Part shown: positions 1 to 64,000 of the stretch, piece by piece
How the letters are laid out: every line of letters begins with the position of its first letter
Numbering within the stretch: position 1 is the first letter of the stretch
IMG/VR virus record: IMGVR_UViG_3300046717_000225
Span: 1 to 64,000 of that record
DNA length: 64,000 bases
Direction: 5' to 3' (one strand)
Origin: a virus
Lineage: Duplodnaviria; Caudoviricetes
Notes under the pieces: generated by a model
Database searches by the model: none
The model's input: only the letters and a program-made list of their open reading frames with translations
What the model was told of the DNA's origin: nothing
Translations under genes and position numbers: made by a program

Positions 1-168
1 CACCTTCGCGTTCGTGCCGTCCGGGCGGAAGCCCCTGAACTCCGAGTCCCCGTACCGGTCCGTCTTGCGTACGACCGACAGGGCCTCGTCCTCCGAGGAC
101 GCTCGGACCACGATTCCGTCGTACTCGTCGTAGTCCGTCCTGTCCGTGCGTGTGATCAGGTAGATCAT
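1..168 (-). CDS. hypothetical phage protein (runs off the left edge)
   Basis: ATG at 168 behind GAGGAGAGCCGATC; reads MIYLITRTDRTDYDEYDGIVVRASSEDEAL with GC-rich third positions. Confidence 0.7.
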   Translation of the reverse strand, partial: MIYLITRTDRTDYDEYDGIVVRASSEDEALSVVRKTDRYGDSEFRGFRPDGTNAKV

Positions 169-180
169 GATCGGCTCTCC

Positions 181-612
181 TCAGATCTCGTCCAGTCCCT
201 CGAACCGGCGCAGTGCGTTGGCGAAGCCGACCTGGTCGGCCTGTGCCGCCTTGCTGAGCGTGCCCCGCAGCTCGAACGTGTGGACGCCGGACTCGCTCAG
301 GTACGCGCTCGCCGCGCTCTCCCGCTGCGTCCAGGCCCAGGTCTCGGCCGTGTGCAGGACGCCTTCCCCGGACCGGCTCGTGCGCTGGGAAGGGGGCGTG
401 TCGGTCCACGGAGCCCTGGTCCGGATGTCGAAGTCCGAGCTGTGCCAGGGCATGTCCTCCCCGTCCGGACCCTCCAGGGTGATCCGGAACCGGGCCATCT
501 TCCGCACCCGGACGTTCTCGGTCCTCTGCTCCCGGTGCCTGTTCCCGGGCGTGACGAGGATCAGTTCATCCCCGACCGTCGGGCGGGGGAACTCGGGCTT
601 GGTCTTGTCCAT
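181..612 (-). CDS. hypothetical phage protein
   Basis: 143 aa, RBS GAGGAGAACCGATC-ATG, tightly packed with neighbours. Confidence 0.75.
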   Translation of the reverse strand: MDKTKPEFPRPTVGDELILVTPGNRHREQRTENVRVRKMARFRITLEGPDGEDMPWHSSDFDIRTRAPWTDTPPSQRTSRSGEGVLHTAETWAWTQRESAASAYLSESGVHTFELRGTLSKAAQADQVGFANALRRFEGLDEI

Positions 613-624
613 GATCGGTTCTCC

Positions 625-924
625 TCAGTTCTGGGCTGCCTGCTCGTCCTGCTCGGCCATCATGTCGGCCGCCTCGTGGGCCAGTGCCTGTCCCTGCTCG
701 CACCCGATGTCGTACACGGGCGTGTCCAGGCACTCCGGGCAGTCGGCCACGTGCTTCTCGTACACCCGCATGGCGGCGAAGTACGGCATCACGAGGCTGA
801 CCGGGCTGTCCTCCAGGACAGGCCGCTCTGACCCGAGGGCGAACATCAGGTCGGTCTCGTTCTCCCGGGCGGCCCACTGGGTCAGCTCGTCGGGACGGAT
901 CAGTTCGAACGTGGTCCTGCTCAT
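625..924 (-). CDS. hypothetical protein with HxxxCxxC...C motif
   Basis: 99 aa, RBS ACCAAGGAGAACCGACC-ATG. Confidence 0.75.
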   Translation of the reverse strand: MSRTTFELIRPDELTQWAARENETDLMFALGSERPVLEDSPVSLVMPYFAAMRVYEKHVADCPECLDTPVYDIGCEQGQALAHEAADMMAEQDEQAAQN

Positions 925-950
925 GGTCGGTTCTCCTTGGTCTTCTGGTC

Positions 951-974
951 CGGGGCCCGGTCGACCGGGCCCCG
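951..974. terminator. perfect 24-bp palindrome, probable terminator hairpin
   Basis: CGGGGCCCGGTCGACCGGGCCCCG just downstream of the 981-1460 stop. Confidence 0.55.
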
Positions 975-980
975 TCGTGC

Positions 981-1460
981 TCAGCTCTCGTCGGCGAACT
1001 CAACGGCGATGACGGCCACTTCGGCATGCGTTTTGGGGAGGGTGGTCTCCAGCTGGTCCCTCAGGGAGGGGCCAGTGTCCAGGGCCACGTTCCCCTTGCG
1101 GTCCAGTACGGTCACGTGCCAGTAGCCGTCGTACCGGCGACCGAGGGTACCTCCGCCGATCTTGCTGACCTCGATGATCCGGCCGTCGTCCCGCAGCTCG
1201 CGGTACTCCACAGCCTCCAGCGGGCACTCCTTGGCCACGTGGAACTGGTCGGCGTTGTCCCGCTGGATGTAGCCGTGGCTCCGGCCCCACGTGATCGGGG
1301 TGCTGAACGCGTCCGGCGGGGTCTTCCAGGTCTGGGTCGGGCCGCTGCGGCGGCAGACCTCGACGCTCGTCTGTTCCCCGCCCCGGGACTTGTGCGTACG
1401 GGTGCAGGTTCCGTAGTGGAACTCGTCCTCGCTCAGGGCCTGTTCCCTGGATACGGGCAT
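981..1460 (-). CDS. hypothetical phage protein
   Basis: 159 aa, RBS AAGGAGGA. Confidence 0.75.
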   Translation of the reverse strand: MPVSREQALSEDEFHYGTCTRTHKSRGGEQTSVEVCRRSGPTQTWKTPPDAFSTPITWGRSHGYIQRDNADQFHVAKECPLEAVEYRELRDDGRIIEVSKIGGGTLGRRYDGYWHVTVLDRKGNVALDTGPSLRDQLETTLPKTHAEVAVIAVEFADES

Positions 1461-1613
1461 GCGATCCTCCTTGATCGACTGTACGTGCGTGCCCCCGGCC
1501 CGGCTCGAACGGGCTGAAGTCCCTCCGCCGTGAGGCGGGTTCGGCGCTGTGCCCTACAGAGGGTCAGTGCTCAAGCGGGGGCTGGCCGGATCAGGCTCCG
1601 GCCGGGCCGTAGA

Positions 1614-1913
1614 TCAGATGCTGTTCTCGCGGTAGTCGTACTGCTCCGGGATCACGTCGTCGTGCACACCCGCCGGATACGGCTCCACGACTCCGTCATT
1701 GTCGAGGACGAACTCCTCGTAGGTACGGGAATCGGGGGCCGGGAGGACGGCCTCGGCCAGGATCTCCTCCGCCTGTGCGGTCTGGGCCTGCTCGTCGATC
1801 GCGGCGAAGACGCCTGCATCGTCCAGGGCCTGGAAGGCTTCCCGCTCGTCCAGGCTCAGGTTGCCCAGGTCCCGCAGAGCGGCCAGTGCGTCGATCACGT
1901 TCTGCTCGTACAT
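1614..1913 (-). CDS. acidic hypothetical protein
   Basis: 99 aa, RBS ACCAAGGGGA. Confidence 0.7.
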   Translation of the reverse strand: MYEQNVIDALAALRDLGNLSLDEREAFQALDDAGVFAAIDEQAQTAQAEEILAEAVLPAPDSRTYEEFVLDNDGVVEPYPAGVHDDVIPEQYDYRENSI

Positions 1914-1915
1914 GG

Positions 1916-2146
1916 TCAGTTCCCCTTGGTCTCGTAGTACGCGGAGCGGGCGGCCTGGAAGCCGACCTCGTACCGGCTCCAGCCGTACGCCTCCAGCAGC
2001 TTGTACGCCTCGCTGAAGTCCAGCCCGGCCTCCTTGAGCAGCTCGGTCATCACGGACCGGGCCTCCTCGCCCTGCTTGCCGTCCAGGCGGTCGCCCACGG
2101 GCTGGCCGGCGATCCGCTGTGCCTCGTCGATCATGGGCTGGTTCAT
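1916..2146 (-). CDS. hypothetical protein
   Basis: MNQPMIDEAQR start chosen from RBS GAGGAGCCGACC-ATG. Confidence 0.65.
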   Translation of the reverse strand: MNQPMIDEAQRIAGQPVGDRLDGKQGEEARSVMTELLKEAGLDFSEAYKLLEAYGWSRYEVGFQAARSAYYETKGN

Positions 2147-2377
2147 GGTCGGCTCCTCTGCCTGGCTCATCAGGACCGGGTGGCGCCCGGCCGACGGGAT
2201 CTTCCTGTTTCGCCTCGTCTTCTCGGTCGTCCGCTCGGGGTGCCGCTGCTGCACGCGTCCCGTCGGGTCTGGCCTGCCGTTTTCTTGGGGAGGGCCGGTG
2301 CCCTGTCGCCGGCGGCTACGAGAGCCGATTCGGGGCCTGAGCCCCGGGCCCTTACCGCTTGGGCCCTTCCCGCCTTA

Positions 2378-2415
2378 CTGGTTTAACTATATCTTGTCTC
2401 GGGAGCTTGTAAAGC
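2378..2415 (-). promoter_or_regulatory. leftward sigma70-like promoter
   Basis: TTTACA-N16-TATAGT on the minus strand, overlapping a TTTANNTAAA-like box. Confidence 0.5.
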
Positions 2416-2433
2416 ACCTCGGACCGGAGACTT

Positions 2434-2754
2434 TCAGTCGTTCAGTACGGCGGGCACGGCCAGGTTCTTGATCCGGCACAGCTTCCGGGCGATCCTCCGG
2501 ACGTCGGGGTCGCGCACGTACGGCTGGTTCTTCCAGTGCGGGTTGCTGCCCGACGGGGAGAGCAGGGCCCACACCCACCGGTACGCGTCCAGCTGGTTCC
2601 GGGAGACCCTGTGCTGGGAGAACCGGTCTTCGATCTGTCCCAGGCCCATCCGGGACATGTATTTGACGTCGCAGTCCTCGCAGCGGCCCTCGAAGTGGTA
2701 ATTGCCCACCTCGTCCAGGACCGGGCAGGTGATTTCTTCGGTCTCGTACAGCAT
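2434..2754 (-). CDS. hypothetical protein (CxxC)
   Basis: 106 aa, RBS AAGGAGA. Confidence 0.7.
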   Translation of the reverse strand: MLYETEEITCPVLDEVGNYHFEGRCEDCDVKYMSRMGLGQIEDRFSQHRVSRNQLDAYRWVWALLSPSGSNPHWKNQPYVRDPDVRRIARKLCRIKNLAVPAVLND

Positions 2755-2809
2755 GGTCTTCTCCTTGAACGGAACGAGGCCCGGGGCACCTGCCCCGGGC
2801 CCGGATGTC

Positions 2810-3514
2810 TCAGAAGCTGGCGTGGATCAGTTCCAGGTGCGCGTCCTGCTGCGCGACGGCCTTGGCGTCGGCCGCCTTGTCCAGGCTGTCCGTCTCGAAC
2901 AGGGTCCGCTCGCCCCGGGCCGGGTTGCGGTACTCGACCGTGTACGTACGGGCCTGGAACGCCTGGACCAGCTCGGCCTTGCTCGGGGCGGGAGCGTCCA
3001 TCCGGACGGTGAACGCGGTCCGGTGGGTCGTGTACGTGCGCACCCGGTCCAGCCGGAAGCTGCGCTTCTCGCCCGACTTGCGGTCGGCCGCCTTCACGAT
3101 GACGTCCCCGGCCTTGGTCAGGCTCAGGCTGGTCGGCTCGATGGTTCGTACGGTCTCCTCGCCGTCCGCCTTCACGTACGTCACTGTCACCGGCTGGACC
3201 TTGCGGACCGCCTTGTGCAGCCTGGCCGCTGCGTCGTCGGAGACCGTGAACACGGTCATGACCGTTCCGCCGGTCAGGAGGACGACAACCCGCAGCCCCG
3301 GCAGCTCGTACTCGAACACCTCACCCTGGCCGAACTCGTCGGTGTAGTCCTCGTTCAGCGCGTTGGCACGGTGTGCGTCGGCACAGTCGGCGATGACCGT
3401 GTCGGCTACTGCCGCGCGTCCCGGGGTCCAGACGACCGTTACGGTCTCGGTGTCGACCCGGCCCTCCACGAAGTGCACGGTCTCGACGGTCCGGGAGTTC
3501 GTGTTCTTGTTCAT
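2810..3514 (-). CDS. WYL-domain protein
   Basis: VTVTYVKADGEETVRTIEPTSL...DRKSGEKRSFRLDRV matches the WYL domain pattern. Confidence 0.8.
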   Translation of the reverse strand: MNKNTNSRTVETVHFVEGRVDTETVTVVWTPGRAAVADTVIADCADAHRANALNEDYTDEFGQGEVFEYELPGLRVVVLLTGGTVMTVFTVSDDAAARLHKAVRKVQPVTVTYVKADGEETVRTIEPTSLSLTKAGDVIVKAADRKSGEKRSFRLDRVRTYTTHRTAFTVRMDAPAPSKAELVQAFQARTYTVEYRNPARGERTLFETDSLDKAADAKAVAQQDAHLELIHASF

Positions 3515-3545
3515 GGCCGGCTCCTTGGTCCCTGGTCTGTACTGC

Positions 3546-3585
3546 TTTAGCTAAATCATAGTGCTGCGCAGGGTACAAGTAAACC
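3546..3585 (-). promoter_or_regulatory. leftward promoter with TTTAGCTAAA box
   Basis: TTTACT-N17-TATGAT directly followed by palindrome TTTAGCTAAA (3546-3555). Confidence 0.55.
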
Positions 3586-3644
3586 CCCTCCGACCTGGGT
3601 CTTTGGCCGGAGAGGGTACGCTTCTCGGGACGAGAGGGGCGATC

Positions 3645-3833
3645 ATGGTCAGTGCACGAGGTGGTCACTGGGGTTTCGTATTCCGCAATCGCCAGGCCGT
3701 GTACCGCGCCCTGCGCAAGCAGGGGATGAGCAAGGCCAAAGCGGCCCGGATCAGCAACGCCGGGCAGAGCCACGCTCAGCGCTCGGTCATGGCACGCAAG
3801 GGCGCGCAGACCCGCCGGGCCCGGGGCAACTAG
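3645..3833 (+). CDS. small basic protein
   Basis: VYRALRKQGMSKAKAARISNA motif; RBS GAGAGGGG; lone plus-strand gene in the left arm. Confidence 0.65.
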   Translation: MVSARGGHWGFVFRNRQAVYRALRKQGMSKAKAARISNAGQSHAQRSVMARKGAQTRRARGN

Positions 3834-4732
3834 GCCAGCGCGCGCCTGATCCCCTCCTCCAGAGTGACCTTGGGCGTGTAGATCGTCAGCATCCGCTCCG
3901 GATCACCGACCCGGTAGGCGACGCCCTGCGGCGCGTCCGGGTTGGGCCGTATCTCGGCCTCCTTCCCGGCGGCCTCCAGCATGAGCCGGCTGAGCTGGAC
4001 GAACGAGGTCGCCCGGCCCATGCACAGGTTGACCGGTAGGTCCGTGCCCGACTCGGCCACGGCCAGCGCACCCCAGACGACGTCCTCCACGTGGATCCAG
4101 TCCCGGACGCAGTCCCCGCACCACAGGTCGAGCGGCTGGCCGGGCTCAAGCGCCCTGACCCGGTCGAGGATCGCCCGGAACGGGTAGGACGGGTCCTGGT
4201 CTTCTCCGTAGCCGGAGAACGGCCGGACGACCGTGACCGGGACGCCCGCCTTCCGGAGCCTGTCGGCGAGGAGTTCCCCGGTCACCTTGCTCCAGCCGTA
4301 GACCTCGTCCGGCATCATGATGTCCGTGTCCCCGTTGTTCCAGATCTCGTCCTCCTGGAGGGCCGATCCCCCGGGCCCCCTCTGGAACGCGACCGGGTAC
4401 GCCGCACTGCTGCTCAAGTACAGCACCCGGCCCGGCCGCGCGACCGCAGCCCAGCGGAACATCTCCGCGTCGATGGACAGGCTCTCGGCCGTGGCCAGCG
4501 GGTCACGCTCGATCGTCTCCCGGCCGCCGACCACGGCCGCACAGTGGACCACGAGGTCGTAGTGCGTCCAATTGACGCGGGGGTTTCGAGCCTGCTGCTG
4601 GAAGAGCATCCGGCAGTCCTGGGTCTGGGTCGTTCTCACGTCGAAGCCCACGACGTCCCACCCCCGGGCCTTCAGCTCGGCCGCGAAGTGGCGTCCCAGG
4701 AAGCCCCGGTCTCCCGTGATCAATGCTCTCAT
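3830..4732 (-). CDS. NAD-dependent epimerase/dehydratase (extended SDR)
   Basis: Rossmann TGDRGFLG, HCAA, LSSSAAY, catalytic YGWSK, RPFSGYG, RDWIHVEDV. Confidence 0.92.
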   Translation of the reverse strand: MRALITGDRGFLGRHFAAELKARGWDVVGFDVRTTQTQDCRMLFQQQARNPRVNWTHYDLVVHCAAVVGGRETIERDPLATAESLSIDAEMFRWAAVARPGRVLYLSSSAAYPVAFQRGPGGSALQEDEIWNNGDTDIMMPDEVYGWSKVTGELLADRLRKAGVPVTVVRPFSGYGEDQDPSYPFRAILDRVRALEPGQPLDLWCGDCVRDWIHVEDVVWGALAVAESGTDLPVNLCMGRATSFVQLSRLMLEAAGKEAEIRPNPDAPQGVAYRVGDPERMLTIYTPKVTLEEGIRRALA

Positions 4733-4850
4733 CAGTACCACTTCCTCATGTGCGGGCAGTAGCACCGTCGGCAGATGGCCGAGGCGAACGGGCCACAGGA
4801 CACAAACGGATGGGGGACCACGGCCCACCACGCCCGGATCAGAAAACGGA

Positions 4851-5441
4851 TCACCACCGGCCCGGCACCCCGCTTGTGTGCTGTCCATGCCAATGCCATC
4901 TCCACGTGCGCCTGTTCAGGTGGGAAAACTTGGCGCCGGAGGCGAGCAGCTTCTGCCAGGTCCCGTGATCGTCGTTGAGGCTTTCGGGGCTGTCCGGGGT
5001 CTTGGCCGTGAACCCCCCGGCCGACCACAACAGGTCCGTCCGGACCAGGACCGTGATCGGAATGTAGTTCACGGTCCGGAGCAGATCCTCGTCGAACGGC
5101 TGCCCCTCCCTCTCCGGCCACGGGTCTCCCCAGGGCGCCTCGGGGATGTCGAACCACGGGTAGACCAGGTCGGCTCCGGTCTCCTGAGCGTGTTCGAGCA
5201 GGAGCCGGACGTGGTCCGGGCACCACTCGTCGTCGTCGTCCAGCAGGGCGGACCACTCCGTGCCCACTCCGGACAGGGCCCGGCTGCGGTTCTTGGCCGA
5301 GCCGAGCCGGCCGTGGTCGACCGAGACGCTGATCGCGTCCACGGGCCGGTCCTGCTGGAGCACGCTGTCCAGGGCCCGGTGCAGTTCCTTGCCCACCCGG
5401 GGCGGGATGGACGCTATGATCGCCGTTACCCCAGGCCTCAT
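4851..5441 (-). CDS. GT2 (GT-A fold) glycosyltransferase
   Basis: AIIASIP, RALDSVLQQ, NRSRAL, ALLDDDDEW, ADLVYPW; ATGA overlap with upstream gene. Confidence 0.88.
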   Translation of the reverse strand: MRPGVTAIIASIPPRVGKELHRALDSVLQQDRPVDAISVSVDHGRLGSAKNRSRALSGVGTEWSALLDDDDEWCPDHVRLLLEHAQETGADLVYPWFDIPEAPWGDPWPEREGQPFDEDLLRTVNYIPITVLVRTDLLWSAGGFTAKTPDSPESLNDDHGTWQKLLASGAKFSHLNRRTWRWHWHGQHTSGVPGRW

Positions 5442-6070
5442 GCGCGCACCGCCATCCAGAGCTGGAAGGTGTAGGCGTCCGGGTAGTTCAGGGTCGACTG
5501 CGGGGTGAACAACTGGACCTCCAGCGGAATCCAGCCGTTGGCCTGAAGCATCTCGTGCACGTCCGCCTGGCCCCATCCCCAGTAGTGCTCGGCGTTCCCG
5601 GTCGAGGCGGGCTCGTCCAGGGGCGTGGACAGGAACAGGTAGCGGGCGTTCTGTGCAATCGCCCGGAGCAGTGCGTCCGGGTCGTCCACGTGCTCGATCG
5701 TCTCGGACAGGACGAACAGGTCGACCGGGGCGGGCAGGTGCACGAGCGTGTCCGGCAGGGGACCGGGCGGCACGTCCTCGGCGTCCATCGCCCCGCACGA
5801 CACCAGAGCCGACACCGGTGCCCCGTTCAGGTCACCGAAGACCGCATTGTCCAGGTACCGGCTGATCATGTTGAGCAGCGCCCCGTCCCCGCAGGACAGA
5901 TCAGCCGCCGACCGGATCGCGCCCCGGTACCTGTCGATCAGGTCGGCCGACGCCTTGACCCGCTCAATGTGATCGGGCCAGCGGTCGTGCTTGTAACCGT
6001 CCGGGTAGGTCCGCGCGTAGAACGCGGCCTCGCCCTCGGGACGGGCCTCACGCAGCCGGGTCCTTGTCAT
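5438..6070 (-). CDS. class I SAM-dependent methyltransferase
   Basis: DLSCGDG motif I, DLFVLSETIEHVDDP, LFLSTP. Confidence 0.85.
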   Translation of the reverse strand: MTRTRLREARPEGEAAFYARTYPDGYKHDRWPDHIERVKASADLIDRYRGAIRSAADLSCGDGALLNMISRYLDNAVFGDLNGAPVSALVSCGAMDAEDVPPGPLPDTLVHLPAPVDLFVLSETIEHVDDPDALLRAIAQNARYLFLSTPLDEPASTGNAEHYWGWGQADVHEMLQANGWIPLEVQLFTPQSTLNYPDAYTFQLWMAVRA

Positions 6071-6330
6071 ACGCACCCCTTGGTCGACTTCTCGTAGCCT
6101 TTGCCCTCGTAGGTACAGACAGGGCAGATGCCGTGGAACGTACAGGGGTCCTTCTCGTCCGGGATCGAGAAGACCTTTCCCTGGACCTCGCGCCACTCAT
6201 GGCCGCCCATCTCCCGGCCGCACAACGGGCACGGGAGCCAGAAGTACCCCCCGGTGAAGGCCCACCACTCATGGACCCAACGGGGCAGGAACGAGATCCG
6301 GCCCCGGGCCTCACGCAGCCGGACGCGCAT
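6067..6330 (-). CDS. hypothetical Zn-binding protein
   Basis: CPLCG...CPVC; overlaps flanking genes. Confidence 0.65.
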   Translation of the reverse strand: MRVRLREARGRISFLPRWVHEWWAFTGGYFWLPCPLCGREMGGHEWREVQGKVFSIPDEKDPCTFHGICPVCTYEGKGYEKSTKGCV

Positions 6331-7027
6331 CGCTGTACTCCTCCCGGATCTGCCGGACCAGGCTGTCCAGCCAGCCGTTGTTCCGGTACGTCTCCCAGGC
6401 TTGCCGGTCCGCCTGGTCCGCCTCGGACGCGTTCACGACCCGGTACCGCTCGTCCCACTCCGCCTTGCCCGCGATCGGGTGCAGGTGCTCGATGACCACG
6501 TCGTCCAGGTAGACGAGTCCGTTGAGCTTCTCGCCCAGTTCCTTCCAGAAATTGTCCAGGTAGAGGTGCCGCATGACCGGAGGCGCCATCATCTCCATGA
6601 CCCTGACCAGGCGAGACTGCATGAACACGGCCGTAGGCAGGTTCGCGCCCTGGAGCAGGTCGTTCCCGTACACGATCCGGGGCTCCAGGCTGTCCAGCGC
6701 GTCCAGCACCCGGCCGTCCCACCCTCGCGTGCGAGGTAGGTGGTCGTCCCCCATGAAGCCGACCGCCTCGTACAGCTCGGCGTAGCGGACGGCCGCGTAG
6801 TTGAGCGCGCGGCACATGCCGCCACCGTGCCTGTCCGGGATCATCAGCCGGGGGATCTTTCCCTCCTCCAGCAGGGCCCGGTACCCCGGCAGCTCCGGGT
6901 CGTCCGAGTCGGCCACGAACACGGGCAGGGCGTCCAGGGCATCGCTGCTCCTGAACGCCTGCGCCAGCCGGGCCGCGTTCTGCGGCCGTCCCCGGGTGGG
7001 GACGATCACTGCGAGGGGTGGGGTCAC
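6311..7027 (-). CDS. GT2-like glycosyltransferase
   Basis: VIVPTRGRP, ALNYAA, FMGDDH, YLDNFW, VIEHLHP; RBS AAGGAGG with GTGA overlap. Confidence 0.85.
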   Translation of the reverse strand: MTPPLAVIVPTRGRPQNAARLAQAFRSSDALDALPVFVADSDDPELPGYRALLEEGKIPRLMIPDRHGGGMCRALNYAAVRYAELYEAVGFMGDDHLPRTRGWDGRVLDALDSLEPRIVYGNDLLQGANLPTAVFMQSRLVRVMEMMAPPVMRHLYLDNFWKELGEKLNGLVYLDDVVIEHLHPIAGKAEWDERYRVVNASEADQADRQAWETYRNNGWLDSLVRQIREEYSDARPAA

Positions 7028-7434
7028 CTGTTCCTCCTTGACGGTCTGGCCACCGCGTGCGCCAGCTCCGAGTTGATCTGGGACTCCCGGGTCGTCTTGA
7101 CCAGGTGGGAGATGACGGCCGCGAGCAGGGCCAGGCCGATGAGCCCGAGCAGCAGCGCCACCATGACCACGGCCAGTATGAACGCGCAGATCGTCCCGAT
7201 GATGCAGGACAGCAGCGCCACCCACAGCCACGGGATCACCTGCTCGGCTACGGTCGGCTTCGGGGGCGGGGGCGGCGGAGCGGGGGGTGCGTAATGGTGA
7301 TGTTCGTGCACGTGGATGACCTGCCCGCCGGGACCCGTGCCGGAGGGCTCGCCGGCCAGCCCTGCGGGCAGGGGGTTCATCTTCAGGTACTCCACGATGG
7401 CGGGTAGCCGGTCGTTTTCCTGGTCCATGGTCAC
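7024..7434 (-). CDS. membrane protein, Streptomyces plasmid spread (Spd)-like
   Basis: HEHHHYAPPAPPPPP followed by two hydrophobic helices; adjacent to TraB. Confidence 0.6.
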   Translation of the reverse strand: MTMDQENDRLPAIVEYLKMNPLPAGLAGEPSGTGPGGQVIHVHEHHHYAPPAPPPPPPKPTVAEQVIPWLWVALLSCIIGTICAFILAVVMVALLLGLIGLALLAAVISHLVKTTRESQINSELAHAVARPSRRNR

Positions 7435-7452
7435 ATCTCCTTGCTCAGCGGT

Positions 7453-7680
7453 TCAGTGTCCGGAGGCGATGCGCCGCTGGACGTACTGGTCCAGCAGCCA
7501 CCACGGCACGGTGCATACGGCGACGAACACGACCGATCCGAACACCGGAAGGTTCAGCCAGTCGCCGGGAACGAGCCCCACCGCCATGTACGCGGTGAAG
7601 AACCCCAGCACCAGGTCCAGGGCGATGAACAGGTAGGTCTGGGTCTCCCACCACAGCCACCGCATCCAGTATTGGATCAT
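7453..7680 (-). CDS. small membrane protein
   Basis: 75 aa, two TM segments. Confidence 0.7.
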   Translation of the reverse strand: MIQYWMRWLWWETQTYLFIALDLVLGFFTAYMAVGLVPGDWLNLPVFGSVVFVAVCTVPWWLLDQYVQRRIASGH

Positions 7681-7754
7681 GTCCGTTTTGCTCCTTCTGT
7701 GTGGGTTGACGGGTCAACCGTGTGAGCCCAAGAACCTCCTAGGCCAGAACGGTC

Positions 7755-7780
7755 GTCACGGTCTTGGTCACGGCCGTGAC
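7755..7780. repeat. GTCACGG repeats just downstream of traB, clt/TRS candidate
   Basis: GTCACGG at 7755 and 7767; inverted copy at 7774 forms palindrome GTCACGGCCGTGAC. Confidence 0.4.
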
Positions 7781-7803
7781 GGCCATTCTCGTCAAGGACG
7801 TGA

Positions 7804-9762
7804 TCAGGCGGTTGACGACTCCTGGAACTTGCGCAGGATGGTGTAGATGGCCTTGCCCTTCGGGGGCTTGTGCATCTTCATCACCCCCGCCTCGACCAGG
7901 AGACTGAGCTGGTTGTAGATCCAGCCGGGGGTCCGGCCGACCTCGGTCTGTACCCCGTCCAGGTCGTCGAAGGTGATGTCGTAGTGACCGCCCCGGGCCA
8001 GCACCTCCAGCCGGTTCATCAGACGGCGCCGGGCCTCCCCGGTGTCCATGTTCGTCTTCGCCTCCTTGCCGAAGTCGAAGCCCAGCCCGGCGGCGGGCGG
8101 GGTCAGGGGCTCGTTCACGTCCACACCGGTCAGCTCCTCCAGGGTCGGGGGCTCGATCTCCTCCGCCTCGTCATCCTCAGCGTCCTCGTCAGCCACCCCA
8201 TCAGTAGCTGTCAGCCCCAGGGCGAGACGCTCGTACGTACCCGGGTCGAGCACGGCCCAGAACTGCCGGGACTGCTCCAGGGCCATGTGCTTCTCGGCCG
8301 CGCTCATGTACACCGCCCGGCCGTCGATGGGCCAGCGGGCCTTGTCCGTCCCGGTCATCTCCGCGTACAGGCTGCCCGGGGCGTCCGGGCCCCACTTGGT
8401 CGGGTCGGCGCCGGCCTCCAGCGTGTCCGGATGCAGGGCGTACTTGGCGTCCTGGTACTCGTTCTGGCCGTGGGCCAGGGACTGGCTGAACTGCCCGCGC
8501 GTCTTGCGCGGAATGTTGTCGTAAGGCATGGTCTGCATGCTCAGGCACAGGTGGATGCCTACGGACCGCAGCTTACGCACCGCGTTGTCCAGCTCCATGT
8601 CCATGTCCATCACGACGTCGGCCGCCTCCTCGATGTCGATGAAGACGAACGGGACGCCGTGCCGCGTGTAGCACTCCGGCTCCCACTGCTTGTAACCCGT
8701 GCCCCCGTCCGACCGTTCAAGCGATCCGAGCAGTCCCGCCCGGTAGCTGACCACCTCCGGCAAGTTGGCGATCAGTTGCTTGACCTGGTCTTCCGTCTTG
8801 GCGGCGATGCCCAGGCAGTCCTCGATGTCCCGGAAGCCCTGGTTGAACTTGGCCGGGTCGGCGACGACCGGGACCACGTCCGTCCGCCAGCGCATGTCGA
8901 TGATCGCGGTGCAGATGGTCTCCGTCTTGCCGGCGCCGGTCACTCCGGTGCACTTCGTGTGGGCGACGGGACGGGGGTTCTTCGGGTCGGTGGACCCGAC
9001 GATCCAGTACTCGATGTCCGAGCCGTCCGTCCGGCGTCCGAGGTACAGCGGAGCTGCGGCGATGGACTGCCCGGGAGCGCTCGGACCCCGGTAGACGAGG
9101 GGCTTGCTGGTGTCCTGCGCCCGGGTGAACACGACGTCGACCTTGCCCTCGTCGCCCTTGACCTTGAGGACTTTCACCTGGTCAGCGCCCACACCGGCCA
9201 CGGCAGCGATCTGCTCCCGGGCGTGCTGCGCGTCGCCGGAGGTGGTCGGGGCGTCGAGCTTTGTACGGAAGCGCAACTCGTCCTCGGTCTCCTTGACGCT
9301 GCTCTTCTCCGTCCGGCTGCCCTTGAAGGCACTGATCCTGCCCGCCAGCCAGCCCCCGTCCTCCTTCTTGTCGGTCCGGTCCCGGTCGTGCCCGCCGACG
9401 ATGCCCGCGTGACGGATCATCCAGAAGGACGACAGGGCGAACCCGCCCACGGCCCATGCCTTGAGAAAGTCTCCGGACCAGGGCGTTCCCGTCCCGGCCA
9501 GGGTGACCCACGCGAGCATCGCACCCGTGAACAAGGTGACCGTGGCGCGGGTCTCGTGCTTGTGGACTTTCCAGGTGTGCCACGTGGCCCAGGTGATGAC
9601 CGTGCAGATCACGCCCACGATCGTCATCCATTTCGGGTCGTTCCCGAGTGTGAAGTGAAGCAGCACGGCCACCGGCATCGCAGCGAGCATGAGCAGCCAC
9701 GGAGCCACGTACGGGACCGTCTTCTCCCCCGGGCTCAGGCGGGGACCCCGGCGGCCGGCCAT
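7804..9762 (-). CDS. traB: FtsK/SpoIIIE-like conjugative DNA translocase (TraB)
   Basis: N-terminal TM helices, Walker A GVTGAGKT, Walker B VFIDIEEAA, LRSVGIHLCLSMQ, C-terminal winged-helix-like RTPGWIYNQLSLLVEAG. Confidence 0.85.
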   Translation of the reverse strand: MAGRRGPRLSPGEKTVPYVAPWLLMLAAMPVAVLLHFTLGNDPKWMTIVGVICTVITWATWHTWKVHKHETRATVTLFTGAMLAWVTLAGTGTPWSGDFLKAWAVGGFALSSFWMIRHAGIVGGHDRDRTDKKEDGGWLAGRISAFKGSRTEKSSVKETEDELRFRTKLDAPTTSGDAQHAREQIAAVAGVGADQVKVLKVKGDEGKVDVVFTRAQDTSKPLVYRGPSAPGQSIAAAPLYLGRRTDGSDIEYWIVGSTDPKNPRPVAHTKCTGVTGAGKTETICTAIIDMRWRTDVVPVVADPAKFNQGFRDIEDCLGIAAKTEDQVKQLIANLPEVVSYRAGLLGSLERSDGGTGYKQWEPECYTRHGVPFVFIDIEEAADVVMDMDMELDNAVRKLRSVGIHLCLSMQTMPYDNIPRKTRGQFSQSLAHGQNEYQDAKYALHPDTLEAGADPTKWGPDAPGSLYAEMTGTDKARWPIDGRAVYMSAAEKHMALEQSRQFWAVLDPGTYERLALGLTATDGVADEDAEDDEAEEIEPPTLEELTGVDVNEPLTPPAAGLGFDFGKEAKTNMDTGEARRRLMNRLEVLARGGHYDITFDDLDGVQTEVGRTPGWIYNQLSLLVEAGVMKMHKPPKGKAIYTILRKFQESSTA

Positions 9763-9763
9763 G

Positions 9764-10240
9764 TCAGCTCCTGCTCATGCTGAAGCCGCCCCGGCTACCC
9801 CGGTGCGGACGGTCTACGTTGCCGGACTCGATCTCCTCCAGGAAGTCCTGCATGATCGCGTAGGTCTTCACGGAGGAGGTCGCCGCGTCCAGCAGGGCTT
9901 CGGCCGCCGTGTTGTCCATCTGGCGGCCGATCTTGCGCAGGGCCTGCTGGAGCTTCACCTTCTGGGCCAGGGTCAGGCGGCCGTCGGCGTTGTCCCGGGC
10001 GCCCTTGCGGGCCGCTGCCTGCACCTGGGACGCCGCCGCGTGCACGAAGAACGCCATGCCCGTACTCAACGCACGCAGGGCCTCCAGGAACTCGTACAGC
10101 CCCTGCGGGTCCAGCACCTCCCCCTCGGCGAGGGTGGCGAGATGCTGCTCCATGGACTTCTGGGTGGCCTTGCCCTGCGCCTGTGCCCCGGACGTGGTGG
10201 TGCCTTTGGGCGGGGGCTTGACCGTGCTTGCTGTGGTCAT
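9764..10240 (-). CDS. TraA-like plasmid transfer accessory protein
   Basis: 158-aa helical protein directly upstream of traB, where TraA lies in Streptomyces plasmids. Confidence 0.55.
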   Translation of the reverse strand: MTTASTVKPPPKGTTTSGAQAQGKATQKSMEQHLATLAEGEVLDPQGLYEFLEALRALSTGMAFFVHAAASQVQAAARKGARDNADGRLTLAQKVKLQQALRKIGRQMDNTAAEALLDAATSSVKTYAIMQDFLEEIESGNVDRPHRGSRGGFSMSRS

Positions 10241-10274
10241 GATCGGTGTTCCTCTCTCGGTTGGTTGGGACAGC

Positions 10275-11066
10275 TCAGGCTGTCCTGCGGAGTGCCTTGT
10301 TTATCGAGTTGTCCTTAGCGCCCTCGTAGCCGGGGACAGTGGGGACAATCGCCTTGATCATGTCCTTGTCGTGTCCCGCCGCGCGCAAGGCGCGGATGAT
10401 CTCGGTCAGGGACCGGAGACGGGACAACTCGTCCACTGGGACAGAAGCAGGAGCAAAGGTCTTGATCAAGGACACTGCGGGGACACGGGGCGGGGACACC
10501 GTCCTCGGGGCCCGTGACGGACGCGGGGATGCGGGGACAGGCTGTACAGGAGCCGTTGTCCTGGCCTTGGGGAGGGGACGCTCGGCCTGGACCTTCCGGG
10601 ACACTGTCCCTGCGGGCATCGCCGCGAAGTGCAGGAGGTGTCCCAGGATCAGCGGGGGGACAGAGGACACCGTGGCCACCAGCCACAGCGGGGGACGGGG
10701 GTCTGCGGACAAGTAGCCCGTAACGAACATGTGGCTCACCGGCTGAGCACCCATGGCGAGCGCGAGGCTCAGGATGGCCCCCCAGACCGACGAGGTCTTC
10801 CCCCGGCCGCCCTTGGGCAGCTGGGTACTGATGACGGCCGCCAGGCCCGCGTAGAGGGTGAAGAGACCGCTCAGGCCCCAGCTCATGGTCGGGCCCCAGC
10901 CGGACAGATCGGCGAGGTGCTGCTCCCCCGGTGCACAGAGCACCAGGACGAGGATCGCGGCAGCCGGGACACCCCAGCGCCGGAACTCGGTCACCCAGCC
11001 AGGGACATCCTCTGTCCCGGGGACCGTGTCCCCGGACGTCCGGTGGGACACGAAGGGATTGCGCAT
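10275..11066 (-). CDS. Spd-like membrane protein with Pro-rich linker and possible C-terminal DNA-binding domain
   Basis: 3-4 TM segments (LVLCAPGEQHLA...SSVPPLILGHLLH), low-complexity linker, basic helical C-terminus. Confidence 0.65.
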   Translation of the reverse strand: MRNPFVSHRTSGDTVPGTEDVPGWVTEFRRWGVPAAAILVLVLCAPGEQHLADLSGWGPTMSWGLSGLFTLYAGLAAVISTQLPKGGRGKTSSVWGAILSLALAMGAQPVSHMFVTGYLSADPRPPLWLVATVSSVPPLILGHLLHFAAMPAGTVSRKVQAERPLPKARTTAPVQPVPASPRPSRAPRTVSPPRVPAVSLIKTFAPASVPVDELSRLRSLTEIIRALRAAGHDKDMIKAIVPTVPGYEGAKDNSINKALRRTA

Positions 11067-11165
11067 TGCCCTGTCCTCCTTGGTCCGTGGTCGATTAAGT
11101 TAAAGCGTCTGTCCCCAAGGTATGTCCACGGAGGACAGCCGTCAAACCGGGCGGGGGGCACGACA

Positions 11166-11198
11166 AAGCCCGAGGACACTTTCCTTGTCCTCGGGCTT
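11166..11198. terminator. 13-bp inverted repeat terminator
   Basis: AAGCCCGAGGACA-N7-TGTCCTCGGGCTT downstream of the 11210 stop. Confidence 0.7.
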
Positions 11199-11209
11199 CG
11201 TCCTCGGGG

Positions 11210-11509
11210 TCAGATGCCGTTGTCCTCGGGGGACAGACGGGACTTGTCTAGGGACACGGACTTGTCCTGGGACACGTCCGGGACAGAGACGGGCTCCAGG
11301 TACACGTAGTGGAACCGGGTCAGGACACAGTCCTCGGACAGGACACCGTCCGGCATGTCCGGGTGTCCCGGCAGATTGTCCAGGACGAGCTGCTGGAGAT
11401 CAATCTCGGACAGGACACCGTCCGCCGTGGCCGTCCCGGACATCTCGGCATAGCCGTCCCCGTTGAAGTGCGCCCGGTAGGTGAAGAGGTAGCTGTACTT
11501 GGTCTGCAT
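11210..11509 (-). CDS. hypothetical protein
   Basis: 99 aa, RBS ACCAAGGAGGA. Confidence 0.65.
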   Translation of the reverse strand: MQTKYSYLFTYRAHFNGDGYAEMSGTATADGVLSEIDLQQLVLDNLPGHPDMPDGVLSEDCVLTRFHYVYLEPVSVPDVSQDKSVSLDKSRLSPEDNGI

Positions 11510-11632
11510 CTGTCCTCCTTGGTCGGTGGTCCTGTCCGGAGTTTACCCGGACAGCTCATTTAGCTAAACGAGTGTTTCCGGACACAGGACGACCCCGGAA
11601 CGATCAGGTTCCGGGGTCGTGTCCAGGGTCGG

Positions 11633-12028
11633 TCAGACGTCATACCCGTCCGGGTAGCTGTCCGCGCCCGAGGACCGCCGGGCCGCGCGCCGGTCGGCCG
11701 TCGTACGGAACTCGTCCTCCTCCTGCACGATGCGGGTCAGCTCGGCCAGGTGGAACTGGAGCACGGCCCAGTCCTTGGCGGAGAGATCCCGGACGATGGA
11801 CCGGGCTGCGTCCGGGTCGTCCTGGATGACGGACGTGAACGCCAGGACGAACTCCATGTCCTCGGCCGTCTCCAGCTTGATGTCCGGGCGCCGGACGGAC
11901 GGGTGGAGTGGTCGGGACATCAGTTCGGACACGGTGCGGGGGAACGCCCCGGACGCTCCGTCCGGGTTCGGTCCAGCGACGGTCCCCCGGTTGTCGCTCA
12001 GCCACCTCGGCAGCTTGATCAGGCTCAT
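11633..12028 (-). CDS. hypothetical protein
   Basis: 131 aa, RBS ACCAAGGAGA. Confidence 0.7.
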   Translation of the reverse strand: MSLIKLPRWLSDNRGTVAGPNPDGASGAFPRTVSELMSRPLHPSVRRPDIKLETAEDMEFVLAFTSVIQDDPDAARSIVRDLSAKDWAVLQFHLAELTRIVQEEDEFRTTADRRAARRSSGADSYPDGYDV

Positions 12029-12064
12029 GGTCTTCTCCTTGGTCTGTGGGTGAACGGTCCGGGC

Positions 12065-12715
12065 CTACAGGCCCCGGCCGGCGGTGCTCTTCGGGTTGGC
12101 TCGCCAGTACCAGGTCTTCCGGTCCACGTGTTCGAACGTGTCCTGCACCCGGTGGCCACGGGCCTCGGCCGCATCCAGCAGGCGGATGAGGTAGTCCTCG
12201 TCCTCGCCCCGGTACCGGCCGGACGGGAGCGTGTACCCGGGCTTGAACCCGCCGATCGCCCGGACGGCCTCGGTCCGGACGAGGTGGGTCATGGGGATGA
12301 ACGACCCTATCTGCCGGATGTGCTCGGCGTGCTCCTGCGTGAAGCGCAGGCCCCAGGGCGAGGTCGGGAAGACGCTCTGGTGCGTGACGGCCGTGGGGTC
12401 CTGCATGCCGAGGAAGACCGGCCGGGGGTAGACCAGGTCCGGCTTGAACGGGCTCTGCTCCAGGACCCGCATGCACACCTTGAGGTGCGAGGGGTTCAGG
12501 GTGTCGTCATCATCAAGGAAGGAAATTACGTCGCACTGAACCCGGGCGAGCGCGCGGTTACGCGCAGCCCAGGCTCCGGTGCGCTCGCTGTCCCGCTCCA
12601 CGATCAGCTGGTCCGCCTTGCGCTCCTGACGGAGGGCGGAGAGGCGGGCCTGTTCGAGCGAGCGCTCCCGCCCGGGGATTGTCGGGATGATCACTGCGAC
12701 GGTGAGGCGGGCCAT
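12065..12715 (-). CDS. GT2 glycosyltransferase
   Basis: VAVIIPT, AARNRAL, ISFLDDDD, DLVYP, GEDEDY. Confidence 0.9.
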   Translation of the reverse strand: MARLTVAVIIPTIPGRERSLEQARLSALRQERKADQLIVERDSERTGAWAARNRALARVQCDVISFLDDDDTLNPSHLKVCMRVLEQSPFKPDLVYPRPVFLGMQDPTAVTHQSVFPTSPWGLRFTQEHAEHIRQIGSFIPMTHLVRTEAVRAIGGFKPGYTLPSGRYRGEDEDYLIRLLDAAEARGHRVQDTFEHVDRKTWYWRANPKSTAGRGL

Positions 12716-12867
12716 CCCAGCTCCCTCCTTATCTCGTCCTCCGACAGTCCCCGGTTGGGTATCCAGGACGGGACCCGGACCTCGATCTCGACGACCCGGT
12801 CCGGAGGACGTACCCGTCCCCGGATCTCCTGGTGCCGGGCCTTGTCCACGGTCGTCCTCAGGCGCAT
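12691..12867 (-). CDS. small hypothetical protein
   Basis: fills the gap between flanking genes; start uncertain. Confidence 0.4.
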   Translation of the reverse strand: MRLRTTVDKARHQEIRGRVRPPDRVVEIEVRVPSWIPNRGLSEDEIRRELGWPASPSQ

Positions 12868-13115
12868 GGGTTGCTCACATCCGCACTCCACACCGCACCC
12901 GGCCCGGCCGTGTCCGCACAGATACGGACCAGGCCCGCCCGGCGCAGCCGGTCCAGGGAGAGGTAGACGATGGTCTTGTCCAGGCCCAGTCCCTCGGCGA
13001 TCGAGTTCCGGGGCTTGGGACCGAGGTCCCTCAGCAGGCTGAGGATCATCCGGTCTCTCTCGATGGTCTCCTGGGGACGCGGGCGGCCCCGAGGACGCTT
13101 CTCTTCGGTGGTCAT
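12858..13115 (-). CDS. winged-helix DNA-binding protein with AT-hook-like motif
   Basis: RPRGRPRP then ILSLLRDLG...SIAEGLGLDKTIVYLSLDRLRRAGLV. Confidence 0.75.
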   Translation of the reverse strand: MTTEEKRPRGRPRPQETIERDRMILSLLRDLGPKPRNSIAEGLGLDKTIVYLSLDRLRRAGLVRICADTAGPGAVWSADVSNPCA

Positions 13116-13140
13116 GGTCCCTCTCCTCGGTTGATTTACC

Positions 13141-13464
13141 TTAACCGTTATTACCCGCATCAGTGCCGTTCCACGCCCCGCCGGGCGCCTGGAGCATTCC
13201 GGACCGGTGGGTGAGCGCGGTCGCCTTGTCCGTGTCCAGCATCGTGATGACCGGGATGGGCTCCGTCTCGGCCCAGGCCGGAACGACATACCGGCCGGGC
13301 AGCTCCAGGTCCAGGGGCTCCTCGGCCCGGTCCTCCAGGACGCCCTGGTGGTCACGCTCCAGCGCCGCATACGCGGCGCTCAGCTCCCGGTACCGGCGCC
13401 ACAGGGCGAGGTACGTGCTCCGCCGGACGAACGGACCGACAGAACTGCGCTTGTGCCGTGCCAT
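13141..13464 (-). CDS. hypothetical protein
   Basis: 107 aa, RBS ACCAAGGAGA. Confidence 0.7.
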   Translation of the reverse strand: MARHKRSSVGPFVRRSTYLALWRRYRELSAAYAALERDHQGVLEDRAEEPLDLELPGRYVVPAWAETEPIPVITMLDTDKATALTHRSGMLQAPGGAWNGTDAGNNG

Positions 13465-13511
13465 GGTCTTCTCCTTGGTCGGGCCCGGGGTTCACGCCCC
13501 GGGCCGATCGG

Positions 13512-14414
13512 TCAGCCGTTCAGCCTGTAGCAGGTCAGCCACGTACTCGTGATGTCCACGGACGAGCCCTTGGCCGCGTACCCGCCGGCCAGCGCGCTCT
13601 CGTTCTGGAGGATCCAGTCCGCCGTGTCCGGGAAGTCCGCGTGCACGGTCTTGAAGAGGCGCCCGTCGTAGTAGAAGCGTACGGACCCCGGGACGATCTC
13701 CTGGGAGTAGGTGTGCCAGCCGGTCCAGGCCGCGTTCCCGGCCGCGTCCGCTCCCGACTCGGCGAAGCCGTGGGTGAACTCGCTCACCGGGTCGCTCCGG
13801 AAGTTCCCGCCCGCCTCGGGGTAGTCGATCTCGTTCGGGGTGTAGCGCAGGTGCGCCATCTTGTACCCGTCGGTCAGGGCGCTCACGTGCGTCCGCTCGG
13901 TGAACTTGCCGTACCTCAGGTTCATGCATTTGAGCGGAACCGGTGCGGAGACGTGGTTGCTGCCGCCGGCGGATGGGCGCCACATGTGGACTTTGAGCTG
14001 GCCGTCGCCCTCGGGGGTCTTGATGACGGACATGGTGTCCTGTGGGGTGTACTTGCCGCCGAAGGTGCGGTTGTTGCCGTTGCTGTGGTTGGAGGGGTCG
14101 GCCGTGTCTCCCCAGCCGGACGGGTAGGCGCCCAGGGTGTTGTAGTACCCGGGGTACCGGGTCCGGAGACCGGAGCACTTGAAGTTGCCGTCGCCGGCGC
14201 AGCCGCTGAACGCTCCGAGCGGCACCTGGACCGCGTTGAAGTTCTCCCGGTAGACCTGGGTGAACGGGCCGCAGTTGCCGCTCGGGGCGTTGTTGTTGAC
14301 CGTATGACAGGCGTCCTGGCTCGGACTCGCTGCCCCCGCCGGAGGACTGAACGCGAAGACGAAGGCCCCCACCGCGACGAGCGCGGTGAGGACCCTGAGG
14401 ACTGACTTGAGCAT
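13512..14414 (-). CDS. secreted GH16-like glycoside hydrolase
   Basis: signal peptide ending PPAGAA; catalytic EIDYPE (ExDxxE); WHTYSQEIVPGSVRFYYDG. Confidence 0.75.
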   Translation of the reverse strand: MLKSVLRVLTALVAVGAFVFAFSPPAGAASPSQDACHTVNNNAPSGNCGPFTQVYRENFNAVQVPLGAFSGCAGDGNFKCSGLRTRYPGYYNTLGAYPSGWGDTADPSNHSNGNNRTFGGKYTPQDTMSVIKTPEGDGQLKVHMWRPSAGGSNHVSAPVPLKCMNLRYGKFTERTHVSALTDGYKMAHLRYTPNEIDYPEAGGNFRSDPVSEFTHGFAESGADAAGNAAWTGWHTYSQEIVPGSVRFYYDGRLFKTVHADFPDTADWILQNESALAGGYAAKGSSVDITSTWLTCYRLNG

Positions 14415-14456
14415 GTGACCGCCCTGGTAGCCGGAATTGGTCCACCAGGGAAGGTA

Positions 14457-14543
14457 TCAGCGGCCTGAGATCCACACCGTCGCGAGCAGTACGGCGAACA
14501 GGACCAGGACGGTTCCGTACGGCCACCAGGACGGGCCCCTCAC
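14457..14543 (-). CDS. 28-aa TM peptide
   Basis: GTGA overlap with upstream gene; hydrophobic. Confidence 0.45.
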   Translation of the reverse strand: MRGPSWWPYGTVLVLFAVLLATVWISGR

Positions 14544-14773
14544 CGGTGGATGTACCAGTCGAGCAGGTTGTCCAGCTCGGTCTGCTCCCTCTCGGTCAGG
14601 GTCGCGCTGTGCAGCAGGTGCATCATGCGGGCCTCGTTCGGCTGGGTCTGGGCACGGCGCTTGGCCGCGTAGTCCAGGCCCGGACCGGGGGAGCACTCCT
14701 TGCACGCACAGGGGACCGGTGCGTCCGGAGCCCGGCACCCGCACCGGCAGGGAGTGTAGGTGGTCGCGCTCAT
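14540..14773 (-). CDS. Cys-rich hypothetical protein
   Basis: CRCGC...CACKEC; ATGA overlap. Confidence 0.65.
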   Translation of the reverse strand: MSATTYTPCRCGCRAPDAPVPCACKECSPGPGLDYAAKRRAQTQPNEARMMHLLHSATLTEREQTELDNLLDWYIHR

Positions 14774-14979
14774 CGCAGAGTCACTTCCAAGTCCTCTTCC
14801 CGTACGTAGCGCAGGGACTCGTCCCCTCCGCCGCAGACATCAGCCTCCGAGTCGTCTTCCAGGGGGTCTCCGTGCTCGGGGCAATCCGGGTGAGCGTAGG
14901 CGACCTCTCCTGTCCGGCTGTACTCAGGCAGGCCAATGTCGGCCGCCGTCAGACAGATCCCGTTGCATTCGTCCTTCAC
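14770..14979 (-). CDS. hypothetical protein
   Basis: 69 aa, coupled overlaps on both sides. Confidence 0.6.
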   Translation of the reverse strand: MKDECNGICLTAADIGLPEYSRTGEVAYAHPDCPEHGDPLEDDSEADVCGGGDESLRYVREEDLEVTLR

Positions 14980-15167
14980 GCCCGTGCCCCCTTCAGCTTC
15001 GGGTGGGCCGGGCAGACGTTCAGACCCAGCTTGTCCTTGCGCCAGCCGAGGTCACGTGCGGCTCGCTCCACCCCCGCCTTGGGGAGGTAGGCGTCCCAGT
15101 GCAAGTAGGCCAGGCACGTGTCCATGTCGCAGTTCAGTCGCGTCTTGGCGCTGTGCTCGATGCTCAC
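14976..15167 (-). CDS. hypothetical Zn-binding protein
   Basis: CDMDTC...VCPAH; GTGA overlap. Confidence 0.6.
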   Translation of the reverse strand: MSIEHSAKTRLNCDMDTCLAYLHWDAYLPKAGVERAARDLGWRKDKLGLNVCPAHPKLKGARA

Positions 15168-15316
15168 GCCTGTCCCTTCCAGTGCGCCCAGATGATGAGC
15201 AGGATCACGACGGTCAGCAGGACCCGGCCGTGCCACATGCTCGGACGGGCGGAGCGGACCGGAGCGCGCCTACGGGACCGGGAATGGCTCCTGGACGTGC
15301 TCCGCCTGCGGCTCAT
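15164..15316 (-). CDS. 50-aa basic membrane peptide (absent from ORF track)
   Basis: MSRRRSTSRSHSRSRRR...VLLTVVILLIIWAHWKGQA; 4-nt overlaps at both ends. Confidence 0.55.
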   Translation of the reverse strand: MSRRRSTSRSHSRSRRRAPVRSARPSMWHGRVLLTVVILLIIWAHWKGQA

Positions 15317-15768
15317 GTCACCACCCGCTGAAGTGCGGCACGGTACGCGGCATTGATCTTGCCGTCGTACTCGGAGGCGGTTTCGAGCGCGCGCCGGGCC
15401 ACGAAGGTGAACGACGCCCGGCCGCTCTCGCTCCAGGTGGCCAGGGCGGAGACGACCGCCGGGCCGTCCGGAGCCCAGCCGAGGGTGGTGATGTCACTCT
15501 CCTGAGGGACGACGGACCGGCCCGTCTGCACGACGAGGTAGCGGCCGTCCCGGTCCTGGAAGACGCGGATCTCCATCCACCGGCAGGTGGAGCAGTGCTG
15601 TCCCTTGGCTGCATGCGGGGGGAAGGGGTGCTTGTGGAAGGGCCGGTGGCTGGAGCCGAGGCCGAGGAAGTCACCGGCCAGTGCGGCCTCCGTCCCGTAC
15701 CGGTCGGTCAGCTCCCAGTGGCCGGCCTGGCCGGCCTCGGTGAACGGGGGCAGTGCGGTGTCCGGCAT
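15313..15768 (-). CDS. hypothetical protein
   Basis: RBS GAGGAGA; HKH...HCSTC motif. Confidence 0.7.
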   Translation of the reverse strand: MPDTALPPFTEAGQAGHWELTDRYGTEAALAGDFLGLGSSHRPFHKHPFPPHAAKGQHCSTCRWMEIRVFQDRDGRYLVVQTGRSVVPQESDITTLGWAPDGPAVVSALATWSESGRASFTFVARRALETASEYDGKINAAYRAALQRVVT

Positions 15769-15879
15769 GGTCGTGTCTCCTCGGTCCGTGGTCTCGTCCT
15801 TGACGAGCGTACCCAGAGGCACAGTCATCGCCCCGCTTCAGGGGTGTGATGCATGGTCATTGCTCCTTGGTCGGGTGAG

Positions 15880-16404
15880 TCATTTGGTCTGTTCGCGCCG
15901 CTTCCTCTTGTACCGGCGCATCCTCGCGTTGTAACAAGATCGGCATCGTAGCCGGTACCCTTCCGGACGCCCGGCGCTCTTCTCTTTGAAGACGTTCGCC
16001 CTTGTCAGCTTGTGTCCGTACCTACAGGACTCCCGGGGAGCCCGTACGGGGACTTCCTTCACCCCCTCGAACTTCGGGACCCTGTTGAGCTTCCTACGCC
16101 CTACAGGGGCTCTGCGCAGGTTGACCAGTTGGGTCACAGGCTCCAGGTGCCACGGGTTCCAGCACGCTCGGTTCCGGCACAGATGATCTATCTGGAGTCC
16201 CTCCGGTATGTCCGCCCGCATCGTGGCGTATGCAAAGCGGTGCACTCCCATGGTGCGACCCTCGTGCTTCAGAACTGCATACCCCGAGGGCTGGTTGGCC
16301 GGGACGGTCCAGCACAGAGGCCCCAAGCCCCTGACCAAACAAATTGCAGGGGTGGATCGGGCAGCCAGAAGTCCAATCCGTCCAAGTGCGTTCTGTCGGG
16401 CCAT
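15880..16404 (-). CDS. HNH endonuclease
   Basis: VHRFAY...IDHLCRNRACWNPWHLEPVTQLVN; C-terminal CRYGH...CRSC; lower GC; start uncertain. Confidence 0.88.
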   Translation of the reverse strand: MARQNALGRIGLLAARSTPAICLVRGLGPLCWTVPANQPSGYAVLKHEGRTMGVHRFAYATMRADIPEGLQIDHLCRNRACWNPWHLEPVTQLVNLRRAPVGRRKLNRVPKFEGVKEVPVRAPRESCRYGHKLTRANVFKEKSAGRPEGYRLRCRSCYNARMRRYKRKRREQTK

Positions 16405-16419
16405 ACGTTGGGTATACCC
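16390..16419 (+). promoter_or_regulatory. GTTC-N16-GGGTAT promoter with palindrome GGGTATACCC
   Basis: lies at the divergence point upstream of ruvC. Confidence 0.5.
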
Positions 16420-16457
16420 CGATAGACAAAAACAAACCCGACCAAGGAGAGCAGACC

Positions 16458-17084
16458 ATGCGGATCATGGGAGTGGACCCGAGCGTCACCTGCACGGGCA
16501 TCAGCCTGCCGGACGGATGGACGATGGCGGTCAAGCCCCGGAGCAAGGGGGACGACCGGCTGATGGAGCTGGCCGACAACCTGCACACCCTGGCCGTATC
16601 CAACCAAATCGAGATGGTGGTGATCGAAGGACTCGGGGGCGTCTACCAGGGCGAGGCGGCGAAGGTGATCCCCATGCTGCACGGGGCTCTGCGGCTGGAG
16701 ATGAAGCGACTGCCCGTGCCGTACATGGTGCTGCTGCCGTCCAGCCTGAAGAAGTTCGCCACAGGTAACGGCTCTGCTGACAAGACCGGCATGGCGTTGG
16801 CGGCCCTCAAGCGGCTCGGCAAGGAGTATCGGACGAGCGACGAGTGCGACGCGGACTGGCTGCGGATCGCGGGCTGCTTCGCGTACGGGATGCAGGAGGC
16901 CGTGCCGACTGCCCAGGGCCGGGTCCTGAGCATGCCCCAGCCGCAGCTTCACGCTCTGCGCATGAACATGAAGCGCAAGCCGATCGTGTGGCCCGTGGTC
17001 GGGAAGAACCTCCCCTGGCACGAGCCCGGCAAGGCCACGCTCTGCCCGGACTGCAAGGAGCGGGGCCGGATGGTCTGCGGATGA
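16458..17084 (+). CDS. ruvC: RuvC-like Holliday junction resolvase
   Basis: MGVDPSVTCTG, VVIEG, PSSLKKFATGNGSADK, DECDA. Confidence 0.9.
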   Translation: MRIMGVDPSVTCTGISLPDGWTMAVKPRSKGDDRLMELADNLHTLAVSNQIEMVVIEGLGGVYQGEAAKVIPMLHGALRLEMKRLPVPYMVLLPSSLKKFATGNGSADKTGMALAALKRLGKEYRTSDECDADWLRIAGCFAYGMQEAVPTAQGRVLSMPQPQLHALRMNMKRKPIVWPVVGKNLPWHEPGKATLCPDCKERGRMVCG

Positions 17085-17233
17085 GCGGGGACGGAGAGGT
17101 CGTGAAGATCGGTGCCGAGTTCCACGTCGTCCCCGAGGCAGCGGAGCGGTTCCGGGCCGCATTCCACGACCTGGTCGGGGAACTCCTGGAAGACTTCAAC
17201 GACGGGGAGGTCATCGACTACGGAGTGGACTGA
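17081..17233 (+). CDS. small acidic protein
   Basis: ATGA overlap with ruvC stop. Confidence 0.55.
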   Translation: MSGDGEVVKIGAEFHVVPEAAERFRAAFHDLVGELLEDFNDGEVIDYGVD

Positions 17234-17240
17234 ACAGAGA

Positions 17241-17277
17241 GGAGCCCCGCACCCTCGGAGGGGAGGTGCGGGGCTCC
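17241..17277. terminator. bidirectional terminator between convergent operons
   Basis: GGAGCCCCGCACC-N11-GGTGCGGGGCTCC. Confidence 0.8.
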
Positions 17278-17336
17278 GGTGTCACCGGATGCTCGCGACA
17301 TCCGGGAGACGTCCTGTCACGGGCGTCTCAGGTAGC

Positions 17337-17789
17337 TCACTTGGCCGGGCTGGCGAACGGGTCGGCCGGCTCCGCCTTACGGCCCTCCAGATAGTCGCGG
17401 GCGACGGCCTTCTGCGCGTCCGTGGGCTCCTTGAGTGCCCACGGAGGCGACTGCTTGGGCTTCTTGCGGGCCTCGTCCTGGAACAGGACCCCGAGGATCA
17501 TCTTGGGATAGCCGGTCTGGGGGTCCACGCCGTTCTTCTCGTTGAACGCGGCCTGACGCTTCATGGCGCCGATCAGGATCCGCTGGAACACCAACTGGTC
17601 CTCGACCTCTTCCGGTCCGTCCGGTGCGTCCAGGACGACGAAGTCCACCCGGACCGCGTCCGCGTCGCCGTAGGTGGTGCTGATGGACTCGACGTACTCG
17701 ACCGGGGTGATGAGGAGGAGCTGTCCCTCGTACTCGGTGATGCCCGCTCCGCCGTCCGAGCCTGACTTGAACGGGTCGTCGTTGCTCAT
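17337..17789 (-). CDS. putative ssDNA-binding/annealing protein
   Basis: acidic beta-rich protein ending DPFASPAK, next to the exonuclease. Confidence 0.5.
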   Translation of the reverse strand: MSNDDPFKSGSDGGAGITEYEGQLLLITPVEYVESISTTYGDADAVRVDFVVLDAPDGPEEVEDQLVFQRILIGAMKRQAAFNEKNGVDPQTGYPKMILGVLFQDEARKKPKQSPPWALKEPTDAQKAVARDYLEGRKAEPADPFASPAK

Positions 17790-17991
17790 GAGGTCTCGCT
17801 TCCGCTTGATGTTGGTCTTGGGTTGAGCAGAGGTGCGGGGCAAGTTACACCGGCCTGAGCCTATGACCCCTGCCCCGCTGTTCTGTTGTTGATCCGTGCA
17901 GGGCCGCTCGTAGATCCGAGCGCCTCCGGGGAGTGGTTTGACCCGTCCTGCGGTACCTGAAGTGTACCCTGAACGATTTCCTTAAACCGCC

Positions 17992-19170
17992 TCAGGCACC
18001 CTGTTCCGTGAACGACTTGAGCTTGTCCTGCATGAGCTGGACGAGCGCGTTCACCTCGGCCACGGGCGTCCGGGCGGCGACCGCTTCCTGGTACACGGCG
18101 GAGGCCTCGGCCCGGCTCGTGACGGCCCGTGCCTTGTCGGCCAGGGTGACGGGGCGGCTGGCCGGAGCAGGCCGGGAGACGGGCGCCTGTGGCTCCGGGT
18201 GCAGCCGGTCCGGTCCGGGGTCCACGGCCACGTCCGCAACTTCGAGCGGGGTGGCCAGCTTGCGCTCCTTGCGCCAGGAGCGGACCTGAGCGCACAGCAC
18301 CGCCGCAGCCCAGCCCGCCGTCAGGTCGACCGCGTACAGGGTGGCGAGAGGTGCCTTGGTCGCGCTCCGGTCCACCGGCAGGTGCGGGACGAGGCCGATG
18401 TCCGTACGGACCTGGATCTGCACCCCGTTCGCGTCCGCCGGCCGGCCCCAGGTGCGCGTGCCCCAGTCCCAGACGCCGGAGGTGTTCAGGCCCTGGGAGT
18501 AGAGCGCGAGCTGGATGGCGATCTCCTGCCAGCCGTAGCTCAGGTCCGCGCCCGTCTTAAGATCACCTAGGATGTACTCGCCCGCGTACAGGGTGACCGG
18601 CCGTCCGTTGAGGCTGATGGTGATGTCCCGGGTGACCCGGTACACCCGGTCCGCCGTACCCCCGATGTCGTACTGGACGACGCCCGTGCTGAACTCGATC
18701 AGTCCGGGGACGGGTTCGAGCCCGAAGTCCTGGAGCACGGCCGCGTACGCCTCCACCGTGGGCACGAACTCCTCGGGCACGGTCTTGAGTTCGACCTCCA
18801 TGCCGACCAGGGTCTTGTCCCGCTGCTCCGTGTAGGCGTGCACGGCCGTGCCCTTGTTGGCCGCGATCTTGTCTCCGGCAGCCTTCTTCGCCTCGTCGAC
18901 CAGACCGTTCATCCGGTCCTTGTCGGCCTTGACTTCGAGCGTGCCGGCGGCGGCCGTCAGGTCGGAGCGGATCGAGGCACCCTTGAGCACCATCCGCTGG
19001 CTCCACATGGACAGGGCGTACGTGTCCTGGATGGACTTGCAGAAGGTGGTGGCCCGGGTCCAGTTGACCTTCTTGCCGGTGACCGGGTGGAGCATCTTGT
19101 ACCGGCCGTAGTTGTCGTACTTCTCCGACTGGTTCACGGCCTGCTTGGGGGTGCTGAAGGCGTCAGTCAC
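17992..19170 (-). CDS. PD-(D/E)xK (RecB/Cas4-like) exonuclease
   Basis: RATT, KGTAVHAYTE, IGGTADR, GDLKTG, QLALY; GTG start overlaps the upstream stop. Confidence 0.82.
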   Translation of the reverse strand: MTDAFSTPKQAVNQSEKYDNYGRYKMLHPVTGKKVNWTRATTFCKSIQDTYALSMWSQRMVLKGASIRSDLTAAAGTLEVKADKDRMNGLVDEAKKAAGDKIAANKGTAVHAYTEQRDKTLVGMEVELKTVPEEFVPTVEAYAAVLQDFGLEPVPGLIEFSTGVVQYDIGGTADRVYRVTRDITISLNGRPVTLYAGEYILGDLKTGADLSYGWQEIAIQLALYSQGLNTSGVWDWGTRTWGRPADANGVQIQVRTDIGLVPHLPVDRSATKAPLATLYAVDLTAGWAAAVLCAQVRSWRKERKLATPLEVADVAVDPGPDRLHPEPQAPVSRPAPASRPVTLADKARAVTSRAEASAVYQEAVAARTPVAEVNALVQLMQDKLKSFTEQGA

Positions 19171-19432
19171 TGGCGCAGTCCTCGTGCTCGTACCGCCCGA
19201 GTCCCCGGCCGTCCGCCCGGATACGGTCCCCGGGCTCGATGTGGTACTCGTCGCAGCCGGAGCAGAAGCCTTCGTGGTCGGCCTCGAACCAGGGGCCGGG
19301 ACCGTCGTCGGGTCCGGACCGGTCCGGGGTGCTGAAGGGGTCGACCGGGGGCCGGGGTTCGGGGTGCTGGGTGAGGTGGTTCCGGAAGCGCGGTCCCGCC
19401 GGGGGACCGCCCGTCCCGTCTGATCCGTGCAT
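19163..19432 (-). CDS. small Zn-binding protein in a frame overlapping the 913-aa ORF
   Basis: GAGGAGG RBS, very high GC3, FCSGCDEYHIEPGDRIRAD...YEHEDC. Confidence 0.65.
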   Translation of the reverse strand: MHGSDGTGGPPAGPRFRNHLTQHPEPRPPVDPFSTPDRSGPDDGPGPWFEADHEGFCSGCDEYHIEPGDRIRADGRGLGRYEHEDCASD

Positions 19433-20688
19433 GTGACCTCCTCGGTCAGGTTGGTGAGAGGGCCGCTCCGTCCGAGATACGGACCGGGGGTGACGATCGC
19501 GGCCAGGACGGCCGTCCGGGACTCGTGCTCGGCCAGCCGGTAGACGAGCTTGTCCAGCGGAGCCTTGGCCGTGTGCCGGACGAAGAACGCGCCTTCGTCC
19601 AGGTCGGACAGGCGGGCCTCGGTCGGGTGCTGGGGGCGGCAGCTCGGGGTTACACCGCACGTGTCCGGGCAACGGCTGCCGCCCCCGGCTGCGGAGCACG
19701 TCCAGACGACGTGCCGGGCCAGGACCGAGCCGTCCGGCTCGAACCGCTCGGCCAGCGGGGTGACCTCGTGCCCGCACTCCCAGCACTCCGGGTTGTCCTC
19801 GGCGAGGCGCCGGACACCCTCCGGCATCTTGGCCCGGATGTCCGGTGGGCAGTGCCAGTCAGCCGGGCCGGGCTCGATCCGCCCGTGCACCGGGCAGTCG
19901 GCCGCCGGGCCCTCCAGGTCTCCCGGACTGGTCGTGCAGGTGCATGGGTCGATCAGCCCGCAGTGCTTGCACGCGGTCACGACCGTGTCCTGGCCGTCCT
20001 CGTCCTGGTCGACCTCCGGGCCCCACTCGTGATCGCACAGCTCGGGCGACCGGGGCAGGCCGAGTTCCCGGCTCGCGGTCTCGTCCATGCGCCGGGCCGT
20101 CTCCAGTTTCTGTTCGGGCGTCCGACGTCCGAGGATCTCGACTGCTGCGGCCGTCAGCCGGGACATCTTCTCGGCGTCGGTCTCCGGCCCGGCCGGGGGC
20201 GCGAACCGGTCCAGGTCGTCCGTCCGGTCGTGGGGCAGGTCGACCACCTCGGTCGGCCGGATCGTCCCGTTCCGGGCCTCGCCCGCGAACACGTCCCCGA
20301 GGGAGGGCACCGGGCACAGGATCTTCTCCCACAGCTCCTCGGTCCAGCCGATCGTGTCGTTCCGCACCCCGTCCGCGTCCAGAGCGATCGGGTGGTCGGA
20401 CCCGCCTATGCACTGCTCGTCCTGGCCGTTCAGGTGGGAGCGGGCCCGGTGGTTCGCGGTGAGCTGGACCTCGTGCCCGCAGCCCCCGGGTCCGGCAGGC
20501 ACCCGGCACAGGAACCGGACGGGTCCGGCCTGTTCCGCCTTGGGCTTCTGGCCCGAGCCGGGGCAGGCCGGGTTGTCCGGGCCGACCCTCTTCCCGTTCG
20601 CCGCGTGGACACGCAGGCCGCCGGTCGCGGTGATGCTCACGTCGGTCCGTGTGCAGCCCGTGCACGCGCCCTTACTGGCCTCAGTCAT
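19420..20688 (-). CDS. multi-Zn-finger protein; no stop of its own before 17992, true 3' end uncertain
   Basis: MTEASKGACTGC; repeated H...CPGSG, CKHC, CWEC, CPDTC motifs; RBS AAGGAGA. Confidence 0.65.
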
Positions 20689-20950
20689 TGCTCTCCTTGA
20701 ACGGGTCGACCGGCTCGGGGGCGGGCTCGTCACAGCTCCAGCACGTGTCCGGCTGGTAGTCCTTGAACTCGTGCTCGCACGTCATGCGCCGGACCACGTT
20801 CTCAGCTGCTTCCCTGACGTTCCCCAGGGCCCGGCTGTCCAGCTCGGCCGTCTCGTACGGGACGTCCAGGCCATGAGCCGCACGGCCGAGCACCTGGAAC
20901 GCCTTGACGATCTCCTCCCGGACGATGGTCCGGATCTCCTCCTTGGTCAT
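20681..20950 (-). CDS. hypothetical protein
   Basis: CEH...CWSC; ATGA overlap. Confidence 0.65.
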   Translation of the reverse strand: MTKEEIRTIVREEIVKAFQVLGRAAHGLDVPYETAELDSRALGNVREAAENVVRRMTCEHEFKDYQPDTCWSCDEPAPEPVDPFKESND

Positions 20951-21282
20951 GATCCGTCCCCCAGTACCCATCCCCAGCCGAAGCCGCCGAGCCGGTCCAG
21001 CTTGGCCGTGTGGCGCTTCTCGGCGGTTTCCTGCGCAGAGGGCAGGGCCTCTTCCTGGATCAGGGCGTCGATCACGTCCCGGAGGTCGTGCAGCTCGTCC
21101 AGCATCTTGGCCTGGTTGGGTGCGCTCAGCACCTCACCGACCTCCTCGGCCAGCTTGAGCCGGAGCAGGAGCTTCCTCTCCGTGCCCTCTGCCCGGCGGA
21201 ACGTCCAGTCCCGGGGAATATCCCCCGGTTCCAGTTCACCCGCCTGGTGCAGTGCGGGGATGTGGTCACGTACGATCTTCAC
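20947..21282 (-). CDS. MazG-like/all-alpha NTP pyrophosphohydrolase
   Basis: KIVRDHIP...KLAEEVGE...DELHDLRDVI. Confidence 0.75.
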   Translation of the reverse strand: MKIVRDHIPALHQAGELEPGDIPRDWTFRRAEGTERKLLLRLKLAEEVGEVLSAPNQAKMLDELHDLRDVIDALIQEEALPSAQETAEKRHTAKLDRLGGFGWGWVLGDGS

Positions 21283-21296
21283 GGTCTCCTCCTTGG

Positions 21297-21512
21297 TCAG
21301 TCCCGGTCGGGGCAGGGCCCCAGGTTCTCCTGCATGGACCGTGGCATCAGGTCCCAGGCGAGCCGTACTGCTTCGGCCAGGACCCGGGCATCTACTGGGT
21401 CCACGTCCTCCACGTCATCGACTTCGAGAGTGCCGCTCACGTGATGCCAGATGCCTTCCTCACCGATCGCGTCCGCCATGCGCACGATCAGCCACGCTTC
21501 GTCCTTGGTCAT
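21297..21512 (-). CDS. hypothetical protein
   Basis: 71 aa, RBS ACCAAGGAGGAG. Confidence 0.7.
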   Translation of the reverse strand: MTKDEAWLIVRMADAIGEEGIWHHVSGTLEVDDVEDVDPVDARVLAEAVRLAWDLMPRSMQENLGPCPDRD

Positions 21513-21531
21513 CCCTCTCCTCCTTGGTCGG

Positions 21532-21572
21532 TTTAGTTAAACCATACCCTGCCTGGTCCTACGCGAACCGGT
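21532..21572 (-). promoter_or_regulatory. GTTC-N15-GGGTAT promoter followed by TTTAACTAAA box
   Basis: near-identical architecture to the 32260-32297 site. Confidence 0.6.
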
Positions 21573-23247
21573 CGATCTTCCGGGACGCCAGGCTGACCGA
21601 GATGAGATCGCCCACCTCGCCGGCGCGCGCACCCTCGGGCACGTCCTGCCCGAGCCGTGCAGCGTAGTTCACCTGTGCCTCGGACGCCTTCTTCTTCCGC
21701 CAGCTCGCGCCCTTGCCGGTATTGATCGCGCTCCGCTCCTCGGCCTCGGACTCCCCCCAGGCCATGGCCATGCTCAGTTCCAGGCCCGTGTGCAGCCTCT
21801 GCCACGGCACCTTGCGCTCGGCCGGCGCCCAGACGACGTCCCACAGGCCCTCGGCCGGCCAGAGCAGGATCTCACCCGCACCCCCGAGCGGGATGAACTG
21901 CACGCCCTTGGCCGTGCGCAGCCACTGGTAGGCCGGGCTGGACTTGAACAGGTCCAGATCCTTGGTCTTGAGCTGGAGACGGAGCGGACGGGCCTTCTCC
22001 TTCCCGTTCAGGCTCTCGCGGATCTCCTCCTGCCGCTCGTACGCCTCGGCCAGGGACTCGCCGTCCAGCACGGGGACGATGACCTCCGGCTCCAGGTCGA
22101 TCAGGGTCCGGATCGAGCCGCCCTGGCCGGAGAGGAAGAGGATCAGGGCGTCGGTCTTGCCCGTGGCCGGGGACGGCCGGAGCACCCGGCCCATCATCTG
22201 AATCGCCAGCGTTTCATTGCTCGTCGGCCGGGCGATGACCGCACAGTCCGCATACGGGAAATCGGCCCCTTCTGTCAAAACCATACAATTGACGACAACT
22301 CGGACATTCCCGGTCCGGAAGCCCTCGTACAGGGCGAGGCGCTCCGGACGGGGCGTGCCCCCGTGGACGATGCCCGCAGTGATCCCGGCCGCGTTCAGGG
22401 TCTGTGCCGTCTCCTGGGCCAGCGCGACCGTGGGCGTGAAGACCAGGATCGACCGGCGTCCGGCCGCATGCTTCTCGATCACCTGCCGGATCACCTCGGG
22501 GGCGCCGGCGTCCTGCATGGCCTGGCCGAGATCCTTGACCTGGTAGTCGCCCTTGCTCCGCTTGACGGACTTGAGGTCAAGGTTCTCCAGGTCGATCTGC
22601 TGCGCCCGGACGTCGGTCAGGAAGCCGTCGGCGATCATCTTGAGGACGGAGCGGGTGAACACGACGTCCTGCCAGACGTCACCGAGGCCGCGTCCGTCGC
22701 CCCGGGCGAGCGTGGCCGTGAAGCCGACCGCGACCGTTCCGCTGTCCGGGTCGTAGCAGCCGAACGCGGCCATCACGTTCCGGTAGCTGTCCGCGACCGC
22801 GTGGTGACACTCGTCAACGATCACCAGCCCCACAGGTCCCGCGTACGCCTGCGCGTCGAGGAGTTGGGCCGCCCGGCTGGGCCGGGCCAGGGTCTGGACG
22901 GAGCAGACCATGACGTCGGCGGTGACTTCGTTGTCCTCGGCCTTGACCTTGCCGACGGACAGTTCGGGGGCGACTGCGCGCAGCTTGTTCAAAGCTTGAT
23001 CGCACAGTTCGTCTCTGTGGACGAGCACGACCACCCGGGCCCGGCCGGAGGGCCGGACCTTGAGCGTGTCCAGCGGCCCGGTCTGCGCGTCGATGAAGTG
23101 CCGGGCGACATGGGCGAAAACGACCGTTTTGCCCGATCCGGTCGGGAGCACGATCGCCGGCCGCTGCATGCCCTCGCGCCAGGCGGTGAACAGGCGCTCG
23201 ATCGCTTCTACTTGATACGACCTGGGATAGAGCAGGGTCTGGGTCAT
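21559..23247 (-). CDS. SF2 DEAD/DEAH-box helicase
   Basis: RSYQ, LPTGSGKT, VDECHH, GFTAT, LTEGAD, QMMGRVLR. Confidence 0.93.
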   Translation of the reverse strand: MTQTLLYPRSYQVEAIERLFTAWREGMQRPAIVLPTGSGKTVVFAHVARHFIDAQTGPLDTLKVRPSGRARVVVLVHRDELCDQALNKLRAVAPELSVGKVKAEDNEVTADVMVCSVQTLARPSRAAQLLDAQAYAGPVGLVIVDECHHAVADSYRNVMAAFGCYDPDSGTVAVGFTATLARGDGRGLGDVWQDVVFTRSVLKMIADGFLTDVRAQQIDLENLDLKSVKRSKGDYQVKDLGQAMQDAGAPEVIRQVIEKHAAGRRSILVFTPTVALAQETAQTLNAAGITAGIVHGGTPRPERLALYEGFRTGNVRVVVNCMVLTEGADFPYADCAVIARPTSNETLAIQMMGRVLRPSPATGKTDALILFLSGQGGSIRTLIDLEPEVIVPVLDGESLAEAYERQEEIRESLNGKEKARPLRLQLKTKDLDLFKSSPAYQWLRTAKGVQFIPLGGAGEILLWPAEGLWDVVWAPAERKVPWQRLHTGLELSMAMAWGESEAEERSAINTGKGASWRKKKASEAQVNYAARLGQDVPEGARAGEVGDLISVSLASRKIDRFA

Positions 23248-23633
23248 CGCCTGAACACCCACCATCCGTCGTAGCCGGCGGGCACGGCCGGGAAGTTCTC
23301 CAGCATCGGCCGGAGCAGGTCCGGGTACGGGTTCACGTACGGCAGGGACGGATCGGTCCACAGCCGTTCCCCGTCCCAGCGGGCCACACAGTTCGCGCCG
23401 TAGCGGGCCGTCCCGATCCGGTCCAGGAAGTCGGCCGTGTCCCGCACGCTGGGCATGTGGTCCCACAGGATTCCCGCGCAGGCCACGGTGACGCCCGCCC
23501 GGCGCCGGAACCAGACGGCCTGCATGGTCACGCTGCCGTGCAGGCTGATGTCCAGGCTCATGGTCTTGACCGCGTACGGCTTCTTGCTGATGAGGAACGC
23601 GTCCGTGCGCTCCATGCCCTCGGGCCGGCTCAC
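23244..23633 (-). CDS. hypothetical protein
   Basis: GTGA/ATGA coupled overlaps. Confidence 0.65.
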   Translation of the reverse strand: MSRPEGMERTDAFLISKKPYAVKTMSLDISLHGSVTMQAVWFRRRAGVTVACAGILWDHMPSVRDTADFLDRIGTARYGANCVARWDGERLWTDPSLPYVNPYPDLLRPMLENFPAVPAGYDGWWVFRR

Positions 23634-23713
23634 CTGCGCCCACCCCACCCCGTGCCCAGGCCGACGGCCAGGCAGGCGAGCAGCAGAAGCACTGCGATGA
23701 TCAGATTGGTCAC
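23630..23713 (-). CDS. 27-aa TM peptide
   Basis: hydrophobic; coupled overlaps. Confidence 0.45.
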   Translation of the reverse strand: MTNLIIAVLLLLACLAVGLGTGWGGRR

Positions 23714-24288
23714 TGGTCCTCGGTTCCCTTCAGGGGATTGTCCGTGTGGGTCCGGGCCCACATCTGCATGAGGTGCCGGGCGGTGTGCACGGCCTCCGGA
23801 GAGGAACTGGGGAAGGTGCCGGTCCGCATCCAGCCGCAGGAGCAGGCAGCGGCCCAGACGCCCTCGGGCAGGCCCGTGTCCAGGGCCGTGGAGACCGTGT
23901 GGCCGGGCGGGACTGCCCCCTCCTGAGGGTTCTCCCGGTGCGTCCGGACCCACCGGTCGATCAGGTGCTGGATGTAGTTGACCGCCTCAGGGGCGGAGTT
24001 GTGGAAATGACCGCTCTTGACCCAGTCGCAGGAGCACGCCACGGACCAGGAACCCCCGGGCCCGGCCGGGTCCATAGTCAGTGAGGTGGCCAGGGTGTGG
24101 CCGGGCGGGTCCGGGGAGGGTTCGGCCTCTGCTCCCGGCCGGCCGAGCCAGCCCGGATGCGCGCCCCGCCGGTCGACCAGACGGTCCTGGCCCCTGAACG
24201 CTTCGAGCAGCAGGGCCCGGCAGACCGTACAGTCCAGCTCCTGGCCCGTGCGGTCCTGGCCGTCCAGGCAGGTGTGCTTGAAGATCAC
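23710..24288 (-). CDS. protein with two tandem H...CSC...H repeats
   Basis: PPGHT...W.xACSC.W...PEAV...HL...W.RTH.xNP present twice. Confidence 0.7.
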   Translation of the reverse strand: MIFKHTCLDGQDRTGQELDCTVCRALLLEAFRGQDRLVDRRGAHPGWLGRPGAEAEPSPDPPGHTLATSLTMDPAGPGGSWSVACSCDWVKSGHFHNSAPEAVNYIQHLIDRWVRTHRENPQEGAVPPGHTVSTALDTGLPEGVWAAACSCGWMRTGTFPSSSPEAVHTARHLMQMWARTHTDNPLKGTEDQ

Positions 24289-24467
24289 CGCTTCCTCCCC
24301 TGCTGAAGCAGGCGGCCGGCTATGGCACTCATCTCGTCCGCGATCAGGTCCACGGTGTCCTGACCCAGCTTCCTCACCAGGTCGTCCGGCTCCCATCCGT
24401 TCAGGTTCCCGATCAGCATCAGCCCGGCCTGGCGCTTCGCCTCTTTCTTGATCTCCTCCTCGGTCAC
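24285..24467 (-). CDS. hypothetical protein
   Basis: coupled overlaps. Confidence 0.6.
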   Translation of the reverse strand: MTEEEIKKEAKRQAGLMLIGNLNGWEPDDLVRKLGQDTVDLIADEMSAIAGRLLQQGRKR

Positions 24468-25186
24468 AGGGTCCACCCCCGCATCTCCGGCTCCGTGGCC
24501 TCGTCGTCCAACCAGGACAGGTACGCCCGTCCGATCCACTCCGTGTAGGCCGGGGGCAGCGCCTCCCGGAGGCTGAAGTGGTCCTTCGACCAGTCGATCC
24601 CCTTCGCCTCGCGCATCTCGGAGACCGTGGCCTTGCCCCCGCCGTTGCCGTACGCGGCGACGTAGGGGCCGTGGAAATACTCCCCGTGCCGCCAGCCACG
24701 GATCCGACCCCGGTGCTTGGGGTGGGCCGGCTGTGCGGTCGTCCAGCCCCCCAGCTCGAAGTAGCGGTGCATGAGGACCCCCAGGCCGAACTGTTCACCG
24801 CACAGGCGGACGTCCTTACGGACCTCGGACCCGGGCACGTTCTCCATGGCCCAGGGGCGGCCGGTGGATTCAAGGGCGGCCCGGGTGGGGGCGATCAGCC
24901 TGGGGTGGACACGCCCCAGTTTTCGGTCACGGGCCGCGTTCGTCCCCTTGGCCGGAGAGCCTTCGCCCTGGCAGGGCGGAGAGGCGTGGATGAAGTCGTA
25001 CTCATGACCGTGGGCGCGGATGTACTCGATGGCGTCGCCCTGGACGAAGACGTCCCCGCAGTACTCCCCGGTGTCCACCAGGTCGATCCCGGTGACGTGG
25101 AGGTCAGGGCCGAACGCGTTCCTGTACCCGGCCGTCGATCCGCCTATCCGGCAGTACGCGTCCAGGAGTTTCCAGGGTCGTCTCAT
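24464..25186 (-). CDS. C5-cytosine DNA methyltransferase-like protein
   Basis: LLDAYCRIGG (motif I variant), HASPPCQ (motif IV), MENVPG (motif VI), RHRYFE-like HRYFE. Confidence 0.8.
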   Translation of the reverse strand: MRRPWKLLDAYCRIGGSTAGYRNAFGPDLHVTGIDLVDTGEYCGDVFVQGDAIEYIRAHGHEYDFIHASPPCQGEGSPAKGTNAARDRKLGRVHPRLIAPTRAALESTGRPWAMENVPGSEVRKDVRLCGEQFGLGVLMHRYFELGGWTTAQPAHPKHRGRIRGWRHGEYFHGPYVAAYGNGGGKATVSEMREAKGIDWSKDHFSLREALPPAYTEWIGRAYLSWLDDEATEPEMRGWTL

Positions 25187-25356
25187 CCGTTCGCACCCCA
25201 CAGCATGTTGATCAGCTCGGTGAGCAGGGCGAGGTAAGCACGCTTCTCGCTCTGGCCCATGGACAGGATGACCTGCTGGGCACGGACCCGGTCGCCTTGG
25301 ACGAGGGCGTACAGGGCGTGTGTGCGGGCGTCGGCCGTCACCTTGGGGACGATCAT
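25183..25356 (-). CDS. hypothetical protein
   Basis: ATGA overlap; start uncertain. Confidence 0.55.
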   Translation of the reverse strand: MIVPKVTADARTHALYALVQGDRVRAQQVILSMGQSEKRAYLALLTELINMLWGANG

Positions 25357-25363
25357 GTGTCCC

Positions 25364-25729
25364 TCACGCACGGCTCAGCTCCAGATATTCCGTGATGTGC
25401 TGCGGCAGGGGTGTGCTGCGGTATTTGATCCCGTCGTAGGGTCCGCACCAGTGCCAGCGGTACGTGAACTGCTTGATCCCCAGCTCCATCAGGGCGACGG
25501 CACGGTGATGTCCTTCGGACAGGAGAACGTGCCGGCTGCGGCGTCGCACCCTGAGGATGAGCGGCTCCAGCAGGCCCTCTTCAGAGATGCTGGCCAGCAA
25601 CTCGTTCAAGATCCGCCGGTCGTCCGGAAAATGCTTGATCTCGTGGCGGGCCGTGGGCCAGTCCGGGTAGTCGCCGGGCTCGATACAGCCGTCATCCAGC
25701 AGGTCCACCGGCAGGGTCGGGTACTTCAT
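25364..25729 (-). CDS. ParB/Srx-like domain protein
   Basis: LLASISEEGLLEPL...LLSEGHHRAVAL. Confidence 0.75.
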   Translation of the reverse strand: MKYPTLPVDLLDDGCIEPGDYPDWPTARHEIKHFPDDRRILNELLASISEEGLLEPLILRVRRRSRHVLLSEGHHRAVALMELGIKQFTYRWHWCGPYDGIKYRSTPLPQHITEYLELSRA

Positions 25730-25902
25730 CCGTTCCTCCGGTCTACTGCCTCGCGCTGGCCGATGAGCAGCCGTGCCTGGTCGAACGCGTTGAGCAGGCG
25801 GGCGCGCTCCTTCGGACGCAGGGGAAGGACAGCGGTCAGCACGTCCTCCTCGTCGCCGTTGAGGGCGGCGGTCAGGACGCTGAGGTACTTGTCCACGGTC
25901 AT
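25726..25902 (-). CDS. hypothetical protein
   Basis: coupled overlaps. Confidence 0.55.
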   Translation of the reverse strand: MTVDKYLSVLTAALNGDEEDVLTAVLPLRPKERARLLNAFDQARLLIGQREAVDRRNG

Positions 25903-26216
25903 GCCTCCGGGTCGCCGACGGCCTTGCGGACCACGGCGGGAACGAGAGCAGGCCACACCTCGTGAATCCACTCGTACGCCCACTCGTCCCCGGCCCGGCC
26001 GGTCGAGTCCAGATCCTCGAACACGGCCTTGAGCGCGGCTTTGACCTTGTCGAAGGTCAAGGCCTGCTCAGGCGGGAAGACCTGAGCGTGCACGCCCGGG
26101 GCAGGGCATTTCAGGCCCGGGTACGTGTGCCCGGAGCAGGCCCACTTCGGGTGCCCGAGGCCGATCCATTCCTGGACCATCTCGTCGTGCCTGCGCTTGG
26201 CTTCTTCGAAGCTCAT
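25899..26216 (-). CDS. hypothetical protein
   Basis: first gene of the leftward operon, RBS ACCAAGGAGGA. Confidence 0.7.
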   Translation of the reverse strand: MSFEEAKRRHDEMVQEWIGLGHPKWACSGHTYPGLKCPAPGVHAQVFPPEQALTFDKVKAALKAVFEDLDSTGRAGDEWAYEWIHEVWPALVPAVVRKAVGDPEA

Positions 26217-26252
26217 CCGTTCCTCCTTGGTCGGTGGTCGGGGTCGTGTTGA

Positions 26253-26283
26253 GGGTATACCCCGACTGACACAGGGTATACCT
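26253..26283. promoter_or_regulatory. tandem GGGTATACC boxes in divergent control region
   Basis: GGGTATACCC at 26253 and GGGTATACCT at 26274. Confidence 0.6.
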
Positions 26284-26311
26284 TGATGTACCCGACCTAC
26301 AGGAGAAGAAA

Positions 26312-26494
26312 ATGGAGCGGGAGTACATCACCGTGGAGGAGGCGGCGGAGCTGGCCGGGGTCAAGGTCATCACCGTCCGCAGCTGGTACAGGAAGAACAA
26401 GATCACCAAGTACCTGGTCCGGGGGCGGCTCGTCCGCCTCGACCGGGCCGAGGTGGAGCAGTACAACCGGCCCAAGGCAGGGGCGGACGCATGA
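26312..26494 (+). CDS. excisionase/MerR-like HTH protein
   Basis: YITVEEAAELAGVKVITVRSW...VRLDRAEVE. Confidence 0.8.
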   Translation: MEREYITVEEAAELAGVKVITVRSWYRKNKITKYLVRGRLVRLDRAEVEQYNRPKAGADA

Positions 26495-26733
26495 ACCCGG
26501 CCCAGAAGAAGGAGCAGGACGAGGTCACGGAGCACGAGCTGTTCCGGTTCCTCGGCGGGGACGTGCTCGCCCGGAGAATCACCGGGGCCCTGGTCCGGTG
26601 GGGCTGTATCGACACCGTGGAACAGCTGCGCGAGGAGTACGGCCTGTACGGGCCCGACGGCCTGAACGACATCCGCCTGATCGGCGGGAAGGCCATCGAC
26701 CGGATCGCGGAGAAGCTGGGGGCCCGTACGTGA
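26491..26733 (+). CDS. RNA polymerase alpha-CTD-like HhH protein
   Basis: RITGALVRWGCIDTVEQL...LNDIRLIGGKAIDRI. Confidence 0.55.
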   Translation: MNPAQKKEQDEVTEHELFRFLGGDVLARRITGALVRWGCIDTVEQLREEYGLYGPDGLNDIRLIGGKAIDRIAEKLGART

Positions 26734-27206
26734 GCCCGATCAAGGCCATCCCGGTCCGGGCGTACGGCTGTCACTTCAGGTCCACGCTCGAATACCGCTG
26801 GGCAACCTTCTTCACGGCCGCCGGCTTCGACTGGGAGTACGAGCCGGAGGGCGCGGCCCTGGACGCCGGGAACTACCTGTGCGACTTCCGGATCACCGGG
26901 CCGAACGGGGTCCGTGTCTGGGTCGAGGTGAAGCCGAAGCTGGAAGTGGACCAGCCGGATGACCCGCGCTGGGCGGAGCTGGCCGCGAAGAGCGGCATGA
27001 TGCTCTTCACCGTCCGGGGCATGCACCGGATCCACGACCGGTGTGAGAGCGCCCACAGCGCCCGTGTGTGGATGCCCGACGGGACGGTGGCGGACGTGCA
27101 CCGGCTCTGGCAGGGGAAACAGTACGAGGCCGCCTGGAACGCGGCGAGCGAGGCCCGTCCGGACAGGCCGGGCAAAGGACCAAGGAGAAGGAGGGGGAAG
27201 AGGTGA
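26730..27206 (+). CDS. PD-(D/E)xK nuclease-like protein, paralog 1
   Basis: FRSTLEYRWA...WEYEPE...YLCDF...WVEVK. Confidence 0.7.
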   Translation: MSPIKAIPVRAYGCHFRSTLEYRWATFFTAAGFDWEYEPEGAALDAGNYLCDFRITGPNGVRVWVEVKPKLEVDQPDDPRWAELAAKSGMMLFTVRGMHRIHDRCESAHSARVWMPDGTVADVHRLWQGKQYEAAWNAASEARPDRPGKGPRRRRGKR

Positions 27207-27940
27207 CCATCAAGGCCATCGAGACCCGGTACGCGGGGTGCAGGTTCCGGTCCCGGCTGGAGGCGCGCTGGGCCGTGTTCTTCGACTCTCTCGGGGTCGC
27301 CTGGGAGTACGAGAAGGAGGGGTTCGAGACTCCGGATGGCGGGTACCTTCCGGACTTCTGGCTGCCCAACGGGGGAGGCTGGTGGGAGATCAAGGGGGAA
27401 GCTCCTTCCGAGCACGACCTCAACCGGTGCCGCTGGGTCCCTGGCCTGTGTGTCCTTGTAGGGGACATCCCTCGGGACATTGAAAGCCCGGACACGATCC
27501 AATGGCTCATGTACGGCTCCTGCTCAGACTGTGAACACGTGGGGCCTTGCTTCTGCGGGCATGGGAGCGTCTTCTGCCGGTGTGCTCCGGGACAGGAGGC
27601 GAAACGCTGGTTCACTGCGAGCTGGGACGAGTACTGGCCGTTCGGGGACAACCCTCGGCGGGTCTCCGACCAAGAGGCCCTGAACAGGGCCAGGTCTGCC
27701 CGGTTCGAGCATGGGGAGTCCGGAGCCCCTAAGGCTCAGCCCCCCAAGCGGGCTGCACCCCTGCACACGCCAACCGATAACCCGTTCAAGCCCCGGGGTG
27801 TGCTAGGTGAGCCCGAGGGGACGGAGCCCTGCTGCTCACGCTACCCATTTGGCTGTGACCACATCTGGTGCCCCCGCTGCAATGACTGGGGCAAGGACAC
27901 CGGGTCCGGCTGCTCCAAGCATGCCAACCCGTCCTGGTAG
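27203..27940 (+). CDS. PD-(D/E)xK nuclease-like protein, paralog 2
   Basis: FRSRLEARWA...WEYEKE...YLPDF...WWEIK. Confidence 0.7.
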   Translation: MTIKAIETRYAGCRFRSRLEARWAVFFDSLGVAWEYEKEGFETPDGGYLPDFWLPNGGGWWEIKGEAPSEHDLNRCRWVPGLCVLVGDIPRDIESPDTIQWLMYGSCSDCEHVGPCFCGHGSVFCRCAPGQEAKRWFTASWDEYWPFGDNPRRVSDQEALNRARSARFEHGESGAPKAQPPKRAAPLHTPTDNPFKPRGVLGEPEGTEPCCSRYPFGCDHIWCPRCNDWGKDTGSGCSKHANPSW

Positions 27941-27956
27941 ACCAAGGAGCCTGCGC

Positions 27957-30900
27957 ATGACCATGGAAATGGCTCCGGCCGACCTGCTGCCCGGACACGC
28001 TCGTGAGCTGGAGGAGAGCTGTATCGCGCCGCAGGTACGGGACCGGCGCCGGTACGAGACCCTGTACGACACGGAGGAGAGCCGGGCCCGGCTCAAGGAG
28101 CTGCGTATCCCCCGCTGGGCCTGGCGGGACCCGATGGCGTTCCCGGGCCTTCTCATGCCCATGTACCGGGTGACGGGAGAGGAAATCGGGCACCAGTTCA
28201 AGCCCGCTCTGCCGCAGGAGGCCCCCGGGGGAAAGCTCCAGAAGTATGCGAGCCAGACCGGTGTGCCCAACCGGCTGGACGTGCCGCCGGCGGTCGCGGA
28301 CGACGTACGTGACCCGAGCAGTCCCCTCTGGATCACCGAGGGTATCAAGAAAGGGGACTGCCTGGCCTCCCTCGGCAAGGCCGTGATCACCCTGACCGGG
28401 GTGTTCAACTGGCGGTCCAAGATGGGCACGCTCGGAGACTGGGAGGACATCCCGCTCCGGGGCCGCACGACGGTCATCTGCTTCGACTCAGACGCCCGGG
28501 ACAACCGGAACGTCCTGGGGGCGATGCAGAGGCTCGGCCGCTGGCTGGAGAGCAAGGGTGCGGCCGTCCGGTACCTGATCGTGCCGGGCGAGGTGGAGGG
28601 TACCGAAGTCAAGGGCGTGGACGATTTCTTCCACGCGGGCGGGACGCTCGAAGCCCTCGGCCAGGCCAGCATGGACCAGCTGCCCAACGAGGCCCGGGAC
28701 GCGACCTTCACGGACAGGGTGCTGGCCGACACGGTGTGCTCGGAGGAGCTGGACGGCCGGTTCAGGTGGGCGTCCGGCCGGGGCTGGATGCAGTGGACGG
28801 GCAAGGTCTGGCGCGAGGCCACTGAGGTGACCGTCACGGAGACGATCAGCCGGTGGGCCCTGGAGCAGTACCACCAGGCCGTGGACCAGCAGCACAACGG
28901 CACGGGGAGGGACCTGGGCTCCGTTGTGGAGGGCTGGCGCGGGATGCTGAGCGGGAGCCGGGTGGGGGCGGTTCTCCGGCTGGCCAAGGGCGTCCTGGAG
29001 TGTGACGCGGAGGCGTTCGACCGGGACCCGGACCTGATGAACTGCCCCAACGGAATCGTGGACCTGCGGACGGGGACACTCACGCCGAACGACCCCGACC
29101 TGCTGATGACGAAGATCACGGGGGCGGAGTTCGTCAAGAACGCTGAGCACCCCGACTGGGCCAAGGCCCTGGAGGCCCTGCCGGACGACGTGGTGGACTG
29201 GTTCCAGCTACGGGTCGGACAGGCATTGACAGGGCACATGACGCCGGACGACACGGTCGTCATCTGTCAGGGCGGGGGAGAGAACGGCAAGAGCACAGTG
29301 TACGACGGGCTGGCGCTGGCAGCCGGGAAGTACCACGTCCAGGTGAGCGACCGGGCGATGATGGGCGGCGCGACGGACAACCACCCGACGGAGATCATGG
29401 ATCTGATGGGGGCCCGGTACGCCGTTCTCGAAGAGACCCCCGAGGCCCGCCGGCTGGACACCAACCGGCTCAAGAAACTGACCGGGACCCGGGAGATCAC
29501 CGGACGGCGCATCCGGCAGGACCCGGTCACCTTCGAGGCGACGCACACCATCTTCATCAACTCCAACCACAAGCCCGTCGTGGACGAGACGGATCACGGC
29601 ACCTGGAGGCGGCTGGCTCTGCTGGCGTGGCCCTACACGTTCAGGAAGCCCGGACAGGCGCTCCACGGGGCCAACGACCGTCCCGGGGACCCGACCCTGC
29701 GCGACCGCATCAAGCTCGATCCCCAGGTCCAGGAGGCTGCGCTGGCGTGGATGGCGGCCGGGGCACGGCGCTGGTACGAGCTGGAGAAGATCATGCCCGA
29801 GCAGCCTGTCCGTGTGCAGGCCGACACCCTCGCGTGGCGTAAGACGGCCGACCTGATCCTCGCCTTCGCCACGGAGGTCCTGGAGTTCGACCGGGACAGC
29901 TTCATTGCCTCCACGGAGCTACGGAGCGTGTTCAACGACTGGCTCCGGGAGAAAGGGGCGAAGGAGTGGGGGGAGAAGACTTTCAGTGCCCGTTTCGGAG
30001 GGCACGACGCGGTCACGCAGCGAGGCGTGGAGTACAAGATCGTACGTAACGGTCCGGGGCTCAGCACAAAAGCCCTTAATCCCCCGTCCGGGAAGACTCT
30101 ACGCGTATGGGCTGGAATACGCTTTTCGGGCCTACCCCCGTGCGACCGGGGTAATTCGGGTGAATCGGGCCCACCCCAGGTCAGCGGACCCACCCAAGAT
30201 CACGTTACGCCTGTTACGCCAGATCCTGTAACCCCCCTAGAAGTCACCCACGCGAGTGTTATACCTGCGACGCGTAACAGGCGTAACACGATCTTGGATG
30301 AGTACGGTCCGGACCCGTTCGAGCCCGAGCCGGCCGAGCCCGCACCCCCCGTCCTCAACGGCCCGGTCGCGTTCGACCTGGAGACCCCGAGTGCGAAGGA
30401 ACTGTTCACGTTCCGTAGCGGAGAGCAAACGCCCTACGCCCGGCTGAACGGGGTCCTGGACGGGGACGGCAAGGAGATCATCACGACCGACCCGGCCGAG
30501 CTGGTCCGCCTCCTGACGGCCGCTCCCGCCCTGTATGCCCACAACGGCTACCGGTTCGACCTGATGGCGCTCGCGTGGCACCACGGGGCCGACTACGACG
30601 CCCTCGCCGCTAAGACGTGGGACACCTACGTGGACGAGACCGTGCTGGACCCTCCGGGCGCCAAGGGCCAGAAACCCTGGGCGACGGAGGGCTACTACGG
30701 GCTGGACAAGGCCCTGGAGCGCCGGGGCGAGCCCGGCAAGACCGATCACCTGCCCGCTCTCGCCCGTGAGTTCGCGGCCGATGGCCTGACGGGCAAGGCG
30801 GCGGAGGAGGACGGATACGGAAAAATCCCGCCGGACAACGCCCGATACAACGCCTACCTGTCCGGCGACCTGAAGGCTCAGGACCGGCTGTACCGGACCC

Positions 30901-32249
30901 AGCAGGCCGACCCGGACCGCATGGAGTACCGCCGGCGTGAGCAGCGCGTCGCCCACATCCAGAACCGGATGACGCTGTCTGGCTGGAAGGTCGACGTCCC
31001 CCTGCTCGCCCGGTGCGTCCGGGAGGAGGCCGACAAGGTCCGGGAGAGCCTGGGCTGGCTGAACGAGAACTGCGGCATCCCGCTGACGAAGTCGGTCGGC
31101 ACCGGCCGGGGCAAGAACCGGACCTTCCGGGACGAGCCCGTGCTGAGCCCGCTCACGACGACCGTCGGCCGGGAGGCGGTCAAGGCCGCGTTCCGGGACC
31201 GGGGGCTGCCGTACTTCCTGGAGACCGAGAGCGGCGCGCTGGCTCTGAACAAGGACGCCCTGGGAGAGGGCAGCTACATGGTCGGCAAGGGTGCGGCCGG
31301 GAAGCTGCTGCCCGGCCTGCTGAACCCGGCGCGCATGGCCCGGCTGCCCGGGGCCGACTGGGAGGCGATAGCGGAGATGGCCGGACACATCCGGCTCGTC
31401 ACCACCGCCGTGCAGAAGTACCAGGAGATCCAGGGCTTCCTCCTCGGCGACCGGGTGCACGCTCACGTTGGCGAGACGCAGGGCAGCCGTCGCTGGGCCA
31501 TGGTGAAGCCGAGCATCACCAACCTGGGGAAAAGAGGCGGCAAGGTCGTGCAGCGGGCGCCATTCATCGCCGACGACGGCTGCGTGCTGATCGCCTTCGA
31601 CTTCGACCAGGTGGACATGCGCGCGTTCGCGGGGCACTGCGGCGACCCGGAGTACGTCGGCATGTTCCTGCGGGAGGAGGACCCGCACTCCATGGTCGCG
31701 GACATGGTGTTCGGCAGGCATGATGGGGACTGGCGCGAGCACGCCAAGGGCGCCGGCCACGGCTGGAACTACGGCCTCAGCGTCGGCGGCATGGTCAACC
31801 AGGGCATCGAGCGTCCCCTGGCCGAGCGGTTCGACGCCGGTATGAACGAGAACTACCCGGTGCTCTGCTCCTGGCGGACCGAGGTCCGTGCACGGGCGGC
31901 GGACGGCCAGCTCCTGGAGAACGGGTTCGGCGCCCTGCTGCGGTGCGACCCGGCCCGTGCGTACACCCAGGCTCCGGCCCAGATCGGCCAGGGCACGGCC
32001 CGGGACATCATGTGTGAGGGCCTGCTGCGCCTGCCGCAGGAGTACGTGCCGTGGCTGCGGGGCGTGGTGCACGACGAGGCCGTGTTCAATGTGCCCGAGG
32101 GCCGGGTGGAGGAGTGCGTGGAACGGGTGACGGCCGCCTTCACGATGGACCTGGCCGAGATCACGAACGGACGGTTGCACTCGGTGCCGATTGTGGCCGG
32201 GGCGTCCAGGCCGGGGCACGACTGGGCATCTTGCTATTCCAAGGACTGA
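27957..32249 (+). CDS. primase (TOPRIM/DUF3854-like)-SF3 helicase-family A DNA polymerase fusion, 1430 aa
   Basis: WITEG, FDSD, KGVDDF; D5-like NCPNGIVDL; Walker A GGGENGKST, INSNH; exo DLET, HNGYRFDL, YLSGD; pol DFDQVDMR, REHAKGAGHGWNYG, VHDE. Confidence 0.92.
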   Translation: MTMEMAPADLLPGHARELEESCIAPQVRDRRRYETLYDTEESRARLKELRIPRWAWRDPMAFPGLLMPMYRVTGEEIGHQFKPALPQEAPGGKLQKYASQTGVPNRLDVPPAVADDVRDPSSPLWITEGIKKGDCLASLGKAVITLTGVFNWRSKMGTLGDWEDIPLRGRTTVICFDSDARDNRNVLGAMQRLGRWLESKGAAVRYLIVPGEVEGTEVKGVDDFFHAGGTLEALGQASMDQLPNEARDATFTDRVLADTVCSEELDGRFRWASGRGWMQWTGKVWREATEVTVTETISRWALEQYHQAVDQQHNGTGRDLGSVVEGWRGMLSGSRVGAVLRLAKGVLECDAEAFDRDPDLMNCPNGIVDLRTGTLTPNDPDLLMTKITGAEFVKNAEHPDWAKALEALPDDVVDWFQLRVGQALTGHMTPDDTVVICQGGGENGKSTVYDGLALAAGKYHVQVSDRAMMGGATDNHPTEIMDLMGARYAVLEETPEARRLDTNRLKKLTGTREITGRRIRQDPVTFEATHTIFINSNHKPVVDETDHGTWRRLALLAWPYTFRKPGQALHGANDRPGDPTLRDRIKLDPQVQEAALAWMAAGARRWYELEKIMPEQPVRVQADTLAWRKTADLILAFATEVLEFDRDSFIASTELRSVFNDWLREKGAKEWGEKTFSARFGGHDAVTQRGVEYKIVRNGPGLSTKALNPPSGKTLRVWAGIRFSGLPPCDRGNSGESGPPQVSGPTQDHVTPVTPDPVTPLEVTHASVIPATRNRRNTILDEYGPDPFEPEPAEPAPPVLNGPVAFDLETPSAKELFTFRSGEQTPYARLNGVLDGDGKEIITTDPAELVRLLTAAPALYAHNGYRFDLMALAWHHGADYDALAAKTWDTYVDETVLDPPGAKGQKPWATEGYYGLDKALERRGEPGKTDHLPALAREFAADGLTGKAAEEDGYGKIPPDNARYNAYLSGDLKAQDRLYRTQQADPDRMEYRRREQRVAHIQNRMTLSGWKVDVPLLARCVREEADKVRESLGWLNENCGIPLTKSVGTGRGKNRTFRDEPVLSPLTTTVGREAVKAAFRDRGLPYFLETESGALALNKDALGEGSYMVGKGAAGKLLPGLLNPARMARLPGADWEAIAEMAGHIRLVTTAVQKYQEIQGFLLGDRVHAHVGETQGSRRWAMVKPSITNLGKRGGKVVQRAPFIADDGCVLIAFDFDQVDMRAFAGHCGDPEYVGMFLREEDPHSMVADMVFGRHDGDWREHAKGAGHGWNYGLSVGGMVNQGIERPLAERFDAGMNENYPVLCSWRTEVRARAADGQLLENGFGALLRCDPARAYTQAPAQIGQGTARDIMCEGLLRLPQEYVPWLRGVVHDEAVFNVPEGRVEECVERVTAAFTMDLAEITNGRLHSVPIVAGASRPGHDWASCYSKD
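30204..30287. repeat. 16-bp perfect inverted repeat made of TGTTACGC iterons, putative origin
   Basis: GTTACGCCTGTTACGC (30204-30219) and GCGTAACAGGCGTAAC (30272-30287) in an AT-richer intragenic patch. Confidence 0.65.
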
Positions 32250-32254
32250 GCACG

Positions 32255-32297
32255 GGCCCGGTTCGTCCGGGCCGGGACAGGGTACGATTTAACTAAA
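32255..32297 (+). promoter_or_regulatory. hairpin plus GTTC-N15-GGGTAC promoter and TTTAACTAAA box
   Basis: GGCCCGG-TTCGT-CCGGGCC after the polymerase stop; AGGGTACGATTTAACTAAA. Confidence 0.6.
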
Positions 32298-32317
32298 GGT
32301 CCAAGGAGGATATGATC

Positions 32318-32758
32318 ATGACCGCCGGACAGATCGTCTCGCTCGTCCTCGGTCTCGTGCTCGGCCTGCCCTTGATCGGGCTCGGTCTGCACATGGCCGT
32401 GGGCGACACGCGGCACACGCTCTGGCCCCGGGGACTGCGCTGGTTCCCGCCCGCCTGGGACAGGCTGTCCGACCGGACCGAGCGGCTCCTGTGGCCCGAC
32501 CGGGACCTGTTCCCGTCCAGCCGCTACACCCGGTACCTGGAGGAACTGGACGACTCGTTCAAGTACTCGGTCAAGCTGTACGGCACCTGCCCCGAGTGGA
32601 CCGGCAGGGACGATCTGCACGGCCGCTGGATCTCTTACGGGCGGGAGACGGACACCTGCTCGTGCGGCTACGTGCGTGAGTGCGCCCTCTGGTGCGGGGA
32701 CGGGCATGAGACTGGGCAGTGCCCGGACGACCATGGACGGGGCATGCGATGGGGATGA
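32318..32758 (+). CDS. membrane-anchored Cys-containing protein
   Basis: N-terminal TM helix; RBS AAGGAGG. Confidence 0.7.
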   Translation: MTAGQIVSLVLGLVLGLPLIGLGLHMAVGDTRHTLWPRGLRWFPPAWDRLSDRTERLLWPDRDLFPSSRYTRYLEELDDSFKYSVKLYGTCPEWTGRDDLHGRWISYGRETDTCSCGYVRECALWCGDGHETGQCPDDHGRGMRWG

Positions 32759-32997
32759 TCCGTAAGATCCTTCGCGCAGCGGTCGCGCAGCCCTGGGACT
32801 ACATGGGTGAGGGGGCTCCGAACGAGTGGGAGTTCCGCATCAGCCCGGATGAGGAGACCCTGGCGGTGTACAACCCGAACCACGGCCGCTGGGTTCTCTT
32901 CCACGACGTGGTTGTACAGGCCGAGGTGAAGACCAAGGAGATGGACCGGCGCACGGACGACTGGGCGCGGTACGTGGAACAACTGGACGAGGAGTAG
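32755..32997 (+). CDS. hypothetical protein
   Basis: ATGA overlap. Confidence 0.65.
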   Translation: MIRKILRAAVAQPWDYMGEGAPNEWEFRISPDEETLAVYNPNHGRWVLFHDVVVQAEVKTKEMDRRTDDWARYVEQLDEE

Positions 32998-33000
32998 ACC

Positions 33001-33258
33001 GTGTTCGGACTGAGTGAGGCCGACTGGAGCATTTTCTTGACCGGCGTCATCGTCGCCTCGTACTTGCTGTTCAGCAAGTTGCTGAGCGTGGTCCGGGCCC
33101 GTGGCCGCCGGGTCATCGTGCGGGTGGACGAGCAGACCGTGATCGACGTCCGGGGCATGGGCGACGATCAGGTGTCGCACCTCGTGCGGAACCTGCGCGG
33201 GGAGGACCGGACCGTGGTCCGGATGCAGAAGGCAACGGCGGAGGACGTCCGGCAGTGA
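33001..33258 (+). CDS. small membrane protein
   Basis: N-terminal TM; RBS GAGGAG. Confidence 0.65.
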   Translation: MFGLSEADWSIFLTGVIVASYLLFSKLLSVVRARGRRVIVRVDEQTVIDVRGMGDDQVSHLVRNLRGEDRTVVRMQKATAEDVRQ

Positions 33259-33431
33259 CCTGGACGGCCCGCAAGAGGCACGGCCGGTGGCACTGGGTAT
33301 GCACCTGGTGCTCGCCGGCCGTTTCCGGTTCCACGGCCGCCTTCGGCCGCCTGCTCGTCAGCCTGCGGCATCATGAACGAGTGCGCCGGTGCCATCACAG
33401 GCATGTGGCCCGATCAAGGAGAGTCAAGTGA
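33255..33431 (+). CDS. 58-aa basic His/Cys peptide (absent from ORF track)
   Basis: MTWTARKRHGRWHWVCTWC...; GTGA overlaps at both ends. Confidence 0.5.
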   Translation: MTWTARKRHGRWHWVCTWCSPAVSGSTAAFGRLLVSLRHHERVRRCHHRHVARSRRVK

Positions 33432-34174
33432 CCACGGAGTACGTCGAGACCAGGATGATCCGCCTGGACGAGCTGACCCCCTTCCCGGGCAACGCCCGGC
33501 GGGGCGACCCGCACAAGCTGGCCGAGTCGCTCGAAGCCAACGGCCAGTACCGCAGCCTGATCGTGAGGCAGGCCCCCGACGGCCTGATCGTCCTCGCCGG
33601 TAACAACACCCTGCTCGCCCTGGAGGCGAAGGGCGAGACCGAGGCCCGCTGCGAGATCGTCCAGTGCGACGAGGCGACCGCCCTGCGGGTCAACCTGGTC
33701 GACAACAAGACCAACGACTCCGCCACTTACGACGACGCTGCGCGCGCGGCCCTGCTTGTGCTCCTGGACGGGGAACTGGCCGGCACCGGCTACGACGACG
33801 ACGAGGCCGACACGATCATCGCCCGGTTCGAGGAGGAGGAGATCACCCCCCTGTCCGAGCCGGCGGTCCTGGACTACAACGACGACCAGGCCGAGCGCGA
33901 GGCGCGCATCCTGAGCCACGGCGGGGAGAACAGCCGGACCATGGAGAGCCGGGGGATCCGGGACGTCATTCTCGCGATGCCCGCTGCCGAGGCGGACGAA
34001 CTCGGTCGGCTGATCATGGCCCTTCGGGCCACCTGGGGCGCGCTGCCGCAGGGAGACATCCTGCTGCGGGCGGCACGGGTGGCGTATGCGGCTCTGGAGC
34101 AGGGTGACGACCTGACCCGTGCGGACCTGGCGGCGCATGCCGACGAGCCGTACGCGCCCGAGGAGGGATCATGA
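33428..34174 (+). CDS. ParB-like N-terminal domain protein
   Basis: LTPFPGNARRGD...LAESLEANGQYRSLIV...VLAGNNTL...NLVDNK. Confidence 0.85.
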   Translation: MTTEYVETRMIRLDELTPFPGNARRGDPHKLAESLEANGQYRSLIVRQAPDGLIVLAGNNTLLALEAKGETEARCEIVQCDEATALRVNLVDNKTNDSATYDDAARAALLVLLDGELAGTGYDDDEADTIIARFEEEEITPLSEPAVLDYNDDQAEREARILSHGGENSRTMESRGIRDVILAMPAAEADELGRLIMALRATWGALPQGDILLRAARVAYAALEQGDDLTRADLAAHADEPYAPEEGS

Positions 34175-34269
34175 CCGTAATGGAGGCGCTCTTCGCGGGC
34201 ATGGGGATGGGCTGGGCAATCGCGATGGTGGGGCTCTTCGTCGGGACCTGGATCGGGCGGGACGGGTGA
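34171..34269 (+). CDS. 32-aa TM peptide
   Basis: coupled overlaps. Confidence 0.45.
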   Translation: MTVMEALFAGMGMGWAIAMVGLFVGTWIGRDG

Positions 34270-35354
34270 CCGAGCTGAAGGCGGGCATGGACTTCCGCCT
34301 CCCGGAGCACAGGAGGGAGGTTTTCCTGCGTTTCCTCCAGTGGTCGCACCAGCACAAGTCCTTCCCAGGAGGAGTGCATTACGTGCTCCCGTACCTGGCC
34401 AAGGCGCTCGAACTGGACCTTGAACAGAGGTACTGGCTGGCCTGGCTGAACGCGAACACACAGAACCCGGTGACGAGCCTGCTTCTGTTCAGGGCCGCGC
34501 CCCGGATGCAGGACCACGAGAAGGCGATCGACCTCTGGCGGACCCACTACCGGGCGCTGGACTGGGACACCGACCGCCGGTACCACAAGGCCCGGTTCGA
34601 GGACGCGGTACGCGGCTACGTCCGGGCGGTCGACTGCTCCTGCTCCGGCCCACAACACAGGTACTTCCGGGTCGGGTACGAGTGGCAGGCCTGGTGGGAC
34701 GTCGCGTTCGCCCTCCCGACCATGGGCAGGCTCAGCACCTGGAGCTATCTGGAGTACCTGCGCATTCTGCTCGGGCCGACCGTCGTTCCCGATGCGGACA
34801 CGCTGATGCTGGAGGACATCCAGGGCAGCCGGTCGCACCGCAACGGGCTCGCGCTCGTGCTCGGCCGGGACGAGTGGATCGTGGACAAGCAGCTCGGCTC
34901 CGGCCGCACGGACGCGGTCTGCACCCCGGACGTCCTGGCCGAACTCGGGTACGAGTCGAACGCCCTGTTCCTCCAGGCACGGGAGCGCATAGGCCCGGCG
35001 GCCGACCGTCTGAGCCTTGAGAGTGCGCTGTGCACGTACAAGAGCTGGCACAAGCCGAACCGCCGGTACCCGGGCGTGTACAACGACATGCTGTACAACC
35101 GGCTGGTCTCGGCCGAGAACCGGTGGGGCCAGCGGTTCGGGGTCATCTGGGACGCGCGTGCGGAGGCCCTGCCGGACAGGCTGCTCCTGGAGCGCTCGCC
35201 GTACGACCCGGGCCTGAGCCCGGTGAAGCAGAACTGGTACCTGGCTCATGGCCAGTGTCTGAATATGTCGGAGGAGTGGCCGTGCTTCCAGAACGACTTC
35301 GAGAAGACTGTCCAGAAGCACGGGTTCGGGGTCCGGGCACGGCCCTGGATCTGA
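34266..35354 (+). CDS. alpha-glutamyl/putrescinyl-thymine pyrophosphorylase (aGPT-Pplase)-like amino acid:DNA transferase
   Basis: YWLAWL, DWDTDRRYHK, MGRLSTWSYLEYL (HhH-glycosylase-like), SHRNGL, ESALCTYK. Confidence 0.82.
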   Translation: MTELKAGMDFRLPEHRREVFLRFLQWSHQHKSFPGGVHYVLPYLAKALELDLEQRYWLAWLNANTQNPVTSLLLFRAAPRMQDHEKAIDLWRTHYRALDWDTDRRYHKARFEDAVRGYVRAVDCSCSGPQHRYFRVGYEWQAWWDVAFALPTMGRLSTWSYLEYLRILLGPTVVPDADTLMLEDIQGSRSHRNGLALVLGRDEWIVDKQLGSGRTDAVCTPDVLAELGYESNALFLQARERIGPAADRLSLESALCTYKSWHKPNRRYPGVYNDMLYNRLVSAENRWGQRFGVIWDARAEALPDRLLLERSPYDPGLSPVKQNWYLAHGQCLNMSEEWPCFQNDFEKTVQKHGFGVRARPWI

Positions 35355-36211
35355 GGAACTGGCTGAGCCCGGTCGAAGATCGTGACGGCCGTCTGTACAA
35401 GCGCGAAGATCGCTGCGCCCTGCCCTCCGGCGTCAACGGGTCCAAGCTGCGCGCCTGCGATCACCTGATCCGTCAGGGAGCTGCGGCCGGCGCGCGCCGG
35501 GTCATCTCGGCCGCTTCCGTGCTCAGCCCCCAGAGCGCCATGGCAGCCATCGTCGCCGCCCGGTACGGGCTGGGCTGCACGGTCGTGCTCGGGGGCACAT
35601 CGCCCCGGACTGCCTTCACGCACCGATCGCCCGCCCTCGCCCGGGAGTACGGCGCGCAGTTCGAGTTCGTGGGCGTCGGGTACAACCCGGTGCTCCAGGC
35701 ACATGCTGAGAAGCTGGATCGCTCGGACCCGCTGGCCTACTGGCTCCAGTACGGCATCACGACCGCACCGGACGCGAGCGCCCGGGAGGTGCGCGCCTTC
35801 CACCGGATCACAGCCGACCAGTGCGCCAACCTGCCGGAGGGCATCAAGACCCTCGTCGTCCCGTTCGGCTCGGGCAACACCGGGGCGGGCGTACTCATGG
35901 GCCTGAACCAGCACGCACCACGTTCCCTGGAGAAGGTCGTCCTCGTCGCCATCGGACCGGACCGGCGCTCCTGGCTGCGGCACCGGTTCGAGTACATGGG
36001 CGTGAGCCTGCCCCGCTACCGTGTCATCGACCTGCACGGCTCGGGCTACGCCGCCTACGGCGACCGCATGCCCGGTACGGCGGACGGGATCGTGCTCCAC
36101 CCGACGTACGAGGGCAAGGTGGTCCGCTACCTGGACGCGAAAGCCCCGGACTGGTGGGTGCGCCGGGACGGCACGACCTGCCTCTGGATCGTAGGAGGAC
36201 CGCTCAAGTGA
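35282..36211 (+). CDS. fold-type II PLP enzyme (ACC deaminase/D-cysteine desulfhydrase-like)
   Basis: YKRED...GVNGSKLR (PLP lysine), VPFGSGNTGAG, LHPTYEGK; start inferred from GGAGGAG RBS. Confidence 0.82.
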   Translation: MLPERLREDCPEARVRGPGTALDLRNWLSPVEDRDGRLYKREDRCALPSGVNGSKLRACDHLIRQGAAAGARRVISAASVLSPQSAMAAIVAARYGLGCTVVLGGTSPRTAFTHRSPALAREYGAQFEFVGVGYNPVLQAHAEKLDRSDPLAYWLQYGITTAPDASAREVRAFHRITADQCANLPEGIKTLVVPFGSGNTGAGVLMGLNQHAPRSLEKVVLVAIGPDRRSWLRHRFEYMGVSLPRYRVIDLHGSGYAAYGDRMPGTADGIVLHPTYEGKVVRYLDAKAPDWWVRRDGTTCLWIVGGPLK

Positions 36212-36228
36212 CCAAGGAAGAGGAACTC

Positions 36229-36762
36229 ATGACTGAGCGTTACACACCCCAGCCCGGGGACATCGGCCTGACCACGATCTCCGGCGCCGGGGGCAAGCTC
36301 ATCCGCCTCGGCCAGTGGCTCAACGGGGACGGCTGGAAGGCCCAGCAGCATGCCTTCGTCGTCACGGAGTACCGGCAGGGCCTGGACCTGAAGAATCTCC
36401 CGAACCCGCCCTGGATCGTGGAGGCGATGCCCGGCGGGGCGCAGCACGTCAAGAACTGGCACACGGACTGCGTCTATCTGCGTTGCCCGGACGAGTACCG
36501 GGACGCGGTCGCAGCTGCGGCGCGCGGGTACGTGGGTGTGCCGTACTCGTTCCTGGACTACGGCGCGCTGGCCCTGCACCGGTTCCACATCCCCACCCCG
36601 CACCTGAAGCGGTTCATCGCCGACGGGGGCCATCAGATCTGCTCCCAGCTGGCCGATCAGTCGGCAGCCGATGGCGGCTGGAACCTGTTCCAGAACACCT
36701 GGCCCGGGGACATCACTCCTGGGGACCTGGCCCGGCTGTACCGGAAGCAGGTGTACGCATGA
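36229..36762 (+). CDS. permuted papain-like (NlpC/P60, YaeF/YiiX-type) enzyme
   Basis: PQPGDI, HAFVV, VEAMPGG, GVPYS, ICSQLA (His precedes Cys). Confidence 0.7.
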   Translation: MTERYTPQPGDIGLTTISGAGGKLIRLGQWLNGDGWKAQQHAFVVTEYRQGLDLKNLPNPPWIVEAMPGGAQHVKNWHTDCVYLRCPDEYRDAVAAAARGYVGVPYSFLDYGALALHRFHIPTPHLKRFIADGGHQICSQLADQSAADGGWNLFQNTWPGDITPGDLARLYRKQVYA

Positions 36763-37349
36763 TCAACCACATGCTCTACATCGCGGGCCCGCCTGGCGTC
36801 GGCAAGTCGACCCTCGCCCGGGAGCTGACGGCCGGCTGGGACCGGGAGCTGATGGCGCACCACCCCGTAGTGCCCCATGTCCGTCTCCGGCACCCGGTCT
36901 CCGGCCTGAAGATCGGCCTGGAACTCGGCGTGCCCCGGCCTGCCTTCCCGGGCACGGACGCGCTCAGCATGAGCATCGGTCCGGCCGCGCTCCAGTTCCT
37001 TCTCGACCGGACGAGTGCTTTCCCCTTCGCCCTCGGAGAGGGCTCACGGCTCGCCACGCGCCCGTTCCTGGGCGGGCTGGTGGCAGCGGGCGTCCGGCTC
37101 ACGTTCGTGTCTCTGAGCGCGCCACAGGAAGTCCTGGACTACCGCTGGAAGGTCCGGGGCGGGAAGCAGAACCAGAGCTGGCGCAAGGGCGCGGCCACCC
37201 GGGCGGAGCGGATGTTCGAGTGGGCGCTGCTCACGGACGGGGTCCGGACCGTCCGGTCGGAGTCCGTGGACCGTACGGACATGACCGAGATCGCCGACGA
37301 GGTCCGGGACGCGTTCCCGCTCATCGACCTGAGGGAGAGTGCAGCGTGA
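36759..37349 (+). CDS. P-loop nucleotide/hydroxymethylpyrimidine-DNA kinase
   Basis: IAGPPGVGKST, GTDALSMSI, GEGSRL. Confidence 0.82.
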   Translation: MINHMLYIAGPPGVGKSTLARELTAGWDRELMAHHPVVPHVRLRHPVSGLKIGLELGVPRPAFPGTDALSMSIGPAALQFLLDRTSAFPFALGEGSRLATRPFLGGLVAAGVRLTFVSLSAPQEVLDYRWKVRGGKQNQSWRKGAATRAERMFEWALLTDGVRTVRSESVDRTDMTEIADEVRDAFPLIDLRESAA

Positions 37350-37369
37350 TGCGGCTCAAGGTACGCTGA
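37346..37369 (+). pseudogene. orphaned original N-terminus of the TET/JBP gene (M-M-R-L-K-V-R-stop)
   Basis: coupled to the kinase stop, with RBS; parallels VSLRIR, which precedes SRISKEE at 37790-37807. Confidence 0.55.
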
Positions 37370-37374
37370 CCCTT

Positions 37375-37794
37375 ATGACAAAGGTGATCTATGGTCTCGT
37401 TGACCATGAGGGCGTTACCCGGTACGTAGGGCAGTCGGGGGAGGCGTTCTCTCGGCTGGAGTACCACATATCCAGATCCTTCCGGGAACGGAAGGAGGAC
37501 CGGACCCCAGCACAGCAGTGGGTCTGGGACCAGATCGTGGTCCATCGGCACGTCCCGGGGATAGATCTCCTGGAGTTTCCGGAGGATGCAGAGGCCAATG
37601 CTGCGGAGCGCCGGTGGATAGAGCATTACGGTTATGAGCAGCTCACCAACACCTCGTACGCGGAACGCTTGGCCAAGGCACGTCCCAAGCTGAGTGCGGC
37701 CACACTGGGCCGGAAGGACAGTGCAGCAACCAAGAAGCGCAAGAGCGAGAGTGCAAAACGAGCCTGGGAGAAGCGCCGTGCAGCCGATCGTTAG
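37375..37794 (+). mobile_element. GIY-YIG homing endonuclease gene
   Basis: VIYGL...RYVGQS...RLEYH...EANAAERRWI, NUMOD3-like tail; lower GC3. Confidence 0.85.
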
Positions 37795-38683
37795 TCTGAG
37801 AATCAGGTCGCGCATCTCCAAGGAGGAGCTGGACCTCAAGGTCGGCAAGGTGATCGGCGACGACGCGTACAACGTCCTGCTCACCGGGCCGACCCGGGTT
37901 TATATGCCGAACGGGAAGATCCTGTGCGTGTACCTGCCCGGGGCGCTCAAGGACCACGTGACCGAGGAGCAGTACGCGGTGCTGCACTCGCTGCGCTCGC
38001 ACAAGACCGACTCCCGGGGGCAGGCCTCAGGCAGTCAAAGTGTGGTGAGAACGGGCGAGCAGCGGACGCGGAGATTCCTGCCCGTCAGCTCCAGCATCCT
38101 TGGCTCCTTCGACCCCAATCTCACGTTCAAGTTCTGCCGCACCACGGCCTGGACCGGGCGTCACGTTCCGGAGTGGGACACGCTGCGCCCCCTGCTCCAG
38201 CAGGTCGCCGGTCACATGGAGCAGCAGGTGCCCGACCGGTACGCGGCGCAGATGGCCGAGATCGGCCGGACGCATCCGGACTGGGTCGTGCCCGGTACTC
38301 CGTTCACTACCCTCACGGTCAACAACACGTACCCGACCGGCGTGCACACCGACAAGGGCGACCTGGACGCCGGCTTCAGCACGATCGCCGTGCTGCGCCG
38401 GGGGAGCTACACCGGGGGCCGGTTCGTGTTCCCGGAGTTCCGGGTCGCGGCCGACCTCCAGGACGGGGACCTCATCCTCATGGACGCGCACCAGTGGCAT
38501 GGGAACACGGCCCTGGTCTGCGCCTGCGGCGAGAAGAGGGCCAAGATGTGTGAGGCCTGCGGGGCCGAGAGGATCAGCCTGGTCTCGTACATGCGCACGG
38601 CCATGACCAGCTGCGGAAGCGAAGAGGAGGAGAACCAACGCGCCGTGGAATACCGTGAAAGGACCAAGGGAGTGATCAGGTAG
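37778..38683 (+). CDS. TET/JBP-family 2OG-Fe(II) dioxygenase
   Basis: PFTTLTVNNT, GVHTDKGD (HxD), WHGNT, RISLVSY. Confidence 0.85.
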   Translation: MQPIVSLRIRSRISKEELDLKVGKVIGDDAYNVLLTGPTRVYMPNGKILCVYLPGALKDHVTEEQYAVLHSLRSHKTDSRGQASGSQSVVRTGEQRTRRFLPVSSSILGSFDPNLTFKFCRTTAWTGRHVPEWDTLRPLLQQVAGHMEQQVPDRYAAQMAEIGRTHPDWVVPGTPFTTLTVNNTYPTGVHTDKGDLDAGFSTIAVLRRGSYTGGRFVFPEFRVAADLQDGDLILMDAHQWHGNTALVCACGEKRAKMCEACGAERISLVSYMRTAMTSCGSEEEENQRAVEYRERTKGVIR

Positions 38684-38704
38684 CGTCCACGGAGGGTAAG
38701 GATC

Positions 38705-39334
38705 ATGGACCCGCACAGTGCCGGTGATCACGCCTCGGTCGAGGCCCGCCGCTGGAAGGCCGTCACCCTGGCCAACCGGGGCCTCACGCACAAGATGATC
38801 GCGACGGAGATGGCCGAGGAGTACCGGCGGCACAACCCCCGGCTGACCCTGGTCCAGATCGAGAGCCACGTCGGAGTGGACATCACCCGGGCGCTCAAGG
38901 ACTACCGCAAACGCGCGGATCAGGCCATCGAGGAGAAGCTGACCGCAGCCTCGCTGCGCCTCAACGAGATCCGCCGGCGCCTGTTCGCGGTCATCGTGGG
39001 CAATCATTACGTGCTGCACTCGGGGGAGATCGTCAAGGACGGGGACGGCCGCCCCCTCCAGGACGCCGCTCCCGTGCTCGCAGCCCTGGCGCAGCTCCGC
39101 GCCCTGGAGGAGCAGCAGGCCCGGATGGAGGGCACTAACGCCCGGGAGAAGATCGACATAGCTCTCGGCCGCCGGGTGGACGAGGAGGCGATGGACGTCA
39201 CAGAGGCGATCCTCGCCGCGTTCGCCGCCCTGCCCGAGCTGGAGCCTGCCCTGCGTCAGCGGGCGCTGGAAGCCGCCGGCGCCCACCTGCGTACCATCGA
39301 GGGCGAAGTCATCGCTGACGTGGAGGAACCGTGA
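38705..39334 (+). CDS. terminase small subunit-like HTH protein
   Basis: AVTLANRGLTHKMIA, ALAQLRALEEQQARMEG. Confidence 0.65.
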   Translation: MDPHSAGDHASVEARRWKAVTLANRGLTHKMIATEMAEEYRRHNPRLTLVQIESHVGVDITRALKDYRKRADQAIEEKLTAASLRLNEIRRRLFAVIVGNHYVLHSGEIVKDGDGRPLQDAAPVLAALAQLRALEEQQARMEGTNAREKIDIALGRRVDEEAMDVTEAILAAFAALPELEPALRQRALEAAGAHLRTIEGEVIADVEEP

Positions 39335-40179
39335 CCGTCACCCCGTACCCGCTCGGCCGTGTGCAGTACCACGACCCCCGTAACGCACAGCCGCAATACG
39401 CGGTAGCTGAGCTTCCCCGTCGCGCGCTCAAGTCCGTGGACTGGCACCGTCGTGCTCCGATCTTCGATCAGGGCCAGCTCGGGTCCTGCGTCGGCAACGC
39501 GGCCGTCGGCTGGGTCGGTACGGACAATGTGACCCGACAGGGGCGCACGTTTGTCGACGTCAGTTCAACCACAGCCATGGCAGCCTTGACCGGGGATGCT
39601 CGCCTGGATACTGGATCCGGTCCAAAGGTATTGGCCACGGTCCCCGTGGACGAGGCACTAGCGGTCCGTGACTACGCCTTCGCCACCGGCCTGGACACCT
39701 TCAGCGGTACCTACCCGCCCGACGACACCGGTACGGACGGCCCCTCCGGCGCGAAGGCTCTGGTCAAACTGGGCCTGGCCGGGAAGTACACGCACGCGTT
39801 CTCCCTCGCCGCGCTCCAGGCCGCGCTCCAGCTCGGTCCGGTCATGTGGGGCACGGTCTGGTACAACTCGATGTTCGACCTGAACTCGTACAACCACCTC
39901 GTGGTGGACGAGAATTCGGGCGTTGCTGGCGGCCACGAGCTGCTCATCGTCGGGTGGGACACGGCCACGGACGTCTACAAGATCGCGAACTCGTGGGGAA
40001 CCAGTTGGGGAGAGGCCGGGTACTGCTACGTCAACACTCCGGACCTGACCTACCTCGCGGCACAGGGCGGGGACTTCACGCAGCCGGTCGATCTCGCCGC
40101 TCCGGCCCCGTCCGTTGTCACGGCTCAGAAGTTCTACGATCAGATCAAGGCCTCCGCCACGGCAGGAGGGCTGAAGTGA
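39331..40179 (+). CDS. papain-family (C1) cysteine peptidase
   Basis: DQGQLGSCVG, GGHELLIVGWD, ANSWGTSWG. Confidence 0.88.
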   Translation: MTVTPYPLGRVQYHDPRNAQPQYAVAELPRRALKSVDWHRRAPIFDQGQLGSCVGNAAVGWVGTDNVTRQGRTFVDVSSTTAMAALTGDARLDTGSGPKVLATVPVDEALAVRDYAFATGLDTFSGTYPPDDTGTDGPSGAKALVKLGLAGKYTHAFSLAALQAALQLGPVMWGTVWYNSMFDLNSYNHLVVDENSGVAGGHELLIVGWDTATDVYKIANSWGTSWGEAGYCYVNTPDLTYLAAQGGDFTQPVDLAAPAPSVVTAQKFYDQIKASATAGGLK

Positions 40180-40475
40180 GCGAGATCGAAGATCGGTTCA
40201 AGATGACGCCCGAGGAGTTCTTCGAGCAGCAGGCCGGGCAGGTGTACCACTTCACCGCCGTGCACGACGACCGGTACGTGTGGCAGGAGGTCACGCCGCA
40301 GAACCTGGAGCAGATGCCTCAGTCGGTCCGGAACCAGGCTCCGGGCTGGCCCCTGGTGGACGGGAAGACGACCTGGTCCGACTTCCGCCGCTACCGCATC
40401 ACCGGCTGCGCGCACCGTGCCTACGGTCCGGACGGACTCTGCTTCACCTGCGGGTTTGGACCAGCCGAGATTTAG
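40176..40475 (+). CDS. hypothetical protein
   Basis: GTGA overlap; CAH...CFTC. Confidence 0.6.
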   Translation: MSEIEDRFKMTPEEFFEQQAGQVYHFTAVHDDRYVWQEVTPQNLEQMPQSVRNQAPGWPLVDGKTTWSDFRRYRITGCAHRAYGPDGLCFTCGFGPAEI

Positions 40476-40613
40476 GTAAATACTCAGCAGAGTCCTGGAC
40501 CCGTGGCGATGCGACCCACAGGAATGTCGGGGCTGGCGTCCTCCGGAGGGAGCGGGTGGGTCCGCAAGGGACCGGAGGGCGCCACACCAACCCAGACCAA
40601 GGACCAAGATCTT

Positions 40614-41174
40614 ATGCCAACTGCGCCGCTGCCGCTACCCGAGCTGGAACGTGACGTCCTCTGGATGGCGTCGCAGGGCTTTCGGTCCTCCGCCATCGCC
40701 AAGCAGCACCACATGAGCGAGGGCGGGGTCAAGAACATCTACTGGCGCATCACGCATCGCCTCGGCACCCGCAACCTGGTCCACTCCGTGGCTCACGGAA
40801 TCATCACGGGCATCATCGGCCCGTACCGGGACTGCGGGGAGCGCCGGGCCTACCTGCGTCATCTGCGCCGTGGCGAGACCCCGTGCGTGGCCTGCCGCCT
40901 GGCGAACGCCACCTACGTTTCAGCCCAGTGCAACGCACCGTTGCCTGCCGATGCCGGGCTCACGCCCACGCAGACCCGCGTGCTCCGGTACCTGTACGAG
41001 CACGACTGCTCCCAGAGCGAAGCAGCCCAGGGCCTGAGCATGGACCGCAAGCGCGTGGCCTCGCACATGTCCGCCGTGTACCAGCGCCTCGGCGTGTTCC
41101 ACATGCACCGCTACGACCGCATGCGCGCGGCGATAAAGATCGCGAAAGATCGCGGCTACCTGGAGGAGAGCTGA
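40614..41174 (+). CDS. double LuxR-type HTH regulator with central Zn-like motif
   Basis: ERDVLWMASQG...IAKQHHMSEGGVKN; CGERRAYLRH...PCVAC; LTPTQTRVL...AAQGLSMDRKRVASHMSAVYQRLG. Confidence 0.78.
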   Translation: MPTAPLPLPELERDVLWMASQGFRSSAIAKQHHMSEGGVKNIYWRITHRLGTRNLVHSVAHGIITGIIGPYRDCGERRAYLRHLRRGETPCVACRLANATYVSAQCNAPLPADAGLTPTQTRVLRYLYEHDCSQSEAAQGLSMDRKRVASHMSAVYQRLGVFHMHRYDRMRAAIKIAKDRGYLEES

Positions 41175-41725
41175 TGTCAAGCACGGAGTCCGACCACCTG
41201 CCCGAGTCCTGGTTTAACGAGATCGGCAGCGACGACTGCCCGCACGGTGCCGAGCCCGACGACGAGAACACCCCGGAGTGGGAGGCCTGGTACGACCTGA
41301 CGTCCGCCCGTCACACCGGCAGCCCGCAGGACGTCCGCATCTGCCTCGACGCCCCCGTCGGGAAAGCGTGCGGCGTCTGCTCCGAGAACGACGGCGAGTT
41401 CGTGCCGTGGGAGGCCTGCCGTCTTCGAGACCGCGCCCGCCGCGAGGAGATCCCCGCTGCCGAGCAGCCCGTCCAGCACCGCCCCGTCACCGTGCACGTA
41501 GGCACCGCCGACTGCCTGGAACGCGAGTGTGAGGAGTACTACACCGAGGACGGCGAGGAGATTCCCAGCAAGGAGCGCTGCTCGCACCTGCGGGAGGAGC
41601 AGATCTGCGAGGCCTGCTCCGAGACGCCCCTTGATGACGGCGAGTACCCGGCCGTTGTCGCGTGGGCCGACTGCGCGCAGCGGGCTGCCGTCCGGGCGCT
41701 CACGGAGACCGACCACCCTGAGTGA
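41174..41725 (+). CDS. acidic Cys-rich protein
   Basis: coupled start; several CxxC motifs. Confidence 0.65.
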   Translation: MSSTESDHLPESWFNEIGSDDCPHGAEPDDENTPEWEAWYDLTSARHTGSPQDVRICLDAPVGKACGVCSENDGEFVPWEACRLRDRARREEIPAAEQPVQHRPVTVHVGTADCLERECEEYYTEDGEEIPSKERCSHLREEQICEACSETPLDDGEYPAVVAWADCAQRAAVRALTETDHPE

Positions 41726-41788
41726 ACCTCTGCCCTGTCTTTTGGTAGCACGGTGTAAAGCCGTTACCGTGCGGGCGGAGGTGGTCAC

Positions 41789-42838
41789 ATGGCCGCGCAC
41801 AGGAAGCCGAAGGAGAAGCGCGCCCTTCTGGCGGGCGCAGTGGGGGTGAGCACAGTTGCCGTTGCCCTCACCGTGGGCAGCGGCAGTCCAGCCTCGGCCG
41901 CGAGCACGTCGACGTGGGACAAGGTGGCCCGGTGCGAGTCGGGCAATCAGTGGAGCCGCACGTTCAGCACGGGAGTTCCTCTGGGGGGCGGACTCCAGAT
42001 CAAGGACGCGACGTGGGCAGCGTACGGGGGGCTCAAGTACGCCCCTCATCCCTACCTCGCGACCAAGACGCAGCAGATCGCAGTGGCGGAGAGAGTCCTG
42101 GCGGGACAGGGAGCCCAGGCGTGGGCATGCGCGCCTCAGGCCGGACTGACGACGTCACAGGCAGCCCCTCGCCCCCTGCTTCGCAGTCAGGCAGCCCCGG
42201 CAGCTCCCCGAGCGGCAGCCCCGTCCAGCCGAGCGGCACGAGCAGTCGCCTACGCGATCAGCAAGATCAGCAGCGCCCCGTACCTGTGGGGCGGGAACGG
42301 GCCGACCCGCTTCGACTGTTCGGGCCTCACGTCCCAGGCGTGGCTGCATGCGGGAGTGCGTATCCCACGGACAGCGGTACAGCAGCTCCGGGGACTGCCA
42401 CGGGTGTCCCTCGGCTCGATCCGTCCGGGCGACCTGGTGGTCTACTCGTTCAACTCCTATGCGGATCACGTGGCGCTCTACGTGGGCTCGGGCAGGACGG
42501 TTGACACCGCCACGCACCACGTGAACTCAGGAGTCGGCTACAGCACGCTCCACCGGGCCGGAGGGACGATCGCCGGCGTGGTGCGCCCGTACGGGTCGAC
42601 GGCCCCGGCCCGGTCCGCCGCACCGCCGAAGGCGCACACGGAAGCCTCCGAAGGGGCGCAGCCCGTGGCCGCCGGTACGTACACCGTGGTCGAGGGCGAC
42701 TGGCTGACGAAGATCGCCCGTGCGCACAGGACGACCTGGCACGTGATCTACAGCCTCAACCGGGACCGGATACAGGACCCGGACCTCATCTATCCCGGCC
42801 AGGTGCTGCGCATGCCCGAGGGAGCGATGACCACGTGA
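41789..42838 (+). CDS. secreted Rpf transglycosylase-NlpC/P60-LysM peptidoglycan hydrolase (lysin)
   Basis: signal peptide; WDKVARCESG...GGLQI...TWAAYGG...QQIAVAERVL; YLWGG...FDCSGL...HVALY; YTVVEGDWL...PDLIYPGQVL. Confidence 0.92.
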   Translation: MAAHRKPKEKRALLAGAVGVSTVAVALTVGSGSPASAASTSTWDKVARCESGNQWSRTFSTGVPLGGGLQIKDATWAAYGGLKYAPHPYLATKTQQIAVAERVLAGQGAQAWACAPQAGLTTSQAAPRPLLRSQAAPAAPRAAAPSSRAARAVAYAISKISSAPYLWGGNGPTRFDCSGLTSQAWLHAGVRIPRTAVQQLRGLPRVSLGSIRPGDLVVYSFNSYADHVALYVGSGRTVDTATHHVNSGVGYSTLHRAGGTIAGVVRPYGSTAPARSAAPPKAHTEASEGAQPVAAGTYTVVEGDWLTKIARAHRTTWHVIYSLNRDRIQDPDLIYPGQVLRMPEGAMTT

Positions 42839-43020
42839 CGGACGAGCCGTACGACGTGAAGGTCGAATACGTTCTGCTGTCCGGCTACTCGTCCACGGCC
42901 TACCTGGACCGGCGGGACGGAGACACGGCGACGGGTGTGAACAAGTACACGGACGAGCCCGTGACCGTCCGGTGGGGCGGGGTCAGGTGGACTGAGATCG
43001 ACCCGGGTGCAGTAGCCTGA
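42835..43020 (+). CDS. hypothetical protein
   Basis: GTGA overlap. Confidence 0.6.
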   Translation: MTDEPYDVKVEYVLLSGYSSTAYLDRRDGDTATGVNKYTDEPVTVRWGGVRWTEIDPGAVA

Positions 43021-43040
43021 GCCCGCTCACTCAACAATCA

Positions 43041-43075
43041 GAGGCCCCCGGGGTGTGTCCACGGTCGGGGGCCTC
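43041..43075. terminator. 10-bp inverted repeat
   Basis: GAGGCCCCCG...CGGGGGCCTC before the terminase gene. Confidence 0.55.
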
Positions 43076-43105
43076 GCCCCTGCCCGGACCGCCTATCCTC
43101 GGTCC

Positions 43106-44470
43106 ATGAGTGATCGGCAGCGCAGAGCGGGCCAGGCGGCGGAGCGTCTCCTGCTCCACGCGAGCACGCTCACCGAGCCCCGCTGGACCCCGCTCCCCTA
43201 CCAGGTCCCTCCGCCCGGGGACTGGTACGGCTGGCTGCTGCTCGCCGGCCGTGGAGCCGGCAAGACCGACGCCTGCGCCAAGTACATCTCCGATCATGTC
43301 GCCGGACCGCCGTGCCTGCCCGGTCCGGTCCCCCACTGGGTCGGCATCATCGCTCCGACCCTGGGGGACGCGGCCACGAGCTGTGTCACCGGACCGTCCG
43401 GCATCCTCCGTCACAGCCCCCAGGCCAAGATGGTCAACACGATGGGCGGCACGGTCGTCCGCTGGCCCAACGGAAGCGTGGCCAAGCTCTTCGGCGCCAA
43501 CACCCTGGAGGACACGGAGCGCCTGCGGTCCGGCGGTAACCGGTGCGCCGTATGGGGTGAGGAGATGGCCGCGTGGCGTTATCTGGACGAGGCCTGGGCT
43601 CAGATGCGGTTCGGCCTGCGTACCGGCCCCAGGCCGCACTGGGTGGCGAGCACGACCCCCAAGCCCCGCCCGCTCATCAAGAAGCTGGCCGCCGGGGGAG
43701 AGGCCAAGGTCGTTCTCAGCCGGGCCTCCATGTACGACAACCCCCACCTCCAGGAGCACGTCCGCCAGGCCCTGCTGGACGAGTACGAGGGCACCGACCT
43801 CGGCCGGCAGGAGCTGAATGCCGAGCTGCTCGACGAGGACAGCAACGCCCTGTGGACGCGGTCCTCCGTGGAGGCGAGCCGTCTCGCCGTGCCGGACACG
43901 AAGCTCATCCGCGTCACGATCGGCGTGGACCCCTCTGGCGGAGCCGGCGAGCAGGGCATCGTCGCCGTCGGCAAGGGAATGATCGTCCGGGACCATGAGG
44001 ACCCCCGCAAGCGCGTCCCCCTGCCGCACGGCTACGTCCTCGGCGACCGGACCGTGCACATGCGCCCGGAGGGCTGGGGGCGGGCAGCAGTCCAGGCTGC
44101 TGTGGAGTTCGAGGCGGACGACATCTGTGTCGAGATCAACTTCGGAGGGGACATGGCCGTCTCGACCATCCGTGCGGCAGCCGACGCCATGGGAGTCAAC
44201 ATTCCGATCAAGGTTGTCCGTGCTACCCGGGGCAAGCAGGTCCGTGCGCAGCCCGTGAGCGCGCTCACCGCACAGGGCCGGTTCCACATGGTGGGGGTGC
44301 ACCCCGAGCTGGAGGATCAGATGTGCGTCTGGTACCCGGAGCTGGACTGGAGCCCCGACCGGCTGGACGCGATGGTCTGGCCCGCCTGGCACAACCGCAT
44401 CGTCAAGATGACCATGACCGGCGGGGCTGTGAGCGGCGGCATGGAGCAGATGGCGCGCTCGATCGGGTGA
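43106..44470 (+). CDS. terL: terminase large subunit
   Basis: AGRGAGKT, WGEE, STTP, GRQELNAE, IGVDP, VEINFGG, SPDRLDA. Confidence 0.95.
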   Translation: MSDRQRRAGQAAERLLLHASTLTEPRWTPLPYQVPPPGDWYGWLLLAGRGAGKTDACAKYISDHVAGPPCLPGPVPHWVGIIAPTLGDAATSCVTGPSGILRHSPQAKMVNTMGGTVVRWPNGSVAKLFGANTLEDTERLRSGGNRCAVWGEEMAAWRYLDEAWAQMRFGLRTGPRPHWVASTTPKPRPLIKKLAAGGEAKVVLSRASMYDNPHLQEHVRQALLDEYEGTDLGRQELNAELLDEDSNALWTRSSVEASRLAVPDTKLIRVTIGVDPSGGAGEQGIVAVGKGMIVRDHEDPRKRVPLPHGYVLGDRTVHMRPEGWGRAAVQAAVEFEADDICVEINFGGDMAVSTIRAAADAMGVNIPIKVVRATRGKQVRAQPVSALTAQGRFHMVGVHPELEDQMCVWYPELDWSPDRLDAMVWPAWHNRIVKMTMTGGAVSGGMEQMARSIG

Positions 44471-44478
44471 CGCACGAA

Positions 44479-44496
44479 GGGGCCCCGAAGGGCCCC
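44479..44496. terminator. UUCG-tetraloop hairpin
   Basis: minus strand GGGGCCC-TTCG-GGGCCCC. Confidence 0.65.
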
Positions 44497-44502
44497 GACG
44501 CG

Positions 44503-44590
44503 AGAGGTGCGCTGACCAAGCTGCGCTACGCCTTCCGGACGGCGGCCCGGTCGGAGGCGGGATTTGAACCCGCGACATCCTCTTCCCCAT
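44503..44590 (-). tRNA. circularly permuted tRNA-Pro(GGG)-like element (3' half precedes 5' half)
   Basis: 3' half ATGGGGA-AGAGG-ATGTC-GCGGG-TTCAAAT-CCCGC-CTCCG-ACC; 11-nt linker; 5' half CGGAAGGCG-TA-GCGC-AGCTTGGTCA-GCGC-A-CCTCT; acceptor stem imperfect. Confidence 0.6.
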
Positions 44591-44622
44591 CAGGGTACCC
44601 CGATCGGATAAGCTAAATCCTC

Positions 44623-44805
44623 GTGGTCACTCTCTCGCTCACTACCGTGCTGGTCGTTTTCCTGCTGGGGTTCCTGCTGCACCGGCACGCCTCGGTCCGT
44701 ATCGCGGCCGTCGGCTGCTTCGTACTGGGGGTCCTCGTAGCTGCGAACCCCGTGGTCCACACGGTGGTGCATACTCTCGACGGAGCGTTCAACGCGCTCG
44801 TCTGA
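44623..44805 (+). CDS. small membrane protein
   Basis: two TM segments. Confidence 0.6.
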   Translation: MVTLSLTTVLVVFLLGFLLHRHASVRIAAVGCFVLGVLVAANPVVHTVVHTLDGAFNALV

Positions 44806-44821
44806 TCCCCTAGGAGGGGCC

Positions 44822-45046
44822 ATGGCCGCAAAGTATGTGCTCGATCTGGCCGAGAGAGTCGGCTCCACGTTCCTGCTCGCTGGGGCGTCCGTCCTGGTGG
44901 CTGCGGGGCCCGCCGACCTCTTCCACGCCAGTACCCTCCAGGCCGCAGGCGCAGCCGGCCTGGCCGCTGCACTGACCCTGGTCAAGGGCCTGCTCGCCCG
45001 GTACGTGGGCAACAAGGACAGCGCGTCCCTGGCCAAGGGCGTCTGA
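44822..45046 (+). CDS. holin (r1t-like)
   Basis: DLAERVGSTF...AGLAAALTLVKGLLA...ASL. Confidence 0.8.
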   Translation: MAAKYVLDLAERVGSTFLLAGASVLVAAGPADLFHASTLQAAGAAGLAAALTLVKGLLARYVGNKDSASLAKGV

Positions 45047-45158
45047 ACCCGGAACCAAACGGTCCTGCCGGGTATCCCTACAGACAGCGGGGTGCCCGGC
45101 CTGTGACCACCTCCACGTCAAGCACGCTTGGCACCCCGTCTACCGATCAAGGAATCCG

Positions 45159-45422
45159 TTGACCAGACGCCGATGGGCCGCGTACGGGCTCGTCCTCCTC
45201 AGCGCGGCAGTGGTCGTGTTCGTCCTCCTGACCGGCGCAGACTCCCGCCCGGACAAGACCGCCTGCAAGTCCGCCATGCGGGCCCAGTTCGCCTACGGCA
45301 TGGCCCACCCGGACGCCCCAGCGGGTACCCGGCCGGGCGCCTGCAAGGGCGTGAGCGACGCGGACCTCCAGCGCTTCACCTCCGAGATCATGAACGACTA
45401 CCTGAACGGGGGCGGCTCATGA
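45159..45422 (+). CDS. membrane-anchored/secreted protein
   Basis: TM segment, then a two-Cys domain (ACK...ACKGV). Confidence 0.6.
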   Translation: MTRRRWAAYGLVLLSAAVVVFVLLTGADSRPDKTACKSAMRAQFAYGMAHPDAPAGTRPGACKGVSDADLQRFTSEIMNDYLNGGGS

Positions 45423-45628
45423 CCACGGTGCAGATCGTCTTCTGGGTCCTGTCCATCGGGGCCGTAGCTACTCTGGTCGGGTTCCTGTTCGCCACCTGGG
45501 CCCAGCTGTTCCGTTACCTGCGTGCGGGCACGGCCGCGTTCGAGCGGTACACGGAGCAGCCCGACCTCCCGGTCCCGCACCCGCCCACGGCCCCCAACGA
45601 CCCCTACTCCGGATGGGACCGACGATGA
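45419..45628 (+). CDS. membrane protein
   Basis: ATGA overlap, TM. Confidence 0.6.
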   Translation: MTTVQIVFWVLSIGAVATLVGFLFATWAQLFRYLRAGTAAFERYTEQPDLPVPHPPTAPNDPYSGWDRR

Positions 45629-46044
45629 GCGTCTTCCTGGTCCCGGTGCTGCTCGTGCTGGCCTCGTACCGGGGCACCCGCCTGGTCGTCCGGGACGATT
45701 TCCCGCCCCTGCTCTGGATGCGCGACCGGCTCGCCGGCGGGTGGCGTCCCGCGACCGAGGCGGAGCACAAGAAGGTGCTGAGTCCGGAGTACCTGAGCAC
45801 TCCCGTACTCGAACGTCAGCCGACCATGGAGCATGAGGGGCAGCTCAAGGTCTGGATTGAGCGTGCGTCCTGGTCCCCGCACTGGCTGGCCGAGCTGGTC
45901 ACCTGCCCGTGGTGCGCCTCGGCCTACGTGTCCGGCGCCCTGGTCGCGCTCACGTGGGCGTTCGCCGGGCTGCCCGTGCCGCTGCTCATGTGGCCCGCCG
46001 TGTGGGCCGGGTCCGCTCTCCTGGCCAGTCGGGAGTGGGCGTGA
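45625..46044 (+). CDS. membrane protein (DUF1360-like)
   Basis: YRGTRLVVRD...ELVTCPWCASAYVS. Confidence 0.7.
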   Translation: MSVFLVPVLLVLASYRGTRLVVRDDFPPLLWMRDRLAGGWRPATEAEHKKVLSPEYLSTPVLERQPTMEHEGQLKVWIERASWSPHWLAELVTCPWCASAYVSGALVALTWAFAGLPVPLLMWPAVWAGSALLASREWA

Positions 46045-46136
46045 TGGACGACTTCACCCTGTTCGTGCTCGGGGTCACCGGGGGCGCGGTGCTCGTGCTC
46101 GGTCTCGGGTATCTGGCCCTGCGGAGGTGGGCATGA
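46044..46136 (+). CDS. TM peptide
   Basis: TGATG overlap. Confidence 0.5.
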   Translation: MDDFTLFVLGVTGGAVLVLGLGYLALRRWA

Positions 46137-46185
46137 GCCTGCTGCGCCGTATCCGGGACTGGCTGTACGAGGGGATGATCCGGGA

Positions 46186-46425
46186 ATGACCAACCAGCCG
46201 AGCGTGGGCCGCATCGTGCACTACGTGAGCTACGGGACACCCGGCGGGGAGTACACCCCGCAGTGCAGGGCCGCGATCATTACGGAGATCGTCAACGACG
46301 GCCTTGTCGGCCTGGCGGTGCTGAACCCAACGGGACTGTTCTTCAACCGATCCCAATACGACGATCTGGAAGGGGCTGCACCGCAAGGTGACTCCTGGCA
46401 CTGGCCGGAGAGGACAGGATCATGA
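46186..46425 (+). CDS. hypothetical phage protein
   Basis: PSVGRIVHY...AAIITE...WHWP. Confidence 0.7.
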   Translation: MTNQPSVGRIVHYVSYGTPGGEYTPQCRAAIITEIVNDGLVGLAVLNPTGLFFNRSQYDDLEGAAPQGDSWHWPERTGS

Positions 46426-46709
46426 CCGAACCGCCTCAGGGCCCTCCGCCCTTCGACCCCGCGCACCCGGCCGTCGGCAGCGTGCAGGCGTGGCTCAACC
46501 TCGGCAAGCAGCGCACCCCGCAGGGCGAGTTCCTCATCCTCACGCTCCGGGTGCCGAACACGACCGTCACCGCCCTGCTCAGCAAGTCGGATGCCCAGGC
46601 CTGGATCGACGCCCTCCAGAACGAGGTGAACCAGATGTCCAGCCTGGTGATCGCGCCCCCGGGCGCAGTCGTTCCCCTGGGGAACTCGAACGGACGGCCC
46701 CATGGCTGA
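46422..46709 (+). CDS. hypothetical protein
   Basis: ATGA overlap. Confidence 0.65.
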   Translation: MTEPPQGPPPFDPAHPAVGSVQAWLNLGKQRTPQGEFLILTLRVPNTTVTALLSKSDAQAWIDALQNEVNQMSSLVIAPPGAVVPLGNSNGRPHG

Positions 46710-47292
46710 GTACAAGCTGTTCGAAGGCGATGTCCCGCACGTGAGCACGGCCGCGTTCCATGCCTACCGGGAGCGCGCCCCGCACCTGGAGCAAGCTGGA
46801 CACCGGCCTCGGCTCCTGCTCGCAGCCGAGTTCGTACGGGAAGCCCTGTCCCGGCCGGACGCCTTCACCGTGTCCGACCTCGGCTGCGGGGACGGCGGCC
46901 TGCTCAGTCTGATCAAGGGTATTCCGGACACGATCTCCTGGGGGTACGACTTCTGCCCGGCGAACGAGGCCGGGTGGGCTGAGCGCGGGGTCAAGGCCTA
47001 CCTCAAGGACGCGCTCTCCGACCTTGATGCTGTGGGTACCGTCGGCGACGTCGTGGTCATGACCGAGGTGCTGGAACATATCGCCAACCCTCACGGTGTT
47101 CTGCGTCGTTTGCGGTCCCGGTCGAAGAGCCTGGTCTGCTCCAGCCCCTGGAACGAGAACCTGAACAACCACAGCCCCGAGCACGCCTGGGCCTGGGACC
47201 TGGAAGGCTACGCCTCCATGATCCAGTCTGCGGGCTGGACCATCGAGCGGCACCAGCAGGCCGGACTGTTCCAGGTCGTGCTCGCGCGGTAG
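46702..47292 (+). CDS. class I SAM-dependent methyltransferase
   Basis: DLGCGDG, VMTEVLEH, CSSP; similar to 5438-6070. Confidence 0.85.
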   Translation: MAEYKLFEGDVPHVSTAAFHAYRERAPHLEQAGHRPRLLLAAEFVREALSRPDAFTVSDLGCGDGGLLSLIKGIPDTISWGYDFCPANEAGWAERGVKAYLKDALSDLDAVGTVGDVVVMTEVLEHIANPHGVLRRLRSRSKSLVCSSPWNENLNNHSPEHAWAWDLEGYASMIQSAGWTIERHQQAGLFQVVLAR

Positions 47293-47322
47293 CCTGAGGA
47301 TCGTCCTCGGACGGACAACGAG

Positions 47323-47353
47323 AGCCCCTGCACTGGATAGCGGTGCAGGGGCT
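47323..47353. terminator. 11-bp inverted repeat
   Basis: AGCCCCTGCAC-N9-GTGCAGGGGCT. Confidence 0.65.
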
Positions 47354-47418
47354 TCGTCCTGCGCACGGCCCGTCTCCCGATCCCCGGTATCCTGCCCCCG
47401 ACATGATCGGGAGGCGCC

Positions 47419-49194
47419 ATGGCCTGGAAGCCCTTCGGCCGCAACACCCCAGCCGCTGTTACGGCCGCTGCCGCTCCGCCGTCCCTCACCGCCGCAGCGG
47501 CCAAGCCCAAGGACACCAGCGCGCGGTTCCTCCGCCACCCGGACAAGTGGCAGAACGAGGTCTGGGCCTACTACGACAACCTCGGCGAGTTCAACTACGG
47601 GGTGTGGTGGCTGTCCAACATGCTGAGCCGGGTCCGGCTACGGGCAGCAAAGCTCCAGCCCGACGTGGACGAGCCGGACATCGTGAACGAGGGCCCGGCT
47701 GCCGAACTGATGATGAGCCTCGGAGGCGGCGTCACCGGCCAGGCTCAGCTCATGAAGCGCCTCACCGTCCAGCTCTCCATCCCCGGGGAGGGCTACCTGA
47801 TCGGCGAACAGCAGAACGGCAAGGAGCGCTGGCAGGTCCGCTCCGTGGACGAGATCCGTTCCCAGTCCGGCGGGTACTACGTCATGGACGAGAACAGCGT
47901 CAACACCGGGCAGGACTGGCGGCCCCTGGCGGGGGACTCGTTCGTCACCCGGGTCTGGCGTCCGCACGACCGCTACTACCACCTGGCCGACTCGCCGGCC
48001 CGCTCCGCCCGGGACATCATGCGTGAGCTGGAGCTGGTCAACCGGAAGATCGTGGCAGAGTACCTGAGCCGTCTGGCGAGCGCGGGCATCATCGGCATCC
48101 CGGACGAGCTGACCTTCCCCGTGCGCGAGGAGTTCGCCGACGCGCCCAACCCCCTCGTGGCCGAGTTCATCGAGATCGCCGCACAGGCCATCGAGCACCC
48201 GGGCACGGCGAGTTCCGTCATCCCGATCCCGCTCGTCGGCCCGGCCGAAGCCATCAAGGCCATCACGCACATCGACTTCACCTTGGCGATGGACAGCGAG
48301 ATTATCGCCAAGCGGGACAGTGCGATCAAGCGCCTCGCGACGAAGCTCGATATGCCCGCAGAAGTCCTGCTCGGCATGGGCGACGTGAACCACTGGGGGG
48401 CCTGGCAGCTGGAGGAGGGTGCGCTCAAGACGCACATCGCGCCCGTGGCCGAGCTGATCTGTGACTCCCTCACCCGGGGCTACCTCGGTCCCCGGCTGGA
48501 GGCCAGCGGAGAGGACCCCACGGACTGGGTCGTCTGGTACGACATGAGCGAACTCGCCCTCCGGCCGGACAGGTCCGAGAACGCCCTGACCGCGTACGAC
48601 CGGCTGGAGTTGAACGGCGAGGCTCTGCGACGCGAGGTCGGGTTCGACGAGGACGACGCCCCCACGCCCGACGAGCTGGAGCAGATGGGTCTCAAGCTCC
48701 TGCTGCGCACCGTGCCCGCCGTCGCGCCCGAGGCGCTGGACAAGCTGGTGGGCCGGAAGGTGTTCACCCCGGAGGAGATCGCAGCGACCAAGCCGAAGCC
48801 GCCGGTTCCCGGGGCACCCCCGGGCAAGGCCCCGTCCGCACAGGGTCCGCCGGACACCCAGGGCAACGCACCCCCGCCTCCGGACCAGGGGGTCAAGCAG
48901 GCTGCCCGCAGCGCCAAGCTCCTCCAGCAGGCCCGCACGCAGCACATGGTCCGCTTCCGGGCGACCACGGGAGCGACCGAGCTGCTGCACCCCCGTCTGT
49001 GCCACGAGTACGAGTACTCCTGTCCCTTCACGCACGCGGTGAATGCGGGAGGCCGGGCCCGGCCGGGTACCTCCGGCGTCTACCTGTGCCACCTGGACAG
49101 CATCGGCCGGTTCGTTCTCGACGGGCCGTCCCCGTACTCCACGACGGGCGATCTGATCAGCACGATGATCCCGGCGGTGAACGGACATGGCTGA
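47419..49194 (+). CDS. portal protein
   Basis: large gene heading the virion operon; GEFNYGVWWL...SRVRL, IPGEGYL, RLATKLDMPAEVLLG, NHWGAWQ. Confidence 0.85.
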   Translation: MAWKPFGRNTPAAVTAAAAPPSLTAAAAKPKDTSARFLRHPDKWQNEVWAYYDNLGEFNYGVWWLSNMLSRVRLRAAKLQPDVDEPDIVNEGPAAELMMSLGGGVTGQAQLMKRLTVQLSIPGEGYLIGEQQNGKERWQVRSVDEIRSQSGGYYVMDENSVNTGQDWRPLAGDSFVTRVWRPHDRYYHLADSPARSARDIMRELELVNRKIVAEYLSRLASAGIIGIPDELTFPVREEFADAPNPLVAEFIEIAAQAIEHPGTASSVIPIPLVGPAEAIKAITHIDFTLAMDSEIIAKRDSAIKRLATKLDMPAEVLLGMGDVNHWGAWQLEEGALKTHIAPVAELICDSLTRGYLGPRLEASGEDPTDWVVWYDMSELALRPDRSENALTAYDRLELNGEALRREVGFDEDDAPTPDELEQMGLKLLLRTVPAVAPEALDKLVGRKVFTPEEIAATKPKPPVPGAPPGKAPSAQGPPDTQGNAPPPPDQGVKQAARSAKLLQQARTQHMVRFRATTGATELLHPRLCHEYEYSCPFTHAVNAGGRARPGTSGVYLCHLDSIGRFVLDGPSPYSTTGDLISTMIPAVNGHG

Positions 49195-49540
49195 GGTGGA
49201 GGAGTGGGGGTCCTGGATACGGGAGAACTTCGACATCGATCTCGGGGACGGTCACTATGGGAAGTTCTCGGGCTGGGGCCCTGACAGGGATCTGAACCCT
49301 CAGTACGAGGGGGTCCCTGATGTCGAGAAGTACGGGTTGGAGATCCTGCACCCGAACCCGGCCGGGGCGCCTTGCGTGAGTTTCGTGACCTTCTCAGGCG
49401 ACGTCCAGCGCAGAATCGAGCCCGCCCGGCGGAACACGTGGGACGTCCAGGGCTGGGACCCGCTGACGATCAGTCCGTCCGTCCTCTGCTCCTGCGGAGA
49501 CCATGGATTCATCCGGGAAGGACGGTGGGTCCGTGCCTGA
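49187..49540 (+). CDS. hypothetical protein
   Basis: LTISPSVLC...CGDHGFIREGRWV. Confidence 0.65.
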   Translation: MAEVEEWGSWIRENFDIDLGDGHYGKFSGWGPDRDLNPQYEGVPDVEKYGLEILHPNPAGAPCVSFVTFSGDVQRRIEPARRNTWDVQGWDPLTISPSVLCSCGDHGFIREGRWVRA

Positions 49541-52500
49541 GACCTTTCACCGCCGGGGCAACCATGTGCAGAAGGCGCACGGCCGCCGGACCGCCCTGGC
49601 CGCTCAGGACAGTCACCTGTCCGGCGGAATGATCGCCCTCATGCCCACGGCGCAGGACGCCCGGCGCCTCGCGCTCCCGGGCGGGGAGGCCCCGGAGGAG
49701 CTGCACTGCACGCTGCTCTACCTGGGGGAAGACGGGTCGGTCTTCTCGTCCGACGACCGGGACCGCATGGAGTCCGCCGTCCAGGCGTACACGCAGGGGC
49801 TCGGTCCGGTCCAGTCCAAGATATTCGGCGTCGCTCACTGGAACGGGGACGGCGAGAAGCCGAGCTGGGTGTGGTCCGTGGGGGACGGTCCGGACGCGGA
49901 AGGACTCGGTCTCGCCAAGGCGCACGCCATGGCCTACGCAGCGGCGGAGGACGTTGCCGGGGACCTGATCCCCGAACAGCACAGCCCCTGGGTCGCGCAC
50001 GTCTGTGCCGCGTACACGGACGACCTCACCCTCGTCCGACGCCTGGAGAAGGGCCTCGGCCCGGTCACCTTCGACCGCATCCGGCTCAGCTTCGGGGACG
50101 ACGACCGGGACATCCCGCTCAAGGGTGAGGCGCTCACGGCCAGTGCACTGCGCCGGGACCTGCTCCCCCACGAGGACGGAACCGACTTCGCCGAGCACAA
50201 CGCTCAGTGGGAGAACGCGGTCGCCTCGGCGGACGGGCGCCTGCTCCAGGTCTTCTCGTCCTGGCGGGCGGGGATACGGGACCAGATCAAGGCGGGCATC
50301 GACACCCCGGACGAACTGACCGGGCTCACGGCCGACCCGGACGCGGCGGCCGAGATTCTGTCCGAGGCCATGGTCGACCTAGCGCACCGGGCGGGCCAGT
50401 CCCTGGTCCGACAGGCCGAGCGGCAGGGCGTCACCGTGCCGGACTGGAGCCTGCCGGACGACACGGTTACGGCGGCCGTCGGCGGCAGGAAGCTGCTCCG
50501 CTCCGTCGCGCAGATGACGGCCGACCTGCTGTCCACGTCCGTCGTTCAGACGGCGAAGCGCACGGTCACCGGCCTGTTCGCCCGGGACGCCTCGCCGGAG
50601 ACGATCGCCTCCGAGGTGGACCGGGCCCTGGCCGACGCACAGGACGGTCTGCTCAAGGGTCCGGTCGGCACGGCCATGAGCACCGCCCAGACCGCCGGCC
50701 GGGAGGCCGTACTGCGCGCGGCTCCGCCGGGCGAGTACTACGCGAGCGAGATGCTCGACAAGAACACGTGCGGCCCGTGCCGTTCCGTGGACGGAGAGCA
50801 GTTCGGTTCTCTGGAGATCGCCATCAAGGCGTACCCGGTCATGGGCTACAAGGACTGTGTCGGCCCCCGGTACGGGCACTCGTGCCGGGGACTTATCGTG
50901 GCCCGCTGGGCTCCGGACGAGGCCCAGACCGCATCGGCGGCTACCATGCGCGCAGAAGATCAGCCCGAGGAGGAACCGGTGACGACTGAAGCCCTGCGCA
51001 AGGGCAAGCCCTCCAAGGGCACCAAGAAGGACAAGCGGCTGGACGAGAACCAGTACGCGGACGAGGGGCACTTCCAGGGGGATGCGGAGACGCTGAGCTG
51101 GAACGGGAGCGCAGCCCGGTTCACCGACCCCGAGTACCGCAAGGCCTGCGCAGGCTGCGACTCCGGCGGCACCGCCAAGGCCAGCTGCTTCCTGCCGCAT
51201 CACGAGCCCGGAGGCGCCCTGAACAAGGACGGTGTCCACGCGGCGGCGCAGCGGGTGGATTCCCTGTCCGGACACAGCCCGGAGGCGGTCGCCCGCGCGA
51301 AGGCGCACCTGCGGGGCCACTACAAGACCCTCGGGGAGAAGCCCCCGGACTCGATCGCGGCGACGGACGCGGAGATCGAGACCTTCGGTGTGGAGGACGG
51401 GTACGAGACCGTGGAGTTCGAGTCCACCTGTCCCCCCGGCACCCACCGGGTCAAGGGCGGCGACTGCGAGGCCTCCCAGAAGAAGAACCCGGGCCAGCTG
51501 GAGGAGGACGACATGGAGACTCTCGCCAAGGGGGACTGCCCTCCCGGCATGGAGATGGACAAGACGACCGGCAAGTGCGCGGAGATGCAGCAGATGGCCG
51601 TCCAGGTCAGCGACACCACAGCCCCCTGGCGTGGTCCGCTCACCGTGGAGGGCATCGAGACCGGCGACGGACGGCAGTTCGACACCGGGTCGCTCACCTG
51701 GGCCGATCTTCCGCTCCCGCTGCGCTGGAACATCGAGGACTCGCACGGTGGCGAGGCGAGGACCAAGGCCGTCAACGTCGGCCGGATCGACAAGATCTGG
51801 CGCGAGGACTCCGGCCTCATCATGGGTGAGGGTGTGCTCGACCTCGGGGACGACAACGGCCAGGCAGCCCAGAAGAAGATCGAGGGAAAGTTCCTGCGGG
51901 GTGTGTCGGTCGACGTCGACTCCGTCAAGGACGCGGACATGGAGCTGATCTGGCCGGACCACGACCCGGACGGCGGTGAGGAGGCGGACCCCTTCGCGCA
52001 GCTGTTCGCCGCTCCGGAGAAGGTCGTGTTCCACAAGGGACGCATCCGGGCGGCGACCCTGGTCGACATCCCGGCCTTCGCCGAGGCGTACATCGCGCTG
52101 CTCGACGGGGAGGGTGCGGTGACCGCCGGCGGGGAGCCGATCGGTGCGCTGCGCGCGAGCCAGGCACCCCGAACCCACCTGGCGCTCGCTCCGCCCGTAC
52201 AGCCCCCGGCGGACTGGTTCCGCAACCCGGATCTGTCCGTGCCCACGGGTATCACCGTCTCGGCCGACGGCCGGGTGTACGGGCACGCTGCCCTGTGGGG
52301 CACCTGCCACATCGGTCAGGCCGGAGTCTGCGTCACTCCGCCCCAGGAGGACGACCACCCGTACTTCATGACCGGGTCGGTCCTGCTGGACGACGGGGAG
52401 CAGGCCTCGGTCGGACAGATCACCCTCGGCACGGGGCACGCGCCGCTGGACTACGGCCACCGGCAGGCCAGCGACCACTACGACAACACGGGCTCCGCCG

Positions 52501-52847
52501 TGGCGGACGTCTCCGTCGGCAACGACGCGCACGGCATCTGGGTCGCCGGATCGGTCCGTCCGGGTACGGACCCGGCCCGTATCCACGAGCTGCGCGCGAG
52601 CGGACAGGTCTCGGGCGACTGGCGCAGCATCGGGGGCAAGCTCCGCCTCGTCGGCCTGCTCGCCGTCAACGTGCCGGGCTTCCCCGTGCCGAAGCTGCGC
52701 ACCAAGTACACCTCCGGCCGTCAGTGGGCCCTGGTCGCGGCGGGCATGCCCGATCTCCGTGAGAGCATGACGGAGGACGACCTGGATCAGTGGGCGTACC
52801 GCAGGGTCCTCGTCAAGCTGGCCGAGCGAGTGCACCGGAAGAGGTGA
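49533..52847 (+). CDS. 2H-phosphoesterase + MuF-like head morphogenesis + capsid maturation protease fusion
   Basis: LHCTLLYLG and AHVCAAY (2H motifs); SEMLDKNTCGPC...CRG (MuF); EGIETGDGR, HGG, GVSVD, IPAFAEA (protease-like). Confidence 0.8.
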   Translation: MPETFHRRGNHVQKAHGRRTALAAQDSHLSGGMIALMPTAQDARRLALPGGEAPEELHCTLLYLGEDGSVFSSDDRDRMESAVQAYTQGLGPVQSKIFGVAHWNGDGEKPSWVWSVGDGPDAEGLGLAKAHAMAYAAAEDVAGDLIPEQHSPWVAHVCAAYTDDLTLVRRLEKGLGPVTFDRIRLSFGDDDRDIPLKGEALTASALRRDLLPHEDGTDFAEHNAQWENAVASADGRLLQVFSSWRAGIRDQIKAGIDTPDELTGLTADPDAAAEILSEAMVDLAHRAGQSLVRQAERQGVTVPDWSLPDDTVTAAVGGRKLLRSVAQMTADLLSTSVVQTAKRTVTGLFARDASPETIASEVDRALADAQDGLLKGPVGTAMSTAQTAGREAVLRAAPPGEYYASEMLDKNTCGPCRSVDGEQFGSLEIAIKAYPVMGYKDCVGPRYGHSCRGLIVARWAPDEAQTASAATMRAEDQPEEEPVTTEALRKGKPSKGTKKDKRLDENQYADEGHFQGDAETLSWNGSAARFTDPEYRKACAGCDSGGTAKASCFLPHHEPGGALNKDGVHAAAQRVDSLSGHSPEAVARAKAHLRGHYKTLGEKPPDSIAATDAEIETFGVEDGYETVEFESTCPPGTHRVKGGDCEASQKKNPGQLEEDDMETLAKGDCPPGMEMDKTTGKCAEMQQMAVQVSDTTAPWRGPLTVEGIETGDGRQFDTGSLTWADLPLPLRWNIEDSHGGEARTKAVNVGRIDKIWREDSGLIMGEGVLDLGDDNGQAAQKKIEGKFLRGVSVDVDSVKDADMELIWPDHDPDGGEEADPFAQLFAAPEKVVFHKGRIRAATLVDIPAFAEAYIALLDGEGAVTAGGEPIGALRASQAPRTHLALAPPVQPPADWFRNPDLSVPTGITVSADGRVYGHAALWGTCHIGQAGVCVTPPQEDDHPYFMTGSVLLDDGEQASVGQITLGTGHAPLDYGHRQASDHYDNTGSAVADVSVGNDAHGIWVAGSVRPGTDPARIHELRASGQVSGDWRSIGGKLRLVGLLAVNVPGFPVPKLRTKYTSGRQWALVAAGMPDLRESMTEDDLDQWAYRRVLVKLAERVHRKR

Positions 52848-52852
52848 TCAGC

Positions 52853-52927
52853 ATGTGCGGGTGTAACCAACCTCCGCCCCCTCCGCCCCCGGCTCCGCCG
52901 GGCCCCGGAGGAGAGAACGGTTCCTGA
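52853..52927 (+). CDS. 24-aa MCGCN/poly-Pro peptide
   Basis: MCGCNQPPPPPPPAPPGPGGENGS behind GAGG RBS. Confidence 0.5.
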   Translation: MCGCNQPPPPPPPAPPGPGGENGS

Positions 52928-52965
52928 CCAGGGGATATAGATGGACCGGTTAAAGGATTTCGATC

Positions 52966-52996
52966 TTTTGGCCGGTCCTCTTTTGTCTGCTACGGT
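52966..52996 (+). promoter_or_regulatory. putative late promoter upstream of the capsid gene
   Basis: TTGGCC-N17-TACGGT in an AT-rich intergenic gap. Confidence 0.45.
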
Positions 52997-53037
52997 CCGC
53001 TCGACATGATCGCTCGGCTGGACCCACGGAGGTTACA

Positions 53038-54837
53038 GTGCCGGAGCCTGAGCTTTTCGCAGCACCAGCCGACCTCACCCTGGAGCAGGTCGAGCGCCTT
53101 CAGACCCTGGAGACGGAGGCGGTCGCCGAGTTCGACCGCGTCATGGGCCTGGAGCAGCACACCCCCGCAGACCTCACCTACACCGAGAACCTCGCCGGCG
53201 ACCTGGACCGCATCCGGGCCGAACTGCGGGTCCGGGCGACCCGTGAGGCCGAAGCGGCCACCCTCGCGCAGCAGGAGCAGCAGCGTCAGCTCGCAGCCAC
53301 CCGTGCCCGGGTCCACGGCCCCGAGGGCGGCAGCGGCACGGCAGCGGCGGCGGCCGACGTGCACACGGACCTCTCGGTCGAGTCCATCGCCCAGGCCACG
53401 GCCCAGGGTGTAGCCCTCGCCCTGTTCGGCGACGACAAGAACAAGCTGGCCCAGGCGCAGCAGCGTTTCGCGTCCCTCTCCGCCACGCAGCGCGTAGCCC
53501 CCACGCCCAAGGTCCCCGAGCGCACGCCGAACGCGGTCACCGCGTCCATCGACATCCCCGGCATCGCGCACGGCACCGACCTGCCCGACCTGCGCGCGCT
53601 GGGCGAGGCCTTCCAGCGCAAGGTGAAGGCCATCCCCACCACCCGGGACGGCAACGGTGCTCCGCGTCACCTCGTGGCGAGCGTGCGCAACACCTTCGAC
53701 CACACGGTGGACGAGCGCACCAACCCCGCCATCGTCGAAGAGCTCTGGCGCTCCATGCAGCAGGGCGGCGGAAGTGCGGAGGCCCTGGTGGCGGCGGGCG
53801 GATGGTGTGCCCCGTCACAGCTGATGTACGACTTCTTCAACATCGCCTCCGCCGCACCCCAGGCGATCGACCTCCCGACCGTGGGCATCAGCCGGGGTGG
53901 TATCCGCTTCCCGGTCAGTCCCGCCATCGGTGACGTGTTCTTCCAGGCGGGCGGCTCCAACCCGGCGTCCGGCTTCGGTGGCTTCGCCTTCAGCATGGCC
54001 AACACGACAGACCCGTGGCTGTGGTCCGAGACGGACGACCAGCTCACCGTCACCGGCTCGGTCAACAAGCCGATCCTCCGGGTGCCCTGCCCGACCTTCA
54101 GCGAGAACCGCCTGGAGTGCTACGGCATCTCTCTCACCGCAGGCAACCTGACGGACGACGCCTACCCCGAGAGCACGCAGAACTTCATCCGGCTGCTCCG
54201 GGCCGCCTACGCCCACGCCATCAACGCCCGGCTCATCGGCCTGATGGTCACCGCGTCCGGCGGCGCGAACACCGTAACGGGCCCCGTGGGTGATGCGGCC
54301 GTACCGCAGATCATCAACTCGGTCGGCCTGGCCGCCACGGACTACCGCACCCGGTACGCCATGGGTGAGGACGACACGCTCGAAGTCGTCTTCCCCGACT
54401 GGGTCCAGGAGGTCATGCGGTCCGACCTCGGGTACAAGCCCGGCATCAACGACCTCGGCCTGTACAACGTGGCCGACGCGACGATCGCGGCCCTGTTCTC
54501 CTCTCGCAACGTCCGGGCGCAGTTCGTCTCGGACTGGCAGGTGCGCGGTACCCCGGGCGTGAGTGCGTTCGGTACCTCCACCGTGATGACCACCTGGCCC
54601 ACGGCGGTCAACTTTATGCTCTACGCGGCGGGCACGTTCCTCCACGGCACGGGCCTCCAGCTGGACCTCGGAGTGATCCGCGACTCGGTCATGAACGCGG
54701 AGAATGACTTCACTGCGCTGTGGGCCGAGGAATGCCACCTCATCGCGCAGGTCGGTCACGCCTCCCGCCTCTACACGGTCAACTTCAACGTCGGCGGCAA
54801 TGTCGCCATCGGGAAGGTCGACACGGCCAAGGTCTAG
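53038..54837 (+). CDS. major capsid protein with N-terminal scaffold/coiled coil
   Basis: 599 aa; LVAAGGWCAPS, RGGIRF, acidic helical N-terminus; follows the protease gene. Confidence 0.85.
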   Translation: MPEPELFAAPADLTLEQVERLQTLETEAVAEFDRVMGLEQHTPADLTYTENLAGDLDRIRAELRVRATREAEAATLAQQEQQRQLAATRARVHGPEGGSGTAAAAADVHTDLSVESIAQATAQGVALALFGDDKNKLAQAQQRFASLSATQRVAPTPKVPERTPNAVTASIDIPGIAHGTDLPDLRALGEAFQRKVKAIPTTRDGNGAPRHLVASVRNTFDHTVDERTNPAIVEELWRSMQQGGGSAEALVAAGGWCAPSQLMYDFFNIASAAPQAIDLPTVGISRGGIRFPVSPAIGDVFFQAGGSNPASGFGGFAFSMANTTDPWLWSETDDQLTVTGSVNKPILRVPCPTFSENRLECYGISLTAGNLTDDAYPESTQNFIRLLRAAYAHAINARLIGLMVTASGGANTVTGPVGDAAVPQIINSVGLAATDYRTRYAMGEDDTLEVVFPDWVQEVMRSDLGYKPGINDLGLYNVADATIAALFSSRNVRAQFVSDWQVRGTPGVSAFGTSTVMTTWPTAVNFMLYAAGTFLHGTGLQLDLGVIRDSVMNAENDFTALWAEECHLIAQVGHASRLYTVNFNVGGNVAIGKVDTAKV

Positions 54838-54882
54838 TCCTCCTCCCCGCCGCATCCCACAGGACCGAAAGGAGGGTGAGCC

Positions 54883-55803
54883 GTGGCAGGCTTCAGGCAG
54901 ATCATCTCGGGGCCCGGGTTCACCCCGCTCCCGAACTTCCTGTGGGACGCGGCACAGCACCCGTCCGAGACGGAGACCGGGCCGCACTGGCAGCAGGGCG
55001 TCACCTGGATCGAGCGCTGCGGCGGCGGCGGCACCCTGTACGACGAGTGCCTCGCCGTCACCGGCACGGGCGGCACCCCCGCCGCACAGGGCAGCCTGGC
55101 CAGCAACGTGAGTCAGACCAACCGGGGCGCGACGGCCTTCACCGTGCAGGCGGAGTTCGACTGCTCCCCGGTGGGCCAGGACTACACGCAGGACAAGGCC
55201 GAAGAAGCCCTGTCCAAGATGGAGTCCTACCTGGTCACCCGGGCGTTCTGGACCGGGACGGCCGGGTACACCGGCACCCCGCCCGGCACCAGCCAGACCA
55301 CCGTCTGGCCCCATCTGGCCTCCGCCACCACCCTCGACGACCCGCAGGGCATCAGGCTCCAGACGGCAGCCAGCCCCCTGGTCACCGGAGGCGAGGACGT
55401 AGACGTCGCCCTCGGACAGATCGAGGCCAACCTGGCTGCCTGCTACGGCGGACAGGGCGTCATCCACATCCCGTACTCGGCCCTGCCGACCTTCACGAGC
55501 AGGATGCTCGTCCTCCCCGAGACGCCGAACGGTCCCCTGCGCACGCTCGCGGGGAACCTCGTGGTGCCGGGGGTGGGGTACACCGGCTCGTCCCCGGCTG
55601 GGGCGGCACCTGCCGCAGGCACGGCTTGGATCTACGCCACCGGGGCCGTGTTCGGCTTCCGGAGCGGTGTCTACGTCCGGGAGTTCCCGGGCACCTTCGA
55701 CCGTGCGGAGAACACGGTCAGAATGATCGCCTCCCGCACCTATCTGTTCGGGTTCGAGTGCTGCCACTACGGAGCCCTCGCCGTACTCGGCGTTCCCACG
55801 TAA
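54883..55803 (+). CDS. capsid-associated/decoration protein
   Basis: position after MCP; HWQQGVTW, FDCSP, GQGVIH. Confidence 0.6.
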   Translation: MAGFRQIISGPGFTPLPNFLWDAAQHPSETETGPHWQQGVTWIERCGGGGTLYDECLAVTGTGGTPAAQGSLASNVSQTNRGATAFTVQAEFDCSPVGQDYTQDKAEEALSKMESYLVTRAFWTGTAGYTGTPPGTSQTTVWPHLASATTLDDPQGIRLQTAASPLVTGGEDVDVALGQIEANLAACYGGQGVIHIPYSALPTFTSRMLVLPETPNGPLRTLAGNLVVPGVGYTGSSPAGAAPAAGTAWIYATGAVFGFRSGVYVREFPGTFDRAENTVRMIASRTYLFGFECCHYGALAVLGVPT

Positions 55804-55813
55804 GGGGTGAACA

Positions 55814-56512
55814 GTGGTTTCGACAGTCTCCCAGTGCGCTACCCCGATCAAGGGAACGCACATCAGGATCGTCCGGGTGGACGCCTGTGGTATTCCCGTG
55901 ACCGGCGCCACGTCCCTGGTCGTCGTGACCAAGGGCTTCGTGCAGGTGAACAACGAGCCCCAGTACGAGGACGGCCAGGAGTTCTTCGAGCGCACGGCGG
56001 ACGGCACCGTCTGCGTGAACCAGAAGGACGACCCAATCCTCAAGCGGTTCCTGTGCACGATCGACTTCTGCGAGGTCAACACGACCGCGTTCGCCTTCAT
56101 GGCGAGCGCGCGCGAATTGACCGCCAACGCAGCCGGCGTGACGGGCTTCGGCTTCGCCTTCGCCGAAGGGGCGCCGTCCAACCGGTACTCCCTGGAGGTC
56201 TGGCAGAAGGTGGCGGGCTCCGGCGCCTGTGACCCCACCGGGGCGCAGCGCTACATCTACAACGCGTTCCCCAACCTCGGAGCGACGAAGATCGGCGCGT
56301 ACTCGATCCAGAACGGCCGGTCCACCTTCCAGATCATCAGTGAGTCGCAGCCCGGGAGTACGACGGCCGTCACCGGCTGGCTCAACGGCCCCGGCACCGG
56401 GACCAGCTGGCTGCCCGCGAGTGAGACACTCGGCACCGGGGAGCACTGGCTCTGGAACGTCACCACTACGGCGCCTCCGTCCCCCGCCTGCAACCCGACA
56501 ACTCTCACGTAG
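55814..56512 (+). CDS. major tail (tube) protein
   Basis: RIVRVDACG, EFFERTADG..C, LEVW. Confidence 0.75.
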   Translation: MVSTVSQCATPIKGTHIRIVRVDACGIPVTGATSLVVVTKGFVQVNNEPQYEDGQEFFERTADGTVCVNQKDDPILKRFLCTIDFCEVNTTAFAFMASARELTANAAGVTGFGFAFAEGAPSNRYSLEVWQKVAGSGACDPTGAQRYIYNAFPNLGATKIGAYSIQNGRSTFQIISESQPGSTTAVTGWLNGPGTGTSWLPASETLGTGEHWLWNVTTTAPPSPACNPTTLT

Positions 56513-56518
56513 GTGGTC

Positions 56519-56833
56519 ATGGCCGTCCTTCTCCCGCCCACCGTGTGGGTCTGCGCCAACGGGTGTCCTGTCCGGGACCGGACGCCCGGCGCGGTACCCA
56601 ACCGCTTCCATTCCTGCCCGGCGCTCGGGGGCCTCACCGCGCCCCTGGTGGCGGAGGGCAGCCGGGTGAGGGTGCGCGCCGTGGAGCGGGAGGACTACGA
56701 GGGCGGCCAGCTCGTCCAGAAGGACGCGAACGGACGGCCCGTGCAGTCCGTCATCACCGACCGGCCGGACGGATCGAACGACATCGTCGTCCTGGCACCG
56801 ACTGCGGTCTGGTCCGCTGAAGGGATGATGTGA
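56519..56833 (+). CDS. hypothetical virion-region protein
   Basis: RBS AGGTGG. Confidence 0.65.
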   Translation: MAVLLPPTVWVCANGCPVRDRTPGAVPNRFHSCPALGGLTAPLVAEGSRVRVRAVEREDYEGGQLVQKDANGRPVQSVITDRPDGSNDIVVLAPTAVWSAEGMM

Positions 56834-56834
56834 C

Positions 56835-57329
56835 ATGGCCTGGGCCGACAGCAGGGTCTTCCAGGAGTGGGTCAAGAACCCGCTCTTCAATGGATCGGGC
56901 GGTACGCCCCCCACGGGCTACACCGGCTACCTGACCGACACGATGAACTGCGCCCTGTTCGTGTTCACCGGCCTCACCCCGGACCGGAATGCAATTCTGT
57001 CCGCCACCGGCTACAACACGGGCGTCTGGACCACGGGCAACGAAAAGACCGGTTCATCCGAATGGGTCGCGGGCGGCCGAGCACTCGCAATCAAGACCAA
57101 CGTGGCAAGTGCGGGCACGATCACTCTCGATGCCCAGGACCTTACGGGCGTGGCCTCCATCACCATGGCGGACGTCGGCGGCTGCATGATCTACGACAAC
57201 ACGATCACAGCGGGCACCGTGGCCAAACAGGGCATGTGCTACTTGTACTTCGGCGGAACCCAGTCGGTCACGGCGGGCACCTTCACGGTCAGCTTCTCCG
57301 CCTCTGGCATAGTCACAGCGACGGTCTAG
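56835..57329 (+). CDS. virion structural protein
   Basis: YNTGVW, AGGRAL, TAGTFTVSFSASGI, beta-rich. Confidence 0.7.
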   Translation: MAWADSRVFQEWVKNPLFNGSGGTPPTGYTGYLTDTMNCALFVFTGLTPDRNAILSATGYNTGVWTTGNEKTGSSEWVAGGRALAIKTNVASAGTITLDAQDLTGVASITMADVGGCMIYDNTITAGTVAKQGMCYLYFGGTQSVTAGTFTVSFSASGIVTATV

Positions 57330-57341
57330 GAGGCCTGAGTC

Positions 57342-57875
57342 ATGGCACGCACTCTCTATGTGGCGCCGGTTCCGCCGCTGAACGTCACGGCTGGCACGGC
57401 CTACAACACCTCGGTCACGCTGACCGATGTCTCCCCGGCGCCTCAGATCGTGCTGCCCGCGAACCTGCTCGATGTAGGTCAAGTGCTCCGGTTGATGGCC
57501 TTCGGTGTGTTCTCCACCACTGGCGCCCCGACGCTTCTGGAAGGCTTCTACTACGGCGGCGTGGCAGGTACGGCCCTAGCCGCGACCGGTGCGACTGCCA
57601 CTGCCTCAGGCGTGACCAACGTCCCGTGGCGGATCGAGTGGGAGGGCCGGGTGCGGTCCACTGGCACAGCGGGCACGATTATGGGCCACGGTTTCGAACT
57701 CCGAGGCACGACGGTGGCAGCGGTCGGGGTGGTCCCGATTCCGATCACGGCACTCGCGGCGGTCACCATCGACACCACCACGGCCAAGCAGCTCACCGTC
57801 GGTGCCCAGTGGGGTACCAGCTCCGCCTCGAACACCCTGACCTGCCACCACTTCAGCGTCGAACTGATCGGCTGA
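57342..57875 (+). CDS. beta-rich virion protein
   Basis: RBS AGGAGG; Thr/Ala/Gly-rich. Confidence 0.7.
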   Translation: MARTLYVAPVPPLNVTAGTAYNTSVTLTDVSPAPQIVLPANLLDVGQVLRLMAFGVFSTTGAPTLLEGFYYGGVAGTALAATGATATASGVTNVPWRIEWEGRVRSTGTAGTIMGHGFELRGTTVAAVGVVPIPITALAAVTIDTTTAKQLTVGAQWGTSSASNTLTCHHFSVELIG

Positions 57876-57903
57876 TTCCGACCGACTCTGAGGGGGTGAC
57901 CCC

Positions 57904-60123
57904 GTGGCGCTGATCCCGGGCAACCTCCTCAGCGAGAACAACCAGTCCGTTGAAACGTCCATCGGCGGCTGGGCCTCGTTCACCTCCGTCTCCTCGGGCA
58001 TCGTCCAGTCCACGACGCAGGCCTTTGACGGCACCCACTCCGCAGCCAGCACCGCCAACGCAGGTACGGCGGGCGCGCTCGGCGGTCTGGTGACCACGGT
58101 CGACCTCCCCGTGGTCCGGCCGGGTTCCGCGTACGAGTACAGCTACTTCGTGTTCAGCCCGAAGAAAGCGATCTTCAACGCGAACCTGGACTGGTACCAG
58201 GCCAACAACACGACCTTTGTCAGTTCGACGAACAGTCCGGGCCAGGAAGTGCCGGTCAACACCTGGACAAAGATTACGGGTGGAGGCATTGTCCCGGCTC
58301 TGTCCGGGCTCGCGCGCTGCTACCTCCAGGTGACGAGCGGCCTGGCGGCTGCGGACGTCGTCTTCTTCGATCAGATGTTCTTCGGCTGGCCATTGGCGGC
58401 CGATCTCGTCCCCCTGTTCCGGCCGGAGGGTCTGCCCTGGTCCAGGTTCCGTCCGTGGGAGGGTGCGCCGGACGGCATCCACAACGTGATCGTGAACGCG
58501 GGCACGGCCTCGGTCACCTTCCGGACCCCGTCCACCCGGCTGCGCCTGCTGCTCGCGCTGACCAGCGAGTCCGGCCAGGGCGCCACCGTCACCACGTTCA
58601 ACGACGCCGCGCCTCTGGGTGTTCTGCTCACCCCGGACGACCCCCTCGGCGGGATGCAGCCCTGGACCGGTGCACCGGACAGCACCTCTCCGGCGGCCAC
58701 GGTCGCTACGGCGGGAGCGGCCTCGGTCACGTTCATTGGCTTGACGGCTGCGGCTGCTCTCGGAGCCCTTCCCGGGACGGGCTCGGTCAGCCTGTCCGGG
58801 CAGCAGGCCACGGCCGGGCTGACGGGACAGCCGGGGAACGCGTCCGTCGCCCTGAGCGCTCAGGGGCCGACGGCCGGGCGCGACGCTCTTCCCGGGACCG
58901 CAGCGCTCACGCTCACCGGGCTGAACGCCACGACCGCCCTGAGCGCGCTGCCCGGTACGGCCTTGGTCACGACGAGCGTGCCGCAGGAGACCACGGCCCT
59001 GGGGACCTTCCCGGGCAACGCCCCGGTCAGCCTCACCGCCCTGAACGCGGGCACGACCAGCACCGAGGGGACCTACGACCCCTCCCCCGTGCTCTTCCTG
59101 CCGGACGATCCGCTCGGGGGCGTACAGCCCTGGGCCGGCGCCCCGGACAGCACCACCCCGGGTGCGACCACGGCCACGGCCGGGACCGCTTCCGTCAGCC
59201 TGGTCGCTCTCGCGCCGGCCGCCGGACTTGGCGCCCTGCCGGGTACGGGCTCGGTCACGCTCACAGGGCAGAGCCCGTCCGCCTCCCTCGGCGCGCTCCC
59301 GGGCACGGGCGCCCTCACCCTGACGGCACAGACCCCCTCCGTTGCGCTGTCCGCGCTTCCGGGAACGGGCTCGGTCTCCCTGACCGCCCAGGCCCCGTCC
59401 GCCGGCCTGAGCGCCCTGCCCGGCACGGCCTCGGTCACGACGAGCGTGCAGCAGGACGTGCCCGGACTCGGCGCCCTGCCGGGTACGGCTCCGGTCACCT
59501 TCACCGGGCAGAGCGCCACGACCTCCACCCAGGAGGACCCGCAGGCGCTGCCCGTCCTGCTGCTCACCCCGGACGACGTGCTCGGCGGGATGCTGCCCTG
59601 GACGGGCGCACCGCAGGGAATCGTCACCGGGGACATGACCGTGAACGCGGGCGCGGCGGCCGTCTCGGTCACCGCACAGGGGCCGTCCACCGCCCTGGTC
59701 ATCAGCACGGGCACGGCGGCCTTCACCCTGACGGCGCAGAACCCCTCAGCCGCCTTCTCCGGGACTGCGACACCGGGCACGGCCACGGTTACCCTGACGG
59801 CCGCCGGGACGTCCCTTGCCCTCACCGCGCTGCCGGGAACGGCCGCTTCCGCCCTGTCCGCCCGGAGCCCGGCTGCCGGTCTCGACGCCCTGCCCGGACC
59901 GGCCGTTCTGACCCTGACCGCGTACGAGCCCACGGTCACCGTCCCGCAGGCGGCCCACGGCCGGACCGTCTCCGGCCGGGAACCCGCGAGCACGGCCAGG
60001 GGCAAGGAGCCCGACGCCCTGCTGTCCGGCCGGGAGCCCTCAGCGAGGCTGAAGGGCAAGGAGCCGGTATCTTCACGATCAGGGAATGAGCCGGACGACA
60101 CGATCAAGGGGAGGGAAGGATGA
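57904..60123 (+). CDS. repetitive fibre/appendage protein with N-terminal carbohydrate-binding-like domain
   Basis: CBM4-like N-terminus; many ALPGTxSVTLTAQ units; PDDPLGGxQPWxGAPD motif x3-4. Confidence 0.7.
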   Translation: MALIPGNLLSENNQSVETSIGGWASFTSVSSGIVQSTTQAFDGTHSAASTANAGTAGALGGLVTTVDLPVVRPGSAYEYSYFVFSPKKAIFNANLDWYQANNTTFVSSTNSPGQEVPVNTWTKITGGGIVPALSGLARCYLQVTSGLAAADVVFFDQMFFGWPLAADLVPLFRPEGLPWSRFRPWEGAPDGIHNVIVNAGTASVTFRTPSTRLRLLLALTSESGQGATVTTFNDAAPLGVLLTPDDPLGGMQPWTGAPDSTSPAATVATAGAASVTFIGLTAAAALGALPGTGSVSLSGQQATAGLTGQPGNASVALSAQGPTAGRDALPGTAALTLTGLNATTALSALPGTALVTTSVPQETTALGTFPGNAPVSLTALNAGTTSTEGTYDPSPVLFLPDDPLGGVQPWAGAPDSTTPGATTATAGTASVSLVALAPAAGLGALPGTGSVTLTGQSPSASLGALPGTGALTLTAQTPSVALSALPGTGSVSLTAQAPSAGLSALPGTASVTTSVQQDVPGLGALPGTAPVTFTGQSATTSTQEDPQALPVLLLTPDDVLGGMLPWTGAPQGIVTGDMTVNAGAAAVSVTAQGPSTALVISTGTAAFTLTAQNPSAAFSGTATPGTATVTLTAAGTSLALTALPGTAASALSARSPAAGLDALPGPAVLTLTAYEPTVTVPQAAHGRTVSGREPASTARGKEPDALLSGREPSARLKGKEPVSSRSGNEPDDTIKGREG

Positions 60124-60449
60124 GTCTTCAGATCGGGCCTTACACCCAGGGTGAGAAGCCCGCTCCGCTGACCTATCAGTTCCTGGACAACGACGGGAAC
60201 CTGATCAACCTTCTCGGCTACTCGGCCAAGTTCAGCTACCAGGAGCACGACGGCACAGCCACCGTCGCCAACGCCACCGTGAGCGACGCAGCGAACGGGA
60301 AGGTGACGTACACCTTCACCGGGGCAGAGTTCGCGACCGCCGGGCACTACCGGGCGCAGTTCTGGTCGGGGAACGGCGTGAACCGTCTTGCTTCGGTGGA
60401 TCTTCTCTTCGACGTCGCCGTGTCCGTCGGCGCGGCCCCGAGCATCTAG
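60120..60449 (+). CDS. BppU-like/Ig-like virion protein
   Basis: LTYQFLD..G..INL.GY...GKVTYTF...AGHY.AQF. Confidence 0.6.
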   Translation: MSLQIGPYTQGEKPAPLTYQFLDNDGNLINLLGYSAKFSYQEHDGTATVANATVSDAANGKVTYTFTGAEFATAGHYRAQFWSGNGVNRLASVDLLFDVAVSVGAAPSI

Positions 60450-60458
60450 GAGACGGCC

Positions 60459-60845
60459 ATGGCACACGGACAGGTACCCGTCACCCCGGGCTCCGGGCTG
60501 TCCATCGACGCCCACCAGGTAGGCGACGGCGGCTGGCAGCAGATTGTCCGTACGGTGCGCGCGGACACCCGCATTCCGGTCACCTGGACTCCGGTCACCA
60601 CGGCAGCGGCCCTGATCGCAGCGGACGAAGCCCGGGTCGGCCTGCTGATCTACAACGCCTCGTCCGTCCGGGTCTACCTCCAGTTCACCAATGCAGCGAC
60701 CGTGACGACCGCGAACGCGGACTGGTACCTCGACTCGGGGGACCGCTGGGATGTCCCGGAGGAGTGGGTGCCGATGGCCGTCTCCGCCGTGGGCGCCTCC
60801 GCTGGTACGGGCACCGTCAACTTCACCCTCGGAACGGAGACCTGA
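60459..60845 (+). CDS. virion protein
   Basis: RVGLLIYNAS..VYL. Confidence 0.65.
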   Translation: MAHGQVPVTPGSGLSIDAHQVGDGGWQQIVRTVRADTRIPVTWTPVTTAAALIAADEARVGLLIYNASSVRVYLQFTNAATVTTANADWYLDSGDRWDVPEEWVPMAVSAVGASAGTGTVNFTLGTET

Positions 60846-62608
60846 TGCCTGTCTCCCCGGCGCAGGCTGCGCAGGTGCCCGACTTCTGGGCCGTGTTCGG
60901 GCACAGCTACATGCAGTACGCCTTCGGCACGTACACCCAGAACGGCCGGGCGGACGCCCTGTTCTTCGCCTCCATGGACACTGAAGCCACCAACCGCCGC
61001 AACTGGGCCGTGAACGGGAGCCGGGCCTGCATCGAGGGCGCGAGCACCGGGGGCTTCCGCCGGTTCTTCAACGGAGCCAAGAAGCCCCAGCGCGGCGCCC
61101 CGTACACGGCGGACGGGGGCGCGGCCCTGTTCTGCTGGGGCATCAACGACCTCGGCCTGGCCGGGTTCACGACCCAGTTCAAGACCGCCTACGCGCACGC
61201 CATGCGGACCTGCATCAGCCGCTGGCGCATGGCGGTCATCTATGAGAACGGCTTCCAGGTCGGCACCCGGACCAGTTACGGCGCCGGGTTTGGGGCGGTC
61301 GCCGCCGTCGGCTACACCTCGGGGGACAGCGCGCACTGGTGCACCGCGACCACGAACGCCAACTTCACCCTCACCCTGCCGAGCGACTACAACGGCGAGG
61401 TCGTGTCGGTCTGCCTGGTCGGGGCCGGGGGCGTGTCCGGGGGCATCGTCACCTGGGGCGGCACGGCCGGCGTCTCCGGCACCACGAGCACAAGCAACAT
61501 CCTGCCCAGCTCGGCCGTGAGTCACTGCCCGGTCACCGTCCGCTTCTCCGGCCTCACTTCCGCCAACGCCGGGCAGACCATCACCGGCACGGTGAACACG
61601 CTCGACGCCGGCGGAGCGGTGATGTTCGACTACTGGGGGCTGGAGTCCAAGTACCCGGCACCGGTCGTCTGCTGCAACACGGCCCGCCTCCCCGCAGCCG
61701 GCTATACGGCCAACTACCCCAGCTGGACCGGGACCGAAGCCAGCCGGGACCAGGACGTCCTCGACCTGAACAGCAACCTGGCCTCGGTGGTGGCCGAATT
61801 CGACGGCATGGTCCAGATAGCCGACATGGACTCCGTGGTGAGCAAGGACGCCACCCTCCTGGCCAGCGACAGCCTGCACCCCAACGAGTACGGGGCGGCA
61901 GCCATCGTGGACGCCATCCAGGCCGCGCGCAAGCGCCTGAGCCCCACCTCTCCCAGCCAGACCCGGAACCTGAACGTCCCGGCGCCCCGGGCGGGCGGGA
62001 CCCGCCGTCCCCGCCGGTCGGGCCTGTGGTACACGGCGGACAACGTGCCGCCCCCAGCCGCCACCACAGCCGCGACCATCGTCGCCGGGGACCTGTGGGC
62101 CATCCCGGTCCAGGTGACCGAAGCCCGTGAGTTCTGGAACCGCCTGGCCCTCGAACTGGCCACGACCGTGGCAGCCGCCGGCTCCGTCCGCTGGGGGATC
62201 TACGACGACGTCGGCTGGGACGCGTACCCCGGGGAACTCGTTGCCGAGCCCACGGCCGCGAGCGGCGCCCTGTCCACAGGGACAGCCGCAGGTGCGGTAT
62301 TCAGTCCGACGTCGGGCAACGGGTCGTTCCAGACAGTCATGGACCCGGGCCTGTACTGGATCGGCCTGCTGATCGTGACCATTGGCACCCCGGTGGTCCT
62401 GCGGTCCATCCAGGGGCCGAACGGCGTCATGTCCAACACGACGACAACCGGTGCCCTGGGGGCGATGACCCTCGCGACGATGCCCAACGGATACAAGCTC
62501 ACAGGGCAGGCGACGACAGCCATGCCCACCAGCTTTCCGGCGAGCGCGGTCGCGACGGCGAACGCACCGTACGTCGGCTTCCAGGTCAACATCAACGCGA
62601 CGAACTGA
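60845..62608 (+). CDS. SGNH/GDSL hydrolase-domain virion protein
   Basis: blocks FGHSY, AVNGS, WGIND, DSLHPN, with inserted and C-terminal beta domains. Confidence 0.8.
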   Translation: MPVSPAQAAQVPDFWAVFGHSYMQYAFGTYTQNGRADALFFASMDTEATNRRNWAVNGSRACIEGASTGGFRRFFNGAKKPQRGAPYTADGGAALFCWGINDLGLAGFTTQFKTAYAHAMRTCISRWRMAVIYENGFQVGTRTSYGAGFGAVAAVGYTSGDSAHWCTATTNANFTLTLPSDYNGEVVSVCLVGAGGVSGGIVTWGGTAGVSGTTSTSNILPSSAVSHCPVTVRFSGLTSANAGQTITGTVNTLDAGGAVMFDYWGLESKYPAPVVCCNTARLPAAGYTANYPSWTGTEASRDQDVLDLNSNLASVVAEFDGMVQIADMDSVVSKDATLLASDSLHPNEYGAAAIVDAIQAARKRLSPTSPSQTRNLNVPAPRAGGTRRPRRSGLWYTADNVPPPAATTAATIVAGDLWAIPVQVTEAREFWNRLALELATTVAAAGSVRWGIYDDVGWDAYPGELVAEPTAASGALSTGTAAGAVFSPTSGNGSFQTVMDPGLYWIGLLIVTIGTPVVLRSIQGPNGVMSNTTTTGALGAMTLATMPNGYKLTGQATTAMPTSFPASAVATANAPYVGFQVNINATN

Positions 62609-62611
62609 GGG

Positions 62612-63412
62612 ATGGCCATGGCTCTGGACGTCGGGCCCTGCTCCGACTGGGTTCCTTACTGGACCTGTGACGACGTACTCACGGCGTCCCCGGCCCTGAC
62701 CGGCTACGCCGTGAACGCGGCCACCCGCGTGCTCTGGTCCCTGTCGGGCCGGCGCTTCGGCACGTGCCAGGCGACGCTGCGGCCCTGTCGCCGGGAGTGC
62801 TACACGGACTTCCCGCTGGGCTGGAGCCAGTGGGACCGGGCGTCGCAGGGCAACTTCGTCTGGAGCGACTACCGGTACTGGTTCCCGCTCGGCTGCGGCT
62901 CGTGCGAGGGCAGCTGCTCGTGCACGCGGATCTCCGAGACCGTGCTGCCCGTGCCCGTGAACACGGTCGTCCAGGTGAAGGTGGACGGGACCCCACTCGT
63001 GACCGGCGCGTACCGGGTCGACAACAACCGCCTCCTGGTGCGGACGGACGGGCAGGTCTGGCCCCGGTGCAACGACCTGAACAAGGACGACACCCAGGCC
63101 GGAACCTGGTCCGTCACGGCCACGTACGGGGAGGACGTCCCCCAGTCGGCCCGGTTCGCCGTGGGCGAGCTGGCCTGTGAGATCATCAAGGCGGCCACCG
63201 GGACGGACTGCCGCCTGCCCCCGGGCATCACCAGCCTGGCCCGGCAGGGCGTCAACATCTCCATCCCCGACTTCGGCGACCTGCTCAAGGACGGCCGGAC
63301 GGGGTTGTACCTGGTGGACATGTTCCTGGTCACGGAGAACCCGCACCGGCTCCAGCAGCGGGGCCGGGTGTTCAGCGTGGACCACCCGAGCGTACGGAGG
63401 ACGGGCACATGA
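62612..63412 (+). CDS. head-to-tail adaptor
   Basis: LWSLSGRRFG.C, YRVDN..LVRTDG..WP.C, CRLP...RQGV. Confidence 0.75.
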   Translation: MAMALDVGPCSDWVPYWTCDDVLTASPALTGYAVNAATRVLWSLSGRRFGTCQATLRPCRRECYTDFPLGWSQWDRASQGNFVWSDYRYWFPLGCGSCEGSCSCTRISETVLPVPVNTVVQVKVDGTPLVTGAYRVDNNRLLVRTDGQVWPRCNDLNKDDTQAGTWSVTATYGEDVPQSARFAVGELACEIIKAATGTDCRLPPGITSLARQGVNISIPDFGDLLKDGRTGLYLVDMFLVTENPHRLQQRGRVFSVDHPSVRRTGT

Positions 63413-63909
63413 TCAGTGGAGCGCTGCGCTGGTACACCGTGGGCGGGTATCTCATGGTCGCCGTCCGGGATGGCCTCACGGTACCCGTGGCCCGCTCCGG
63501 GCAGGTGCCCGGGGAGATCGCATGGGACGAGTGCTGTGACGGCATGCTCGCCGTCGCCGCCCCGCGTGCCTACTTCTCCGAGGAGTTCCCGGCCGAGGCC
63601 GAGAGCACGATCGGCATCCTGTGCCAGGCGCCGTACGAGGTCGGCGAGTTCACGGTCACCGTGCTGCGCTGCGCCCCGGTGCCCGACGGACAGGCCGTCG
63701 CGCCCACGGCGGCCGAGCTGGACGCTTCTGCCGCGCTGCTGCTCCAGGACATGGCCGAGACGATGGACGCCGTGGCGGCTGTGCTGTGCTCCCTCAAGGC
63801 GAGCGACCTGATCAGTGACTACCTGCTCACCCCGGCCGAGGCCGCCGGTCCGGAGGGCGGCTGCGTCGGGCTCAACCTGCGGGTGCTCGTAGGTCTGGAG
63901 CGTGCGTGA
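63409..63909 (+). CDS. neck/tail-terminator protein
   Basis: EIAWDECC, VLRCAP, GPEGGCVG. Confidence 0.6.
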   Translation: MISGALRWYTVGGYLMVAVRDGLTVPVARSGQVPGEIAWDECCDGMLAVAAPRAYFSEEFPAEAESTIGILCQAPYEVGEFTVTVLRCAPVPDGQAVAPTAAELDASAALLLQDMAETMDAVAAVLCSLKASDLISDYLLTPAEAAGPEGGCVGLNLRVLVGLERA

Positions 63910-64000
63910 TGGCCACGGTCAAGGTGAAGATCGACGACGCTGCGGTGGACAGGATGCTGCGCAGTTCCGGCGGACCGGTGGGCCGGGACCTCCAGCGCCG
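63909..64000 (+). CDS. neck/minor tail protein (partial)
   Basis: MATVKVKIDDAAVDRMLRSSGGPVGRDL; TGATG overlap. Confidence 0.55.
   Translation, partial: MATVKVKIDDAAVDRMLRSSGGPVGRDLQR

Follow-up and report, generated by a model that had tools for sequence, protein, structure and literature searches.

A putative plasmid-type DNA transfer and spreading module, with an element-specific repeat array, in a lineage of tailed actinophages

Streptomyces plasmids pass double-stranded DNA between hyphae with a DNA-pumping gene set that has a single motor, TraB; the winged helix of TraB is the canonical clt partner and binds 8-bp TRS repeats. TraB and Spd proteins form an intramycelial spreading complex (pSVH1; PMC4447253), and SpdA2 of pIJ101 binds palindromes within its own gene (PMC4170104). 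A phage with a tra locus has a precedent in pZL12 (phage ZL12, GQ919031; Zhong et al. 2010), which later accounts present as a plasmid-phage with virions and with a tra locus treated as required for conjugal transfer (PMC3583192; PMC4487206), and which is described as a singleton in another (PMC7157519). Conjugation domains were found only sporadically in phage-plasmids in a 2025 preprint (10.1101/2025.11.07.687105); the markers used there, for type-IV secretion and relaxases, are blind to a one-protein TraB system.

The earlier note on the DNA described here proposed a conjugative phage-plasmid; the novelty is overstated, as pZL12 already joins virions and a tra locus according to a later account (PMC3583192, citing Zhong 2010), and is in that respect a conceptual precedent. 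As a relative, pZL12 was rejected, since pZL12.71c, the FtsK-like protein of its tra locus, shows no relationship to the TraB of the phage (BLASTP E 0.57). It is also absent among the matches listed for the phage capsid against phage and plasmid records, and it differs in having ParA, ParB and an integrase.

The window (the whole stretch analysed, 64,000 nt) comprises positions 1 to 64,000 of IMG/VR record IMGVR_UViG_3300046717_000225, a single metagenome-derived contig with an end overlap of only 127 nt. The complete genome has 79 kb, with direct terminal repeats and a CheckV completeness of 100%, and is that of a tailed phage of Streptomyces-like bacteria. Terminase, portal, capsid and tail genes are on the same contig as the tra module, as had been noted: the terminase was identified with Pfam and an HK97-type major capsid with tblastn, and portal and tape measure were assigned via synteny with the annotated plasmid pS1D4-14.2. 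A wall hydrolase with transglycosylase/NlpC-P60/LysM domains and a GH25 lysin are also encoded. The virion, packaging and lysis gene set of a phage-plasmid is therefore complete, and this half of the proposed term holds. The plasmid half finds no support: the lack of an integrase seen in the window extends over the entire 79-kb genome, in which recombinases of the tyrosine and serine types and an AAA_31 ParA are likewise missing and nothing matches the ParA or the integrase of pS1D4-14.2. Because integrase, serine recombinase and ParA are all absent, a plasmid state of the 79-kb phage is unsupported. The 'ParB-like' gene, previously taken as a plasmid trait, has no Pfam match and heads a DNA-modification cluster, beside amino-acid:DNA transferase (ADDT) and TET/JBP genes; a role in DNA hypermodification is more likely than one in partition. 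No match was obtained against 50,697 phage records, either by megablast of 25 kb or by tblastn with TraB.

The tra module is located in the early arm of the genome, among the DNA-modification genes. Its minus-strand gene calls across 7024-11509 are supported by GC3, and the following features were predicted:

7024..7434, minus strand: protein of 136 aa encoded downstream of traB, with a Pro-rich segment and, after it, a long hydrophobic one
7453..7680, minus strand: protein of 75 aa with two hydrophobic helices (hydropathy), in Spd-like position downstream of traB
7804..9762, minus strand: traB, membrane-anchored FtsK-like dsDNA translocase of 652 aa with C-terminal winged helix (GC3 call, profile, tree)
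9764..10240, minus strand: traA-like gene, 158 aa, stop 1 nt before the traB start
10268..11625, no strand: array of GGACA/TGTCC words (consensus RGGACAS) in both orientations, 52 words in 1.36 kb
10275..11066, minus strand: P0003, polytopic membrane protein of 263 aa (hydropathy and translation)
11210..11509, minus strand: high-GC3 ORF of 99 aa with 15 repeat words inside
11559..11568, no strand: palindromic box TTTAGCTAAA, which heads the gene string and precedes the ACCAAGGAG word (11515-11523) by 35 nt
11589..11620, no strand: inverted repeat with a 13-bp stem, between the upstream gene (stop 11633) and the box (read from the sequence)
43055-44470: T4-type large terminase, encoded apart from traB (Pfam)

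The module is co-oriented with the early genes and has the RBS word ACCAAGGAG and the palindromic box TTTANNTAAA in common with them, as stated in the earlier note. The RBS word occurs 15 times (0.46 expected), directly before the starts at 11066, 11509 and 12028 among others; the box occurs five times in the window (0 expected), once at 11559-11568, and the others of the six palindromic boxes in the whole genome are also immediately upstream of gene starts. The inverted repeat at 11589-11620 is likely the operon boundary; it has no T-run, and may act as a terminator. The 99-aa ORF had no tblastn match in any related locus, and is possibly merely array-bearing leader DNA.

The phage encodes an intact TraB of the plasmid/AICE type. 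Its residues 14-643 aligned to positions 5-633 of the NCBIfam profile plasmid_TraB (NF041214, 639 positions; E 2.4e-89), at a score of 300.6 bits that does not reach the curated equivalog cut-off of 800 bits; it is a divergent subfamily and, under the NCBI rule, not an equivalog. The alignment with pSN22 TraB (BLASTP, 24% identity, E 4e-31, over 17-626) is collinear from end to end, i.e. in membrane anchor, Walker A, Walker B and winged helix. Walker A reads GVTGAGKT (273-280) and the acidic Walker B stretch IDIEEA (375-380); residues G273, G276, G278, K279, T280, E378 and E379 are invariant across 26 relatives. The N-terminus contains hydrophobic helices, four of them at 16-125 in an AF2 model with a mean pLDDT of only 61, and the C-terminus is modelled as a unit of three helices and a beta-hairpin (574-642); the top Foldseek matches of the model are FtsK motor domains (E 4e-11). 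The motifs and the model thus bear out the FtsK-like ATPase with N-terminal TM helices and C-terminal wHTH-like region that was described before, and are consistent with the anchor, motor and winged helix expected of a TraB.

In a tree of 43 proteins, the 30 TraBs from phages cluster together (SH-aLRT 94) beside plasmid/AICE TraB, with chromosomal FtsK outside; long outgroup branches leave the deep order unsure. Profile search and tree together place the product of 7804-9762 with plasmid/AICE TraB and not with chromosomal FtsK, and homologs are present on 51 actinomycete plasmids, many of them annotated traB. A Pfam search with TraB gave nothing even at E 10, which is uninformative, since pSN22 TraB itself barely reaches FtsK_SpoIIIE (24.5 vs 24 bits); a TraB profile matched PDB sequences only at E 0.1-0.5, to FtsK. 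In PHROGs, TraB matched phrog_1358 (E 3e-5), where phage FtsK/SpoIIIE-like proteins are filed under moron and host takeover.

The traA-like gene matched NCBIfam plasmid_TraA (NF041213; E 3.8e-9, 36.8 bits, under the 80-bit cut-off) and pSN22 TraA only at E 0.012 (BLASTP). It is positioned directly upstream of traB like traA of pSN22, and its homologs in close relatives are 55-61% identical. With the NCBIfam matches of TraB and TraA and the pSN22 alignment, the earlier description of a Streptomyces plasmid-type traA-traB module is upheld. Of the genes then said to precede traB, the TraA-like one agrees in position and matches its profile at a score under the cut-off, whereas 'Spd-like' denotes a resemblance (membrane proteins in the right places), with no family match. 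Homologs of the 75-aa protein are 40-52% identical in four related loci (L005, L019, L020 and L035), and most of the family has a homolog of the 136-aa protein, with 33-65% identity, on the downstream side of traB. The module shares with pSN22 (traR-traA-traB-spdA-spdB) the collinear TraB, with traA directly before it and small membrane genes after it. It differs in the low identity of TraB, in the lack of an adjacent GntR-type TraR, in the upstream rather than downstream position of the large membrane protein, and in the host replicon, a 79-kb tailed phage.

This large membrane protein, P0003, consists of an N domain (about aa 30-150), a Pro-rich linker and a small helical C-terminal domain, termed type A. 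In relatives the N domain shows 49-77% identity, and the product of a gene that precedes an AICE TraB matches it at 33%. P0003 has no Pfam match, including DUF2637 (PF10935), a family whose cut-off is exceeded by its positional counterparts in L007 and L026 and whose clusters are nearest to P0003 in ESM features (0.90, a lead only); SpdA and SpdB of pSN22 are themselves without a Pfam family. The type A domain gave no significant fold match: Foldseek E-values exceeded 1, and VIA Z-scores, which reached no more than 5.4, were within noise.

The repeat-word array covers the coding part for the linker and C-terminal domain of P0003, intergenic DNA, the 99-aa ORF and the operon head. Word density is 38 per kb in the array and about 4 per kb in the remaining genome; the best 500-nt windows of the array contain 24-25 words, those elsewhere at most 7. 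Within the array, the non-coding DNA at 11067-11209 has 42 words per kb, while the conserved TM-coding part of P0003 has 17 per kb. The array also shapes the linker peptide, which is rich in GD/RDT/VSP with GGACA and in ES/RK/RE with CGAAAG. Helical phasing of the words (10.5 nt) was not significant, with 332 of 1000 random placements as good.

In relatives, the arrays occupy the same place with 30-70 copies, and the word differs between elements. In all 30 elements, without exception, the word class corresponds to the class of the C-terminal domain of the membrane protein:

Type A, word GGACA: 23 elements (22 by BLAST, L124 by eye)
Type B, word CGAAAG/CGAGAG: two elements
Type C, word CGTCTC/CGTTGC: three elements, in three separate TraB lineages
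Type D, word CTCAGC: one element
L032, own word TCCGGA: C-terminal domain outside all four classes

From this covariation we infer DNA binding by the C-terminal domain, and P0003 is a candidate Spd-like DNA tether. Array and domain are adjacent, and could also switch as one recombination cassette without interacting. The array as clt of TraB is not supported by covariation, as the winged helix is conserved among relatives and does not track the word changes; L027 and L022 have a near-identical helix and different words. No over-represented 8-mer was found genome-wide as a TRS/KOPS candidate, with counts about as expected, and no second array was found at the 3' end of traB in the window, where some relatives are weakly enriched for GATCA or TGACA. 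The 52 words also differ from the few TRS repeats of pSN22 and pSVH1. A parallel is SpdA2/sps of pIJ101, a Spd-named protein that binds short repeats in its own coding region; these impose a peptide motif (PMC4170104), as the phage array does on the linker. SpdA, however, is small and soluble, with 1-3 copies of one conserved 12-bp palindrome, whereas P0003 is membrane-anchored and its 30-70-copy word varies between elements. Word arrays and domain cassettes also offer a natural experiment on the choice of DNA by Streptomyces transfer systems.

In our view, 7024-11625 is probably a working operon for dsDNA transfer and spreading, of the type known from Streptomyces plasmids, and a vertically inherited core of its lineage; it would act as follows. 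During infection or carriage in the mycelium, TraB hexamers would reside in the membrane or in septal cross-walls and pump the double-stranded phage genome into adjacent hyphal compartments, possibly into other mycelia, with the small membrane proteins as Spd-type helpers. P0003 would bind the repeat array via its C-terminal domain and thereby tether the element's own DNA at the membrane; the array would be the site that acts in cis, comparable to clt or sps. The outcome would be a virion-independent route, and the gene content suggests that the phage may also spread without virus particles. Relatives with ParA and integrase persist as plasmids in Streptomyces isolates; because the 79-kb member has neither, cell-to-cell movement of an infecting genome is more likely its use of the module than conjugation of a stable plasmid. 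A broader reading, to which we lean somewhat less than evenly, is that an ancient and widespread actinophage lineage relies on TraB/Spd for viral 'movement', taking the genome across septal cross-walls and hyphal contacts so that a single infection would pervade a multicellular mycelium without virions, its own DNA being chosen by a membrane-anchored, sequence-specific tether on the 30-70-word array, with a specificity swapped repeatedly between lineages. If the module is functional, these elements would link the two main horizontal transfer routes of the genus that produces most antibiotics, and would be the bacterial counterpart of viruses that move from cell to cell within a multicellular host.

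Alternatively, tether, array and TraB may serve vertical maintenance, positioning the genome and pumping it across closing septa, to keep it in branching hyphae and trap it in spores (a carrier state) as a stand-in for the missing ParA. Clearing of DNA from septa is established for pumps of the FtsK family (FtsK, SpoIIIE), and a dense array bound by a membrane protein would resemble an anchoring centromere; moreover, the 79-kb genome lacks ParA and integrase, yet relatives persist in cultures, and SpdA2/sps acted on segregational stability, not on transfer (PMC4170104). We nevertheless regard this reading as rather unlikely, as TraB groups with conjugative TraB and not with chromosomal FtsK-type pumps, and plasmid-resident relatives retain TraB alongside ParA. 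Since spreading and stability are inseparable in Streptomyces (PMC4170104, discussion), maintenance may partly be the same mechanism seen from another side.

Transfer and spreading is also preferred over an accessory role in the lytic cycle, e.g. keeping out incoming plasmids, AICEs or superinfecting phage, or moving host DNA by export or by pumping coupled to its degradation. The PHROGs category of phrog_1358 and the early-arm location among DNA-modification genes would fit such a role, which becomes improbable in view of the conservation of the plasmid-like set (traA, traB, membrane genes, cis array) as a whole, and of the element-specific array, which argues for the element's own DNA as the substrate.

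A single metagenome-derived contig with a short end overlap might raise the suspicion of a chimeric assembly, or of plasmid cargo that was captured recently and is inert or decaying, but either is very improbable. About 30 independent assemblies, one of them the Nanopore+Illumina hybrid assembly of a plasmid, share the gene order GT2 - membrane protein - traA - traB - small membrane genes - GT, which also settles the concern raised earlier about chimeric junctions. Of 23 near-complete relatives, which are IMG/VR contigs of 75-99 kb with a capsid gene (75 kb being the lower limit, and the lowest capsid identity about 50%), 22 encode an intact TraB in the same synteny. Every TraB copy examined for stop codons is open, with invariant catalytic residues, and nearly all complete relatives conserve the Walker residues and the winged helix. 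The phage TraBs form one group and diverge in step with the capsid (TraB/capsid identities of 65/67%, 47/62%, 42/60% and 32/50%), and GC3 and RBS word of the module resemble those of the remaining genome. Over 120 protein clusters are related to TraB (51-94% identity), and contigs of 75-102 kb carry many of them. As judged from these comparisons, the module is an old and conserved, vertically inherited core, not cargo, in a large lineage of tailed actinophages with genomes of 75-100 kb, and a near-universal feature of dozens of elements from soil viromes and Streptomyces isolates. At least one member can dispense with it, as no TraB match was obtained in a complete relative of 76.9 kb that has direct terminal repeats.

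That TraB is a chromosomal-type FtsK or a DNA-packaging ATPase, as its best structural matches to FtsK motor domains might imply, is hardly credible given the full-length TraB match with no FtsK profile match in NCBIfam or Pfam, the position of chromosomal FtsK outside the TraB group, the separate large terminase, and the N-terminal membrane anchor and traA partner, which are TraB features.

Carriage in isolates was found by an alignment-based scan (a single-protein scan of genome contigs gave nothing): three Streptomyces isolates besides S1D4-14 have TraB on stand-alone contigs of 92-96 kb, with the capsid gene confirmed alongside in two. The plasmid of Streptomyces sp. S1D4-14, pS1D4-14.2 (NZ_CP041606), is listed as a circular 98.8-kb replicon from the hybrid assembly of an isolate (PMC6753273). 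It shares genome-wide synteny with the phage at 36-68% protein identity (TraB 52%), including portal, capsid, tape measure and a primase fusion, and differs in its size, in encoding ParA and a tyrosine recombinase, in additional genes that separate traB from the GT gene, and in an array of CGAAAG/CGAGAG words with a type B domain. With this cultivable relative, the question of transfer is directly testable. In its record, pS1D4-14.2 is annotated merely as a plasmid with hypothetical proteins.

The tra region (window 7024-11625) comprises six ORFs, all on the minus strand and all with coding-type GC3, among them:

7804-9762, minus strand, traB, 652 aa
9764-10240, minus strand, traA-like ORF, 158 aa
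10275-11066, minus strand, P0003, a polytopic membrane protein upstream of the traA-like ORF, 263 aa

The 652-aa protein has no Pfam match, which carries little weight because TraB of the Streptomyces conjugative plasmid pSN22 only just reaches FtsK_SpoIIIE (24.5 versus a threshold of 24 bits). It matches the NCBIfam model plasmid_TraB over its full length (E 2.4e-89; 300 bits, below the equivalog cut-off of 800 bits), and pSN22 TraB aligns end to end (24% identity, E 4e-31) across the membrane anchor, Walker A (GVTGAGKT), an acidic Walker B stretch, the SMQ motif and a C-terminal GR..W..(helix) segment. An AF2 model (mean pLDDT 61) places an alpha/beta core between four N-terminal helices and a C-terminal unit of three helices and a hairpin; a structural search with it ranks FtsK motor domains first (E 4e-11), followed by TcpA, a conjugation coupling protein, and EccC/EssC. 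The earlier note's description of an intact FtsK-like ATPase with N-terminal TM helices thus holds. The traA-like ORF stops one base before traB, in the traA-traB order of pSN22, and matches plasmid_TraA at E 3.8e-9, under the cut-off; of the TraA-like and Spd-like genes proposed to precede traB, the former is recovered at this sub-threshold score and the latter would be P0003, a resemblance in membrane character and position and not a family match. Downstream of traB are 75-aa and 136-aa proteins, both with hydrophobic helices.

The phage-borne TraBs, 30 of the 43 proteins placed in a tree, cluster together (SH-aLRT 94) next to the TraBs of AICEs and pSN22, with chromosomal FtsK of a Streptomyces genome outside, the deep order being unsure owing to long outgroup branches; the proposed comparison by HMM and phylogeny therefore places the protein with TraB. 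A protein search recovered more than 120 clusters at 51-94% identity; all lack a Pfam annotation, and many lie on 75-102 kb contigs. Scanning IMG/VR with a capsid profile yielded 75 loci. Among capsid-positive contigs 75 kb or longer, 22 of 23 carry TraB, the exception being a complete 76.9-kb genome, and all copies checked for stop codons were open. Across relatives, identity to the window drops in parallel for TraB and capsid, as expected under vertical descent, and the gene order is conserved (GT2, small gene(s), membrane protein, traA, traB, small membrane genes, GT). Retention, parallel divergence and constant neighbourhood exclude both an assembly chimera at the tra-phage junctions, a concern raised earlier, and recent cargo.

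The two shared motifs reported previously are real: ACCAAGGAG occurs 15 times (0.46 expected) and TTTANNTAAA five times (0 expected), and a TTTANNTAAA box at 11559-11568 heads the tra gene string. Six TTTANNTAAA palindromes (window 3546, 11559, 21532, 32288, 40471; genome 78590) all lie at operon heads, several directly after a GGGTAC/T word in this genome of about 68% G+C (GC3 near 0.9 in real genes), and are candidates for an operator or a phage-specific promoter element.

The word GGACA/TGTCC occurs 52 times in 10268-11625, i.e. 38 per kb versus about 4 per kb elsewhere in the genome, where every other 500-nt window holds seven copies or fewer; the words run in either orientation and share the consensus RGGACAS. 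Words are no less dense in non-coding DNA (42 per kb at 11067-11209) than across the P0003 sequence coding for the linker and C-terminal domain, which places the constraint on the DNA; the stretch coding for the conserved membrane domain has few (17 per kb). No relative has a homolog of the 99-aa ORF at 11210-11509, which may be no more than array DNA. Relatives carry arrays at the equivalent position, 1-2.5 kb upstream of traB, and GGACA arrays are missing from the eight AICE or chromosomal TraB loci examined. At one of these, an AICE-type locus (L011, Embleya sp. chromosome), a GTGAAC cluster (12-14 copies versus about one expected) lies about 2.5 kb upstream of TraB; word arrays beside traB may thus be more general than the phage lineage.

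The membrane protein is modular. Its N-terminal membrane domain comes in alternative types, of which Pfam DUF2637 is one; its C-terminal domain varies likewise, and the peptide sequence of its low-complexity linker changes with the DNA word. The class of the C-terminal domain agreed with the class of the word in 30 of 30 elements, nine of which were examined only once this rule had been formed.

C-terminal domain and array word in 30 elements (L numbers are related TraB loci)
Type A domain: GGACA; 23 elements, window included (22 by BLAST, L124 by eye)
Type B domain: CGAAAG / CGAGAG; 2 elements (L021, L027)
Type C domain: CGTCTC / CGTTGC; 3 elements (L020, L035, L119)
Type D domain: CTCAGC; 1 element (L123)
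No class A-D by BLAST: TCCGGA; 1 element (L032)

The type C domain is found in three separate TraB lineages, and L119 and L123 are TraB sisters, yet differ in both word and domain. The TraB winged helix shows no such agreement with the word: it is nearly identical in L027 (CGAAAG) and L022 (GGACA). The simplest reading of these patterns is that the C-terminal domain would bind the array, though the two are adjacent and could travel jointly as one cassette without interacting. The predicted fold of the domain, a small helical bundle, gave no significant structural match. A close precedent is SpdA2 of pIJ101, which binds palindromes within its own gene that impose a peptide motif (PMC4170104), comparable to the linker peptide here. 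In L032, the membrane protein (7994-9502) carries an inserted T5orf172/MUG113 (GIY-YIG-like) domain.

The window covers bases 1-64000 of a single 79,319-base record, whose first and last 127 bases are identical, so the assembly is circular; it is classed as direct terminal repeats (IMG/VR) and 100% complete (CheckV). Genes at 1-26 kb are on the minus strand; the tra genes are among them, along with a helicase gene and genes for sugar and DNA-modification enzymes. Plus-strand genes from 26 kb on cover replication, ParB-like/DNA modification, virion and lysis functions. Individual genes of the genome include:

window 2810-3514 and genome 76734-77141, WYL-domain protein and WhiB-like regulator
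window 27807-32249, plus strand, single ORF of 1480 aa, primase-helicase-PolA fusion (DUF3854/Toprim, D5_N, DUF5906 helicase, family A DNA polymerase)
window 33389-38683, plus strand, ParB-like gene, then amino-acid:DNA transferase (ADDT; PF18724) and TET/JBP dioxygenase (PF12851)
right part, from 26 kb on, plus strand, T4-type terminase, portal, HK97-type capsid and tail genes
window 41789-42838, wall protein with Transglycosylase-like (Rpf-type), NlpC/P60 and LysM domains
genome 73606-75201, GH25/CHAP lysin, separate from the wall protein

The plasmid pS1D4-14.2 of Streptomyces sp. S1D4-14 (NZ_CP041606; TraB 52% identical) is the top database match; the genome announcement lists it as circular, with 98,815 bp, in an assembly of Nanopore and Illumina data (PMC6753273). 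It is syntenic with the phage genome across its entire length, and its annotation includes portal, capsid, tape measure, ParA, a ParB-family protein, primase and a tyrosine recombinase; searchable papers on the S1D4-14 strain collection do not describe it as a phage or traB carrier. In three further Streptomyces isolates TraB lies on stand-alone 92-96 kb contigs, with the capsid gene confirmed on the same contig in two.

The complete 79-kb genome holds no tyrosine or serine recombinase and no ParA-type ATPase, and neither ParA nor the integrase of pS1D4-14.2 has a tblastn match in it, which extends the earlier "no integrase" to the whole element. The self-contained replicase claimed previously is present, the 1480-aa fusion being a one-polypeptide replicase; a ParB-like gene also exists, whose product shares 37.5% identity with the ParB-family protein of pS1D4-14.2, but it has no Pfam match and heads the ADDT-TET/JBP cluster. 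Support for the plasmid half of the phage-plasmid reading thus comes from the relatives only. With glycosyltransferases, a methyltransferase and a sugar epimerase at window 3830-7231 and 12065-12715, this cluster suggests that the phage DNA is probably hypermodified; if so, any DNA moved by TraB would bear those modifications.

At the sequence level, the data show that TraB and TraA are intact and conserved, that they are accompanied by membrane partners and by a cis array specific to the element, and that they stand behind an operon head of the type used elsewhere in the phage. It is established for the family that TraB needs no other protein to transfer unprocessed dsDNA, and that with Spd proteins it forms a complex spreading plasmids through the recipient mycelium (PMC4447253; PMC3583192). 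In the phage, P0003 would tether the phage genome at the membrane and TraB would pump it into neighbouring compartments or mycelia, and we consider it rather probable that the module serves transfer or spreading of the phage genome. A mainly vertical role, in genome positioning and spore entrapment, appears unlikely, and in a mycelial host it would partly coincide with spreading, a point made by the SpdA2 authors (PMC4170104); a lytic-cycle role unrelated to either is more doubtful still, and chimera, cargo, FtsK or packaging explanations are negligible. The earlier observation is thus confirmed and its interpretation, a conjugative phage-plasmid, partly supported.

For this concept there is one experimental precedent, the Streptomyces plasmid-phage pZL12 (PMC3583192), whose translocase is unrelated to TraB of the phage lineage and which is called a singleton (PMC7157519). 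Phage-plasmid reviews state that no conjugative phage-plasmid is known (PMC12282955), and a recent survey found conjugation domains to be only sporadic in phage-plasmids (10.1101/2025.11.07.687105); the T4SS and relaxase markers of such surveys would be blind to TraB. A literature search, mostly of sources outside subscription journals, found no description of this lineage. The module is of high interest to specialists, since it is widespread and conserved, escapes standard mobility typing, and can be tested in a relative that is cultivable.

The wall protein could help DNA or virions in wall crossing, and the WYL-domain and WhiB-like proteins are possible ties to host stress or developmental control. 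The protein at genome 75500-76576 aligns only to both ends (1-255, 627-720) of its pS1D4-14.2 ortholog (78898-81084), which is of double length and annotated as a LAGLIDADG endonuclease; this pattern is consistent with an intein or homing endonuclease having inserted into the ortholog.

Follow-up and report, generated by a model that had tools for sequence, protein, structure and literature searches.

The 5-NeOmdU pathway of Salmonella phage ViI (Kuttervirus) consists of the kinases gp67/gp243, the serine:DNA transferase gp247 and the PLP decarboxylase gp226 (Lee et al. 2018, 2021; PMC5889632, PMC8989533), the last of which is a characterized O-serinyl-thymidine decarboxylase that was modelled on an ACC-deaminase homologue, 1j0a (PMC8989533). 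The 5-NedU pathway of Pseudomonas phage M6 comprises the glycine transferase gp51, the PLP decarboxylase gp52, the radical-SAM isomerase gp53 and the kinase gp54. Mutation of the active-site Cys or of a nearby Glu kills both amino acid:DNA transferases (AADTs), M6 gp51 and ViI gp247, and the Schiff-base lysines of the two decarboxylases are K92 in gp226 and K36 in gp52 (PMC8989533). Donor choice in the AADT family can be switched by two pocket residues, and the donor carboxylate is coordinated by a Tyr of the glycine transferase (PMC13458397). Furthermore, a ParB-dependent subclass of T-dioxygenases linked to kinases and AADTs has been described as 5mYOX clade C1, for example, 5mYOX176 with ParB176 (O'Toole et al., PNAS 2026, PMC13229309), and there are metavirome contigs in which TET_JBP replaces the dUMP hydroxymethylase beside 5-HMUDK, aGPT-Pplase2 and PLP genes (Lee et al. 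2021, 'Global occurrence', PMC8989533).

We analysed a stretch of 64,000 nucleotides (hereafter, the window; IMGVR_UViG_3300046717_000225:1-64000) from an uncultured Streptomyces-type phage represented by an IMG/VR record, with a complete genome of 79 kb. Positions 33428-38683 are occupied by a run of overlapping genes for a ParB-like protein, an AADT, a fold-II PLP enzyme, a permuted NlpC/P60 enzyme, a P-loop kinase, a GIY-YIG insert and a TET/JBP dioxygenase (Table 1). The stop codon of the ParB-like gene overlaps the start of a mini-ORF (ATGA), the stop of which is coupled to the AADT gene (GTGA); the AADT and PLP genes overlap by 73 nt, and the junctions from the PLP gene to the papain-like gene and from the latter to the kinase gene are GTGA and ATGA, respectively, in agreement with the translational coupling claimed in a preliminary description of this DNA. 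In the alignment with the related locus L007, the mini-ORF is missing and ParB is directly coupled to AADT. The mini-ORF may serve solely as a translation relay. The six family assignments made in that description also stand, given the profile searches, structure matches and invariant residues, and the HMM searches it had proposed for aGPT-Pplase, P-loop kinase, TET_JBP and PALP yielded matches to PF18724, PF18751, PF12851 and PF00291, all above the curated cut-offs.

Table 1. Genes and other features of the predicted modification cluster (positions in the window).
Feature	Coordinates	Strand	Supporting match or observation
ParB-like protein, 248 aa, probable T-dioxygenase activator	33428..34174	+	phrog_723 at 3.6e-36
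32-codon hydrophobic mini-ORF	34171..34269	+	bridges ParB and AADT (ATGA start, GTGA end); seen in translation
AADT, clade-2 aGPT-Pplase (aGPT-Pplase2), 362 aa	34266..35354	+	PF18724 at 7.5e-12; phrog_3271 at 1.6e-78
Fold-type II PLP enzyme, ViI gp226 decarboxylase homologue, 309 aa	35282..36211 (alternative start 35276)	+	PF00291, phrog_3650
Permuted NlpC/P60 (YiiX/YaeF-like) cysteine enzyme, 184 aa	36208..36762 (alternative start 36229)	+	fold match 2if6, 3kw0
P-loop kinase, predicted 5-hmdU DNA kinase, 196 aa	36759..37349	+	PF18751 at 6.2e-25, Walker A
Relic of original TET 5' end, 7 codons then stop	37346..37369	+	GTGA-coupled to kinase stop
GIY-YIG-like homing endonuclease ORF	37375..37794	+	PF01541 weak (E 0.04); GIY...YVG spacing
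TET/JBP-type Fe(II)/2OG dioxygenase (5mYOX), predicted thymine dioxygenase, 301 aa	37778..38683	+	PF12851 at 9e-18

We consider this region to be a post-replicative thymidine hypermodification cluster that combines a ParB-dependent, TET/JBP-fed front end with a ViI-type back end, in which an amino acid is added and then decarboxylated, and we put the probability of this reading at roughly 0.75. Under this scheme, the TET/JBP dioxygenase, aided by the ParB-like protein, would convert T in the phage DNA to 5-hydroxymethyluracil (5hmU), which would be converted to 5-phosphomethyl-U by the P-loop kinase. [quoted passage not shown] Our best guess for the final base is 5-NeOmdU, 5-(2-aminoethoxy)methyl-U, or a closely analogous base. 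The data show to which families the proteins belong, which catalytic residues they retain, how the genes are linked and that other routes are missing, whereas the enzymatic activities, the donor and the final base are inferred; the on-DNA order of T hydroxylation, phosphorylation and amino acid transfer, already put forward in the preliminary description, is well supported.

The AADT, which is present in a single copy in the genome, scored 45.9 bits against PF18724 in the protein profile search (cut-off 26.2) and 43.2 bits in a six-frame genome search. Its nearest characterized relative is the serine transferase ViI gp247 (26% identity, E 2e-26), and the comparison with the glycine transferase M6 gp51 gave no BLAST match; among actinophage proteins, Glutamicibacter phage Montesquieu gp42 and Mycobacterium phage Heath gp3 are 45-50% identical to it. 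E252 and C256 are invariant in the alignment of the window, two actinophages, Montesquieu, ViI gp247 and M6 gp51, and Y268 is a conserved Tyr that matches the donor-carboxylate ligand of the glycine enzyme. The donor amino acid is uncertain because the position of YuA/M6 K248 is occupied by Thr in the window's AADT (Trp in ViI); O-linked serine is our best guess. No radical-SAM isomerase gene was found in the complete genome, so that, by the logic of PMC8989533, there would be no means of unmasking an N-alpha-linked glycine for the PLP enzyme to act on.

The source of 5hmU can be examined across 46 related viral AADT-PLP loci, which contain either TET only (31) or a dUMP-hydroxymethylase-like gene only (15), with none containing both or neither. 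Because dUMP-hydroxymethylase-like genes feed the AADT-PLP pair in these 15 sister loci, 5hmU is fixed as the substrate of the pair. A search of the complete genome for the C5-methyltransferase profile PF00145, in which the positive controls matched, was negative; given this absence and the use of the same AADT-PLP pair by the hydroxymethylase-fed sister clusters, thymine is the likely substrate of the dioxygenase. Genes for ThyA, ThyX and dCMP deaminase are missing from the complete genome, which extends beyond the window the earlier remark that no dCMP deaminase or thymidylate-synthase-like gene is present. The kinase predicted to act on 5hmU scored 88.3 bits against PF18751 (P-loop Nucleotide Kinase3; cut-off 27), contains the motif GPPGVGKS and shares 37-39% identity with its homologues, gp4 in both Heath and Vincenzo. 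In the records of the actinophages of this group (Heath, Vincenzo, Montesquieu and Tonitrus), the kinase is annotated as 'terminase small subunit'.

The ParB-like protein, encoded in 25 of the 31 TET-fed sister loci versus 0 of the 15 hydroxymethylase-fed ones, is a probable activator of the T-dioxygenase. It had no match in a Pfam search. Its AF2 model is confident for the N-terminal ParB/Srx domain and for the helical C-terminal domain, and of low confidence for the acidic linker (residues 100-180); judged from the model only, the protein has a nucleotide-binding domain plus a C-terminal one and lacks an HTH/DNA-binding domain. The best PDB matches of the model are the ParB proteins of M. 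xanthus (Myxococcus) and C. crescentus (Caulobacter), at a low TM of ~0.33 that would be consistent with a partial, N-domain match. The ParB and TET co-fold scored 0.53 versus 0.00 for the best control. Among 80 solved complexes, 58 attained this mark, as did 2 of 110 mismatched pairs; scores of 0.60 or less were obtained for just 7 of the 80 solved complexes plus both passing mismatches. At least 63% of the contacts agreed between runs, with a partner pLDDT of at least 75, and the co-fold model may be taken as weak support for a ParB-TET partnership.

The permuted papain-like gene had been listed as part of the operon. The protein has no Pfam match, and PF05708 (peptidase C92) matched 1 of 30 members of its family, at E 0.076. 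Foldseek searches with the AF2 model (pLDDT 86.7) gave YiiX 2if6 and 3kw0 as the top matches (probability 1.0, TM ~0.52), and His48, Glu72 and Cys145 are invariant, with the His preceding the Cys. Conceivably, the pathway outlined above includes, in a sub-lineage, a real additional tailoring step by this enzyme, which would either N-acylate the free amine or act on an amide or peptide carried by the arm, yielding a base other than 5-NeOmdU. Acyltransferases and amidases are both found among permuted NlpC/P60 enzymes (LRAT/HRASLS), and all three catalytic positions (His, polar residue, Cys) are invariant here. Phage PaMx11 provides a precedent, completing its base with an acetyltransferase (PMC8989533), and the gene itself is tightly coupled in the operon, sitting between the PLP and kinase genes with GTGA and ATGA overlaps, a position that it keeps in 12 related loci, with identities as low as 58%. 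However, only 12 of the 80 loci with an NlpC/P60 homologue carry the modification cluster, the other 68 being devoid of modification genes within 6 kb, and the gene adjoins PLP in just 7 of 46 PLP loci. In the sister clusters L092, L096-L101, L104-L105 and L121, PLP leads straight into the kinase and NlpC/P60 is absent, and in two contigs the gene lies >10 kb from the cluster (L018 with L147; L027 with L127). All 108 cultured-phage matches to the gene are from Streptomyces phages, such as Samy, where it resides in ordinary early regions. The tailoring step is therefore unlikely in our view, and the gene, found at 7 of 46 loci, missing from sister clusters and common in Streptomyces phages, is most likely an accessory or passenger, that is, a lineage-specific insert. 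The fold and the coupling described earlier hold; the gene is not a conserved part of the cluster.

The PLP gene, in contrast, is adjoined by AADT in 79 of 80 related loci. Its product scored 46.2 bits against PF00291 (cut-off 35), and its best PDB sequence matches are a D-cysteine desulfhydrase, 4d8t (E 3.8e-10), and an ACC-deaminase homologue, 1j0a (5.2e-07); the label 'fold-II, ACC-deaminase/D-Cys-desulfhydrase-like' given to it previously is correct, although this similarity would demonstrate a shared fold only. The preliminary description went further, setting the enzyme apart from the decarboxylase partners and suggesting that it acts on the adduct by beta-elimination or beta-replacement, for instance by converting a Cys adduct to a thiomethyl base. 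The reaction specificity of fold-II enzymes is plastic, and the closest solved structures by sequence are indeed the two just named. Nevertheless, D-Cys desulfhydrase has, after its lysine helix, a segment Ser-Asn-His that we take to be part of the active site, and the aligned segment of the window's enzyme is S-P-Q instead, a motif that it shares with gp226 and Vincenzo gp2. The enzyme aligns with ViI gp226 over the full length (query 39-305 on gp226 69-395; E 9e-48) at 32% identity, a level that leaves reaction specificity unfixed within fold-II PLP enzymes, and the score of 153 bits against gp226 (BLASTP) compares with 42.5 bits against D-Cys desulfhydrase (phmmer), bearing in mind that the two programs differ. 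K55 occupies an invariant column and aligns with gp226 K92 and M6 gp52 K36, and these two decarboxylases belong to the same family and have the same fold relatives (PMC8989533). Moreover, beta-elimination of an O-serinyl adduct would simply regenerate 5hmU, and no gene of the cluster suggests a thiol donor. With no evidence pointing to elimination, replacement or a Cys adduct, we regard such chemistry as highly improbable; judging by its sequence, the PLP enzyme appears to be a relative of the DNA-bound-serine decarboxylase, with no sign of new chemistry.

The TET/JBP protein scored 64.5 bits against PF12851 (cut-off 34.9); H190, D192, H238/H241 (HxD...H), R265 and the Cys4 knuckle are invariant across 15 relatives, and a short tail of ~22 residues follows the last conserved Cys, the invariant C279. 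Alignment with the relatives L014 and L007, in which TET begins at the position of the relic and is ATGA-coupled to the kinase, places the boundaries of the GIY-YIG ORF within the opening codons of TET. No homologue of this ORF was found in the 80 loci with a papain-like homologue, including the 12 that bear the cluster, and the ORF is a mobile insert. It is missing from the gene list of the preliminary description. Severing of the TET start by this insertion might have rendered the cluster inactive in this genome, as the original start and ~7 codons now form a dead mini-ORF ~430 nt from the gene body. This is very doubtful, however: a GTG at 37778, preceded by a GGGAGAA ribosome-binding site, restores the full-length TET frame, the N-terminus is re-supplied by the insert such that its first residues mimic those of the relatives, and the catalytic residues of TET are all intact, as are the remaining genes. 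With the N-terminus rebuilt in this manner, we assume that TET is active here.

Finally, 5-methylcytosine, proposed as an alternative substrate to T, is scarcely credible as the starting point of a 5hmC-derived base: according to PMC13229309, some phage TET/JBP enzymes oxidize 5mC and the characterized T-dioxygenases do so in vitro too, but the ParB-linked clade C1 enzymes are T-dioxygenases (PMC13229309), and the lack of a C5-methyltransferase and the 15 hydroxymethylase-fed sister loci favour T alone.

Compared with ViI, the post-replicative cluster that we propose has a homologous AADT (26% identity, Glu and Cys kept) and a homologous PLP enzyme (32%, lysine aligned), together with a P-loop DNA kinase step, and neither phage has a radical-SAM isomerase. 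In ViI, however, 5hmdU is made before replication via dUMP hydroxymethylase, whereas the window's TET/JBP and ParB are predicted to act on finished DNA, and the window has one kinase, from another P-loop family with no BLAST match to gp243, where ViI has two. The transferase, PLP enzyme and kinase of M6 come from the same enzyme families, with the lysine column in common, but are far more distant (PLP 24% identical at E 0.002; AADT without a BLAST match), and M6 requires the radical-SAM isomerase that this phage genome lacks.

Several actinophages possess parts of the set: Mycobacterium phages Heath (ParB, TET-like gp2, AADT at 50% identity and a kinase homologue) and Vincenzo (ParB, PLP at 43% identity and a kinase homologue), both Coopervirus, at the left genome end; Glutamicibacter phage Montesquieu (hydroxymethylase, AADT at 45%, PLP at 35% and two kinases); and Rhodococcus phage Tonitrus, with a five-gene set including ParB, TET, aGPT-Pplase2 and kinase (PMC11955845). 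None of these has both the full set of five core genes and the NlpC/P60 insert.

The front end resembles clade C1, to which we liken it by gene content and ParB structure: TET/JBP is clustered with a ParB in which a linker joins a nucleotide-binding domain to a C-terminal one, the best structural matches of the ParB are identical (M. xanthus and C. crescentus ParB), and a P-loop kinase and an AADT are linked with no C5-methyltransferase, although PMC13229309 mentions no PLP enzyme or peptidase in these neighbourhoods. The metavirome contigs of Lee et al. 2021 were described as a class only, with no product or member characterized, but have the same architecture and led to the same interpretation, namely, that TET_JBP supplies 5hmU to the adjoining enzymes. 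The suggestion of a candidate new modified base thus loses its claim to novelty, given that the PLP enzyme is a gp226 homologue and the architecture has been published, and the cluster is of an already described kind (Lee 2021; O'Toole 2026).

The virus record is a complete genome of 79,319 bp with direct terminal repeats and a G+C content of ~68%. The predicted thymidine hypermodification cluster (window 33428-38683) has a putative fused primase-helicase-polymerase gene on one side and the lysis and packaging genes on the other. The former is a single 1480-codon frame just upstream of the cluster (window 27807-32249) with hits to profiles of primase, helicase and family-A DNA polymerase, which suggests a fused replication protein. 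The preliminary description of a translationally coupled run of modification genes was borne out by Pfam, PHROGs and structure prediction/Foldseek assignments, and by the overlapping starts and stops (ATGA, GTGA and one 73-nt overlap) that chain the genes.

Genes of the hypermodification cluster, all on one strand, with the basis of each assignment (window coordinates)
Gene	Position	Strand	Assignment
ParB-like	33428-34174	same	PHROGs + structure prediction/Foldseek
32-codon hydrophobic mini-ORF	34171-34269	same	
Amino acid:DNA transferase (AADT)	34266-35354	same	Pfam above curated cut-off
Fold-II PLP enzyme	35282-36211	same	Pfam PALP above curated cut-off
Permuted NlpC/P60 (papain-like) enzyme	36208-36762	same	structure prediction + Foldseek
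P-loop kinase	36759-37349	same	Pfam Ploopntkinase3 above curated cut-off
GIY-YIG-like ORF	37375-37794	same	
TET/JBP dioxygenase	37778-38683	same	Pfam Tet_JBP above curated cut-off

Pfam found neither a ParB domain nor a peptidase domain in the ParB-like and papain-like proteins, and these two assignments needed PHROGs and structure prediction: the best Foldseek matches of the ParB model are M. xanthus and C. crescentus ParB, and those of the permuted papain-like fold are YiiX 2if6 and 3kw0. No match was obtained for the papain-like protein among PDB sequences (phmmer) or for the cluster region among cultured phages (megablast), a collection that may lack this record or its near relatives. The mini-ORF links the ParB stop (ATGA) to the AADT start (GTGA); it is missing from the related cluster L007, and a longer spacer occupies the same place in another, L014. 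Its role may be to relay translation or to encode a small membrane peptide.

To compare sources of the hydroxymethyl group, we collected 80 viral loci carrying a homologue of the PLP enzyme, using a narrower alignment, as a profile including the ViI and M6 enzymes was too diverse, and looked in them for the other cluster genes. Linkage was counted in the 46 loci whose flanks reached at least 3.5 kb on each side. A TET-type gene alone was present in 31 of these and a thymidylate-synthase-like hydroxymethylase alone in the other 15, with no locus containing both or neither; ParB was found in 25 of the 31 TET loci and in none of the 15 hydroxymethylase loci. The AADT-PLP pair has a single type of feeder gene, either TET or hydroxymethylase-like, and within the compared loci ParB accompanies TET only. 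Because the hydroxymethylase route can give only 5hmU and feeds the same AADT-PLP pair, the predicted function of the TET enzyme here must be the production of 5hmU from thymine. No C5-methyltransferase, ThyA-like, ThyX or dCMP-deaminase gene was found in the complete genome. The cluster resembles both the published case of a TET_JBP protein replacing the hydroxymethylase (PMC8989533) and the ParB-dependent subclass of T-dioxygenases (PMC13229309).

Co-folding hints at an association between TET and ParB, with contact agreement between runs of at least 63% and a partner pLDDT of at least 75. The pair scored 0.53, compared with 0.00 for the best control. Solved complexes reached that mark in 58 of 80 cases and mismatched pairs in 2 of 110, scores of 0.60 or below comprising only 7 of the 80 solved complexes yet both passing mismatches. 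In cultured phages, tblastn recovered relatives of the TET protein only at about 30% identity or less, with no matching cluster beside them. A CxC...CxxC knuckle (TET residues about 248-261), located between the distal iron-binding His and a conserved Arg, is invariant in all 15 aligned dioxygenases and may represent a clade-specific zinc site.

The PLP enzyme was previously assigned to the fold-II ACC-deaminase/D-Cys-desulfhydrase type, and this assignment stands, the nearest solved sequences being 4d8t and 1j0a. The chemistry proposed along with it, unlike that of the decarboxylase routes, does not: the ViI decarboxylase gp226, itself modelled on 1j0a, with Schiff-base lysine K92 (K36 in the M6 decarboxylase gp52) (Lee et al., PMC8989533), aligns with the window's enzyme over the whole length (32% identity, E 9e-48), with a lysine opposite K92. 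In a six-sequence alignment, M6 K36 occupies the same column, and an S-P-Q segment is common to the phage enzymes where D-Cys desulfhydrase has S-N-H. Given the gp226 homology, the aligned lysine and the common segment, the PLP enzyme is a member of the known family of DNA-adduct decarboxylases, and decarboxylation is the parsimonious reading; its ACC-deaminase-like look is the ordinary look of the known DNA decarboxylases. A separate "decarboxylase bracket" argument via M6 gp52 was dropped, gp52 scoring farther from the PLP enzyme than D-Cys desulfhydrase does.

PLP chemistry requires a free alpha-amine. In M6, this is provided by a radical-SAM isomerase, and in ViI by attaching serine through its hydroxyl (PMC8989533). 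The complete genome contains no radical-SAM gene, and a donor linked through its side chain, such as serine, is therefore favoured. Both residues essential in the ViI serine transferase gp247 and the M6 glycine transferase gp51, Glu and Cys, are present in the AADT; gp247 is the AADT's nearest characterised relative (26% identity, E 2e-26), and BLAST gave no match to gp51. The AADT also retains the Tyr with which the glycine enzyme binds the donor carboxylate, diamine transferases having Asp at this position (PMC13458397), and the neighbouring pocket position is Thr in the AADT, Trp in ViI and Lys in M6. An amino acid is the probable donor, serine being one candidate. We consider it rather unlikely that the end product is an undescribed base, produced either with a non-serine donor or by the NlpC/P60 enzyme acylating or trimming the amino-alkyl arm in this sub-lineage. 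A non-serine donor is conceivable because the pocket of this actinophage AADT clade resembles neither that of the serine enzyme nor that of the glycine enzyme; our literature search found no DNA chemistry for actinophages of this type.

Homologues of the papain-like gene number more than 780, and all 108 matches in cultured phages belong to Streptomyces phages and are annotated as peptidase or amidase. Modification genes occur in only 12 of 80 viral loci with a homologue, and in phage Samy the homologue lies in an ordinary early region. The gene adjoins the PLP gene in only 7 of the 46 PLP loci, all in the closest clade, and in sister clusters, one with a PLP enzyme 79% identical, PLP runs directly into the kinase. 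The papain-like gene entered the operon by a lineage-specific insertion; it may have a tailoring role, but nothing in the data calls for one.

Two other phage contigs, IMGVR_UViG_3300044811_000031 (loci L018 and L147) and IMGVR_UViG_3300036805_000098 (L027 and L127), each carry a ParB-AADT-PLP-kinase-TET cluster and, far apart from it, an NlpC/P60 homologue. In Streptomyces phage Samy (L164, 25868-36353), a Mom-like DNA modification gene precedes the homologue by ~1.5 kb and two DNA methyltransferase genes follow it after ~2 kb, a link that may or may not be meaningful. Pfam returned nothing informative for the genes next to the homologues in L005, a Streptomyces genome, and L006, a metagenome contig.

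In relatives, the TET start is ATGA-coupled to the kinase stop. Here, the GIY-YIG-like ORF was inserted after about codon 7 of TET (window 37346-37830); what is left of the old start is a dead ORF of 7 codons, coupled to the kinase stop, and TET now takes its GTG start, its ribosome-binding site and a similar-looking N-terminus from the 3' end of the insert. Across the 80 papain-like loci, 12 of them cluster-bearing, no homologue of the GIY-YIG-like ORF was found.

The 5-hmdU DNA kinase homologues Heath gp4 and Vincenzo gp4 are called "terminase small subunit" in RefSeq, as is the experimentally characterised M6 gp54, and PHROGs uses the same label (phrog_800). Heath gp2, annotated as "queuine tRNA-ribosyltransferase" (phrog_6059), looks like TET/JBP. 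These labels are probably systematic misannotations, that of the kinase being widespread in phage records.

The exact final base can be decided only by chemistry, a routine matter from which no new principle is expected. With this study, the published class of thymidine hypermodification clusters that are fed by a dioxygenase gains a complete phage genome of high GC content, and similar five-gene sets have been noted in actinophages (PMC11955845). The cluster corresponds to a ViI 5-NeOmdU-type pathway whose front end is that of the ParB-dependent 5mYOX (TET/JBP-type dioxygenase) systems, and each half, as well as the two combined, has been described before (PMC8989533, PMC13229309).

What the first reader, a model, noticed from the sequence alone, without database searches (positions are those of the whole stretch)
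37346..37830. GIY-YIG endonuclease inserted in codon 7 of the TET/JBP gene, supplying a replacement N-terminus
Seen: the kinase stop is coupled to a mini-ORF MMRLKVR-stop. After the endonuclease, the dioxygenase frame reads VQPIVSLRIR|SRISKEEL, and the SLRIR codons are AT-rich (GTT AGT CTG AGA ATC AGG) and overlap the endonuclease stop. LKVR and LRIR are parallel, so the original gene probably read MRLKVR-SRISKEEL. Inference: an intron-less homing element split the gene and rebuilt its start from its own 3' end, avoiding inactivation without splicing. Ribosomal bypass is a less likely alternative. An AT-rich recoded patch at about 38030-38130 could be the immunised target site.
Basis: partly seen in the sequence, partly recalled or inferred. 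Interest (0 to 1): 0.72.

Follow-up and report, generated by a model that had tools for sequence, protein, structure and literature searches.

The report
Homing endonuclease lodged in TET gene start
A small selfish nuclease gene sits in the first codons of a phage DNA-modification (TET/JBP) gene, takes over that gene's start site and hands it a new one; related nucleases sit at the same place in other phages.

Summary
The window holds a P-loop kinase (36759-37349), a 7-codon mini-ORF coupled to the kinase stop (37346-37369), an intact 139-aa GIY-YIG gene (37375-37794), and a complete Tet_JBP gene (37778-38683). The Tet_JBP Shine-Dalgarno, GTG start and first three codons lie inside the endonuclease 3' end.

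At least 96 of 119 uninterrupted homologues begin M-I-S-[IVL]-R-[VLI]-R-S-R. So the codons after the endonuclease are the true native N-terminus, heavily recoded: 10 of 21 nt differ from the closest relative, against 12% elsewhere.

New here:
- The endonuclease's nearest relatives (27-56% identity) also sit directly 5' of Tet_JBP. This holds in four other locus groups, behind four different upstream genes.
- One HEG+/HEG- pair with 92-96% identical flanks shows the endonuclease using the very GTG that starts TET in the empty allele.
- In three of five loci, the codons left of the endonuclease resemble the TET N-terminus on its right (window P=0.002; Fisher P=7e-5).

I read it as a TET-5'-specific free-standing homing endonuclease family. 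Its junction architecture is unusual. Splicing and ribosomal bypass are not needed. The 38030-38130 patch is a hypervariable protein loop, not a recoded target.

The parts
36759..37349 (+). P-loop nucleotide kinase gene (196 aa). Its stop TGA 37347-37349 overlaps the next start.
   Evidence: PF18751 Ploopntkinase3, E=1.4e-25. The 3' end is nearly identical to relative L004 up to the stop.
37331..37339 (+). Shine-Dalgarno-like GAGGGAGAG, 6 nt before GTG 37346. This is the native initiation site of whatever gene follows the kinase.
   Evidence: Relative L004 has the same sequence and spacing before the gene that follows its kinase. L010 has the same start position but a weaker, A-rich stretch there.
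37346..37369 (+). Mini-ORF of 7 codons plus TGA. It starts at the position where TET starts in endonuclease-free relatives and ends 5 nt before the endonuclease ATG. Possibly a degenerate remnant or duplicate of TET codons 1-7, and a translational-coupling bridge to the endonuclease.
   Evidence: Similarity to the TET N-terminus gives P=0.0018 in the window and Fisher P=7e-5 over five HEG+ loci. DNA-level P is 0.01-0.08.
37375..37794 (+). Free-standing GIY-YIG homing endonuclease gene (139 aa), intact, with lower GC than its flanks.
   Evidence: 15 of 18 homologues hit PF01541 and 8 hit NUMOD3. Y6, Y17, R27, H31, E78 and N92 are invariant. The AF2 model has pLDDT 90.9, and its best PDB folds are GIY-YIG domains of UvrC and I-TevI. 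GC is 0.605 against 0.66-0.71 in the flanks.
37766..37770 (+). Shine-Dalgarno GGGAG for the dioxygenase, inside the endonuclease coding sequence, 7 nt before GTG 37778.
   Evidence: The same motif and spacing occur in the 56%-identical endonuclease of L070.
37778..37794 (+). 17-nt overlap of the endonuclease 3' end with the dioxygenase 5' end. It holds the new GTG start, three added codons (Q-P plus the initiator) and the endonuclease stop TAG, which is built across native TET codons 2-3.
   Evidence: The stop (TGA) is at the homologous place in L070.
37787..37807 (+). Recoded native TET codons 1-7. The former start is now ATC and codon 2 is GTT. Candidate endonuclease target tract, made uncleavable or co-converted.
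   Evidence: 10 of 21 nt differ from L004, against 12% over the whole gene (P=3e-5). In L070/L081 the same tract differs at all five third positions of codons 3-7 (P=0.002).
37778..38683 (+). Complete Tet_JBP 2OG-Fe(II) dioxygenase gene (301 aa).
   Evidence: PF12851, E=7.5e-18. 1400 homologues were found and the closest is 84% identical.

Best explanation
The 139-aa protein is a free-standing GIY-YIG homing endonuclease. It belongs to a small family specialised on the 5' end of phage TET/JBP dioxygenase genes.

In these compact operons the upstream stop overlaps the TET start, so there is no intergenic space. The element therefore sits in the first codons of the TET ORF.

- It takes over the native initiation site. 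In the relatives this site starts the endonuclease itself. In this window it starts the 7-codon mini-ORF, which ends 5 nt before the endonuclease ATG and probably feeds it ribosomes by termination-reinitiation.
- Its 3' end carries a replacement initiation region for TET: GGGAG, GTG 37778 and three extra codons.
- Native TET codons 1-7 (37787-37807) remain but are recoded. This reflects either target-site immunity or a short co-conversion tract from the donor.

TET is thus made as an ordinary full-length protein three residues longer than in relatives. No splicing or bypass is involved.

Shown: the gene order, the junction anatomy, the family association with TET, the HEG+/HEG- polymorphism and the recoded tract.

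Inferred: nuclease activity and target, the homing mechanism, the coupling role of the mini-ORF, and the mini-ORF as a remnant of TET codons 1-7 (about 55%).
For: (1) GIY-YIG identity rests.

(2) The closest relatives sit directly upstream of Tet_JBP behind different upstream genes. P0202 (56% identical) follows a radical SAM gene in L070-73. P0122 follows a TAGT-like gene in L067. P0123 follows an HNH-repeat gene in L068. P0203 follows a Ploopntkinase3 gene in L074.

(3) None of 65 TET loci fetched by the TET query carries a detectable relative of the window endonuclease (tblastn, E<=1e-3). Relatives there show a direct stop/start overlap (L010, L003, L015, L076, L077, L081, L083) or other small ORFs in the same slot (L004, L019).

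(4) In the L070 (HEG+) / L081 (HEG-) pair the flanks are 92-96% identical. The endonuclease begins at the same GTG that begins TET in L081, and TET restarts at a GTG inside the endonuclease 3' end.

(5) Substitutions cluster in native codons 1-7 in two independent pairs (P=3e-5 and P=0.002).

(6) The 3' junction DNA (Shine-Dalgarno, GTG, stop across codons 2-3) is homologous between the window and L070.

(7) The left copy resembles the TET N-terminus in the window, L068 and L067 (Fisher P=7e-5).

(8) Overlap with neighbours and translational coupling are documented for T4 free-standing endonucleases (PMC2988022).
Against: - No biochemical evidence for cleavage or homing is available.
- The window protein itself hits Pfam GIY-YIG only at E=0.03.
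- Only five HEG+ locus groups were found, and their contexts were chosen by similarity to the query.
- The left-copy test was designed after seeing the data, and two of five loci (L070, L074) show nothing.
- The mini-ORF differs from the expected native codons at 9 of 21 nt, although the adjacent kinase 3' end is about 95% identical to L004. Neutral decay of a recent remnant does not explain this.
- The recoded tract in L070 is close to a natural HEG-free allele (L083). It may therefore be co-conversion rather than immunity.
Confidence: 0.65

Rival explanations
1. Plain boundary insertion. The endonuclease cassette (about 37350-37786) landed exactly between the kinase stop and the TET start. 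The mini-ORF is donor-derived or random leader sequence, and its likeness to the TET N-terminus is chance. At most it serves translational coupling.
For: - In L070/L081 nothing of TET beyond the start codon remains left of the endonuclease.
- L070 and L074 show no left copy.
- Mini-ORF similarity at DNA level is marginal (P=0.01-0.08), and the PSSM gives P=0.025.
- The slot after the kinase stop also holds unrelated small ORFs in L004 and L019.
Against: - The fixed-register similarity in the window gives P=0.0018.
- Independent parallels exist. The L068 endonuclease starts with the five native TET residues M-I-D-I-R, and L067 shows a weaker parallel. The combined P is 7e-5.
- The mini-ORF has exactly the seven codons that are recoded on the right side.
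Confidence: 0.22
2. The ancestral gene read mini-ORF residues plus S-R-I-S-K-E-E-L. The element inserted after codon 7 and invented a functional substitute N-terminus from its own 3' end.
For: The mini-ORF and the recoded tract both span seven codons, and both end where high identity to L004 resumes.
Against: - None of the 119 other listed homologues starts like the mini-ORF. At least 96 start M-I-S-[IVL]-R-[VLI]-R-S-R.
- The post-endonuclease codons carry the invariant S3, R5 and R7. They derive from a TET gene, not from endonuclease sequence.
Confidence: 0.06
3. The GIY-YIG protein is not selfish. It is a working partner of the TET-initiated DNA hypermodification pathway. For example, it could degrade unmodified host DNA, as T4 EndoII (a GIY-YIG enzyme) does, and it is kept next to TET for co-expression.
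For: - It is always adjacent to Tet_JBP whatever lies upstream.
- The best sequence-profile hit among solved structures is a 5hmC-specific GIY-YIG restriction enzyme (9u75).
- T4 EndoII is among the fold hits.
Against: - None of 65 TET loci fetched by the TET query carries a detectable relative of it.
- It is present or absent between 92-96% identical genomes.
- Its GC is lower than that of its neighbours.
- Homologues carry NUMOD3 and are named group I intron endonucleases by sources.
- The recoded target-like tract next to it is a homing signature.
Confidence: 0.06
4. The endonuclease lies in a group I intron, or is skipped by ribosomal bypassing, so that the mini-ORF is joined to the rest of TET.
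For: None beyond the left/right parallel.
Against: - Rfam finds no family in 37000-38200 at E<=1.
- 420 of the roughly 437 inserted nt are ORF, which leaves no room for a ribozyme.
- Local RNA folds are no better than shuffles.
- TET has its own Shine-Dalgarno, its own start and a full native N-terminus.
Confidence: 0.01

Closest known systems
T4 Seg-type free-standing GIY-YIG homing endonucleases (SegA-G), 'intronless homing'
   Same: - A GIY-YIG catalytic domain plus a short DNA-binding tail.
- No intron or intein.
- A position beside a conserved target gene.
- Sporadic presence among close relatives.
- Flanking-marker conversion.
- ORF overlap with neighbours, and weak or absent own initiation regions with suspected translational coupling (PMC2988022).
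   Different: - T4 seg genes occupy intergenic positions. Here the element uses the target gene's own start codon position and re-supplies the target's Shine-Dalgarno, start and first residues from its 3' end.
- The target (phage Tet_JBP) and host group (high-GC actinophage-like viruses) are new.
- The protein is much smaller: 139 aa, against 245 aa for I-TevI (from memory).
mobE insertion in nrdA of Aeromonas phage Aeh1 ('genes-in-pieces')
   Same: A free-standing endonuclease inserted inside a coding region without an intron. Sequences created by the insertion become new terminal residues of the host protein, and function is retained (PMC3045599).
   Different: In Aeh1 the gene is split into two large polypeptides that must reassemble. 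Here the left piece is at most seven codons and the right piece is a complete enzyme, so no reassembly is needed.
I-TevI operator (autorepression by a degenerate homing-site copy upstream of the endonuclease ORF)
   Same: A degenerate copy of the target sequence lies just upstream of the endonuclease ORF. For I-TevI this copy has 15/20 nt identity to the homing site (PMC2988022).
   Different: Here the left copy shares only about 12 of 21 nt with native TET codons. It overlaps a translated mini-ORF rather than a mapped promoter. Binding has not been tested.

Membership tests
GIY-YIG nuclease superfamily | GIY...YIG motifs with conserved Arg, His, Glu and Asn of the single active site | tested here: met
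   Y6, Y17, R27, H31, E78 and N92 are invariant in an 18-sequence alignment. 15 of 18 members hit PF01541. The window protein alone scores only E=0.03. The correspondence to I-TevI catalytic residues is from memory.
GIY-YIG nuclease superfamily | Three-stranded sheet flanked by helices (GIY-YIG fold) | tested here: met
   The AF2 model has pLDDT 90.9. The top Foldseek PDB hits are all GIY-YIG domains: UvrC N-terminal domain (prob 1.0) and I-TevI catalytic domain (TM 0.72 by target, rmsd 2.7 A). E-values are weak, best 5.8e-3.
Free-standing homing endonuclease gene (Seg-like) | Presence/absence polymorphism at one site between otherwise near-identical genomes | tested here: met
   L070-73 (HEG+) and L081 (HEG-) have 92-96% identical flanks. 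For the window itself the closest relative, L004 (88% nt identity in TET), lacks it.
Free-standing homing endonuclease gene (Seg-like) | Constant association with one target gene, independent of the other flank | tested here: met
   Five locus groups are all directly 5' of Tet_JBP, behind four different upstream genes. A more distant homologue, P0125, is elsewhere.
Free-standing homing endonuclease gene (Seg-like) | Clustered substitutions or co-conversion next to the insertion | tested here: met
   Native TET codons 1-7 show P=3e-5 (window vs L004) and P=0.002 (L072 vs L081).
Free-standing homing endonuclease gene (Seg-like) | Site-specific cleavage of the empty allele and biased inheritance | not testable with these tools
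   This needs enzyme assays and phage crosses.
Free-standing homing endonuclease gene (Seg-like) | C-terminal DNA-binding module (NUMOD3, HTH or similar) | tested here: inconclusive
   8 of 18 homologues carry NUMOD3. The window protein has a basic helical tail (residues 95-138) but no Pfam hit of its own.
Group I intron-encoded endonuclease | Ribozyme core around the ORF | tested here: not met
   Rfam gives no match at E<=1. The insert is essentially ORF only.
Genes-in-pieces (split host gene) | Two substantial host-gene fragments, both needed for function | tested here: not met
   The left piece is at most 7 codons. The right ORF aligns to full-length homologues from residue 1.
Tet_JBP 2OG-Fe(II) dioxygenase (host gene) | PF12851 domain over the catalytic core, full length | tested here: met
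   E=7.5e-18, above the curated cut-off. The protein is 301 aa, against 297-298 aa in most homologues.

The most novel reading that the evidence does not exclude
The element is a self-contained, intron-less and intein-less cassette that lives inside the TET ORF. It lies between two imperfect copies of TET's first 5-7 codons.

- The right copy plus a spare Shine-Dalgarno and start repairs the host gene.
- The left copy gives the endonuclease the host's initiation site. It may also act as a short left homology arm or as an I-TevI-like operator.

With this layout the element could home into any TET gene whatever lies upstream. The end of the left copy and of the recoded tract (codon 7/8) would mark the cleavage or crossover point.
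Probability: 0.3. Interest if true: 0.68.

Novelty: new variant of a known kind. Interest (0 to 1): 0.5.

Why it matters
It shows how a selfish nuclease can invade an operon that has no intergenic space without killing its target. It captures the target's start site and carries a spare one.

It also defines a previously undescribed endonuclease family tied to phage TET/JBP DNA-hypermodification genes. I found no paper on it in two full-text searches.

The finding gives concrete substrates for testing target-site immunity: an empty allele, a recoded right copy and a degenerate left copy. It also flags the invariant R-x-R N-terminus of these dioxygenases as functionally constrained. Practically, gene callers will mis-start TET or miss the mini-ORF at such junctions.

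Tried and rejected
- blastn of 36760-38690 against the phage collection found no match.
- tblastn of TET against phages found only distant hits below 35% identity, which were of no use for junctions.
- PHROGs and Pfam on the endonuclease alone gave nothing below E=0.03.
- The word-indexed search with the endonuclease alone found only itself.
- The search for related loci with the four-member endonuclease alignment confirmed no locus in viral contigs and gave an error in metagenome contigs.
- A sample of 401 genomes of the family of a Streptomyces genome gave three weak GIY-YIG hits, none near TET.
The same-sample search for an endonuclease-free sibling could therefore not be done.
- The L004 40-aa slot ORF and the L019 slot showed no significant DNA similarity to the window insert.
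- RNA folds around both initiation regions were no better than shuffles.
- The extended N-terminal types (x-x-P-L-V-D) turned out to occur in endonuclease-free loci L076, L077 and L080 too. I therefore dropped them as a 'scar' marker.
- My first kinase translations used the wrong frame (36761). The empty Pfam results for that protein are void. One search corrects this.
Full report
**What is there**

The window is the first 64 kb of a 79,319-bp virus record with direct terminal repeats. It is high-GC and carries a DNA-hypermodification operon:
- ADDT amino-acid:DNA transferase (34119-35354);
- a PLP enzyme (35363-36211);
- a P-loop nucleotide kinase (36759-37349; PF18751, E=1.4e-25);
- a Tet_JBP dioxygenase.

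- The kinase TGA (37347-37349) overlaps GTG 37346 and ATG 37349 of a seven-codon mini-ORF that stops at 37367-37369.
- Five nucleotides later, ATG 37375 opens a 139-codon ORF that ends at TAG 37792-37794.
- The dioxygenase frame is open from GTG 37778, 7 nt after GGGAG (37766-37770).
- The endonuclease and the dioxygenase therefore overlap by 17 nt.
- GC drops from about 0.72 to 0.58-0.61 across 37320-37860.

**The inserted gene is a GIY-YIG endonuclease**

On its own the protein scores only E=0.03 against Pfam GIY-YIG, and the word-indexed search found nothing but itself. An exhaustive HMMER scan found 81 relatives.
- In an 18-sequence alignment Y6, Y17, R27, H31, E78 and N92 are invariant.
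- 15 of 18 members hit PF01541 and 8 hit NUMOD3.
- The profile hits solved GIY-YIG proteins.
- An AlphaFold model (pLDDT 90.9) has GIY-YIG domains of UvrC, I-TevI and T4 EndoII as its best PDB matches.

The ORF is intact and has the same length as its closest relatives.

**What uninterrupted homologues look like**

The dioxygenase has 1400 homologues, the nearest 84% identical. Of the 119 other listed homologues, at least 96 begin M-I-S-[IVL]-R-[VLI]-R-S-R, with S/T3, R5 and R7 invariant.

The window's I-V-S-L-R-I-R-S-R is therefore the native N-terminus in register. Its former start codon is now ATC and codon 2 is GTT. The start has moved three codons upstream into the endonuclease.

None of 65 TET loci fetched from genome and viral contigs carries a detectable relative of the window endonuclease (tblastn, E<=1e-3).
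- In L010, L003, L015, L076, L077, L081 and L083 the upstream stop overlaps the TET start (ATGA or GTGA).
- In L004, the closest relative, the slot holds an unrelated 40-aa ORF. In L019 and L022 it holds a 37-aa ORF.

The kinase 3' end, the Shine-Dalgarno and the start position are conserved between the window and L004 up to the TGA. Similarity ends there.

**The endonuclease family is tied to TET**

The nearest relatives of the endonuclease all sit directly 5' of Tet_JBP:

| Relative | Identity | Loci | Upstream gene |
|---|---|---|---|
| P0202 | 56% | L070-73 | radical SAM/SPASM |
| P0122 | 37-39% | L067 | TAGT-like |
| P0123 | 31-33% | L068 and an ENA contig | HNH-repeat |
| P0203 | 27% | L074-75 | Ploopntkinase3 |

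A more distant homologue, P0125, sits in another context. A constant right neighbour with a variable left neighbour is what a target-specific homing endonuclease predicts.

**A clean filled/empty pair**

The TET of L070/L072 is 96% identical to that of endonuclease-free L081, and the radical SAM flanks are 87-96% identical.
- The two alleles are collinear through the radical SAM stop and the overlapping GTG.
- In L081 that GTG starts TET. In L070 it starts the endonuclease.
- At the 3' end of the L070 endonuclease, the same GGGAG-N7-GTG arrangement as in the window restarts TET.
- The L070 TET has four added residues and the same codon-2 GTT, which helps form the endonuclease stop.

In that pair the insertion is right after the start codon, not at codon 7.

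**Recoded tract**
- Window against L004: 10 of 21 nt differ in native codons 1-7, against 12% over the gene. The next 60 codons differ at 0-0.3 nt per codon (P=3e-5).
- L072 against L081: the first five differences are the third positions of codons 3-7, and the next difference is 42 nt further on (P=0.002).

Both tracts end at codon 7/8. This is a homing signature. It could be target-site immunity or a short co-conversion tract from a donor. The L070 tract is close to another empty allele, L083, which favours co-conversion there.

The patch at 38030-38130 is different in kind. It is a protein-level hypervariable loop with indels in all comparisons.

**Is the mini-ORF a piece of TET?**

It starts exactly where TET starts in empty alleles and has seven codons, the same span as the recoded tract.
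- Against the same-locus TET residues: P=0.0018.
- Against the family: BLOSUM P=0.0015, PSSM P=0.025.
- At DNA level: P=0.01-0.08.

Relatives give independent support. The L068 endonuclease begins with the five native TET residues M-I-D-I-R (P=0.0015). The first five residues of the L067 endonuclease mirror the first five of its TET (P=0.005). L070 and L074 show nothing. Fisher's combination over all five loci gives 7e-5. That test was designed after seeing the data.

My working inference is as follows. When the element enters a genome whose upstream gene differs from the donor's, the right side is repaired by homology within TET. The left side is joined illegitimately near the break, leaving a variable stub of TET codons (1, 5 or 7) that can be fused to or coupled with the endonuclease.

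One point stays unexplained. The window stub differs from expected native codons at 9 of 21 nt, although the adjoining kinase end is about 95% identical to L004. Selection against self-cleavage, or an operator role like that of the I-TevI homing-site copy (PMC2988022), are possibilities and not findings.

**What is excluded**
- There is no Rfam family in 37000-38200.
- There is no room for a ribozyme.
- There is no unusual RNA structure.
- TET has a complete ORF with its own initiation region, so splicing and bypass are unnecessary.

A functional, EndoII-like role for the nuclease is a minor rival. Its sporadic distribution, its lower GC and the junction signatures argue against it.

**Comparison and verdict**

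The element works like T4 Seg endonucleases (intronless homing; overlap and coupling with neighbours are known). It shares with Aeh1 mobE/nrdA the creation of new terminal residues by the insertion. It differs in three ways: it captures the target's start codon position, it carries a spare initiation region, and it targets TET/JBP.

Two full-text searches found no description of this association. I rate it a new variant of a known kind, of moderate interest.

Noticed in passing
L004:2881-3003; L019:2820-2935: In endonuclease-free relatives the same slot between the kinase stop and the TET start holds unrelated small ORFs. L004 has a 40-aa very basic peptide and L019/L022 a 37-aa Cys-rich peptide. 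The junction is a general insertion hot spot.
   Followed up: partly
L068:1037-2082 (and the ENA contig): Two nuclease-like genes sit in tandem before Tet_JBP. A 199-aa HNH_repeat protein is followed directly by the GIY-YIG gene, downstream of a TAGT glycosyltransferase. This may be a stacked pair of homing elements.
   Followed up: no
window 37787-37813 and homologues: The extreme N-terminus of these Tet_JBP proteins is strongly conserved: S/T3, R5 and R7 are invariant in 96 sequences, followed by [ST]-R. This suggests a functional role for a basic N-terminal tail. It would explain why every endonuclease-bearing allele preserves it.
   Followed up: no
window 34119-40179: Operon context: ADDT amino-acid:DNA transferase, PLP-dependent enzyme, an unassigned 177-aa protein (36229-36759), Ploopntkinase3 and Tet_JBP. 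Two genes downstream lies a papain-family Peptidase_C1 (39331-40179; PF00112, E=1.1e-13).
   Followed up: partly
L074:3447-3490: In this endonuclease-bearing locus TET starts with M-I, then five extra residues, before the conserved D-I-R-I-R. This is another remodelled N-terminus, built differently from the window's.
   Followed up: no
PDB 9u75/9u7u: The closest solved protein by sequence profile is a GIY-YIG 5hmC-specific restriction endonuclease (PD-T4-3). This links the GIY-YIG branch to modified-DNA biology on the defence side.
   Followed up: no
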